From Leucoraja ocellata (lineage: Eukaryota): DNA of 64,000 nucleotides. The notes below the pieces were generated by a model. That model was not told the origin of the DNA and made no database searches. It worked only from the letters and a program-made list of their open reading frames with translations. Shown one piece after another: positions 1 to 64,000 of this stretch. The translations under genes and the position numbers were made by a program. Each line of letters starts with the position of its first letter. The first letter of the stretch is position 1. The DNA is taken from the NCBI GenBank assembly GCA_036785375.1, contig JAWMAR010000351.1, positions 186,001-250,000 of the forward strand, read 5' to 3'.

Positions 1-208
1 CAACCTATTTTTACTCGCGGGCATTTTTCAACATGTTGAAAAATACGCCACGGCCTAGCTGAGGCCTCGAGTACGCAGGGACTACTCTCGAGCATGAAGG
101 AGAGTTACAAAGACCTCCTATGACCTCGTGTCGACCATGCTGCGAGTTTGAGTCTAGGGCAAACTCGCCAGAACTCGCGGATTAGGTCGCCCAAGTGGGA
201 CAGGCCCT
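1..208. mobile_element. PIF/Harbinger-type MITE, truncated by the window edge
   Basis: Terminus AAGTGGGACAGGCCCT|TTA and an internal palindrome, both shared with the 9499..9817 element. Confidence 0.7.
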
Positions 209-644
209 TTAGCTTATCTAAACAAAAGGTGTATTTGGTAGCTATAGTGATTGGAGTAATTGATTATTTGCCAAATGAACTAAGTTTAAATCTTAGCTCC
301 AGTAGTTGGATTTTAGTTTTAATTTTTTGTAGTTTGGCAATTCTCGACTTTTGTGTGCAACATTGAAGAATTCTTGCAGCTGGTGATCTATATTTTTTTA
401 TAATTACAACAAATTTGTTTTTAATGTATGTAATCACATTGAACTGTCGTAAATAATTCTGACGATTACTCGAGGTCAATTTAAATTTAACAGCATTTTC
501 ATTTATTTTACCTACTGTATATGAATGAACATGAAACTTCTAACTATAATTAGATTCTGTAGGAAAGTGATCATGTTGGATCCTGAAATATGCTTGTTTC
601 GAATTTGCGGCTACTTTATCCCTTCACATCACTAGAGATGTCAC

Positions 645-920
645 TCAGAATGAAAGGACGTAATTTTAGGAAGGAGATGAGGAGAAATTTCTTTAGTCAG
701 AGGGTGATGAATCTGTGGAATACTTTGCCATAGAAGCCTGTGGCAGCCAAGGCTGGATATTTTTTACGGCAGAGATAGATAGATTCTTGATTAGTATGTG
801 TCAGAGGTTATGTGGAGAAGGCAGAAGAATGGGGTTGGGAGGAAGAGATAGATCAGCCATGATTGAATGGCGAAGTAGACTTGCTGTGCCGAATGGCCTA
901 ATTCTACTCCGATCCTTTAT
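645..920 (+). mobile_element. CR1-clade LINE 3' fragment
   Basis: EMRRNFFSQRVMNLWN-type ORF2 end plus ggcctaattct 3' stem. Confidence 0.8.
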
Positions 921-1256
921 GACATTACTTAACATAGCTTAACATCCTCTCCAGATTGTCATGGTCAGGGAAAATATGCTACATTCTTGTTTAATTGTGA
1001 TTTATTTTTTTTAGTATTGTATTTGTAGTGTGATGTCTGATTTATGATGGACTGCTGAAAGCTTTCAGAGATGGTGATGATTTGCCTTGTGTACATCACT
1101 TTATAATGGGGATTATTTAAATTGGACCGTCCAATGAGAACCATTTTCTCGGTGAAACAGCTCTAAATACTGAAAGTAAACGCTGTTTTGCGGTGACTCC
1201 ATATTGCCAACACATCGTATTTTCTAAATGTCTGATTCTCACGTCCAATTTTATAG

Positions 1257-1411
1257 GTGGTCTTCCTGGATACAGCATGCCTACACCCTTCTTCCCACCA
1301 GGATCCAGAGCATCAATTCTTGGCACCCCTCCCGTTGGCATTCAACTGCAGACTCCTCGCATCAGATTTGGGAGCCATCCCTTTCATCCGCATCTTCGCG
1401 GATTCAATAAA
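1257..1411 (+). CDS. ciz1: ciz1 exon (GLPGYSMPTPFFPPGSRASILGTPPVG...)
   Basis: ttatag acceptor, gtaagg donor; resembles mammalian FFPQATRQSLLGPPPVG. Confidence 0.85.
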
Positions 1412-4400
1412 GTAAGGGGAAACCTCATAACAGAGTGAATAGTTTTTTATGACACAATTGATGCAGGCGGATATGTTTAAATATCATGTAAATTCAGGCA
1501 AATCGTAATAGTATTGTCTGGTTTTCAATTGCATAGGTTAAATATCCAATCAAATGTTTAAAAAAAAAATTGGATATTTTTTGTCTAAAAAGAGTACTCT
1601 CCACAGCTAGGTTAATGTGAGCCATTAAAATGTATTCAGTTAAAAGTAGTTAGTGTGAGAAATGAACTAAAATAAAGAAACATAAACTGTAGTTCCATTT
1701 CAATGACTTGCCTGGTAATCCCAGATGATACTGGATTCTCTAAGATGAAGGCCTGGATGAAAGACTATTGGGCTCTCCTGCCTCCGCAAATACTCAATTG
1801 CATCTTCAGTGTACTGGATCTAAATCCTGGATCAGTGTATTTTACAATATTGTGAGAGTCCATATGAACTACCATGGTTCTGAAAGGAGGTTAGCCATCC
1901 CCTCCTCAAGGGCACTTAAATATACTTTGAAGTCGTATCATTGTTTTTCAATGAGCCTGTGATTAAAAGTAGCATGAAATTATAAACTGAAAATACTGAA
2001 AAATATCAGCAGATCTGGCAATGCTTGTGGAAAGAGAGACAGTTCATGTTTCAGATTGAAGACCCTACAAGTTTGTCAAAGTAGCAGAGAAGGTGGGGAA
2101 GGACAAATGGAATGTTTATAACAGGGTGGTACATGACGATTTTTTTTAAGCACAATAATCTGACAAAATAATGATTGTATACTCGATTGAAATAAAGGAA
2201 AAAAATGTTCACAGAGTTTCTGCTGCTTGTGAGACCTTAGTTTTTGCATTCTGGCAGAATATTTTGTGACTCTCCTCAGTTAGAATTTATTTTGAAGCAC
2301 AGAGGGCAGAAAGTGTGGAGGCTGGGGTTGGCTCAATTGGACGGAATTTCCATCAAGACCACAGTTAACACTAGTTTACACACGGCACAATTCAGAACAT
2401 TACACAAATTTCATACATTCAGAACAAAGAGACACGGTCAGAAATTTTGTTCACATAATTGCTATCAACTGGTAATGAAACATAAAATCAACTGCAGTGC
2501 TAAAAATATGCGATGAAAATATATGCAGGAAACTCATTGATGTAAAATCACTCCAGCTCTCCATAATCACTTTTGCTCTCCCCAGAAGCTATCTGATTTG
2601 AATATTTTCAATAATTGGTATTTTTATTGCTATCACTCAGAAATTACCATTAAAAGCAACATCGCAAAGTTAATTGACGGATGTATTGGCCCTGGCGTGT
2701 AAGTGAGTGTTAGAATCTGAAATTGATGGGAATGCAGGAAAAGTAAAATAGGATAGTAGGTGGGTGCTTATTGGTCAGCAGAGGCACGACAGGCCAAAGG
2801 TCTATTTCGGTGCTGTGACTATTACGATAACTGAAGAACTATTAGTCATTGAAAGTATTGCTTTAAAGACAGGGGTTAATGAATTGGAAACAAAACAACA
2901 TATTTAGTTTTAATTTTAGAGATACAGTGTGGAAACAGGCCCACCGACTCCGTACTGACACTGGGACAATTTTACATTTATGCCAAGCCAATAAACCTAC
3001 CAACCTGTACATCTTTGGAGTGTGGGAGGAAACCGAAGATCTCAGAGAAAACCCACATGGTCACAGGGAGACTGTACAAACTGCATACGGACAGCATCCG
3101 TAGTTTGGATCAAATCTGCGTCTCTGCCGCTGAAAGCACTGTAAGGCATCACTCTACTGCTGTGCCACCCCATATGTATTCACAATTCACATATGTAGTG
3201 TGAATTCACTTTAGAATATGGATTTTCAGGAAATTGGGTACCTCTTTAAAAGTTTGTTTTCTTAGTCTGCTTTTCAGGATCAGGTATATATCATGGATAA
3301 TGCAGCTAATAATGAATATGTATGTACATCTTCACTACAGCTTCTTGGATAATGTTCCAATCTGATGCCTTAACCCATATTTAATGTCTAGTGCGTAATT
3401 TCCCACTGAAAGCAAAATGTTCTGACTTGCAGGATATTAAGAGAATGCAAGACATGCGAAGAGATCGTTACTCTCCAAGGGAGCCATTCAGGGCAAAAGC
3501 GAATAATAACAAGACAACGCCTGGAGTAAAGGTGACAACAGGTACTGATTATGCAAAAGAAATTGCGTTAACACAGACATGCCCCGAATCCTTAAAATAA
3601 ACTGCAGAATAAAAAGGGGAACATCAACCATTTATTCTCCATCCTAACATGCATTTTTTAGATTTCAGATGTAGAATGCAATGGATCAGTATTCTTTTTA
3701 CAATAGATAAACAAAGCATTGTTCACTTATTGTTCACATTATTGGCAGTACAGGTTTGGTTTGAATTGTTAGTTGAAAGAATCTGAAGTGCAAGTTGTCA
3801 TTCTTCCACTCCTTGTTTTTTGGGGTGCTTGCCTCATTTTGGCCTTGCGGTTGTTGCTACTAGCATTGGCAGGAGTGGGATGCCTGGGAACACACTAGCT
3901 TATTCCTTCTATATCTTTTTCTTATTCCATTCATGCTGCATCCGTCACAAATAAAATAATTTAATAATGTAATGACAGGGTGAAATCAAAGGAAATGTAA
4001 GTGTCAAATGACAGAAGTTATTTTATATTCTGAACCCACTCCAATACTTGTGCCTAATTGGAACCGTATTTGTCATTAAATTGTAATGTTAATTTATGAA
4101 GTCTGAAACCACTTTTGTAAAGTTGCAAGAAATTGATTTGGTAATTTAAAATGTGTAATCCTCTCCATCAGTATAACAAAATATTGAGTTAAGCAACTTG
4201 GTATGGTGACTTCTATTAGACCAAATTAATCAATGGGAAGGTAAGCATTTTCACTTGCAACTTTGTAAATAGAAATAATTGTATTATTTTGCCTCAGGTA
4301 ATAAACATGTTGATACAAAGAAGGCAGCTGTTTCTCTATCTCTGAAAACTCAGGACTCCATGAAAGCTGATGAACCAGAAGTAAAAAGGAGAAAGCTTGG

Positions 4401-7400
4401 GAGGTACTTGGGATTTTATTTAAATTGGTTCTCTTTATCCCACCTTCCCCTGGGACATCAAGTACTCGCAGACATTTTTGTTTTTGATCAGAAATGAGCC
4501 TTTGACAATAGATCCACAGCGCTGCAAATAAATCTTCCATGACGTGCTTCATCACCTGCTGAAACCATCATATAATCTTTTGTTACTATTAATTGAAAAT
4601 GAAAATTATGAATCCATTTGACATATTTCCAAGACAATATGAGATAAATAATTTGGAAAAATTAAGGTATATTTATTTTTTAATTCAAATAGAATAATAT
4701 GATGATCTTTAAATACTTAGAATGACCTTGAAATACTTAGCTATTTTGAGGAAATATATGTGAGAGGAAAGGAGACACAATTTTATGTTGTGCAATTCAG
4801 ACATTCGCATAAAATAGCCATTTGAGTTTCCAGCAAAATCGTGTTTCACTAGCAGCACTTCAGAATTGCTAAAGTTGGAATTGTAATTATCATTCACCAT
4901 AGATAATGTTGTACAGGTGCATTGTAAATGAGCAAAGAATGAGCTCCGGATCTTGAGGGGGTGGGAGGTGAATACACCTTTAACCCTGGGGAATAGTTTA
5001 TACGTAATTGAAGCTGTGCTTTGTTTCTTCAAGATAAATTGTTTATCTCGACGGTCGAGGCTTTATTTCTACTGAATATCTTTGTGCATATGTTTTGCAC
5101 AACACAATAATGTGAGTCAGTTGCATGTTCTTATTTTGAATTTCGAACGCAGCAATTGGCCTAACCTGAGGGGATGCCCAAGGTAATTTAGATGAACTTG
5201 TTTTAATATTTTTCACTCCAGCTGTTGACTTGGAGTATTAACACCATGGACTTTTAAACCAGTTTGTATGACGCTCTGTGAAGTAAGACTGCAATCGTCT
5301 GATAATAATTGTTTAAATAGGTTTTTAAATGGCAAAATTGAGTTTAAGATTTGTAGCAGTGACCTTAAATAAGTAAAATGCATGTCTTTAAGAAAATAAA
5401 AATTCTTCAGTATTTTAGAATTCAAATAAAAAAAATGTTTATTGATGACTTATGGGCACCTTTTCTTACATTTTTAATAAATCTGCCATATAGTTGCATT
5501 TAAATCGAATTGCTACTGCCCATCATTAGAAGATCCTGATGGCCCATTCTCAGCTTCACTCTCTTGGAGAATAAAAATAAATGTAAGATACCGTAAAACT
5601 AAAATTAAAACGTCAAGATGAAGAAAAATAACTAAACTACTTACCTGCCCTTAATTTCCCCCTGGAGGCAAATATCCCATTTAAATTAATGTGGTCAAGC
5701 TTTTAATCTTGACCATCTCTGCTATAAAGCTATGGGGTAGAATGTAAAGAGCATTTGGCTCTTTAAATCTGTGCTCCAGTTTATGTACAATTTCTGCGCT
5801 TCAACAGTGGGTGAGTAATAGAAGGCTGGCCGTTCACTACAAAATTACTGGATTAAATATGATCTAGCCTAGGCTAAGCTGTCTCTGGTCTCAAACATAG
5901 AACAGCACCAGAAGAGGTTTTCCCAGAAATAATGAAGCAGTACAGCAACTGGGAAAATTATGTAGATCGGTTATTAACGTTACAGGGTGGAAATTATAAT
6001 ACTACATATCCTATTTTTGTTTCTTCTTCTCTTCCTCTCACTTTCTTAAAAGGGGCTATACATTTTAAGATTTATAGATCATCATATTATTGTATTTGAA
6101 TTGTTTTCGAAAAGCAATTTCCTATTGTGACTTTAAAAAGAAATATACCCCAGTTCTTCACAACTCTGCACTTCATTTTGGCTTGGGATCATAGAGAATG
6201 AGTTTGGAATTTTTTGGCTTATCTGGTTGTAACTAAGAGACACAATGCAAAAAAAACTCAGTAGGTTTTCCTAAGCCACCTCAGTCCCACTGTCCGTTCC
6301 CTTACCGATGTATTTGTCTGCGGCCTCTTCCATTGCCAAATTGAGTTAGCATACAAACTGCATGAACAGCCCTTCATATTCCGCTGGGGTGCCAATTCTC
6401 CAATTGCAGGTAAACCACCCTCTTTCTCCTGATCTATGTGGGTTCTCTCTTTCACATTTTCTTTGCCCTCTTCCTACTCACCCCCACCCCATCATTCTGA
6501 TCTACTACCTGTAGCTCCTTTAAGTTCTATGTTTTCAACTTCACCTTTCCTTATCAGATTCCACCATCTGTAGCCCTTTGGGTTATCCACTTATCACCTC
6601 CAGCCTATGTTACTATCTCCACCTTCTCTTCCTCTCCAACTCATCTGAATCAGCCCCTGGATTCACCTTTCTCCCAGCTCTTGTCCCACCCCTTCCCCTC
6701 ACCTCTTTCTGCTACTTATCTCCCCTCACTCCTGACCCAAAACAATGTCTGTCCATTTCCCACCAGAGATTATGCCTTGTTTGCTGTGTTCCTCATGTAG
6801 TTTGTTTCTTTTGCTCAAGATTCCAGATCTGCAGTGTCTTGTATCCCTAAATAAAATGTGGTTTACTGCCCAGTTAATCCTTTGGATTTGGTGATACTGA
6901 TTGAACGAGAATGTTGTCACTAGAAGGATAGTATTCAAGATAAACTTGTGTCCCGTAAATAAATCCATTATAGAATAACAGTTATAGAATAAAACAATTT
7001 GTGAAAATTAGCTCAAAGAATCATCCAGTTATATCATTTACAATTATCTTGAGGGTTTTGTTCCATTCTTTCAACTGGATAAAGTGCTGTTATTCCCTTT
7101 TCCATTAAGCCTTAGCAATTAAACATTCTGTGCGCCTAATTCATCGTGGTTGGAAATCTTCTCAATATTAAAAAAATTATTTCCATGATGCCCTCTGTTA
7201 CTTGTGTCCTGTTACTTCCATTAACTCAGTGGGATTTAACAAAGTAATTTTCTTCTTTCTGCAGCCAAAATGATGATGATGTAATTGAACAGTCTAATTC
7301 GGGCGAGCCAACCATATCAAAGAGTACAACGAATGAAGGTGATTTAATGAAAATTACTTTGGGAATCTGTAATAAAAGTGCAGAAGTACTCTGCTTTAAT

Positions 7401-10400
7401 TAGCAAAGGCCAACAAATCACCTGCACTTTAACACTTAATTGTAACATCCAGTGATATATATCTGTTATAGAGGTATGGATGATTGTTTATCACCACCCT
7501 ATGTTATTTTCTGATTCCCACATTTCCCAGTGGTTTCCACCTATGTGAATTTCAAGAAAAACATTGCAAGTGGTTGTGTTGCTACTTCTTATCCAAACGA
7601 ATGGATTTTGTCAGTGTCTTTAGGTACATTGTTATAGTTGACTGATGATACAGAGGCTAACACTGGAAATACTGTACTAAGGATAACAGCTGAAAATCTG
7701 GAAATTGTGATTGAGTAAATATATGATTGGTTGAGCTTTTGCACGTGTATTGTCAGTTGAGGGAGAACTTTGGGACAATCACTGCGAGAATAACATTCAA
7801 GTTATTCTCAAGTAAATATCTACGGATTAACCGTAATGGAATAAATCAGGCTGTTGAATTTACCACAGAACTTTTACATAGTTTGAGTTTTTTTGTAGTT
7901 TTCTTACCTGGATGAGATTCTGCTGTCCTCTGTAGTGTCCAATTGCAGTAAGAGAACGTGCCAATGTAAACTTTTTCCAATAGCTTCACGTTTCTTCAAA
8001 ATTAGCAGTTTTTTTTGACAACTGCTATGGTATTTTATATTCTAGCCTCTTCTGGATCTATCCTGGTAGTGGCAGCTAGGTTCCAGTCTGCCTGTCAGAT
8101 TGCTTGGAAAAGCAGTTTATTATTTTTTTAAAATCTATTTACAGAAACGGATAAAAATGAAGAGAGTGCAGTTGGTGAGAATTTAGAACCCAATGCAGCG
8201 AACGCAGAGGTAAGAATAACTTTTTTCACTGTATGGTTCCTTACATTATGCCTTTGGTCAAGTGGAGGAAGCCACAATGGTTTAATGGAAGACAGATATC
8301 CCCATTAAACGTGCGTATCTTTGGATGGTTCTCGGTGTAGTTCGTGGCTTAACAAGGGCGGGTTGACATAAACCAAACATCATTATTTTTCTTTGGAATT
8401 TGTGAAGATCACTTATCAAAGATAGTGTGGTTTCTGATTTTTTTTTTTTTGCTTTTGCAGATTGCAATAAAATTAAAATGCATCCTTTTGTTATAGAGAA
8501 ACAAGGTCAGTATTGGAGATATCAGTGGAGAATACAAATCTGCTAGGGCAGTTTGAGATTGAGACAGAGGTGATGCTGAGGCTATTGAAGACATTATGTT
8601 AAATAAGTTCCCGCGGCTTGATGGGATCTATCCCAGGTTATTTAGGGAGGTAAGAGCAGAGATTACAGAGGCCTTGATGAGGATCTTTGTTTCTTCTCCA
8701 GTCAAAGGCGAGGTCCCAGAGGGCTGGTGAATGGCCGGTGTTGTTCCTTTGTTTAAGAAAGGAAGTAGAGAGAATCCAGACAACTATAGGCTAGTGAGCC
8801 TCACATAAACTAGTGGGAGGGAAACGGAGGTTGGGTTGAGACTTGATAGAAATATATACAATTATGAGAGGTGTAGACGGGGTAGAACCTTTTTCTTAAG
8901 ATGGAAATGTTCAACACTGGAGCGCATTGTTATAAGCAGTGAGGGGGAAACTTTAATGGAGATGCAGGTTTTTTACATAGAGTGATGGGGGTCTGGAATG
9001 CACTGCCAGGGGGTGGTGGAGGCTGATACGAAAGTGGAATTTAAGAGGCTTTTGGATAGGCGTACAGAAGTGTAGGGAATAGAAGGATATGGATCATGTA
9101 CGTATGGGCAGATGAAATCAGTTTAACTTAGCATCATGTTCGACACAGACATTGTGGGGTGAAAGACCCTTTCCTGTGCTGTATTATTCTATGTTATTTT
9201 TCTATGAATAGGTAATACTAATTATGTAGGAAATCCCCACAATAGCAGAAAAAATACTGTTCCAATTAAGCATGATGACAATCTTAGATTTCAAAGTCTA
9301 TAGATTTGCACTAAGAGATGGCCAAAGGTGATATGGCTTTCTTGTTTTGATTGTAAAATCTCTATTGTTAACTAATGAAGAAGTATTGATGGTAGTTTGG
9401 GGTCGCGGGATCTTTATTCCAAGAAAGTTCCCATCTAGTGCAATTTAGTTTAACTTTGAGATGATCCACAAGGAAAATGCTAAAAGTGAATTTATTTAAG
9501 GCCCCGTCTCATTTTCCCGAGTTACTCACGAACTCTCCCGAGTTTTCCCCTTGATTCGAACTCGGGGAATGCCGGGTAATGTCGGTAGCGAGCTCGTAGG
9601 AGTCTGTAGATGTTTCGTAACGGCTCGTAATGCCAGCCGTAGGAACTCGAGGCATCAGGGAAGTCGGGACGTTTTTTCAACATGTAGAAAAATGTCCACG
9701 AGTAAAAAAAATAGCCCCGAGTACCTAGGAATGGCTATTACCTTAATTCACCGAGTTCGAATCAAGGGGAAAACTCGGGAGAGTTCGTGAGTAACTCGGC
9801 AAAGTGGGACAGGGCCTTTACTCGTGGATCTCTCATTGATCATGATGCCCTTTTATGCCAAGTGACAGTGATACAATTTGGGCCTAAACCTGGTGAAATT
9901 TCAGGAGGAAGGTTTTGTGAATTGTTTTATCTTTTGTAACAGTTTGTTCCTTCTGGTTGAGGAAATGAAAGTAAAAGAAATGGGATATGTTTGTTATTTT
10001 GCAACTCTTGATTCACATACGTATCTTTCGAAATGAGGAATTGTTTGTGTAAATGATGCACAAGACACTACGATGATTTGTATGCCACATGTCAATTAAC
10101 AAAGCAAGTATTGTGCTTTTGCTGACTATCCCCCTCTGTTCAAATTGGTCTTGATTCCCACTGAATGATAGGGTTTACTGTGAAAACAAGTGTAAATATG
10201 TATCTTATAGGTGCTGAGTACCATGAGTTCACTGAAAGTAACGATCCAGCAGAGCAGTGAGAGTCGGGCAATCAGTACATCTGCAGCTGATTCTGGATCC
10301 ATGGGCAATGAGGACTCTGGGGAGGAGTTGGATTCCATGCCTATTAAGTTCATCTGTTATATCTGTAATGTCAACTGCTATAATCAAAAGGTAAGGCAAG

Positions 10401-13400
10401 TGGCACTGACTTGTATAATTGAATGAACAATGGAAAGGATCTTTGATCATTTGTATAATATTCCCCTTAAGGTAGCTATTCACATGAAAGACTACAAACA
10501 AGCTTAATTTAAATGACGAGGAATCTATAGTTTGTAACTGGGAAGACCAGTTCATACATGTAAAGAAGTTATTATTGATGCAACAGCTGCACAGGCAAGG
10601 CTGTACAGCCAATGAATCTGCACCAATCCATGCGGACCTTCTGCTTGCAACAATTGCGCAGAAGATGGTAATTCACAGTGGTTCCCCCTAGAGGTGGTAT
10701 TGGATGGATGTATCGTGGGGAGATGCACAGATGCAGTCTGAGCCATATCCCTCTGTTTACAGTGGCAAATTGGATCAGCAACACACCTTTATTCTGATGA
10801 AGTAGCCAGATTTCCTCTGTATCCTACACTTTAACACTTGCACTCAGCTCGGAGCAAAATTGCTTCCATTCGAAAGGGGAATAAGGTGAATTTTCTGATA
10901 CTATATGAAAGTTTAAAAGCCAGAGCAACAGGCTGCCAAATTACTGTGTGCTTTATATACTGTCACCTGTCACTCATGTTGTTGCAAGGTTATGCAGGTT
11001 GAAGACAACCCTCTTTTCAACTCTCAAAGTATTTTATCTAAAATAATGTCATAGTGATCCAATGTGGAAACAGGCCCTTTGGTCCAACTCTCCCACACCG
11101 GCCAAGGATGTCCCAGCTACACTAGTCCCACTTTCCTGCGCTTGGACCATATCCCTGTAAACCTGCCCTATCCATGTACCTGTCTAATTGTTTCTCTAGC
11201 AGCTTGTCCATACACCCACCACCCTTTGTGTGAAAAAGCTACCCCTCGGATTCCTATTAAATCTTTTCCCCATCACCTTGAACCTATGTCCTCTGGTCCT
11301 CGATTCCCCTACTCTGGGCAAAAGACTCTGTGCATCTACCCGATCTGTTCCTCTCATGATTTTGTATACCTCTGTAAGATCTCCCCTCATCCGCCTGCGC
11401 TCCATGGAATAGAGACCCAGCCTACTCAACCTTTCCATATAGCTCACACCCTCTAGTCCTGACAACATTCTCAAAATTTTTCTGAACCCTTTGAAGCTTG
11501 ACAATATGTTTCACATAACCTGGTGCCCAGAACTTGTCTGAGAAATGTCTTAGAAATTGTATAATGCAACAAGTGAAGGAGAAATGCATAATTCAGCAAA
11601 GACTCCACGTGTCTTATGGAATGCCCTGTCAGCGGAGACTTCTCGACTTATTGTCAAGGTAAGCATTTGAGAAAGGCGCTTAACAGGTTCTCGCAATATC
11701 CGTTGGATGACGGATGCAGAAATGCGCTCAAAACAAATGTAAAACTTGTCTGAAGAAAACTTATGATTCTGTCCAGTATTGCTTGGATTTTGCATATTTG
11801 GTTAAAAAATTGTTAAGGTCTCAATTTACTTTTTTCTTTCAAAGAACTTTCAGAAGCACATGATAGGGACACGCCATCATCAGAGACTCTTGGAGATTCA
11901 GCAGATGAGTAATGCTTGTATGTCCACATTAATTCCAGCGACAAGCTCGGTGGGAAGAAGCAGAGAAAGGTGGGTGCAATTGCTGGAGATTGATAACTTG
12001 GACTGCTTTGAAATACTTGACATTAAAATCGCTACAGAAAGAAATCTCTATAAGTGTTGAATTATGTATAATCTTCAGCACAAACATATTACTCAGGTTA
12101 ATTGTTCAAATGCCGGTTTTATATTCCGAAGACTCTTTCTACCTCACTTTTGAATCTTGCAAGTATAATTTTAATTTTCTATCCTGTATTTATTTAGCAT
12201 TCCCTAAATATTCCAGTTGTGTCCAAACACTCCCCACTCCCACTAGAGCAATTTTTGAAAGGTGAGATCAGGTAAAATCTGCGGACTGGAGACCCCAGCC
12301 AGTTCTAAGTAACTCTTTCTTGCTTTACAGTGACAAAAAACGACCCAGATGGTGCAGTACCTGCCAGGGTCATTTCAGAGGGAATATAATTGAACACCGC
12401 AGGACACAGACACACAAGGTAGACAGAAAATCTTTCCACAGTTATTGCTTGTGTTGTACTACCATTTGATGAGTGTCTTTAAGTTAAAAGTTAGTTTTCC
12501 TTTTGAATATTGAGAGTTCCTCTGAATCTTTGGACTAACATTTCAGGTGTTAACGAATCCTGTGCTTTTAAAGCATTTTCTGTCTTGCTTTTGTTGAAAT
12601 ATGCTTAAATATTTTTACTACAACAAAATATCCTCAAAACATTTTGGGTTGCATCATCATGAGTCAAGTCAAGAATGTTCTATTATCGTTTGTCCCAAAA
12701 CAGAACAATGAAATTCTTACTTGCAGCAGCACAACAGATATGTAAACATAGTTTTATGTAAATACCATGACAAATAATAATGGCAGGAGTGAAATGAGAG
12801 TGTGGCCAGGGTGGTCTGAGTCTCTGATGCTACCTGCCTTTTTGAGGATACGACGCTTGTAGATCTCTGTAGCTGGAGGGCAGGTCAGTACCCGTAATGG
12901 ACTGGCAGTTTAGAGATACACTGCAGAAACAGGCCCTTTGGCCCACTGAGTCCATGTCAACCAGCAATTCCTGTACGCAACACTATCCTACACACACTAG
13001 GGACAATTTACAATTTTACCAAGCCAATTAGCCCACAAACCTATCCGTTTCTGGAGTGTGGGAGGAAACCGGAGCTCCCCGAGATAACTCACACAAGTCA
13101 CGGGGATGTTCAATAAGTTTTCCTTATCAAAGGTGAACAAATCTAGAAGATGCAGTTTAGGGTAAGGGGTAAGAGATTTGGAGGAAATCTGAGGAGAAGC
13201 TTTCTGCAAAAGAGTGATGGGTTGTACTGCCAGATAGAATGCTGAAAATGGTCGCTGACAGTATTTAAGAAATGTCCACACAAGCACTTCAATCGTCTAG
13301 GCATTGAAGGCTATGGGCCAAATGCTGAAAGATGGGATTAATAGGGATGGCTTCCCACTGGTTGGTACGGGCATGATGGTCTGAATGGCCTGTTTCCATG

Positions 13401-16400
13401 CTGTAATACGCTATCCTGTTAGAATTGCGAAGGGTAGTGTGGGACTACTTTGATCCCGATTGCCTGTAAATTATCATTGTAGAAAAATAATAAAATGATT
13501 TGTTAAAAAGCCTCCTACTTTGAAAATTATGATACTGCTGTTGGATTTGATGCTCATACTTGTGTGTAGTACTGGAAAAAACAAAGCACAAAGTACTGAA
13601 GTAAATCAGCAGATTATGTAGCATCTCTGGGGAACATGATTCAAGTCGAGACCCTTCAGACTGATTGTAGTGGTACTGGAATCTGTTTAAGTCAGAGGGT
13701 CACTCAGGGAAGGGGAGTCACAACTGAAGGACTTTTATTTTCATCATGTCATAATGCCCAGCTGTACAAAACAATTTGACGGCCCATACGTTGTTTTGAA
13801 ATTTGCTCTGACATTATTTGTGTATATTCTTTCCGGGTTGTTGGTGCAGTGGTGCATGCATTATCTTTAATTTCGAGATGGATGTAGCCCCAGCCAAAAC
13901 GACGTGAATAGTATAATAATCAAGAAACGGCCACTCCATTTCTTTTGTGCTTCATTTAAATTTAAAAAAATTGAAACCACTAGGCAAATCCCGTCCCATG
14001 CAGCAGTTACGTCATTTATGTTCTCTGTTTCTCACTAGCTTTCTAAGTACTCTCTGCGGCCTTTCTGCACTGTTTGCAGCAGACATTTCAAAACCCCCCG
14101 CAAGTTTGTGGAGCACATGAAGTCGCCAGAACACAAGCAGAAAGTGCAAGAGGTACAGTAACCTTTTTATCAAAGCTTTTCACTTGTTTCCACAGTGGGA
14201 TTTGTGGGACATTTTTAGGTCAATTTACTTTCATGCATTTGGAATAGCTATTCCTGTGCCCTAGAGCAGTGCAGATGAATTACAGCGTTCAATGGCAACA
14301 TTTATACGGAACCTTCAATGAATTGAAACTGAAATGGGGCTTCATAATTGTGTTATTGAATACATTTTTACCAATGAGACACAAGATGATGTTAGAACAG
14401 CTGAACAAGTGACGTCTAAGAGATGAGTTTTATAAATTATCGTAAAAAAATAATAGTGTTATAGTATATTATGGATGTTTCAGAGCTTGGATGAGTGGAA
14501 AAACAGATTGGCAGAGACTGGGTGTAAAATCAGGCATGTGCAAGAAGCTGGCATTAAGGAAGCAGGGAGTTCTTGAATGGATGTAGGAGCAATTGAGATT
14601 GCAGATAATTAGGAGGACCAACATCATGAAGTGACTTGAATACTTGAGCAATGAGGATTTTCAATTTGAGGTTTTGCTGTCTTAGGACGAGTGTAAAGGC
14701 AATGACCAAGGTCCTTTGTGATGATTGGACTGTTATCCATGACTTGCCTAGAGACCATTGAGATACTTATCTGAAAAATGTCTTCATTTGGACATGTTCT
14801 TTAAGATCCCACTTTTGCACTTGGACTTGGTTTTGTCAGCTTTAGAAAGTTGTGTGTTCAACTCCATACCAAGAGTAGGCTAATATTTATGTGCAATGCA
14901 TTCTTTTAATAGACCTACGTTCTGATTTGCATGGTCAAATGGATGTTAAAGCTGAAAAGTATTGCATTCAGCTGACTCTGAGCCTAAATGGCAGATTTCA
15001 ATCATAATCAAGTGCTGTTTGTATGGAATTTGCACCTTTTCACTGTGACTGCGTAGATTTCTTCCAAGTTCTTTGGTATCCTCCCAGACCCCACACTGTA
15101 ATTTGCCTCTAGTGTGGAGATGTGTAGTATCTGGGGGTGTTGAAGAGAATGTTTAGAACATTTTTTTAAATGGGATTAATGTAGCATTACTGAAATATGA
15201 GTAATTCTGCAATTTGATTGCAGGGTTGATGGACCTGTTTCTTTTCTGTATTGCTCAATGACTCTTGTTATAATCTTTTTAAACAATGCTCCTTTCTCCT
15301 GCCAAAAAAGATAGAAATTATGCACATTTCCTTCTGACCCCAAGATCAACAGGCGTGTTTTGGCTGAGTAGGTCTAACTATTTGGAAAGATTGCACCAAT
15401 CCATGTCCTGCTTTAGAGGCAGCCAGATGAACTTAATTTACTTAAGAACTTTTTTGGTTATAAACTCAGCTCATTTTCCGAAAACTTACAAACAAATTAT
15501 ACGAAATACAGTTTGGTATTACTTATTTTTATTGACTGTCCAAAAATGGCTCTTCCAGATAGCTGTTTGGGATGCAAATATCTAAACGTGTAAATAAAAA
15601 TGTGTGTTCTTAGACACAAAAAGCTGGAGTAACTCAGCGGGACAGGCAGCAGCATCTCTGGAGAGAAGGAATGGATGACGTTTCAGGTCGAGACCCTTCT
15701 TCAGACTCGACCCGAAACGTCACCCATTCCTTCTCTACAGATATGCTGCCTGTCCCGCTGAGTTACTCCAGCTTTTTGTATCTATCTTCGGTTGAAACCA
15801 GTTACTTCTTACACAAAATGTTTGTTTTGTTTAGTTTAGAGATGCACTGACCAGGGATCCCCACACACTAACACTATCCGACACACACTAGGGGCAATTT
15901 ATATTTATACCAAGCCAATTAGCCTACAAACCTGTACGTCTTTGGAGTGTGGGAGGAAGCCGAAGATTTCTCAGAAAACACACGCAGGTCAAGGGCACAA
16001 AGTCCGTACAGACAAGCACCTGTAGTGAGGATGGAACCCAGGTCTCTGGCGCTGTAAGACAATAGCTCTACCGCTATGCCACCGTGCTAATTGTAATGTA
16101 TATAATCTGTGAACAAAAGGTAGAATTAATTATCTGTATCTTTAATAGAACAATATTTGTGCCGGAATAGGTCATACTTGTTACTCTCAACGATATCCAA
16201 GATGTAAGCTCCCTTGCATTAATTTTAAACAATTTTTTGGCGGGATGTCACATTAGAACGTTAGAGGTAGGAATAGCCCATCCCGCCCCAATTGTCTACT
16301 GTGCTATTCTGTAAGATCATGTCTGATTTTGTTTTTGCTTTAACTCCAGTATCTGCGTTAACCCAACTACGTTGATTTCCTTATTATCTATGTCTATCAT

Positions 16401-19400
16401 TCTCTGCCTTGAATGTGCTTGGGGACTGCCTCCATCTACTTTGGAGAAGAATTTTAACGGGTTTATATTGCTATTCCATGAGTGGAGAGATTTTTCATCT
16501 GAGTGCTGAATGCCCAACCCTTCGTACTGGTCCTTTCAGATATTTTCAAGAAGTATGAAGGACTTGATGAGATCACTTTCAGAGCCATCTTAAATCGGTA
16601 TTCCCACATTGCACTGCAATTTGACAAATGAATTTTTTATGAGACCTGTTCACAGGATGGTTAAACAACATTGCTGGGTGTCAGGAGTCGCCTCGGCAAA
16701 ACCAAGCAATGGTAGACATCCCTTCTTAGACATTAACAAATAATTTATTAATTATAATTTAATAATTTATGCAATGGCAGGTTAATGCTCGCCTTGATTG
16801 ATGTTGCAAGATTTCGATCACAAATTTAATTGACTGTCTTTAAAATCTTTTGCAACCGTTACATTTATATTCATGTCCCTATATCATTGGTACATTAAAA
16901 ATAACAAAACAAGTATCTTATAGGAGAGCATCTCCACCAGTGATTTTTTGTAACTCATTCTGGTATCTCCGAACACATCCAAGGGTTTGTCCCTTGCTCC
17001 CTCTTCTTCTTCCTCCGTTCCCAAGGCAGAAGCATCGAAATATTTCTGCCTTTAAAACATTTCAAAATCTTGCATTTGTGTTGATGAACCTCTTCTCTTG
17101 ACTTTTCCATACATAGGTAGTGTCAACTGCTAATGCAAAGTCCAAATATGGACAATTAATTTAAAAACTGGAACTATCTAAGCCACATAATTGAGAGTTG
17201 GAAGGGGCAGGAAGGGTGGATGGGTTGATACTTGGGGAGGCATTTCAGGAAATATACACATTTGAGATTTAGGCGGGTATACCACTTCTTTATGTTCAAC
17301 ACCCTGTGTAATTGTACATTGTTAAATTGCATTTGTTGCCAGGTTAAATTGCAGCGCAGCTCCCTGGATAAAGATCAGGCTGGACAAGATGATCCAGAGG
17401 ACATGATTACTGTTGATGCAGTTGGTTGCTTTGATGAAGATGATGAAGAAGGAATGACCGAGGGTGACGACTGCGATTCTGACAGTTTAAGTGATAGTGA
17501 TTCTCAGGTTTGTCAATATGCTGCCAGAACGGCTTGCAATTCCTCATTCCGTCGTGTTTAAATAATAATTGTTATTCAATACAGTATGGATGATGAAGCT
17601 ATATCTTTAACTGTTCTATTACTGTTTTTTATGGAGTTAATCTTTACAACTCTAATGAAATCATTTGTCATGGAAGATACATTTTTGTTTTAATGTGTTA
17701 CTACAGGTACTCATTTGTACAGTATTGCTAATATATTAAAGGATTTTCCCCACATTATCAAAGTTTGATACCAACTGTATAAAATGAGGCAAGGGCAGAT
17801 GACCAAACATCGTATGAAGGAGATTTTAAAGAGTATCTTAAATGAGGGTAGAAACTAAAGTTTAGAGAGGGATTTTTATAAATTGGGAGCCGGAGAATGG
17901 ACAGAATAGCAATCATTGCCAGTGTGAAGAAAATAGGGTATGTGCATGAGCTTAAAGTCCCAGGCAGACAGAGCCAGAGTATATTGCATAAATGGGAAGG
18001 GTGGAAGAGATGGAAGGATTTTTAAATTAAGATGTTGAGAGATGAGTAGCAGTTAGTCTAGATTAGCCAATTATTTGGTAGGAATTGTCAATTCATTTTT
18101 TTTTTCAGGAAGCAAAGGAATTGCAGTAATAAAATGCAGCTCTAAAATAATGAAGATTACCAGCTAAAATTGCTAAATACTCAATCGGGGTAATTGAAAC
18201 AAATTTCACAAACTCTGAACAGATTGGAGGTTAAGAATCACAAAGATTGGCAGTCGTGTGACATGGTACTGCTGAAAGGATAGCTTATTTGGAGATTGAA
18301 ACCTATTGAGAAAGGGGATTGCTACTTTTTTTTTTTAATTCCCTCATAAGAGGGAGAAGAAACACATAAAGGCCCCTTAGTTAGGAAATTAACAGTTAAC
18401 CTGGTAGAGGTAATCTTAAACAAACTCGGCATGGATTGTAAGTTTTGGCCCAACTCGCCCATGCTGACCCAGTTGCCTACCTGAACTAGTCCCATTTGCC
18501 GCATTTGGCCCATATCCCTCTAAACCTTTAGATGGACACAATAAGCTGGAGTAACTCAGCAGGTCAGAGAGCATCTCTAGAGAAAAGGAATAGGTGACGT
18601 TTTGGATCAAGACACTCCTCAACCTAAAACATCGCCTATTCCTTTTCTCCAGAGATGCTATCTGACCTGACTTGTCTGACCCCCCCCCTCACCTCAAAAT
18701 TATGCCCTCTGGCTTTGCTTGACATCTATGAAATAACATGGTATTTACAATTTCTTGAATAAATGTGTATTTTAGAATGGGGGAGAAAAAAAACCCATCT
18801 GCTTTGTATATTTAGACCTTGATGTCAGAATACCGGAAGGAGCCATATGATACAGAGACTGTATACGGTGAGTACTGAAAAAGTAATGTTGATCAGTGCT
18901 TTTCTTCATTAAACCCTAATAAATTCACCCAAGTAAGGCAAACTTAATAATGTAGACTGGGAAATTCACACAAATGTTAGTTTTTAATTTAATGAAATGT
19001 TCCACATTTTCTACACTGGATTTTTAGTAATATATCCAATGTAAGAAATCAAGGAATCTTACATTATCATAATCAGATGAGCACCAAGTAAAGAGAAGTT
19101 CAGGATTGGTGACAGAAGCGTTCAGCTGGAAGTATAGATTTTGAACAGGATCCCAAAGAGAATGATATAAAGTTGACTACAATTCCATAATTGAAAACTT
19201 GGATGGCTGGGGCCATGGCTGATGATGGTAGATGGAAAGAAATAAGGATCAGAGAATCATCGGATTCAAAGAAGTTGCAAAAATACAAGGGAAATGCCAT
19301 GGCTAGATATGTATGAGGTTCACGTTAAGGAGTCAAAAAGAAAACCCCATGTGGCAAATGGTTGGTTTGGTCTGAGATATTGCCAAGGGGAGTAAATAAC

Positions 19401-22400
19401 CAGTGAGGACAATCATGTTGGGATGATGGTGCCAGGTTTGAAAGGAAGATCAGAAAGGAAGCTCAGTCTGCATTGCTAGCTGATGATGTCATCTGCTTTC
19501 TGATCTTCCTTGGCGTGTGAGCAGTTTGGTACAAATAGGATTGTCAAAACTACTGGGTCTATATGGTGCATCTGAAGAGGACTGTGGAACTGGGAAAGTA
19601 TCTCAAGGAAAATATGGGTTCAGGATCGGGCTAGAGAACAATTATGGGGAAAGTTTAGCTTGGTGGATAGGTAGAAAAAGGAAGGAACAGAATAATTATT
19701 TTGCCCTCAGTTTAAAGAACGATAATGAACTGTTTGCCAGGCAACAAATTGATCTAAAGAGGTGCATTGGGAGTTAAAACAAAATAGATTATTTGTGTTT
19801 TCAAATTGAGTTGTGATATTATACTTGTTTCTAGAAGGCTGTTATGCACTGTGATTATCATCACTGGTTTTAAATGGCTGCTGTTAGTCTGATTACCCCC
19901 ATGCTGTATTTTTAACAAGATTTTAATCTATTAAATTATGGACATGATTTGGCATATATTATGATAACTCAAACTTTCTGCATATAAAGAGTTTGTTCTG
20001 ATCTCAGATGTACAAATCCATTGCACACATCTGCCCTCAGATTTGTTAATTTAATTTAGCAATTAAAGAATAGTAGAATAATAGATTGTAAAAGGACTGG
20101 TGTTATAATGAGCAATAATTTGGGGGGGGAGAAGGGAGCAGATAGGTATAATGTCTTGATATAAATAAGAGATGCATTTTGTGTGCATGGATTGATAGGT
20201 GGTTTATTATTGTTAGTGTGCAAAATAGGAAAACTCTTAATTAAAAGTAAAGTGTGAAGGCTTAGGTGTCTCATCCCCATTTCAACACATTGAAACCATT
20301 TTTTTTAAATCCTTTTTCTCCTTTTTTTCAGAGCTTCTTGGTTTAGATTATGATAGCATCCACTGACAGGATAGACATGCCCATCTGCCTTCTCCAATTA
20401 CTGTATTCATCTAAATTGTTTCAGTAATTGTTTGGACTAATCTGCAAATAGAACCAGAGATATACTATCCTAAATGCCTTTATGTCAGTCCGGATACATC
20501 TCTTTCTGTGATAAACATTACTATTCCTCTGCCATTTTCCAAACTTCACTATTTTGCATGAAAATGACAAGGGTGATGTCTCCCTGAAAATATTGTCAAC
20601 TTAGAAATAATCAGTCTTCATTCCTCGGGCCTGTACCCTGCCATTGAGCTGGATTGTGATTGAACTTACGTTTCACTCCTTTTCATCTTTTATTTTATCC
20701 TTCAATACATGATTTAAAAAACCTGTCTGTCCCGAACGTGAACATTTCAATGGAGCTCCACTGTCCACCGTTTCCCTGGGGGAACAAATTCCAGATGTGA
20801 AGATGCTAGTGAATTGAAATTCCCTGATAGCATTAATACGATCTTTTGTTCAAGATATTTCCACGAGAAGAAATAGTCACTGCAATTACTCACATCTTAA
20901 TTAAAAAAAAATATCTTGAGTATGTTACCCTTCAACTTTCTAAACTCGAGAATACAGATGAACTTTGTCCATAGCCTCATATTTTAATCATTTCAGGCAC
21001 AACGTCAAAGCTCCATCTTTGTATTTTGCCGTTACAAGTCCTTTTCTTCGAATCCCAAATTTATCCAATTAGTTTTTTATAAAATGCTATTTCAGATTGG
21101 AAAGCTGGCCAGAGAAAGTAATCTGACCTATTCCTTTGCTCCATAGATGCTGCCTCACCCACTGAGTTTCTCCAGCATTTTTGTCTACCGTTGTTTTAAT
21201 TATCGCTTTTGACCCCTCAGACATTGAGTTCATACACCAAACAGCAGAACCTTTAAAAACAAGTTTAAATGGGCCATGTTTTTCCAAAGTTCAGTCTTTT
21301 CCATTCAATTTAAAATATATAGATTGCCTTTTAAGTTATTTAGAAACGGTTGATTACAAACAATATATTCCAGTTCTGATTGTTATTCACCTGTTGCTGA
21401 GCCTAGTGCCTAGTTATATCTAGTGCAGATGACTAAATTGGTTCTTGTACTAAAACAATATGTATCCATAAAATAATTGTGACTTTCCATTATATTACCA
21501 TGAAAGCCTTTCACTATGCACCTCCATTTATCTCTGAATCTGGAAGTCGATTTATTTTTATGGATCGCCTTACTTCATAATGCTGATTGTGCCAATTTTC
21601 TGTTAATTATTATACAGTTAAATTTTGTTTTTTAAAGTAAATATTGTGTGCAATTCCGTGTTTACTTTTGGTTTGTGTGCTTTAATGATTAGGGCACATT
21701 CAATGTAACTTAGTGATCGTCTTGGTTCCCCTCTCCTCCACAGGCCAGCAATATGTGGTCCCTGTGACAGGTTTCCTCTGCAAGCTGTGTCATAAATTCT
21801 ACCATTCTGAGTCCACTGCCAGATTTACCCACTGCAAGTCACTGATGCATTTTCAGAACTTTCAGGTGAGATGGTTGTTCCATTAAGTGGCCAATATTTC
21901 ATTTTCTTTCTCTCCTCGCTATCTTTATCATCTCTCAACCCACCTAGTTTCTTTACCTTTCTTTTCCATCTTCTTTTTTAATCCACCTTTCTTCTTACTA
22001 CCACCCTTTCTCACCCCCATCCCTAATACACCCCCTTCCTTCCTGGGCCCTTTCTCCAGGGCTTCTCTCTTTCTGTGCTTTCCAATTATGGTGTTTAGCG
22101 TAGTCTCAGGCTTGCTTTAAAGTCCCTTCACTTCTACCAAATGTACTTCAGTAAGCAACTAGAATTTTCCCAGTTTAAGGAAATGTACCTGAAGTATTTA
22201 ATCTCCCTGGGGTGCTGTTTGATCAAGCATTTAATCATCCATGTTGTGTTGGTGAAAATTTACCATGCAGTTTTAAGTTTTGTCCTATTCAGCGTACCTC
22301 TCTTTAACTGGTCAAAATGAGAATGAAGTGGTTTATATTTGGAAAATCAATCATTTTAATAGCTCCAAACTAGATGGGAATACCATGTTTGTGAGCTTTG

Positions 22401-24468
22401 TTCCATTGATTTAAATGAAAGAATTTTATAGACATGATTCACCAGAAATAAAACAGTTGAAAATTTATAATTGAGGTACTGCCACCCAGAAATGCTGTGG
22501 AATCAATGTGGGAAAGGACACGGGCATTGGGGCACATTGTTTGGCAAACTAGGTTTGCTTTGCATCTATCCTTTTGCTAGATCTGGATGCATTTAATGTT
22601 GTTACCGATCCCTCAATGCAAAATGCTAATGAAGAGGTATTGATAATGTATCCTCGTGAAGGAAAATTGGAGCAAGTCTGTGACCTGTTAAGCATTCATT
22701 TTCTATTGAGCTTTGAAGGTTTAAATTATGGCTACTGTGCTATTTGTTTTACATTTAAAGTAATGTATAATGGCAGTCCAATTGTCATCTTATGTTGTTT
22801 CTCATTTATTTGAATCCTTTTCACTAATTTGTAATCTGTCGTCATGCAGTTATTGTTTGCTGGACTGCAAGCTGCTTGCTTTACCTACTAATTCTTGGGG
22901 TTTCGCATTTCTCTTTTCCATCTTAATATAGCAGCATATGTTTCTTGACGTGTTAATTGTTCTATAGAAAGTAATGGAGCAAAAAGTTTTGTTGTCACTT
23001 TTGTCGTTCAATTTCGAGCTGACTAACTAAATGTGATTATATTGGATTTTTTTTTGCTTGGAATGGATTAGATGCAACAAAGGTACGAAGCTGTACAGCT
23101 GCAAATTTTCTTAACAGTTTTTTGAAAAATTCAATGACATTAAGTTGCATAATTGGAAAAACGGTGCATGGTCAAATGTGTGAAGACGACATCTTTTGCT
23201 GCTTCTCCTTAAACTCATAAGTGCATCACATGCTTATGCGTTGGGGGTGGGGACTGGTACATTCAAATCCCTAATAATATGTGGAGTTGTTCCCGCATTT
23301 TGTGCTTGTGCTAGCGTGGTACTAAAGGAGGAAGTCAGCTCAAAATTGGTCACTTCACAACATTCTTAAGCAGGAAAAAACAAAGCATGGATCTTGAAGA
23401 GGAAGTATTAATGCTATTTGTTTGCAGTAATCTGTGATTTGAGCCTTTGTCAGTTTTTTCCTGATTTCTTTGTTGATACAGGGTTACAAAGCACAAAGAG
23501 CCCAGGATTATTTATCAGTATCTTATCAAGAACCAGCGGTTTCTGTGGTGGACAGCCTTGGTTCAACAGATGATCAAATACCAGCAAGTGGAAACCAAGC
23601 AGAGGAAGACCTCAAATCTGCAAACATCACTGGCAACGATCCTGAAATGGCAGTGGCAAGTTGTGAAGCTGAAACTGCTACACCTACAGATGATGATATC
23701 ATTCCCAATGCAGCCAATGGTAACAATATAGACAGTTGTTCCCCTTTGCAGAAGCTCCAGCCTGAGAATCCAGATGGCAGTGATCAAGGTGATACAGTCA
23801 TTGGCAATATGTCTGATGTGAAGTTTGATAGCAACTTAATAGGCATCCCGTGTACAAAGAACGAAATGCTATGTGGCAAAGCGGAGGGGGAGCAGGAACC
23901 TGGCTCTGACAAATGTGAGTCGAGTTGTGAAGCTGAAACTGCTACACCTTCAGATGACGGTACCATTCCAAATGCAGCCGATCGTAACAATATAGACAGT
24001 TGTTCCCCTTTGCAGAACCTCCAGGCTGAGAATCTGGATGGTGGTGATCAAGGTGATACAGTCATTGGCAATATGCCGGATGTAAAGTTTGATTGCAACT
24101 TAACAGACAGCCCGTGTACAAAGAACGAAATGCCAAGTGGCAAAGTGGAGGGGAAGCAGGAACCCGGCTCTGACAAATGTGAGTCGAGCTCTATTGTGGG
24201 CAGTGAGGTGGCAGATGAAGAGCAGGATGGGAATGAGGAATGTGACCTGGGCTCGTCCAAGACCGAGGAGCCCAGTGAGACGGAGGATGGTGAAGACGAG
24301 CACCTGACTGATAGCTGCCTGGCAGAGAAGGAGGGCGAAAAGACGAATGTCAAAGGCGAAGAAAATGAGCTAGGTGAGGAGGATAGGCCTGTGGAACGCA
24401 AAATTCCCAGAACAAGATCTGGCAGGGCAGTGCGTGGTCGTCGTCCTGCTTTGAGGCGGAAAAAGTAA
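1257..24468 (+). CDS. ciz1: CIZ1 (Cip1-interacting zinc finger protein), 5'-partial; join(1257..1411,3433..3541,4298..4403,7265..7338,8145..8209,10211..10390,11845..11969,12331..12418,14039..14152,17343..17507,18816..18867,21744..21865,23482..24468)
   Basis: All junctions are GT-AG with matching phases (2342 nt = 2 + 780 codons). Recognised motifs: FFPPGSRASILGTPPVG, SLKVTIQQSSESRAIST, three C2H2 fingers, acidic ITVDAVGCF region and a matrin-type finger. Confidence 0.93.
2915..3170 (-). mobile_element. tRNA-derived V-SINE (HE1-like)
   Basis: V-domain (ggtttcctcccacactccaaag) on the minus strand. Confidence 0.8.
3433..3541 (+). CDS. ciz1: ciz1 exon (DIKRMQDMRRDRYSPRE...)
   Basis: ttgcag acceptor, gtactg donor; open frame, phase 0 to 1 fits neighbours. 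Confidence 0.7.
4298..4403 (+). CDS. ciz1: ciz1 exon with basic NLS-like EPEVKRRKL
   Basis: cctcag acceptor, gtactt donor; phase 1 to 2. Confidence 0.75.
6265..6848 (+). mobile_element. Old, degraded Penelope-like 3' fragment
   Basis: Resembles the 3' end and terminal repeat of element C. Confidence 0.55.
7265..7338 (+). CDS. ciz1: ciz1 exon (QNDDDVIEQSNSGE...)
   Basis: Pyrimidine tract plus gcag, gtgatt donor; phase 2 to 1. Confidence 0.7.
8145..8209 (+). CDS. ciz1: ciz1 exon (TDKNEESAVGENLE...)
   Basis: ttacag acceptor, gtaaga donor; phase 1 to 0. Confidence 0.72.
8520..9196 (+). mobile_element. CR1-clade LINE fragments (RT piece plus 3' end)
   Basis: Degenerate DGIYPRL...VVPLFKKG..NYRLVSL and 3' UTR. 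Confidence 0.8.
9499..9817. mobile_element. PIF/Harbinger-type MITE, 319 bp
   Basis: 67-bp TIRs (9499..9565 and 9751..9817, 4 mismatches) with TTA target-site duplication on both sides. Confidence 0.88.
10211..10390 (+). CDS. ciz1: ciz1 exon, start of zinc finger 1 (FICYIC)
   Basis: SLKVTIQQSSESRAIST motif; tag and gtaagg splice sites. Confidence 0.92.
11048..11532 (-). mobile_element. CR1-clade LINE 3' fragment
   Basis: RLGLYSMERRRMRGDLTEVYKIM...FFTQRVVGVW. Confidence 0.88.
11845..11969 (+). CDS. ciz1: ciz1 exon (NFQKHMIGTRHHQRLLEIQQMS)
   Basis: His pair completing finger 1; aag and gtgggt splice sites. Confidence 0.9.
12331..12418 (+). CDS. ciz1: ciz1 exon, zinc finger 2 (WCSTC...HRRTQTHK)
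   Basis: C2H2 motif; cag and gtagac splice sites. Confidence 0.92.
12909..13110 (-). mobile_element. V-SINE (HE1-like), 5'-truncated
   Basis: Same family consensus. Confidence 0.78.
14039..14152 (+). CDS. ciz1: ciz1 exon, zinc finger 3 (RPFCTVCSRHFKTPRKFVEHMKSPEH)
   Basis: Closely matches the mammalian CIZ1 finger as I recall it. Confidence 0.95.
15611..15800. mobile_element. Self-inverted Penelope terminal-repeat dimer
   Basis: Arms of about 80 bp (15611..15692 and 15706..15784) around a 13-nt loop. Confidence 0.85.
15673..15707 (-). ncRNA. Putative minimal hammerhead ribozyme (Penelope-derived)
   Basis: Minus strand reads AGT-CTGAAGA-A-GGGT-CTCG-ACCT-GAAA-CGTC-ATCC. Confidence 0.55.
15830..16087 (-). 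mobile_element. V-SINE (HE1-like)
   Basis: tRNA-like head plus V-domain. Confidence 0.82.
17343..17507 (+). CDS. ciz1: ciz1 exon, acidic domain (ITVDAVGCFDEDDEE)
   Basis: Conserved motif; cag and gtttgt splice sites. Confidence 0.92.
18531..18670. mobile_element. Self-inverted Penelope terminal-repeat dimer (degraded)
   Basis: gcatctctagagaaaaggaataggtgacg ... atcgcctattccttttctccagagatgc. Confidence 0.7.
18816..18867 (+). CDS. ciz1: ciz1 exon (…EPYDTETVYG)
   Basis: tttag and gtgagt splice sites; resembles mammalian YSPNTAYG. Confidence 0.85.
21744..21865 (+). CDS. ciz1: ciz1 exon, matrin-type zinc finger (VPVTGFLCKLCHKFY...HCKSLMH)
   Basis: Matrin-type finger motif; cag and gtgag splice sites. 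Confidence 0.95.
23482..24468 (+). CDS. ciz1: ciz1 terminal exon, 328 aa, acidic low-complexity tail ending in a basic segment
   Basis: Longest ORF in the window. Phase-0 acceptor; GYKAQR resembles mammalian KYKAAK; ends RTRSGRAVRGRRPALRRKK-TAA. Confidence 0.88.
   Translation, partial: GYKAQRAQDYLSVSYQEPAVSVVDSLGSTDDQIPASGNQAEEDLKSANITGNDPEMAVASCEAETATPTDDDIIPNAANGNNIDSCSPLQKLQPENPDGSDQGDTVIGNMSDVKFDSNLIGIPCTKNEMLCGKAEGEQEPGSDKCESSCEAETATPSDDGTIPNAADRNNIDSCSPLQNLQAENLDGGDQGDTVIGNMPDVKFDCNLTDSPCTKNEMPSGKVEGKQEPGSDKCESSSIVGSEVADEEQDGNEECDLGSSKTEEPSETEDGEDEHLTDSCLAEKEGEKTNVKGEENELGEEDRPVERKIPRTRSGRAVRGRRPALRRKK
23659..24186 (+). repeat. In-frame tandem duplication, 2 x 264 bp (88 aa)
   Basis: 23659..23922 versus 23923..24186: 25 substitutions, no indels (hand alignment). 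Confidence 0.97.
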
Positions 24469-27400
24469 TTTATTTTTGTGGGGGGTTAATTGTACACCAC
24501 TAAATTTCACCACCTGCAGTGTATAAGATACTTCTGCCACCATTTTAAATTCAGTGGGTCGGTCACCCATCAATGGTTATATATTTCCCTTTCTCGGTGA
24601 GGGAAGAATCATGTGTAAGTCCATTGCTGGTTGTGACTGTAAAATCTCAATGCAGTATCCATTCAGAAATATTTTCCATCCTGTTATGGAATTAGAGATG
24701 ACCGCAGTGCTCCAAAGATTTTTACCATTGCATCTTAAGAATATTTGTCTTCAGTGTTTTTATTTTTAAGGTGTTACAGACTTTATTTACTGTGGTTGGA
24801 TTATACCATTTGATCAACCATTGCTCTTCATGGCTGATGAGTCAAGCTTGGGTAAACGGAATGAATGATCAGTTGTAGGCTTGAGACCCCTGCTTACTTT
24901 AAAAAAAAAATGTTTCCTTTCAAATTGGCAAGCGATTGTGAATACCTTTGCTTTGTGATCATCATATGCAACTTGTATCACTGAATGCAAAGTACAATAT
25001 CAAACCAATTCCCAGAACCATGATAAATCTACTTTTAAACAGTATGTGCACCTCACTTGGTACAAAGTAGACAACTTGCTGTGCGATGCAAGATGCTGTG
25101 CGTTGCATGTTGTGTGAACTGCATACTTACATACACAGACATACCTCACCTAGGTAGTCATGCAATTTCTAACAATCTACCCTCTTGAAGCTTTGAGGGA
25201 AGGGTTATTGGCCAATGATCCAGAAAAGAGAATTCCAGTTACAGTGGTTAATATGGAGCAACTTGATAGATGCTGTTTTTAGCCTCAGTTATCAAGTTCA
25301 GGTTCTTTGCACATGCAAATAGATTAAAGTCAAGCATGTATGGGGATAATTTCTGATGTATTCCCAACAAACCTTCCAAATTGCTTTTCAAAGCACTGTT
25401 TCATGATGAGCAATTTCATCAAGTCGCGTTTAGTTCTCATGTTAGCATACAAGACTCTTCTTGATATTGATGCCAATATAGAATTGATAACATCATTCAA
25501 CTGAAATAAAATGTTCACTTTTAAACAAAAACACAAGCAATGAGACTAGGTGTGTTGCAGCATCTGTAACGCAAGGAACAGTACAAGGTTATTTATCCCC
25601 CCCAGCATGTCTGCTGATCAATGAAAATATGGATTATCTGTTAACTAATACCATGTTCTATAACTCCTTCGAAGAAAAGAGTCTTACATTTTTGGATTCA
25701 AAGTTGGTAGTTGATCTAGCAGTAGGGCTTCAAATCTTTATCATCCCTTGAGTGTTGAAGTTTTTACATGATCACTGATAATAGTTTTTTGAAATATTCA
25801 CTACTTTTCAAGCCTAACCAGTGGGGGGAAAAGTTTCCCTCTTCTGTTACTCCCCCTCCCACACCATGGCACCTCTGTGTAATTCACCAGTATCTTGAAA
25901 CGGTAGTCAAATCCGTGCTTAACCTAGGTTTCCCTGGAAATTCAATCTTATTTTGTGTGATCTCCAATCATTCAATTTGCAACTTCCTCCATATGTTTCT
26001 CTTCAACCATCGTGGTCATAGAATTTCCATTGTGTTACTTTATTTTCTGAACCTTGCCAAGTTTTTTCTCCTACTTTAAAGCTATTTTCAACATTGTTAT
26101 TCTAAGACAGACAAATTGAACAGGTGAAATGGAAAGTGTGTTTGACTGTCATTGATGCTGTTTTCAACCTACAATTCAAGTACTAGTCTGCTGCATCATC
26201 TTCATGATAGATCGCATAGCCATATATGAGCATATTTTTGACATTCATATTATATATTGGTTATTTCAGAATTAATGATCATATTGCTTGCTCCACACGC
26301 ATTGCGCTGTCCCCACTTACAAGGGAAAAAATCTGACTTTCTGTAAGGCCAAAATCCAGGATGACTTTAATAATGTCTGAAAAAAATTTAATAAATCTGT
26401 GGGTTTATTTTTCTTCCAATTTGATGGACCAAAATTAACATTTAAACCCAGCTATTTATGATGGGAATTTATTCAAATGAGCCAGAGTTTTCCATTAAAT
26501 CTTTGTTCCATTTCTTGGGTGATTGAGGTCCTTCGTTCTTGGAGATCCACTTGTGGAATAATATAACGGAAGACAAATTAAAAAAAAGTGAAATGGTAAA
26601 TATACCAAAACTGGGTTTGGTTCCTTCGTCATATCTCAATGAAATTCTGCTGAATTGAGTTTCCCCATTTACTGCTGTCTCATTTAATCTATGGGTGAAA
26701 TACGGCAGTCCAGGAGGTGAAAATCCCCTGTCTCATATACACCCATGAAGATAATGATCTGTAAAATACAACATTCATGTGTTTTTTATTCTTTAATTCT
26801 CTAAAAATGTGACATTTGATATGTAGCAAATTAATTTTGGATGGACAGTCATGTATTTAGGGTAATGGCGCATTAAAAAGGTAACTTTTTTGGAGGTAGA
26901 TTTCCCTTTTAAACGTTGAATTTTTGTTATAAACGTTGCTGTTTGTGAGTACTGTCATTTTTCTTAGTGAAAATGCTGTTTCTGGCGTAGTTTGAAAACC
27001 ATGTTTAAGTTGGTGGTTGAATAGCTTGCTCTTGGGTTTCAGGAATAAAATTTCAGGAACAAAGTTTCAGCCATACCTGTTTCAAATGATATGATAAATA
27101 CATGGCAACTTTGATTTTTCTACTTAAGTCCTTGACTTGTCGATTTTTAAATTTGTATTGCATCTGCACCAAAATGCACGTTTTAGTGTACAAGTACAGT
27201 CGCACCAGCAGCATCTCCCCCCCTCCTCCCAACCTCATGTAATTTCAATCACTCTCATCTGGTGTTTCGACCAATACCTAGCCAGAAGCTTTATGTATAA
27301 TTGTCTATTAGAATTATATACATTGTTTTGATGTCTGAGCAAATGGTCACTTACACAAAATATAATCACCTCATCCAGATTCAAAGGGAGCTAATTTTTG

Positions 27401-29662
27401 CATAACTATGGCCAGGGTTTCTTTCATAATCTCCTCTGATTAAGAACCAGGAACTTTTGTTTTCTGAACAGAATGCTAGGAAAACACTAAAGTACATTCA
27501 ATAGTGTGTCATTAGCCTTTTTTTTTCTCCTGGTGAAGGAAGTTGGTACTCTTTAAAGTATTAAAAAATAAGTAAAGGAGCATTAATGGTCCAAAATTAA
27601 ATGGCTATAAATGGATTTTTTGGGATTAATGAGGGAAAAATAACCTTGTTTGCTTTTAGCCATGCATTTATGTAAAGGAAATCTGTCAGTCATAAAGTCA
27701 TATCAATGACTAGAACAGCCATTCACACCAATATACATGTTTTCTAAATGCCCAAATAGATGGATATTATTAATATAAAGAAATTCAGAACAAATTAGTT
27801 TATTGCAGATTCAAACTCAATTCATTTCAAAGCAGTTTTAATACAGAGCGAAATTATGCCTTTTCCAATTTGGGGAGACTTCAAACACTTAGTCCTTTTT
27901 AACCTATGCCATTAGACTAGTTTCTTTCAAATTTCTTTCCCATCCTCCAAAAGGTAGATATTCTTTTAGTTTATAGTTACAATCAGGTGCTGAAATGTTG
28001 CTCTAGCTCCACGCCCATCACCTAAATATTCTCCCTGTATGCTCAGCATCGGTGAAGCAGTTATTTAATAGAATTGAATGCAAAATTAAATTAATTAAAA
28101 AGAATTGTATTATATTGTTAACATCATTTTCTCAAAAATTAAAAATCATCTTGCCTGGGTTCCAAGAGAAGAGAATATTTGTGAGAGGCTAAAATTGGCA
28201 TCTGTGGCCAAAGTTATTTTTTAACAATCTCTTCTGATTGGTAATCTGCAAATCTCACAATGGTATTTATTTGAATATCCTGCTCAGGAAACACCAGTGA
28301 AATAACACTTAGAATGAATGTACATGTTATATAAAGTGTCTTGCTTAATTTAGAGAAGTGGTCATTCATCGTTCCCAGTCATTCTGTATGTAAGATATAC
28401 AATACCTATATTTTCAGGTTACTGTAGGAATCATTTCCAAACTTTATACAAATGTTTTGCCATTACTTGGGTACCAACTAACATACCCAATTGCCTGGAT
28501 TGTTCCCCGCCGAATTTTGAAATCTTACACTTCAGTGAAACTGAAATATCACTGAATACTCATTACTATTGATGCGGGTAGTACTAAATTATTAATTTTT
28601 GTGATAAATGTAACTTTCAAAGCAGTTAATAACATTTTATTTCCATTCAACTAATTCTGGAGCCAGTGTAAAAGATTTTAGCGTTTTAAATCAGCAGCTT
28701 ATTCCATTTAAATAATTGAAACAGAGCCTTGCAAGATGTTCTTTTAATTTTCCTTCATCATCCATGTCCTACAAGACGGCCAGTGGAATGGTATGGCTTT
28801 AACTGGATTACAGAACCATTTAATTTTCAAAAAAAAACACAGAGCTCTTTACTAGCCATTCCTAAGTAACAGATGCACTGAAAAAAACAATAAAAAAACA
28901 AATACATTTGTTTCTGGCAGCAAACACGCGGGCGAGGGGGAGAAGTGTGGAAGCTGGGAATGTTTGAGTTAGAGAACTTTCAAATTATCTTTGAAAATAA
29001 TCAAGAAATTAAAAGATAAAACAAATTATTAGCATAATAAGGGTGCCACTCTTGATTTATCAGAAGGAAGATTAGACATTTTAGAGTGAAGTTTATTGTA
29101 GAATCTGGCGAATCGACGGAGTTGGCAGAAGGCTAACATCAGTAAATTAAAGGGGAAATTGGATTGTCTTGAAAAACATGAATTCAAAATTATGAAAATG
29201 ATTGTGGGATTTGTTTCCTTTGAAGATTAACTGGGCAAGCTTACAAAAAACTGTAGTAGCCTTTCAGTCCTGTCCAAGTACACTATTGCATAAAAAACTA
29301 ACATCAAGGTGTTCCATTTGAAATATAAATGTGTTCTTATCCAGCAAAAGTTATGATTAGAAGATGCAGTACTGGTTCCTTGAAGATTAAAACGGGCAAG
29401 AAAAAATGATGGAGAAATAAGGAACTGCAGGTGTTGGTTTCCAAAAAACAACTAAGCGCTGGAGTAACTCAGCAGGTCAGGCAGCATCACTGAAGGACAC
29501 AGGTGATGTTTTGAGTCGGGACCCTCAAGAAAAAGGATGCTACATTGTCAAAAGATATCAATGGAGCAAGACTGATGAAGATCGTTAACGAGCATCACAG
29601 GAAAGTTGTGCAATAGTTACAATCAACAGCGTTATTACAACTTAATAGAAAAATGATCTGTG

Positions 29663-29853
29663 TCAAGCCTTCTGGTTCTTGGATTCTATTGAAAGGACTG
29701 TTGCATCAATTTGTTGCTGCCTAAATTCCATCCTTGCTTGGCGATTTGACTCCAACAGTTCTTGAAATTTAGCATTTAGTACATCGTTCTTCTCCTCAAG
29801 GTTGTCCAAGCAAGAGTCAATCTGATCAAGCATCAAGTTGAGTGTATCATATT
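29663..29853 (-). CDS. bbln: bbln exon 2
   Basis: ttggcag acceptor, coiled-coil sequence, TGA stop. Confidence 0.95.
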
Positions 29854-32800
29854 CTGCCAAAGATGGACAGAGGTGAGGAATACATCTCTAATTACAGATT
29901 GAATTAGACACAACAGAAATAACAAAAGTACAACATTGAGTCACATTTGCAGACAATTAATTACTTTTGGCGGTCCATTATAATATAAGATTTGCAGATA
30001 ATAAGGGTTTTCACATGACTGGGAGACGATTGCAATGAAGTGTTTTCTTGGGATACTCGCTGGGGGATGACCGATTAAAACACCTGAAAGAATACATGCA
30101 TTTTCAATAATATGAGAAATTACATCCACTAGAGGGAAGACATGCCTGTTTGGAACAGTTCTTATTGCAAACGTACTCTGGTACCATCCATCAACTCTGC
30201 TGCGTCGACTGCATTGGGGTTGCCTCCTGCACTCGTGCAGAACATGTTGATTTCATTAACTTTACAACCTGCCATCAAACTCACTTGGACTATTCTTTCT
30301 AGATCTCTCTCCATCAGAGAGGAGAGAGTATCATTTAACATCTATTACAAACTCATCAACTAGTTATCGGAAGTAAACCACCTCCCACCCTGCCTCTTGC
30401 AAAGACGCTATCCTCTACTCTCAATTTCTCTGTCTCCTCTGCATCTGCTCACAAGATGAAACTTTCCATTCAAGGACATCCAAGATCTTTATAAACATGG
30501 TCTCTTTGCAACCCTACCCCCTCTTGCATAGATGGATCCCTCACCTGTATCCTGTTGTTCTGCACTCATGCCCCACTCTGCCCAGATCGTGCAAGGAGGG
30601 TTTCACTGAAACTTACATTCTACCCCATCATGCCCACCACATCCAACACCTCATTCTCTGCATTTCTGCCACCTGTTATGTGATCTCACCACTAGTCACA
30701 TCTTCCTATCACCACCCCTTTCTGCCTTCCACAAAGACCGCTTCCTCCGAAACTCCTTGGTTCACTCATCCCTTCCCACCCAAACTGCCCCCCTCCCCTG
30801 GTACTTTCCCCTGCAACTGCGGTAGATGCAACACCTATCCGTGTACCTCCTTCCTCACATCCATCCAGGGACCCCAGCAGTCCTTCCAGGTGAAATGGAT
30901 ATTCATGTGCAACTCCTTTAATCTTATCTCCTGCAGTTGGTGTTCTCAATGTGGCCTTTACATCGGCGAGACCAAATGAAGACATGGTGACGTCTTGCAC
31001 GGCACAGTGACACAACGGTAGAGTTGCTGCCTTACAGCGCCAGGGACCTGAGTTCAATCCTGACCACGGGTGCCATCTATATGGAGTTTGTATGTTCTGG
31101 TAACCGTGTGAGTTTTCTCCAGGTGCTTCAATTTCCTCTCACATTCCAAAGACGTACAGATTTGTAGGAAGGAACAGCAGATGCTGGTGTAAGCCGAAGA
31201 TAGACAAAAAGCTGGAGTAACTCAGCGGGACAGGCAGCATTTCTGGAGAGAAGGAATGAGTGACGTTTCGAGTCGAGACCCTTCAGACTGATTAGAGATA
31301 TAGACAATGATAGATAAAAGAACAATGAATGAAAGATATGCAAAAAAAGTACCAATGATAAAGGAAACAAGCCATTGTTAGCTGTTGGGTGAAAACGAGA
31401 AGCTAGTGGGGGAGGGAGAGGGAATGCTGGGGCTACCTGAAGTTAGAGAAATCACAATTCATACTATCCACTGGACTGTAAGTTGCCCAAGCGAAATATG
31501 AGATGCTGGTCCTCCAATTTGCGTTTAGCCTCACTCTGACAATGGAGGAGTTCTAGGACAGAAAGGTCTGTGTGGGAATGGGAAAGGGAATTAAAGTGTT
31601 TAGCAACTGGGAGATCTGGTAGGTTCAGGTGGACTGAGCGAAGGTGTTAAGTGATACGATCGCCTAGTCTACGCTTGGTCTTGCCGATGTCTAAGAGTCC
31701 ACATCTTGAACAACGGATACAGTAGATGAGGTTGGAGGAGGTGCATGTGAACCTCTGCCTAACCTGAAAGGACTCTCGGAGTCCCTGGACAGACTCGAGG
31801 GCGGAAGTATAGGGACAGGTGTTGCATCTTCTGCGGTTGCAGGGGAAGGTACCTGGGGAGGAGATGGCCTGGGTGGGAAGGGATGAGTTAACCAGGGAGT
31901 TGCAGAGGGAACGGCGGAAGGCGGAAAGGGGTGGAGATGGGAAGATGTGTCTACCGTTGGGATCCCATTGGAGGTGGTGAAAATTTTGGAGGATTATGTG
32001 TTGTGTGCAACAACTGATGGGGTGAAAGGTAAGGATTAGAATGAAGGGGAGCAAAGGCAGAACTGCAGGGTACCGAGGAGACGCGAGTGAGGGTCTCATC
32101 TATGATGGGAATGGGGAATCCCTGTTCCCTAAAGAATGAGGATATCTTGGATGTCCAGATTTGTAGGTTAATTGACTTTGGTGAGTTGTAAAATTGTCCC
32201 TAGTGTGTGTAGGTGAGGGTACAAGGTGATCGCTGGTCAGCATGGATTCAGTGGGCCAAAGGGCCTGTAACCGTGCTGGATCCCTAAAGTTTAAATCGCT
32301 GTAGACCTAACGGTATGAACATTACATTCTCCAATTTTAGATAATTAACTTACAAACATCCATCCAGCCCCCTCCTAAAATCAGTATGATGAAGGGCCTC
32401 TACCCGAAACATCATCTATCGATGTTCTCCAAAGATGCTGCCTGACCTGAGTTACTCTAGCATATTGTGTCCTTTTGCCGCCTCCAACGGGATCCCACTA
32501 CTGGCAACATCCTTCCATCTGCACCCCCTTTCTGCTTTCCGCAGAGACCATTCCCTCCGCAACACCTTGGTCAACTCGTCCCTTCCCACCCAAACCACCC
32601 CCCTTCCCTTGGTACTTTCCGCTGGAGCCGCAGGAGATGCAACACCTGGCCCTTTACCTCCCCCCCTCGACTACATCCAAGGACACCAACAGTCTTTTCA
32701 GGTGAGGCAGAGGTTCACTTGCACCTTCTCCAATCTACTGTATCTGCTGTTCCTGGTGTCAACTTCTCTACATCGGTGAGACCAAGCGCAGGCTCGGCGA

Positions 32801-33593
32801 TCGTTTCACTGAACACCTCCACTCAGTCTGCCTTAAACTTCCTGATATCCCGGTTGCTCAGCACTTTAACACCCCCTCCCATTCCAAAATGACGTTTCTG
32901 TCCTGGGCCTCCTCCGTTGTCAGAGTGAGGCCCAGTGTAAACTGGAGGAATAGCATCTCATATTTCGCTTGGGTAGTTTACACCCCAGCGTTATGAACTT
33001 CTCTAACTTCAAATAGCACTGGCTTTCCCTCTCTCTCCATCCCCTCCCACTTCCCAGTTCTCCCACCAGTCTTCCTGTCTCCGACTACATTTAATCTGTC
33101 CCGCCCACTCACCTGACATCAAGTCTGAAGAAGGATCTCGACCCGAAACGTCACCCATTCCTTCTCTCCAGAGATGCTGCCTGACCCGCTGAGTTACTCC
33201 GGCATTTTGTGTCTATCACACATATATACACACACTGAACTTGTTTTTGTCGTTTATTATATCGTTTACAGAGTGCTATGTTTACATGTTCTGTTATGCT
33301 GCTGCAAGTAAGAATGTCATTGTTCTAGTTAGGACATGTGACAATAAAACACTCTTGGCTTGTCTCGTGATCAATCTGAAGAAGTAAAACACGAAATGCT
33401 GGAGTAACTCAGCGGCTCACTAAAGTAAAAGGCGTCGTTGCCTGTTCATTCCTTCAACGGACGCTGCCTGGCCCGTTGAGCCCCTTCAGCACTTTGTGTT
33501 TTGAGTTTCCGTCCACTGGCTTTTACCTTCAGCGGGTACATCGTCCTCTTCATGCTCCACATTAACAGCCGGCTCTCCATTCGGCCCCGACAT
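29663..33593 (-). CDS. bbln: Bublin coiled-coil protein (BBLN/C9orf16), 85 aa; complement(join(29663..29853,33527..33593))
   Basis: Exon 1 MSGPNGEPAVNVEHEEDDVPAE with G|gtaaaa donor. Exon 2 EYDTLNLMLDQIDSCLDNLEEKND...QELLESNRQARMEF matches the family. Total 258 nt. Confidence 0.95.
30140..30998 (+). mobile_element. Penelope-like element A (decayed RT C-terminus plus GIY-YIG); its 3' end resumes at about 32296..32470
   Basis: GTFPCNCGRCNTYP...CSWCSQCGLYIGETK in ORF 30497..30979. Confidence 0.85.
31000..32295 (+). mobile_element. V-SINE (HE1-like) split by Penelope B into 31000..31168 and 32156..32295
   Basis: A/B-box-like head (ggtagagttgctgccttacagcgcc...gagttcaatcc); the two halves rejoin at the TSD. 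Confidence 0.85.
31169..32155 (-). mobile_element. Penelope-like element B (GIY-YIG plus terminal repeat), inserted in a SINE
   Basis: CNRRRCNTC...NLIYCIRCSRCGLLDIGKTKRRLGDR; 12-bp TSD CAGATTTGTAGG. Confidence 0.9.
32472..33216 (+). mobile_element. Penelope-like element C (3' part plus terminal repeat)
   Basis: Frameshifted GIY-YIG (QVRQRFTCTFSNL...YIGETKRRLGDRF) followed by the terminal repeat. Confidence 0.9.
33121..33156 (+). ncRNA. Putative minimal type-I hammerhead ribozyme in the Penelope terminal repeat
   Basis: CTGAAGA(A) - stem II GGAT-CTCG-ACCC (one mismatch) - GAAA - CGTC, with palindromic ACGT stem III. Confidence 0.6.
33527..33593 (-). CDS. bbln: bbln exon 1
   Basis: ATG TCG GGG CCG AAT GGA (MSGPNG); phase-1 donor. 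Confidence 0.92.
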
Positions 33594-34559
33594 TGCAACA
33601 AAATCCTCTTCCCCGGGGATTGTAGCAACTGGAGCTTCACCTCTGACCTCAATGTAACAACCGGCTGCAAGGGGCCCTAACGCGGGGTGTCCCTAACCCG
33701 CCTGAGAAACGCTCCCTTAATTAATCGTCCATTATTTTTGTTCCTAAATCATTTCAAGTACAAAAAAAGAACATAATTCGGAGGATTATCATAGATTCCG
33801 GCAGCGAGGCAGACAGTCGGCTGCGAGGACGATCTTGTTGCAATGTCAGCAGTTTGCCCTTGGTTGAAAGGGTTCGCTTAAAAACCCTGGAGGAAAAGGA
33901 TAGAAAGTCATTAACTTCAGGCCACGACATTTGTTAAAGTAAGAAAAGCTCCTCCAAGAACCCCTGAGAAACGTTGTAACCAAAAAAACCTTATCATAGC
34001 TATAATGTAAGAGGCACAGCAACCAATATTGTGTAGAGGCCAGAAACAACATAATACTGATTGAAGAATGAAACGCATGTTTGTTAATAAATAAGTATAT
34101 CAGATTTTTGAAGAATTCACGTGCTGTGTATCAACATGGTGTGGGTTTAGATCTGAGAGGGGAGTTAGGGGGGCCAGGATTGATGCTGAAGAGACCACCT
34201 CTGACAGTACATACTCAGTGTTGAGTTGCAGATAATTCATTTAGTCAGATCTGAGGTCACATAATTTTCAATCCCACATTTTCAAATGTAGTAGTGCACA
34301 CTGATAATGCCATTTCCACATTGAAAGTCTTTCAGTGACAGTAGGGCACACAGTATTGTGAGATATGTGTTAATATGGATCCGTTTTCACAAAATTAGTC
34401 TTTCTTGGACTGAAAAGATGCAAATGGAGGAGTACCCCAAGGATCAGTTTTTATTTCAATTATTCCCTTTTTATAGGACCGACTCGGAGGACGGGACAGG
34501 GTCAATTTTGCCGAAGATACAAAAATTATTGGGATGGGCATGTTGTGCTGAGGATGTTT

Positions 34560-35310
34560 GACTCTGCAAAAGTTTACAGATGATTTGAGTGAAGGAAGTG
34601 GAAACTAAATGAGGGGAAAAGAAGAAGTAATGCAATTGTGTAAAAAATATCAAAAGCCGGATTATTATCTAAAAAGAAAGTGCGATTGTAAATAAGTGCG
34701 GTATAGAGGGATCCCTTACCTGAATCAGAAAAAAAACCAGCAGGTGGGTACAGCATGGTAGGAAAGCAAATAACATTTTTTTTTGTAAGGGAATTTGAAG
34801 TTTAACAATAAAAAAGGTTAAAATTGTGCAGGTTGTTCGAGGATGTCTGGAGAGGTTGTCTGGAGTACTATATATTATTTGGACTCCTTATTTAAGAAAT
34901 TATGTTACAAGTGATTGTCAAGGTTAATTGATGGAAGGATTTTCTTGTCACAAACAACTAAAGAAGTTGGACTTCTATTCTTTGGCGTTTAGAAGAATGA
35001 AGGGTGAGCTTATTCAAGATTCACGGAGGCCTGACCTGGAGAGTGAGAGTCTCAAATGAGGGGACAAATTCATAAGAAATAGGGTTGGCATTTAAAACTG
35101 AAGAGTGCAGGAAGTTCTTCCCACAGAGAATGGTGAATGAGGAGGAGGTAGCTCATTATTTTTGAAAGATTAGAGAACTGAGAGCTTTGGGGAATTGGTG
35201 CAAAAGAAAAGATGAGACCTTCGGCAGATCAGCCATGTTTGTATTGAATGGTGGGCATGCTTGAGGGGGCGAGGGGACCATTCTGGCGGCTATTTTATGG
35301 TGTTCTTGAA
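34560..35310 (+). mobile_element. Old CR1-clade LINE fragment
   Basis: Degenerate FRRMKGELI...FFPQRMVN and 3' UTR. Confidence 0.6.
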
Positions 35311-36381
35311 ATGTACACAGGAATTTCAAGTTGTGAACGTTGGTCCAAAAATGTCAGTAAAACCACAAGGAGCGAAGAAGGGTGGGACTCAAAAAGTCAC
35401 TTTTCCATGTTCTCCAGAGATGTTGCCTGACCCACTGAGTTACTGCAGCACTTTGTTTTTTTTCCCTAAAAATGCCAGTTCTGCCTTACATTTTCAACTC
35501 TTAACCAATTAAAATATTTCAGAAAATACAGATTCACAAACTATCATATTTAGATGAAAACACAAGGAAGTGCAAATGTAGGATTCTTGAGCAAAATACA
35601 CAGAGCTGGAGTAACACTGCAGGTCATAGAGTTATACTGTATGGAAATAGGCCATTTGGCCCAACTTGTTCATACTGACTCTGATCTATGCTAGTCCCAT
35701 CAGGCAGCATTTATGGGAGGAATGGACAAACGTTGTTGAGGTTGGGACCCCTCTTCTGACTGAATGTCGGAGGGGGAGAAAGCTGGAAAAGAGGTAGTGG
35801 GACAAAGTCTAGCAAGTGATAGGTAGATACAGGCGAAGGGGATTTGATGATTGTGAGTTGGAATCCAATGCTTATCCCCTCCAGAGACAGGCCAATCAAA
35901 AAAAAATCAGTTGTCGGTCTGGCTGAGTCAATTGATTAGACTGTTTGCCTTTGCGATATTAGAGCTAGTGATTATCTATTAAAATATCGAGGTATCTCGT
36001 TTTTCAAAGGTTTTTATTTATTTTTGTTTGTTAAATTAAAACATATATTGTTGTGCTCTTATTATAAAGAATGGCACACTTGTTATGTTTTGGGGCTGGT
36101 GACACTGAGGCAATTCTCATGCTAAGGTTAAAAGGACTAAATGTGGTCGTGATTATTGGATTTTTGATTTGAGCAGTGATTGGAGTTAGCTTACATTTTA
36201 CGTTGCACAAGCAAAATTATTTTATCAGCACTGTAATAGCTCAGGAACTCAATCGACGAGAAACTCTGTTGTACAGTTGAAATGCCAAGAAGGCATCTGA
36301 AAGGAGAACAAAAAACGGCATTGGAGCAATGCAATGCGCCTTTAAAAATACCAGGACTGAACCTCTTTGCGCGACGTAAAG

Positions 36382-44058
<7,677 letters not shown>

Positions 44059-44220
44059 ACATTTCCATTCATTTTGAACAGACAACTGGATCTTTATGCA
44101 GAGAAGAATGGGATTTATTTAAAAGCTCACAAAACATTCACCCTTTGTTAACAAAGAGTGTGAATTGGTGCAATTCATAGCTTAAATCAGGTCTAAAGCA
44201 AACATCAGGGCAAGCTTAAT

Positions 44221-44231
44221 ATTAAAATAAA
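44221..44231 (+). terminator. Candidate ptges2 polyadenylation signal
   Basis: Overlapping ATTAAA/AATAAA about 165 nt after the stop, followed by a GT/T-rich tract. Confidence 0.55.
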
Positions 44232-45539
44232 ATTGATGAATGTAATCTTGTGCTGTTTTGATCCTAACTCCATTCAAGTGCTGGAATCTTGAGCAAAACA
44301 CAAAGTGCTGGAGGAACTCAATGGGTCAGGCAAAAATAATAAGCAAAAATAAAATGAACAACTGAATTATCCTAAACACACACCAATCCAGTGCATTTGT
44401 GGAGGGAATGAACAAGTTAATGTTTTTGCTGTGATACTTAAGAACTAGTAACAGTGGTCTACTTTTAAATAGGAACAAGGAACGGGAGAGAAAAAGGAAC
44501 CAAAATATACAGATCGAATTATTGGTAGGAAAACTGTTACGTGCACATGTTGTCTCTTTCATGGCCCTTTGTTTCACTTGAGTGCTGTTTTCCTTTTCCT
44601 GAAAAATTAGAGAGCAGAAGAATATTCTCTAAGGTTTGAGCCAATATTTATTTCTGCAAGAATGGAACAATATTATCTAATCATCATCATCATATTGAAT
44701 TGTTCTAATTGCAATTGGCTGCCATATTTTCGGCATCGCATCAATTGCTATTCTCACGGTTTCACTGGGCATATCACATCATTTTAGAGCCCAAGATCAA
44801 GAACGGCGCTGTAAAGATGCAAGTTCTCTTTTTTTCCTTTTTTTTATATATTGAATCGATTTCCTTTGGTGCTGTGAAAATACAAATACCCTGATACATG
44901 GTTTTCCATTAAGATACACCTTGATTCATGACTTTCCATCCTGGCTTAATTGCAAGATAATTCAATTCTACCTCTTTTCAGATCAACAGTAGTTTAACAA
45001 TCCAGGATACACCAGGTTTGTTTAGCAGGGTCAAGAAAGACTGTCCTCTTTTAGCTAAGGCAATTTAATAAATACAAACCTCCAGGTGTCGTCTTTCTTA
45101 CAGTTTGGCTTTCTTCCCGACCAATTGTTCAAGCTCTTTTGATTGCAACATGCGCCTTAATTTAGTTCAACAATCCACCCCCTTGTTCTGACGATCTCTG
45201 GTTCTAGACTATCCTGTGTTAAGTCCTTAAGTGTTAAATTTTGATGTGATTTCTTATTCCACACTCTAGATTATGTAAGCTTAGTGTACTCAATCACACC
45301 TCCTACAACAAGCCTGGATAGACACAAAATGCCTTTTTCACACAAAGGGTGGTGGGTGTATGGAACAAGCTGCCAGAGGGGGTAGTTGAGGCACAGACTA
45401 TCCCAACATTTAAGAAACAGACAGGTACATGAATAAGCCAGGTTTGGAGGGATATGGACCAAATGCATGCAGCTGGGACATGTTGGCCGGTGTGAGCTAG
45501 TGGGGTCGTAGTGTTTCAATGTAGCACTTAATGACTGAG

Positions 45540-45975
45540 AACGAATGGGTGACTTTTCGGGTCGAGACCCATCTTCAGACTGAAAGTCGGGAGGGGGAGA
45601 TACAGAGATATGGAAGCGTAAGGTGTGAGAATGCGACATCAAAGGGGATGGAGATCAAGGGAAGCAAATGTTACTTGAAGTTAGAAGTCAATGTTCATAC
45701 TGTGGGGTGTAAGCTGCACAAGCGAAATATGATGTGCTGTTCCTCCAAGTTGCGTTGGGCCTGGACTGATAATGGAGGAGGACCAGGACAGAAAGGTCAG
45801 ATTGGGAATGGGAGGGAGTGTTAAAGTGCTGAGCAACCGGGATATCCAGTAGGTTATGGCGGACTGAGGGAAGGTGTTCAGCGAAACGATTGCAGAGCCT
45901 GTGCTTGGTCTCGCCAATGCAGAGAAGTTGACCCAGGAACGGCGGATACAGTAGATGAGGTTGGAGGAAGTGCCT
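45540..45975 (-). mobile_element. Penelope-like 3' fragment with hammerhead-like terminal repeat
   Basis: CIGETKHRLCNRFAEHL; CTGAAGATGGGTCTCGACCCGAAAAGTC on the minus strand. Confidence 0.85.
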
Positions 45976-46439
45976 CACCCTGGAATCAGGCTAACGAATC
46001 TTCACTGGACTTCATCAATGGAAGGTATATACTTTTATAGGTAAGAATAACAGTGCACAAACTTCCAGATGTGGACTTGTCTAAGCTCATCAAAATTGTA
46101 GTGCTTCTCTGCTCAAGTCCTTCACGATGAAAGCCAATGTGCCATTTGCCTTCCCAATTGCCTGTGGTGCCTGTATATTCCTCAGTGACCTTTGAACAAA
46201 TGAATGAAAGTTATGCAAAAAGCAACGATGATCAAGGAAAGGTGGAGCCCGCAATGGTCCATTAAAATGTGCGGTAGGTGATAACGAGTTATACAGACAG
46301 CATTCGAACATGATATTTAGGAGGTATACTCATCTTTTGCTTATATATGTGTAAGAAGGGGCTGCAGATGCTGGTTTACATCGAAGATAATTGTGTGTCT
46401 AACATCAGCTTGTATATCTAGGATTGCAAAGGCCAACAA

Positions 46440-46704
46440 AGGGCGGTTCATATTTGGAGTGGTTGCCATGGTTATCAACAGCAAGCAGAACCCGGAAGTC
46501 CAGACGCCCGCTTTGAGTGGGCGGGGCCAGGTTCAGGGGAGCAACCAATCGGAGCGCGACAGGATCCGTTGAGGCGATTTGAATGGACCAACCAGAGGCG
46601 GTGAAAGCGCATCCGGACGTGACGTTCGGCTGCACATCTGTCGGAAGTGGCTGCAAGCTTCAATCAACCGCTTCAGGTGGACGTTCGCGACGGAGCTTCA
46701 CAAG
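46440..46704 (+). promoter_or_regulatory. odf2: odf2 CpG-rich promoter and non-coding first exon
   Basis: X-box GTTGCCATGGTTAT 46462, ETS CCGGAAGT 46492, GC box 46518, CCAAT 46545, CHR TTTGAA 46578, GTGACGT 46619, ETS CGGAAGT 46642, and strong donor CAAG|GTGAGG at 46704/46705. Confidence 0.75.
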
Positions 46705-46714
46705 GTGAGGAAGA

Positions 46715-47250
46715 TGGACGCAAAATGCTGGGTTAACTCAGCGGGACAGGCGGCTGCTCTGGAGAGAAGGAATGCGTGAGGTTTCAGGTCGAGACCCTTC
46801 TTCAAACTGAGAGTCAGGGGAGCGGGAGACTAGAGATAAGGAATGGTAGTAAGGTGTGAAAACGACAGATCTAAATGGTTCTAAACAGATGCCGATCATG
46901 GAAATGCAGATAATATGGCTGAGGAGGATATGACAAGGTGGCGTACAGTCAGTACAATTAATCAGGAGGACAGTGAAACTAGTCGGAGAACTAGGGTGGG
47001 GGAGGGACGGGGTAAGACTTTCATTGTGTAAGAAGGAACTGCAGATGCTGGTTTAAACCGAAGATGGACACAAAAAGCTGGAGTAACTCAGCGGGACAGG
47101 CGGCAGCATCTCTAGAGAGACCCTTCTTCAGACTTCCATTGTTCTATCTGGGACATATGACAATAAAAGACTTGACTATTGAGAGAGAGAGAGAGAGACA
47201 GAAAGCAAGGTTTACTTGAAGTTCGATAAATCAATATTCATACTGGATGG
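46715..47250 (-). mobile_element. Penelope terminal-repeat/3' fragments directly after the odf2 first exon
   Basis: Two copies of the gctggagtaactcagcgggacagg motif. Confidence 0.7.
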
Positions 47251-47474
47251 TAACTAAGGGTTATCAATGGAGCCGCTTTCAGTCATTTAACCAAACAGTG
47301 GCATGGGTGGATTCATTAGTGAAAGCATGGATCCCTTCGGTTTAATCAGTTCCGTTTTTAGAAGTGTTGTCAACCCGCGAAGACAATCAAAACGGGGCAG
47401 TAACTTCTGCTGGGTGACAAAAATGATCACAATTTTACGTGCCCAGAGAGATCGCACTATTGGTGGGCCAAGTA

Positions 47475-47680
47475 TGTGTAGAAAGGAACTGCAGATGCTG
47501 GTTTAACCGAAGATAGACACAAAAAGCTGGAGTAACTCAGCGGGTCAGACACCATATCTTGAGAAAAGGAATAGGTGACCCTTCGAGAAGACCCTTCTGG
47601 GTCTCGACCCGAAACATCACCTATTCCGTTTCTCCAGAGATGCTGTTTGACCCGCTGTTACTCCAGCTTTTGTGTCTACC
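47475..47680. mobile_element. Self-inverted Penelope terminal-repeat dimer
   Basis: tagacacaaaaagctggagtaac ... gttactccagcttttgtgtcta. Confidence 0.8.
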
Positions 47681-47854
47681 TCCTAGTTCTGAGGGAAAGG
47701 CTGAATCAATGAACGTACCGCGTCATTCTGGTTGCTTGGGGATGTTGGAGAGGAGGTGAAACAACAGGATTGTCGATGGTGCAGTGAAGTGTAAAGGCAG
47801 CGTGCCTTTTGGAAGGCGAGCAGCCGCTTCTCTACACTCTTTGGGTGAATAGTT

Positions 47855-48177
47855 AGGTTAATTTAGAGATGCAGCATAGAAACAGGTCCTTCGGCCCACC
47901 GAGTCCACGCCGACCACCGGTCACCCGTTCACACCAGTTCTATGTTATCCCACATTCGCATCCACTCCCTACACAATGGGGACAATTTACAGGGAGGGGT
48001 CAATTAGCATTCAAACCTTGCACGTCAATGTGTGTGAGGAAACCGAAGCATCCAGAGGAAACCCACTTGATCATAGGGAGAACATGCAAACATCACACAG
48101 ACAACAGTACCCGGCGTCAGGGTCGTACCCGATCTTTGGTTCTGCGAGGCAGGCGGTCCACCAGCTGCGCCACTTGT
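47855..48177 (-). mobile_element. V-SINE (HE1-like)
   Basis: Family consensus. Confidence 0.75.
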
Positions 48178-49804
48178 TGAAGAGAGGTGGTGGGGGTTGA
48201 CATTAACCAGTGGCGAGATGTTCTTATAGGTGCACCTATAAATTAGGTGCTCTTCTCTACATATCTCACCGGCCCCTTTAATCAATCCCACGTTTACCTT
48301 CGTTTCCTTGGATGGAACGACTGCCAACAACCACTTAACTCATCGGCGACGAGGTTTAAGTGTTATCGACCCATTAGTCTGCTGGTATTTCAGTCTAGGA
48401 TTGCGACAATCACTTGTTCACAATCTGGACGTCGAAACAGACATACATACTTTTAACAAACAACGACACTGACGTTAAGGGCATGTGCCCAAGCTGCCGT
48501 AGGAAATTTTGAAAGAAACTCGATACTAAGGCAGCAGGCATAAGAGACCACTGGTGCCGGAATTTGGAGCAAACCACATAGCTGGTTTGCGTTGGTCTTT
48601 ATTTGAAGTACATATTATACTGGAAGTCTTGCAGACGTAGGGTGTGACCCATTGTAACGATGATAGATTAGCTTTGTGACACTGGAACATCATTGTTACT
48701 CTATAGTTTAAGTTGAGCTGTAACCACTGTGAAAGGTAGACAAAAATGCTGGAGAAACTCAGCGGGTGGGAGTAGGTGCTCCATCTAGTACCTCATGGTT
48801 TCCAGCTCCAATTCCCTACCTCCCCGAACTCAGACTCGGGCAGTATATGTGGAGTGAATAGACAGGTGACTTTTCAGGCCGGGATCTTCTCCAATCTGAA
48901 GAAGGTTCCCGACCTCAAACATCGTCTGTCCATTCCCTCCACAGATGCTGCCCTGCCAACTGAGTTCTCCAGCAGTTTGGTTTTTGCTCAAGATTCCAAC
49001 ATCTGTGTCTCTGTAAACTGCAGATATTGAATCTGAAAGAGTAGAAAATGCAGGAAATATTTTGCTGGCCAGGTGGCATTGGTGAAACAAAGTTAATATT
49101 TCAGCTCACTGACATTTCATCAACCTGAAATACATTCTGATTCCCTCTCCAAAAGTACTAACTGATCTGCTGAGAATTTCCATCATTTTCTATTTTTTTC
49201 TTGGATTTCTACCATCTGCGATATGTTGCTATTGGATACATGAGAAGCCAATTAACTGAATGCTCTGCTTGAAGTTACTTACTTGTTTGAAAGCAGCTGC
49301 CTTGATAGAGCATTTAGAATTTCAACATAAATCATGGTGTTTGCAATATTTGAGCTTCACGATGACGTTTCAACACAAATCTATCTTTATGTTTGCTTTT
49401 TTTGCAGATGTGATAATCATGAGTGGTTGCATTATTAATCTTATTGCATAAAGGAATTCAATTGAATCTGCATTGTGTTGTTTCATTTTAATTCAGTTCA
49501 GATATATGCTTTATAATGAATGCCACTTGCAAACAACAGTGCTGGAAATAGAGTTCAATTCCACAGAAAATTGATTTAAATCACGATAAATTTTGGGAGG
49601 GAATGAAGTATTCTCAGTTGAAACTTTTCTTTTTCTTTCATGCCGATGAAGAATTGTTACCCAATATTTTAAATAAGTTGAGTCTTTTGATTTTGATTAC
49701 TAACTGATTCACAGTAGTTTAGTTTGCATATAGTCTGGGTTCTCAAAATAGTTGCATTGCTACTACGATGGCAGTATACTGTTCATCTTCTTGAGCATCC
49801 TTGG

Positions 49805-50090
49805 GTTTAGTTTAGAGAGACAGGGCGGAAGCAGGCCTTTCGGCCCACCAAGTCTTCGCTCACCAGCGATCCCCGTATGTTAGCACTATCCTACACACTA
49901 GGGATAATTTACAATTTTTGTGAAAAAAGCCAATTAAACTACAAATCTGCACATCTTTGGAGTGTGGGAGGAAACTGGAGCACCCGAGGAAAAGCCACAT
50001 GGTCACAGGGAGAATGTACAAACTCCATACAGACAGCATCCATAATCAGGGTCAAACTTGGGTCTGCTATGTGAGGCAGCAAATGCTGTG
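49805..50090 (-). mobile_element. V-SINE (HE1-like)
   Basis: Family consensus. Confidence 0.8.
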
Positions 50091-50114
50091 CTTGCCCATA
50101 ACATAGATTTAGAG

Positions 50115-50515
50115 ATAGAAACATAGAAAATAGATGCTGGTGGAGGCCATTTGGCCCTTCGAGCCAGCACTACCATTCATTGTGATCATGGCTGATCGTC
50201 CCCTATCCCTAACCCATGCCTGCCTTCTCCCCATATCCCTTGACTCCACTAGCCCTTAGAGCTCTATCCAACTCTCTCTTAAATCCATCCAGTGCCTTGG
50301 CCTCCACTGTCCTCTGTGGCAGGGAATTCCATAAATTCACAACTCTCTGGGTGAAAAAGTTTTTTCTCATCTCAGTCTTAAATGACCTCCCCTTTATTCT
50401 AAGACTCGCCCAACATTGAGAACATTTTTCCTGCATCTAGCTTGTCCAGTCCTTTTATAATTTTATATGTTTCTATAAGATCCCTCCCTCATCCTTCTAA
50501 ACTCCAGTGAATACA
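50115..50515 (-). mobile_element. CR1-clade LINE 3' fragment
   Basis: EMRKNFFTQRVVNLWNSLPQ. Confidence 0.85.
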
Positions 50516-50524
50516 AGATTCAAC

Positions 50525-50817
50525 ATGAAACAAGTGTTTTGGCCCACCAAATCCTTGTCGACAATCGATCACCCATACACTAGTTCTATGTTATCTTATT
50601 TTTGTATCCTACGAACTGGGAGAAAATACAGAAGCTAATTAACCTCCAAGCCTGCACATATTTGGAATGTGGGAGGAAACGAGCACCCAGAGAAAACCCA
50701 CCCAGTCACGAGGAGAACGCACGAGGAGAAAGTCTGCACAGACAGTACCCAAAGTCAGGATTTAACCCAAATTCAAATCTCTGGTGCTGTGAGACAGCAG
50801 CTCTACCGCTGTGCCGT
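50525..50817 (-). mobile_element. V-SINE (HE1-like)
   Basis: Family consensus. Confidence 0.75.
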
Positions 50818-51487
50818 TTTCTGTGTCATTTAGTTACCTTTGTCAAATGTCTTGATGGCCGGCATTGAACCAAAGAGTTCCAAATGATCCACTCCAGACA
50901 ATCAATTCTATGTTTTCGCTACCCATCCTACTTGATCCTTGACTCATAACAAAAGCAGGTGTTGCAATTGTGTATTGATATGTACTTTGTTAGAAAGAAT
51001 GGGCTGAATATTTACTCCTTGAGGTGAAAATATTGTTCTATTTCATTTGAATTCAGTCTTAAGATTGGTCTTGACCCGAAACGTCGCCTAGTCCTTTTCT
51101 CCGTAGATGCTGCCTCACCCGATGAGTTTCTCCAGCATTTTTTGTCTACGTTCTATTTCATTTTGTTATTTTGAATATTTTTTATATAAAATGTTTCTAC
51201 ATAAACGATCTTGTATCACCTGGATAGACAATAGTAATTTTTTTCATTGAGAACGTATTTGAAGTATCAAATGCACTCCCTGAAATAAATTTCTGGACGA
51301 GCACTTAAATTGCCACGGTGTGGATGATTAAGGACCAAGATCTAGGAATTTGTGTAAATTAGTATTTGACTGTTGGAATGAACTGACAAACCTGCTTCTC
51401 CGTTGTATGATTCTGTGACCAGAATATTTTGAAGATCAGCAGAACCAATTTGATTCTTTACATTACTTTGCTCAGCTGAGAAGAGAA

Positions 51488-51589
51488 ATGAAAACAAGAA
51501 CCTCTCCTCTACTTCATGTTCATGTTGATGAAACTACTCCTGTTCACGTTCATGTCAAGAAGAGTCCGAAACAAGGAAAGAGGGTCCAG
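51488..51589 (+). CDS. odf2: odf2 first coding exon (acceptor at 51476)
   Basis: HVHVDETTPVHVH. Confidence 0.93.
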
Positions 51590-54500
51590 GTAATTACATA
51601 GTTCTAGCAATATAAAAATACTCGGTGTCAATCTTGCACGCTTTCCACCTCGCACACCTCTCCTTGATTTGTGCATGTTTCTACAACTATTAAAATATTT
51701 TCATCTTCCATGTTTATTGCCTTTTAAATTGGAATAAATTTGATTTGCTCTTTTAAAAAATAATCTTGCATATTCTTACTCTTATTTTGAGTGGAAATTG
51801 CTCTTTAAGGTCAGCACCAAGATACAGTTTATTCACACCAATAACTGTACTTGCAATAATTGTACCTTCATCAATTGTCCTTTTAAACTGGGAAATTTAC
51901 AGTAAAATCAGGACACAAGTTGCACTGATGTATGTTATTTCTTCCAACATCCCATCATTTGACAGCTTTTGGGAACTTCAGTTTGGGAACGCATATGATC
52001 TCCACAAATTCTCTTGGCCCATATGTTTGAGAGATTGCAGAATTTGTAATTTACAGATTGCAGAGTTTGTAAGAATGACACCCAAATATCACAGTTTGAA
52101 AATTATGTTGAGCAAAGCTTAACTTGCACGCTGACCTGTTGTCCTCAGATGGAAGTGGTGGAGATATATTCTGCTGGTTTTCACCATTGTGGCAGTAGCT
52201 GTGTATGCAGCTTGGGGATTTTTTTGCAAGAAAATTTGCCTCTCATCTGTTTTTGCTCCATCCTCTATTGCACACTCTTCCCGATGAAAGCATTTTCCCA
52301 CCTGCTCCGTCCACTTTTTCACTCCCTTTTGCTGTTTTCTTGTCCCTTCCTCCTGACCAAGTAGAAGATTTCCTTTGTAGGAAATCAGAAGTAAAAGATC
52401 ATGGTGGAGATATAATCCTTTCTCTCTAACTTATTGTCTCCACATCAAAATATTATTTAGGTTAGAACATAATGCTACCATGGTTGTTTTGCCAGCACAC
52501 TGCTTAGCATGTTTCAAGTGAACCCTGCACCGTTTTTGATCTTTCATGAAATTCTCACAACATTGACATACATTGCACCTGATGGCGTTACAACCTTTTT
52601 ACTTTCAATATACAGCAGAAGCTGAAAGGAGCATTAGAATGTGGCAATCTGCGACCATGCAGCAAGGTAAAGACCAAAGTACCATGGATTCCACCAGGCA
52701 AAACGTCAGTAAGAGAACTTGGCTACAAATGGGAGGTTTGTATAATAATTCCTTGGATATGCTTGTGGTTTTGATTTAAGAATATAGTTAAAGTGGGGTT
52801 CGTAGTTTATATTAATGTTAAAGTTTATATTTAAGTTCTGTTGTCATAATGATTTTGGAGAGAGATTAGGGAGATTTGAGGGTGAACTATAGTGTGTTTC
52901 TCTGCTATTTATACAGATTTTTCTGCTGCTCTCATTGTCTCACATTTTCTCAGAATTCTTAAAACAAAGCCACTTTTTCTAGTAAGTCCAAAAACCTGGC
53001 TGGAGCAAGGTGATGGTATGTCTGTACATTTTTGCATTTTACTGAACAGTGAGCTTGTGCTGTCAGTGGCTTTGAAAGTGGATGCTTAATTTTACATGAT
53101 GGCGAACAGAACTATTTCTTGAGAATACAGTGAAAGTCAGACTAGTTTTTTTATACCACTAGATGGTGTAAATGTGCAAATGGAACACTCAAAAGAGATG
53201 TTGCTTTCTTCAGAAATTGTAATTAATTTAATGGTTTACATAGCATTATTACAAAATGTTTATTACTGATTCCATAGATAATTGCAATACAACACATCTA
53301 ATCATTTTGGCTGGTAAGTAGCTGAAAGATAAAGACTGGGATGGATCATCTTAATTCTCTGGTCTATGCTGAGGTAACAAGAGTTAACTTCCATATTCCA
53401 AATGTGATGGAAAACCTGCCCATAATTGCATCATTGGATTAGTAACTGTCAGTCCCAAGTGCACATCAACAAATTTTAATAAAGCTGGGATGATATTTAG
53501 CTGTAGTGCTTAGTTTTTAGTTTAGTTTGGAGATACAGCGCGGAAACAGGCCCTTCGGCTTGCCGGCTCCGCACCTTTTAAGATCTTTAGGTTGGGCCTA
53601 TCATGCTTGATCAGGACTACTCTATTTTTCTGGGTGTTTCAGCTTTTATTTGTCTCAAGATGGTAATAACTTCAAATCTACATTTTGTTTGGATAAGGTG
53701 TTGATTATTAGTAACATTTGCTGTCATACTATTTTTATTCCAGGGTCCAACACATCGACTGGATATAACACCTATTGACACTGAGAAATTCCACTCAACA
53801 CTTCACCTGAGTGACCTCTCCACTGATGATGAGGAAGTTATACATGGGAAGATGAATCAGTATGAGAAAAAAATCAACTGTCTTATGAAGCAAGTGGGAT
53901 CATTAAAGAGCGAGGTAAGATTCTAGTGCAGCACGAAGGAAGATGTTATTTTACAGGCTGTTAATGGCATCCTTGTACTGTCGCACCTCTAGGGATTTCA
54001 ATGGGTTTCACAAAATAAAGTGCAGTAAGTTTTGTATCATCACACACTTCACTTAAAACATGAACTGTTGGCTACATTCAAGACTGGTAAGTCTGGTGTC
54101 TTGAATTGCATTGCTTGAGGGAAGAATGCCGGCTACATATCTACAGACTCATTGACATTAAGCCTGTCTATACATTATGATTATGGCAAGTCTCTTATTC
54201 TGTCCAATTCCATTAATTCTATTGGCATTCAGGAATCTATCTTGGCCTTGAATACATGCAATTACTGCGCTTACACAGCTCTCTGAGGCAGATGAATCCT
54301 AATGGTGATTTATGTGTAAATTATAGGATGAATTGAGAAAGAAAAATCATTTGCTGGAACAGCAAGAGGAGGAGCTAAACCTATCCAAGCAGTTGATTGA
54401 AGAGAAGGAGGTGGAATTAGCTGAAGTCACCAAGGAGCTTGTTCTTACTGAGCATAAGAATGAACTACTACAAAGGAGCATTGAAATGATGGACCAAGAA

Positions 54501-57500
54501 CATTCCCGGTACAAAGTGCTTTCCTCTCTTCTGTATGATTTTGACCAACAATTTCTCATCCATGCAACTTTCTGCAATTGGGAGAACAGTCAATCTAGGC
54601 AATTACCATAGAAGGACCAGTATGGATTGGCTGATGCACAATAAATATTATTTAACCTAGTAGATAATATTAGCAAAGAATGGCATTAAATTGAGTCTAT
54701 TGAGAGTGTTGATAAAACCAAATGAATTGGAGTTCTGGATTCATTTTTAATCACTTTTAACGAAAAATTTGAATAACCTCTATTTAAAAATTTTATAAAG
54801 GAGACTGACTGAGAATATGTGAAACTATATCTCCTAGATACTAAAGCTAGTTAAATGAGCCACATTTGACTTTTTCTAACTGGGTCTGGCCAATATGCAT
54901 CTCCAAATCCACAAGTGTTACTTCTCTTCTTTATTCAGAGGTGACTGCGAATGGGCAATAATTTACCAACCATGCTATTGATACCCAGTCTGATGAACAA
55001 ATTAAATATCCTTCCCTTCCCGCTGAGTAATTATTACTTTGTTCTCTTCGCTTCAAGACATCTTCTTGCACATAATGAGAATTACTGAAGTGCGTGTTGT
55101 TTTTCAAAGCTCAGAAAAAAAACATTGGCGAAAAGGTGACACTGTGTTGAAAAAGCTGGTCGAGGCTGAAATGGATGCAGCTGCTGCAGCAAAACAGGTT
55201 GCAGCTCTACACAGCACTATCAGTAAGCTGGGCAGTGTAAGTATAACTTTTTTAAAATCTTGAACCATGTCATTTTTTGTCTATGAGGAGATGTTTCCCT
55301 TTGCCTTGTAATTTGGCCATTCTACTAATGGAGTACTGCTGAAACAGAAATACTGGAATGATTTGCTGAATTACATGAAATATCTGTTGTTACATGGTGG
55401 TCTACCTTATGTGTAGATATGTTCCATTCAAATGGGAGTATTTGTACAAGACATCACCAATTGAATTGTTCTTTCCATATTTGATAAAATAATTATTATT
55501 TTAGGGAATAAATACTGGAATTCCAGCAGAAGAAAGGTGGAACAGAAGTTTGGGTTTGGCTGAACATCCAAATAGAAGTTTTTTGGAGACTTGAAGTTGG
55601 GTAGAAGTGTTTTTTTAATGTGTTTTCCTGAAACTAGGAAATTGATGCCTGAAGAAATAGCTACTGTTTGTGAGGTACGGTACCAGAAGATGTGTATGGG
55701 AGCATAATACTGTAAATAACTTAGGAATCTTAGCCAAAACTATGGTACAGATCGAAGCGGCTCCTGGTTGTTGGAGGGGGTGGGGGGTGTGTAACGGATG
55801 GTATCAAATTATTTTTCCTCGAGAACTGAAATAGTAAGAGTTTGCAAAAATATTGGGTGCAAAAGTGCAACTGGACTTTGTCAAGAAACAGTTGGAAACA
55901 GATAGAAAAGTTTGTCACTATTCAGTGCAGCTGTGGAATGCTGTGTCAACGTGGATAGGGAAAAAGAGAAACTGATTAATGGAATGATTTGTAATCCCAA
56001 AGAGTGTAGAGTACAAATTTCTCAATGGTCCCTTTTCTTAAAAATTTTCTCCAAATTTGCAGTGTGCAACTGCAGTGCCTCAAAGCTTGTTTTTTTCTCT
56101 GCATTAAGGAGAAGCAAATATCAACTTCAGAATGTAACTTCTTGACACGTCAGAAGGAATTGCTATTGCAGAAATTGGAGACATTTGACATAACAAATCG
56201 AGCAGTTCGGGAGCTACTAAGAGAACAACATGCACAGGAGGTAAGAATTTGTCTGTGCTTGGATTTGCCAATTCTCTTCCGTAGTTGTACTCAATTAGAA
56301 AAGCTTTCTCTTCTGTTTCACTTTAATTGGAGTTGGGTCATTCTGTACATTTGATAATAAATGTCCAAGGTAGATTTTTCATGGTCTAATCTCCACTTTT
56401 TTTTTTAACCCAGGCTGATGCTTTGAGGCTATTCGAACTAAAAGAAGCCCTCCTTGAAAAACTGGCTCGGTCAGAAGCAGAAAATGCGGTGAGAAGAACA
56501 TATTGCAGTTGGTGACATTGTTTATGACAAAAGATCTTGACTGGTCTGAAGAAGGGTCTCAACCCGAAACATCACCCATTCCTTCTCTCCAGAGATACTG
56601 CCTGTCCCGCTGTGTTACTCCAGCATTTTGTATCACCATCTGTTTATGTTTTAGTTGTGCTTTCAATGGTGGCTGGAATGGGTAAAAAAAAAAATTTCCA
56701 TAACATCATTATTGTACAATTTTCCAAGTACCTGTACTTGTATATGAGAGAAATTGGTTCAGTTGTGTTGTCTTCTGCACTCATGTAGCTTTTCTTGGGG
56801 ATGTAATAACTATTTAGGAAAGATCAATATCTATGGATGAGATAGATGGTGAAGATTGGCAAGAAAAATATGAATAATCATGCTTGTAAAATGATAAACA
56901 TTAATTTATAATTCATATTATAGAAAATCCCAAAATGATTCAGAGGCACATAAATTGACATGAGGCAAAAAAATCAGCATCAACAAGCCTGGTGAAACTG
57001 TTTTTGAAGTATTAGCGAGAAATATTCAGGGAATGAATACCAGAGGTTAAATTTGATATGGTGTAGTGGACATGATGGGGGTTGTGGAGAAGGTAAATGA
57101 GGCTAGAGTTGATAGAATGCAGAATTCTTGGGGGGGTAGTAGGATCAGAGGAGAAGCCAGGTATGTGGCATAAATGAACTCTGAGGCCTTTTAATACAAA
57201 TATGGGAATTTTAAACACAGGGTGTTGTTGGACTAGGAGCCAAATTAGATCAGTGAGCAGGGAGTCACCGATAGATGTAGTGTGGGTTGGTATGTGCTAA
57301 CAAAACCTTACGGGATCAGGTTTATGAAAAATATTTGATAGAGGCCTATCAGACGGGGTTTCGGCCCGAAACGTTACCTATTTCCTTTGCTCCATAGATG
57401 CTGCTGCACCCGCTGGGTTTCTCTAGCATTTTTGTGTACGAAGCATAGTTGACTCTGGTTTACTCTAGATTGCAGCATTGGATGAACTAAGAGAAGAACA

Positions 57501-60500
57501 GAGTTGAGTGAAGTAATGCTGGTGAAATTAGGTGGTCTTTTCAATCAAAGACAATTTTATCAGCATAAAGTGAAAATGAAATGACACCAGTTTTAAATGA
57601 AATCTGAAGGAGAATTCAAAATACCTTTAGAAGGATTATTGTGTGCCAACTAGAAGTATATTATTCAGAAATGCTTTGGATTCTTAAAATTACTAATTTT
57701 ATTAAATTGTTTATTATTCCTTTTCAGCACCTGTTAATGAAGCTACAGGAGATTGAACGCCGGACAGACCAGCTTCTTACTCAGAATCAAGCAGAAAAAG
57801 TAAGCAGAGATAAAAAGAAAAAAAAAAATTACAAGCAATAAATTGAACTTACTGTCCCCATTTAATATAAACACTGTTATATTCCGGCCTGTGCGTTAAA
57901 ATGGTTATGCATGGTTAATAATTTATGCAGTTTTGTTCTCTTGCCTTTTGCTACATTTACATTCCGTATATACAGCTCTCAGATGTTTTTTACATAGTTC
58001 TTTTCACTGATATACTCACATTTGTGTTGAAGCATTTCCTACTTTCATTTCCATTGAGTAAGGCTTTCTATTGGATATAAAAGCTCACTGAATTTGTTGA
58101 ATAAATGTTGCCAAATGTACATGCAATGCAATTTCTATATCAAATGAAAGTAACAAATTATTTGAACAAGATTTTCTTTGCAATTTTGATAATTTTGTTA
58201 ATCAGCACATTTTTCGTGAGGTCTTGAGCTGGCAAATGGCCATTTTTAAGTTTCTGGTTTTGAAAATAGACAACCCTCAGCCATTGTCAGTGAGCTTGTC
58301 AGATTCAATGGTAAAAGAAGACCAATTCAGATTAGTTAGTTTTTTATGATCTTGGGTTTAATAAATTGCTTTGAGTTGAATGACAGTAGTACAACGGATA
58401 AACCTCAAGCGTTATGACCCCACATTAATAATGTGCTGGTAGAATCCCAGATTTTGCAGAAACTTGTCTATGTCAAATTATTATTGTGTTTTTGACTTGA
58501 TAGGAATTCCTCCATTAAGTAATTTGATGTATTGGAGAGATGAAATTAGAGACTGTTATGATGACAGAAGAGGAATAGTATTTTCTTGAGTAGAATAAAG
58601 TTTGAGGTGTTAAAGGTGTTTGACATCAAGATAAATTTTTGAAAGCAGTATTGTTGAATTTGTGGTTAATGAGAATAAATATTTAGATCACCACAAAAAT
58701 AATGATGGGGGATGTTAATGTAGTTAGTTTTTATATATCCTGACTCTGGGATTGTGTGGTTTAAAACTAAATTAAGTACAATAAATACTGATTATTTCCT
58801 GGTCTTCTATGTGGTTGTGTATTCAGCATTAAATTACATTTCCAAAGTAGCTCTTTTAATATACCTTTTTAGAACCATGCATGGGAGTTTCACAGCTACA
58901 TCACAGTTCTGTTTCAATCAAAATGCCTTGTTTTCACGGAGGGAAATAATGTGATATTATCAAGTGAAGCTTTCAAATTCATAATGGATTATTGAGGCTA
59001 ACTGGAGATTGTATTAGTGTCATGTTCTGTAACTTTTTTGTCCCCAAATTATTACTTCTTAGTGATCCCACCAATCAGCAAGATATCATTGAGATTTATG
59101 CCATTTTCCTTCATCGTAAGATATAACCTATTGTTTCACCAAAGACTAAAACTAAATCATTGCATTGGTAAGCTGGCATTATAATTGATTTGTTACTCAG
59201 GAAAGAGCAATGAACTGTTTACTGAGCCACTTTTTTTCTTCCTCTTTAGGATAATGCTCACGCAGCGGCAGAGTTATCCAAATCACTTGAAAGCACTCGA
59301 GCCCATCTACAGGGACAGCTTCGCAGTAAAGAGGCAGAAAACAATCGTATGGCTGTGCAGATTAGGGTATTTCAATAATCTTACTTGCCCCATGAGTTTC
59401 CATGGATTTGACTTTCTATTACATATATATAATTTTTTTTTATTTGCTCAAGAGTAATTTATGAATTGTTAAGATGGGCACAATGACACGACCCAATGTT
59501 AACATTCATTTTGTGTCTAATTGCTGCTATATTGTGTTGCTTGAAAATCTCTAATGGTCTGAAGAAAGGTCTCGACCCGAAAAAAACACCCATTCCTTCT
59601 CTCCAGAGAAGCTACCTGTTACTTCAGCTTTTTGTGCCTATCTAATTGTATTGGTCCCAGTAATACGGTTCTTTTATTAAAACACTGGAATCAGTGAGTC
59701 CTTTGATACATTTTCAGTGAAAGGTTTATTCTCTGAAAAATCTTATATGGCAGATACACGCATGTATTCTTCACTGTTGCACTCCTGTCCAACTTAAATG
59801 AACTTAAATGAAGGACTGAGAGGTTAGAGATACCACTTAGTGAGATAATCAACTCTTGCCATAATTATGTTTTTCAAGTCAGATGGATGTTTAAGGTCTC
59901 ACGGCAGTGTTTGAACAGCAGCATGTTCTCCAAGTGTGTTGCCCTATATTGCTCATCAAATGAACACAATTGAAAGTGTTTTAAATCATCATTGTTCTCA
60001 TTGTTACTCTTGTAGAATTTATGTTCATGCAAAATAGCTGCTATTTGTACCAACATCAATTAAATGCAAAACTAATTTATTGAAATTGTAATTGTTTAGG
60101 AGATTTTAAGGGATGCAACATATATATATATATATATATATATAGCATCCCTTAAAATCTCCTAAACAATTACAATATATATATTGGGCTACCTTTACAT
60201 GTTCTGTTTTATATTTTATGGTCTCCAGCTGAAGTTTTCAATTTGTTCTAATATTACTCCTTCAGAATTTTGAGCGTACCATTGCGCAGCAGAAAGGGCA
60301 AGCGGACTACTTAACAGAGCAATTAAGGTTGTTTCATAACAAGGGGGACAGAGACAAGGAGGCCTTAAAGAAAGCCACAAAGGCTCAGAAACAACGAGCT
60401 GAACGTAGTGAAGATGCAGTCGAACTGCTCAATTCCCAGCTTGTTGGCAAGGTATTCAATTAGTATTGGGAAATAGAGTGGCATGGAATGTTGGCAACTA

Positions 60501-62060
60501 AAACTGAAATTGAATAACAAGTATATATTGAATTGGATTAATCATACCATGTGCCTGGAGCGAATGATGAAAGACAGTACTTTACTTCCTCCACACTGAA
60601 AGATAACTCTGAGCTGTCTAAAACTCTGTCTTTAGACGTGTCAACTATGTACTCAAATAACTGTGCCAAGGAAGAAATCTCTTAGTTTTTTTTTAGAAAA
60701 TAGGCTACATTGTAATTTTTGCTGTGGTATCTTTAACTTTATATTCCTTATTTAAAACGAGCAGTAATAAAATGTCACTTCCACTGTGAACCTTGTGTGG
60801 TTGGCTTGTTTATAGGAGACGCAGTTGGCAGATGCGCTGACATCAGCTGAGACTTGGAGAAATTGTTATAACAAGGTGATGAAAGAAAAGAGTCAACTGG
60901 AGATTGAGATCTCAATCATGAACAAGTAAGAAAGTTGAGAGCTTGAACAATTTGGGAGAAAATACAAACTTGGTATAATTTAGTATGATCGCACATTAAC
61001 CATGAATAGTATTTTTAATTGTGAATTTGCACGGAGACTTTGCAATGATCGTTTTAGCAAGATAGCAATTGTTTATGGTATCTACTCGTGGCTTTCCCCG
61101 GGTTGGTCCACTTCCTGGTGACCTTCAGTAGAGCTTCCTTTTTCACTGTTTAAATATTTTTGAACAAATAAACCAGATTGTCTTAATATTCAGTTTATGA
61201 AGTATTATGGGAAACAGTTGCCTTAAAGTATTTTTAAAACACATTTTTGAAATGCGATTCTTATAAAACCATGTGATGCAAAACTGTGGTGAAGTAGAGA
61301 TGCAGCTTGGTTTTATATTGTGACCGTTTTATTTTCTGAAACAACAATTAGAAACATAGAAACATAGGAGTAGGCCATTCGGCCCTTCGAACCTGCACCG
61401 CCATTCAATATGATCATGGCTGATCATCCAACTTAGTATCCCGTACCTGCCTTCTCTCCATACCCTCTGATCCCCTTAGCCACAAGGGCCACATCTAACT
61501 CCCTCTTAAATATAGCCAATGAACTGGCCTCAACTACCCTCTGTGGCAGAGAGTTCCAGAGATTCGCCGTTGCAAATTACCTTTGCAACACAGCTGTTGA
61601 TATTCGTTTATGAGGCATTGAATTTATTTGATGTGTTACACAACTCCCTTTCCTTAGCCAGATGATCTTCTTTGGCATTACAAATTTTTCAAATTGGCAG
61701 TACAGCTAATGCAGTATATAAGGCGATAACAATACACTTAGTGGCTGCAAACTGTAGCAAAATCATAAACTAAATCTATTTGCAAAATGAATTTCAATTT
61801 ACTAATTACATTGGCATTTTTTAATGTTGCCAACAAATGAACAAATATTGTGACCTGAAATGAGTTGTATATGCAAGAGAGCATGTGGACAGTATCTTTA
61901 AGGTAATAAGTTTTCTTCTGGCAGCCGTGTTACGGGTCTACTGGATCAAACTCATAATGTGGAGGATAAGGCTCGAGGAGACCTGGATTCACTCATGGAC
62001 AGACTCCACAAGATGTCCTCAGAAAGCACATCCATCAAAATAGAGAATGAGACAATGAAG
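51488..62060 (+). CDS. odf2: Outer dense fiber protein 2/cenexin, 3'-partial (510 codons); join(51488..51589,52616..52735,53744..53914,54327..54508,55110..55236,56109..56240,56414..56488,57728..57799,59250..59366,60266..60451,60816..60925,61925..62060)
   Basis: Motifs MKTRTSPLLHVHVDETTPVHVHVKK, VKTKVPWIPPGK, LSDLSTDDE, KLVEAEMDAAAAAKQV, LTRQKELLLQKL, HLQGQLRSKEAEN and GDRDKEALKKA. All GT-AG with consistent phases. Confidence 0.95.
52616..52735 (+). CDS. odf2: odf2 exon
   Basis: VKTKVPWIPPGK...YKWE. Confidence 0.9.
53744..53914 (+). CDS. odf2: odf2 exon
   Basis: LSDLSTDDE...YEKKINCLM. Confidence 0.93.
54327..54508 (+). CDS. odf2: odf2 exon
   Basis: Coiled coil ELAEVTKELVLTEHKN. Confidence 0.9.
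55110..55236 (+). CDS. odf2: odf2 exon
   Basis: KLVEAEMDAAAAAKQV. Confidence 0.93.
56109..56240 (+). CDS. odf2: odf2 exon
   Basis: LTRQKELLLQKLETF. Confidence 0.93.
56414..56488 (+). CDS. odf2: odf2 exon
   Basis: ADALRLFELKEALLEKLA; cag and gtgaga splice sites. Confidence 0.88.
56541..56640 (+). mobile_element. Solo Penelope terminal repeat (others near 21120, 29420, 35365, 38145, 43310, 43620, 48735, 51055, 57350, 59555)
   Basis: ggtctgaagaagggtctcaacccgaaacatcacccattcc. Confidence 0.75.
57728..57799 (+). CDS. odf2: odf2 exon
   Basis: HLLMKLQE...QAEK; cag and gtaagc splice sites. Confidence 0.88.
59250..59366 (+). CDS. odf2: odf2 exon
   Basis: ELSKSLESTRAHLQGQLRSKEAEN. Confidence 0.93.
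60085..60176. repeat. Perfect 32-bp inverted repeat around (TA)12
   Basis: 60085..60116 is the exact reverse complement of 60145..60176. Confidence 0.97.
60266..60451 (+). CDS. odf2: odf2 exon
   Basis: GDRDKEALKKATKAQKQRAERSE. Confidence 0.93.
60816..60925 (+). CDS. odf2: odf2 exon
   Basis: ETWRNCYNKVMKEKSQLEIEI. Confidence 0.92.
61349..61566 (-). mobile_element. CR1-clade LINE 3' end with (ATGTTTCT)n tail
   Basis: tagaaacatagaaacatag octamer tail on the plus strand; NLWNSLPQR on the minus strand. Confidence 0.85.
61925..62060 (+). CDS. odf2: odf2 exon (last visible)
   Basis: RVTGLLDQ...DSLMDRLH...KIENETMK. Confidence 0.92.
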
Positions 62061-62489
62061 GTAAAGATTTTCTTGCTCAAAATTCTCCATTAACAGGTAT
62101 ATAAAAATCAACTGGCCAGGCAAATGTGGAAGGACCTAAATACCATCCCGGGCTAAAGTTAAAATCATGGGTGATTTCTTGCAACAATGCATTCTTTCTT
62201 TTACACCCATTTTGAAATAAACAACAAAGTTCTACCAAGGTGTCCTCTTCCATCTCGGTGGCAGATCTACTTTCATGAGGATAAACTCTTGAAAAGCGAT
62301 CAATCCGGATGGAGTCGATGAACAGTTCGTTACCCTCCATTTCACCAGAAACCTTACCTGGACCCCTCATTGATTAAATGATCAAGGAGTGCATCATAGT
62401 TCTTACATTTTTATACAGCTGAGATGATTTGGCATTTCCACGAGGACTAGTATGACAACTGCTCTGTTTTTGATTGCCTGAACCCATAG

Positions 62490-62720
62490 AGATTGATGAA
62501 CACTGCCCATGCCTGCACAAGCTTATCACTTCCTTCCATCTGGACTATCTTTGTAGTACATTGCATCAGGAAGGCTGGAAATATTGTCAAAGACACCTGT
62601 CACCCAGAGAAATCCCTTTTTTTCCTTCTCCATTTCAGGAGAATATATAGAAGGTTGAAAACCCAAACATCCAGATGAAAAAACATCTTTCCCACGTTAT
62701 CATGCTGCTGAACTAATTAC
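62490..62720 (+). mobile_element. Rex1/Babar-like LINE 3' fragment
   Basis: LPSIW...CIRKAGNIVKDTCHP...RRIYRRLKTQTSR. Confidence 0.65.
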
Positions 62721-62989
62721 CTCTTTCACATCTCAATACCGGAGATGCTGCCACATGCAATTACTCTTAGCTCTTTCTCATTGATTATTCCATTATTGCA
62801 CTTTTTTGCACTACTTCGGATTAAACCACAATCTTTGCACTATTTTACTGTTTTGCTTTTGTTTTATTTATTGCTATATCTACCATTAGCGTACACTGTC
62901 TACTCTATAAGCTTGATGAAAAATGTCATAGCATCCTAGTATACATAGAACTCAGTCAACCGTAAAGAACCTTATTAAAAGCCTTATTA

Positions 62990-63680
62990 AAATCCCTGTA
63001 CAACATCCACTACCCTACCTCTATCAATCTCATTCATCATCTCCCTAAAAAACTCAAGTAAGTTAGTTAATACATAACCTACTGTGTACAAAGCTGTGAT
63101 GTCTGCCCCAAATTAGCCTACTCCCATTTGGAAGAGAGTGGGCTAATTAGGTATAGACAACAAGGCTTTGCAAGCAGCAGGTTGTATATTAACTAACTTA
63201 AGAGAATGCTTTGAGAAAGGATTTCTGAAGTAAATCCTTTCTCGAAGCACTCTCTTCAATGGCTTTCCTACCATTGACGTGAGACTCACTGGCCTATGTA
63301 TAGTTCCCTGGATTCTTCCTACTTCTCTTTTTAAACAAAGGAACAATACTGGCCGCTCTCTGGTATTCCAGGATCTTGCCTGTGGCTAGAGAAAAAGATA
63401 AAGATCCTCGTCAGGACCCCCGCAATCTCCTCCCATGCCTCCCTCAATAACCCGGAATAGGTCCTATCATCACCTGGGGTCTTATCCACCTTCATGCTCT
63501 TCAAGAGCCTCTGCAACACCACCTTCATGATCTTAAACTGCCCCAGCTTATTTGTATTCTTCACATCATTTTCTAATTCCTGTCCAATTCCTCCTCGGTG
63601 AATACAGATGCAAAGTACTCATTTAGTATGCCGCCTACATCCTCCGACTCCAAGCATAGATTCCCTCCTTTGTCCTTGAT
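62990..63680 (-). mobile_element. CR1-clade LINE ORF2 internal fragment
   Basis: KVDKTPGDDRTYSGLLREAWEEIAG; RPVSLTSMVGK. Confidence 0.85.
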
Positions 63681-64000
63681 AATAGACTAATCTACTCTAC
63701 TCTGCAACAAAATTGCATCTAAAGGACGGGGAATATTGTTTATGATTCATATCTATTATCTTAATTTATACTTATGTAGAATGAACTAGATTAATGATTC
63801 ATATCTGATCTTGTTTCAATGATGTGTTTTGAGTTTGCATTTGAAAGACCTTCTTGGGATATAATGAGTCCCCTGAGTTACTCTAAGATTAGATGTTGGG
63901 CAATATTGTGCATGGTTCTGTAAGTGTGCAATCTCTGTGCAATGTACCCAAGAGGATATTTTAAAGCAGACCAGAATGTTAAAATGATTAATTTGACATT

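Follow-up and report, generated by a model that had tools for sequence, protein, structure and literature searches.

The hammerhead-like sequence at 33121–33216 lies in a repeat that recurs throughout the 64-kb stretch of Leucoraja ocellata DNA analysed here (the window), including inside introns of host genes. This raises the questions of whether the fold is genuine, which element supplied it, and whether its copies cut RNA. We consider it likely that the repeat represents the 3' pseudo-LTR, together with the tail, of a cartilaginous-fish Penelope-like element of Neptune type, that it carries the minimal type I hammerhead of this clade, and that its copies are decaying neutrally and are not working ribozymes.

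The flagged motif and its nested locus

The original prediction placed the hammerhead boxes, an extra A, stem II, a palindromic stem III and a cut after 33152 at this site, and each of them was found there (Table 1). The family consensus was also as predicted, except that the fourth base after the cut is T rather than C. In the flagged copy itself stem II reads GGAT and not GGGT as had been reported, and the A at 33135 makes an A-C mismatch; across four public runs this position is G in 87–91% of family depth or reads. Stem I, given as 2–3 bp, is indeed short, but it has 2 bp (GU/AC) and not 3. Both the consensus and the flagged copy contain the core of minimal hammerheads (CUGANGA, GAAA and U-H, an extra nucleotide after A9, G10.1-C11.1 and a palindromic stem III), and these core elements were invariant across 13 aligned motifs. 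An Rfam search of the 64-kb window returned no hammerhead hits, which is expected with a minimal motif. Three solo copies (38222-, 56547+ and 59560+) have GGT in place of AGT before the CUGA box. Starts with GGT would add a third stem I pair; the G may derive from the cap or from fold-back addition, or may belong to the flank by chance.

Table 1 Features of the flagged locus and of other copies in the window
Feature	Position	Strand	Evidence or remark
BBLN coding exon 2	29690–29851	-	Pfam UPF0184, E 3e-19
E1 5' part: RT core to GIY-YIG start of an older, decayed element	30141–30991	+	tblastn to P0001/P0002
SINE-like repeat within E1, split by E2	31002–32288	+	halves 31002–31168 and 32156–32288
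E2: 5'-truncated element, long tail	31169–32155	-	3-nt deletion in CUGAAGA box
E1 3' part: ORF C-terminus, short UTR, broken hammerhead, tail	32300–32471	+
E1 hammerhead	32386–32413	+	C3 changed to A
E3: RT thumb, Cys linker, GIY-YIG; 5'-truncated, frameshifted	32473–33016	+	abuts E1 tail directly
Pyrimidine-rich 3' UTR of element	33017–33121	+	subfamily-dependent
Minimal type I hammerhead motif	33122–33154	+	sequence, pattern match, alignment, public reads
Stem I 5' arm	33123–33124	+
CUGAAGA box	33125–33131	+	C3 = 33125
Extra A	33132	+
Stem II	33133–33144	+	private A = 33135
GAAA box	33145–33148	+
Palindrome ACGU	33148–33151	+
C17	33152	+
Stem I 3' arm	33153–33154	+
Remaining pseudo-LTR to short 3' end	33153–33217	+	loose ends at 33214–33217
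BBLN coding exon 1	33527–33593	-	peptide
Inverted head-to-head pair of short copies	15611–15816	.	minus arm 15677–15704
E4: GIY-YIG fragment, UTR, hammerhead	45537–45973	-	15.2 changed, palindrome broken, tail missing
Solo short copy	51035–51163	+	14-bp target-site duplication; starts 5–8 nt upstream of C3

The locus is nested. E1 holds a SINE-like repeat, in which ARAGORN found no tRNA; the SINE is split by E2, with a 12-bp target-site duplication on either side (31157–31168 and 32156–32167); and E3 with the flagged motif stands directly on the tail of E1. All of these lie within the coding intron of a gene that we take from its peptide to be BBLN (C9orf16). Since BBLN is on the minus strand, the flagged plus-strand motif is antisense to the host transcript.

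The parent element

The repeat had been predicted to terminate Penelope GIY-YIG elements, and it ends all four RT-thumb/GIY-YIG fragments in the window. The fragments align to residues 72–451 of protein P0002, with RT and then a C-terminal GIY-YIG in one ORF; in P0002 the GIY-YIG match is above the Pfam cut-off and the RVT_1 match is weak. No intact element ORF was found in the 64-kb window and no full-length element of the family was seen, nor did any of the DNA contigs examined span the stretch. ORF fragments were 53–64% identical to ray and shark proteins, with the best four named matches at 58–64%. The E2 peptide had 25 protein matches, including Mobula, Rhincodon, Hypanus and Stegostoma at 58–64% and gar at 52%. 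A C-x4-C-x2-C linker precedes the endonuclease, and E2 has YCIRCSRC...H...H. In PMC8557442, a CX2-5CxxC linker and a C-terminal CCHH endonuclease are ascribed to Neptune and Nematis, not to Poseidon or Naiad, and in a preprint (10.64898/2026.07.22.740005) the vertebrates sampled yielded Neptune and Poseidon only. The linker with its C-terminal endonuclease points to Neptune or Nematis, an assignment by layout rather than by an RT tree.

Two 3' ends lie 30–40 nt apart. Other copies extend by this distance, as a tail, beyond the short end of the flagged copy; E2 and the copy at 43636 reach the long end, each bounded by target-site duplications, and loose ends agree. The family also has 5' truncation and inverted or tandem pseudo-LTRs, with head-to-head pairs at 15611–15816, 18530–18669, 47512–47678 and 48827–48981. 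In all three respects, the alternative 3' ends, the head-to-head pairs and the heavy 5' truncation, the family behaves as Penelope elements usually do. A little skate gene model, P0027 (a Leucoraja FIGLA isoform), opens with a translated piece of the repeat tail. At 33160–33176 the tail has a pyrimidine tract, AG and ATG that resemble a splice acceptor.

Searches with the tail pattern of the window repeat gave no matches in viral, metagenome or genome contigs. Likewise, the related-family pattern had none in viral sequences, the protein alignment search confirmed no viral loci, and no RNA run was listed as holding the repeat among indexed sequencing runs.

Comparative support for the fold

Among 80 related metagenome loci, 54 had an endonuclease end with room downstream. 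The strict motif lay 46–189 nt behind the endonuclease match in 19 of these 54, and in none of the 54 reverse complements or 1080 shuffles; many of the remaining loci had mutated versions of it by eye. We aligned 13 motifs, two from the window and 11 picked as distinct among the related loci. Ninety-two percent of cells paired and 8/10 pairs changed on both sides, all four pairs of stem I covaried, and the palindrome alternated between ACGT and ATAT. Pairing in stem II and the palindrome is partly circular because the descriptor requires it, while stem I was not selected for. Compensatory changes in all three stems indicate that the predicted hammerhead fold is genuine for the clade. The stem II covariation that had been sought across subfamilies was present across about 11–12 related loci, but within the window family stem changes were one-sided only.

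Stem I has 3–6 bp in 18/19 strict relatives versus 2 bp in the window family. The supplement of PMC4209133 includes cases with a 2-bp helix I from Drosophila virilis, Culex and Oikopleura. Searching peptides for translation through the repeat returned two matches, without covariation that could be used. In zebra shark P0011 the C-terminal end is translated across the motif and has a G at 11.4, the partner base being unreadable from protein.

Two side observations came from the related loci. L081–L087 are animal Penelope-type repeats in bacterial MAG contigs, suggesting that two assemblies are contaminated with host DNA. L008 has a 20-bp minisatellite array in two orientations (1819–3504) directly behind a Neptune-type tail.

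Copy number and decay

More than 15 copies of the repeat had been claimed for the window, and a profile trained on the window found 34 (E ≤ 0.01), against 0 on the reversed window and 0 in 10/10 shuffles. A hammerhead-like pattern had 10 matches in the window versus 0.03 expected by chance, and 4/10 retained all core nucleotides. The core is complete in the family consensus, but a single copy of the 34 passed the strict hammerhead descriptor, at 15677–15704 on the minus strand. The other 33 fail mostly because of decay at three CpGs within the motif; CpG columns were changed in 61/199 cells (31%). Truncation inside or downstream of the motif was also common. The anticipated excess conservation of the core was borne out: in the window, A13, A14, A15.1 and U16.1 differed in 4/96 cells versus 139/811 in A/T columns of the tail. 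Part of this low rate in the core may come from the way the alignment was trimmed, and roughly one in three A/T columns of the tail varies almost as little (0.03–0.07). These counts, together with those for CpG, suggest that the core was held between subfamilies and decayed after insertion. Variants at 1.1 (A 18, G 7), 1.2 (C 19, T 5) and 11.4 (A 21, G 2) mostly kept pairing.

The short repeat far outnumbers the coding region, with about 8–30 times the endonuclease-region depth in four runs and 34 copies to 4 endonuclease fragments in the window. The 64-kb window contained one complete motif and no pair of intact same-strand motifs. DNA contigs had both inverted and head-to-tail joints, with head-to-tail 96-nt units numbering 6 in X1 and 10 in X5, of >165,000 contigs and with some joints uncounted.

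A mechanism modelled on Frangieh 2024 (PMC11167929) would produce such a family. Downstream of the motif the element RT would have two internal start sites, and from either it would copy RNA that is still uncleaved, passing the cut site. Synthesis of most cDNAs would end early, leaving many short solo copies, often as head-to-head pairs. Once inserted, copies would decay neutrally, fastest at the three motif CpGs, and so would neither be working ribozymes nor cut host pre-mRNA.

Where copies begin

We numbered copies with C3 = 0 and the cut at +28, and set their boundaries by eye, since automatic calling over-extended or mis-assigned several. Nine of the 34 window starts were in the UTR or further upstream, 7 at -8 to -1, 9 at 0 to +12 (mostly inverted junctions), 1 at +24, 1 at +28, and 7 beyond. 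The excess at -8 to -1 (7/34) had p ~0.001 and that within -8 to +12 (16/34) p 6e-7, under a uniform null over -80 to +60, an interval in which 29 copies have their 5' end. This null overstates significance, and the intervals tested were partly chosen post hoc. With 1/34 copies starting at +28, we rejected the cleavage product as the main template in the window family.

Position 33122 was the top 5' loose end in four of four runs, a ranking that is inflated because 33121 carries a private additional A and the subfamilies differ in their UTRs. Head-to-tail joints run from 33216/33217 to 33122, and inverted joints fall at 33121–33126. The base at 33122 is the A of TCAGT, which we take to match the initiator consensus. 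TATAAA occurs 30–31 nt before the A at -7 in two related families (L020/L019 type and L025); no TATA box was found in the window family or in most other related families.

In the L020-type family, with a 3-bp stem I, 6/29 free arms start at -10 to -4, a start predicted from the TATA box and initiator, and 4/29 start at +26 to +30, around the cut. These 29 remained from 62 rows after endonuclease-selected arms, one contig-edge arm and two internally deleted arms were dropped and two duplicates merged. Seven later loci selected by tail sequence only had 3/11 arms at the upstream edge and 2/11 at the cut (out-of-sample p 0.02 and 0.07), with L082 exactly at +28. The frequency of cut-site starts in the L020-type family versus the window (4/29 vs 1/34) was not significantly different (p 0.17). 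No RNA 5' ends were seen at 33122 in two RNA runs. A start site inside the pseudo-LTR has a precedent in Drosophila Penelope, for which PMC2377424 describes an internal promoter with Inr and DPE.

The simplest reading of these starts is that RT runs from its internal start to the 5' end of the RNA, capped or cleaved. We tentatively add to the preferred explanation, as a possibility that we doubt somewhat more than we credit, that the 5' ends of short copies record RNA ends. Neptune-type transcription would start 3–7 nt upstream of the core, at the 33122 edge, which would place the ribozyme at the extreme 5' terminus of the transcript, and RT primed at the internal tail site of the same 5' pseudo-LTR would yield strong-stop-like cDNAs ending at the cap or at the cut. 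The edge clustering, the loose end and joints at 33122, the TATAAA of two related families and both sets of L020-type arms are consistent with this. Against it, numbers are small, the null is generous, 33122 is confounded, the window family has no TATA box and RNA 5' ends were not seen there; RT pausing or end-joining near the hairpin could also produce equal clustering.

If copy ends do record RNA ends, the related family with a 3-bp stem I would provide evidence that a minimal Penelope hammerhead cleaves in vivo, the surplus of solo pseudo-LTRs would be accounted for, and the window family, with its 2-bp stem I, would seem largely to have ceased cutting while still spreading. The role of the hammerhead would also become testable from assemblies alone, per family, against stem I length. 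A literature search that took in few subscription papers found none linking copy ends to start or cut sites.

The same edge could have another function. We think it unlikely that the motif is vestigial as a ribozyme and is kept as a DNA- or protein-binding signal such as an internal promoter, in which the initiator would be at 33122 and CGTCA, at +28 to +32, would serve as a DPE-like element. Stem I pairs 3 and 4 do fail only or mainly in window-family copies, and CGTCA fits 4/5 positions of what we take to be the DPE consensus at the right distance, although short degenerate motifs often match by chance. The Inr and DPE of the Drosophila promoter (PMC2377424) provide a parallel, whereas the variants at 1.1, 1.2 and 11.4 mostly preserve pairing, as transitions tend to do anyway.

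Ribozyme activity

Predicted folding with the family-majority base gave a probability of 0.0 for stem I and <0.01 for stem II, as GAAGAAGG is paired instead to the run of pyrimidines that follows the cut. The dimer had an active fold of -6 versus a best fold of -29 kcal/mol. In relatives, stem II probability was 0.5–1.0 and stem I probability was 0.0 for L063 and 0.03–0.08 for L020. Folding is thus a weak test of activity, since stem I is also disfavoured in relatives that probably work. Fold z-scores for five window stretches and one relative were -0.3 to -1.1 and not significant.

Cleavage had been expected to leave RNA ends at the cut site. No read-end pile-up appeared there in two RNA runs (1–6% of each, from poly(A)/single-cell libraries that show ends poorly), nor did the family reads of these runs, with ends similarly poorly shown, have any position where many molecules begin or end. 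Family reads in the two runs numbered in the tens of thousands and came from both strands; 88–98% of them continue into unrelated sequence. No sign of circular RNA was found in the poly(A) and single-cell libraries, which are unsuited to circles. The window copies are probably inactive as ribozymes. The motif of the source element may be a marginal ribozyme, with a 2-bp stem I and a competing hairpin, that would need both dimerisation and protein assistance to cut, a model to which we give slightly less than even weight. Protein-assisted cleavage is possible because the anole hammerhead cuts only with its protein (PMC11167929).

Activity of the consensus as a dimer ribozyme in vivo, with young copies cutting host transcripts or forming retrozyme-like circles, seems to us quite unlikely. 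It would fit the complete consensus core, the published 2-bp helix I, the head-to-tail units in contigs and the abundance of the repeat in RNA reads. Dimer cleavage itself was reportedly described by Lunse et al., according to a review. However, 1/34 copies passes the descriptor, the window has no intact same-strand pair, the active dimer fold is far from the best one, intronic copies have no orientation bias, and the RNA reads occur on both strands and run on, as host-transcript passengers would. It is very unlikely that the pyrimidine tract and YAG before T33124 act as a 3' splice site whose use supplies a better stem I 5' arm: AG does lie at -3/-2 behind a pyrimidine-rich stretch in five of five UTR-bearing reference copies, as published for D. 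virilis Penelope (PMC4209133), but no GT-AG skip ending at 33124 was among the joints listed (15 of 470), the nearest upstream donor-like site would by sequence reading leave stem I unextended, and the AG is absent from related families.

A 66-nt back-joint from 33210 to 33145 had 112 and 111 reads in the two RNA runs and occurred in 1 X1 contig and 0 X5 contigs. Its unit is without the CUGAAGA box. The simplest reading is a tandem duplication in one expressed gene, and it may instead be a small circle.

Relation to known hammerhead elements

The motif type is already published and is extended here to a very abundant cartilaginous-fish family; the significance as found is mainly for repeat annotation. 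Minimal hammerheads of metazoan Penelope pseudo-LTRs, including those of fish Neptune, Xena and Poseidon, were described by Cervera and de la Pena 2014 (PMC4209133). As in that work, the window motif has a type I core with one extra nucleotide after A9, G10.1-C11.1 and a loopless palindrome at 15.1-16.1, lies behind a GIY-YIG ORF, and occurs mostly as single dispersed motifs from truncated elements, with opposite-strand pairs. Its two helices are at the short end of the published range, stem I having 2 bp and stem II having 4. The searchable supplement of PMC4209133 has no shark or skate row, and a literature search that took in this supplement found no hammerhead description for shark or skate Penelope.

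Poseidon PAc of Anolis carolinensis (PMC11167929) is alike in having two internal RT starts, so that its 3' end is either short or long; it is copied mainly from uncleaved RNA and, as here, no RNA-seq ends fall at the cut. The Poseidon clade is without a Cys linker, whereas the window element has one. The PAc ORF starts inside stem II, whereas the tail ATG in the window meets a stop within 18 codons, and PAc cleavage was shown with protein, whereas the window element is known from sequence alone. Non-LTR retrozymes (PMC7229834; preprint 10.64898/2026.07.22.740005) are likewise short and non-coding, with type I hammerheads related to Penelope pseudo-LTRs and, as in this family, head-to-tail units, which are rare here. 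In contrast, the window units are dispersed truncation products of ~90–130 nt with a minimal motif, and the window has no array of two or more complete hammerheads in succession, by which such retrozymes are defined. One chondrichthyan is among the species for which the preprint counts retrozymes, and the window family may be covered in the preprint's tables. The role of Penelope hammerheads is still debated in print (PMC8557442, PMC11167929); comparison literature also included PMC6765202 and PMC3846280.

Host genes

Genes at 9500–60460 are, in order, CIZ1-like (+), BBLN (-), PTGES2 (+) and a coiled-coil gene (+). The CIZ1-like gene has zinc fingers and a weak Pfam CIZ1-like match, and PTGES2 has a GST-N domain; the coiled-coil gene is presumably ODF2-like, and names beyond the Pfam matches are our own assumption. 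The genome had been described as densely seeded with ribozyme-bearing units, host introns included. The repeat is indeed very abundant and intronic (BBLN, CIZ1-like, PTGES2 and ODF2-like), but the idea of working ribozymes is not supported, with 33/34 copies failing the descriptor. An antisense bias of intronic copies was considered and rejected: PTGES2 had 1 sense and 3 antisense copies, and the four genes together had 9 of each, with gene limits taken as the outermost exons found.

The final exon of the CIZ1-like gene, which is long and acidic, contains a 264-bp tandem duplication (88 codons, 91% identical) at 23659–24188. A near-perfect 92-bp palindrome with a (TA)n centre lies at 60085–60176, where Rfam microRNA hits were sub-threshold only. 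The SINE-like repeat of E1 belongs to an abundant family, which we take to be of the HE1 type of sharks and rays, with about nine copies in the window (2958–3136, 12907–13106, 15847–16088, 31002–32288, 38242–38530, 42756–43016, 47863–48190, 49809–50082 and 50516–50815).
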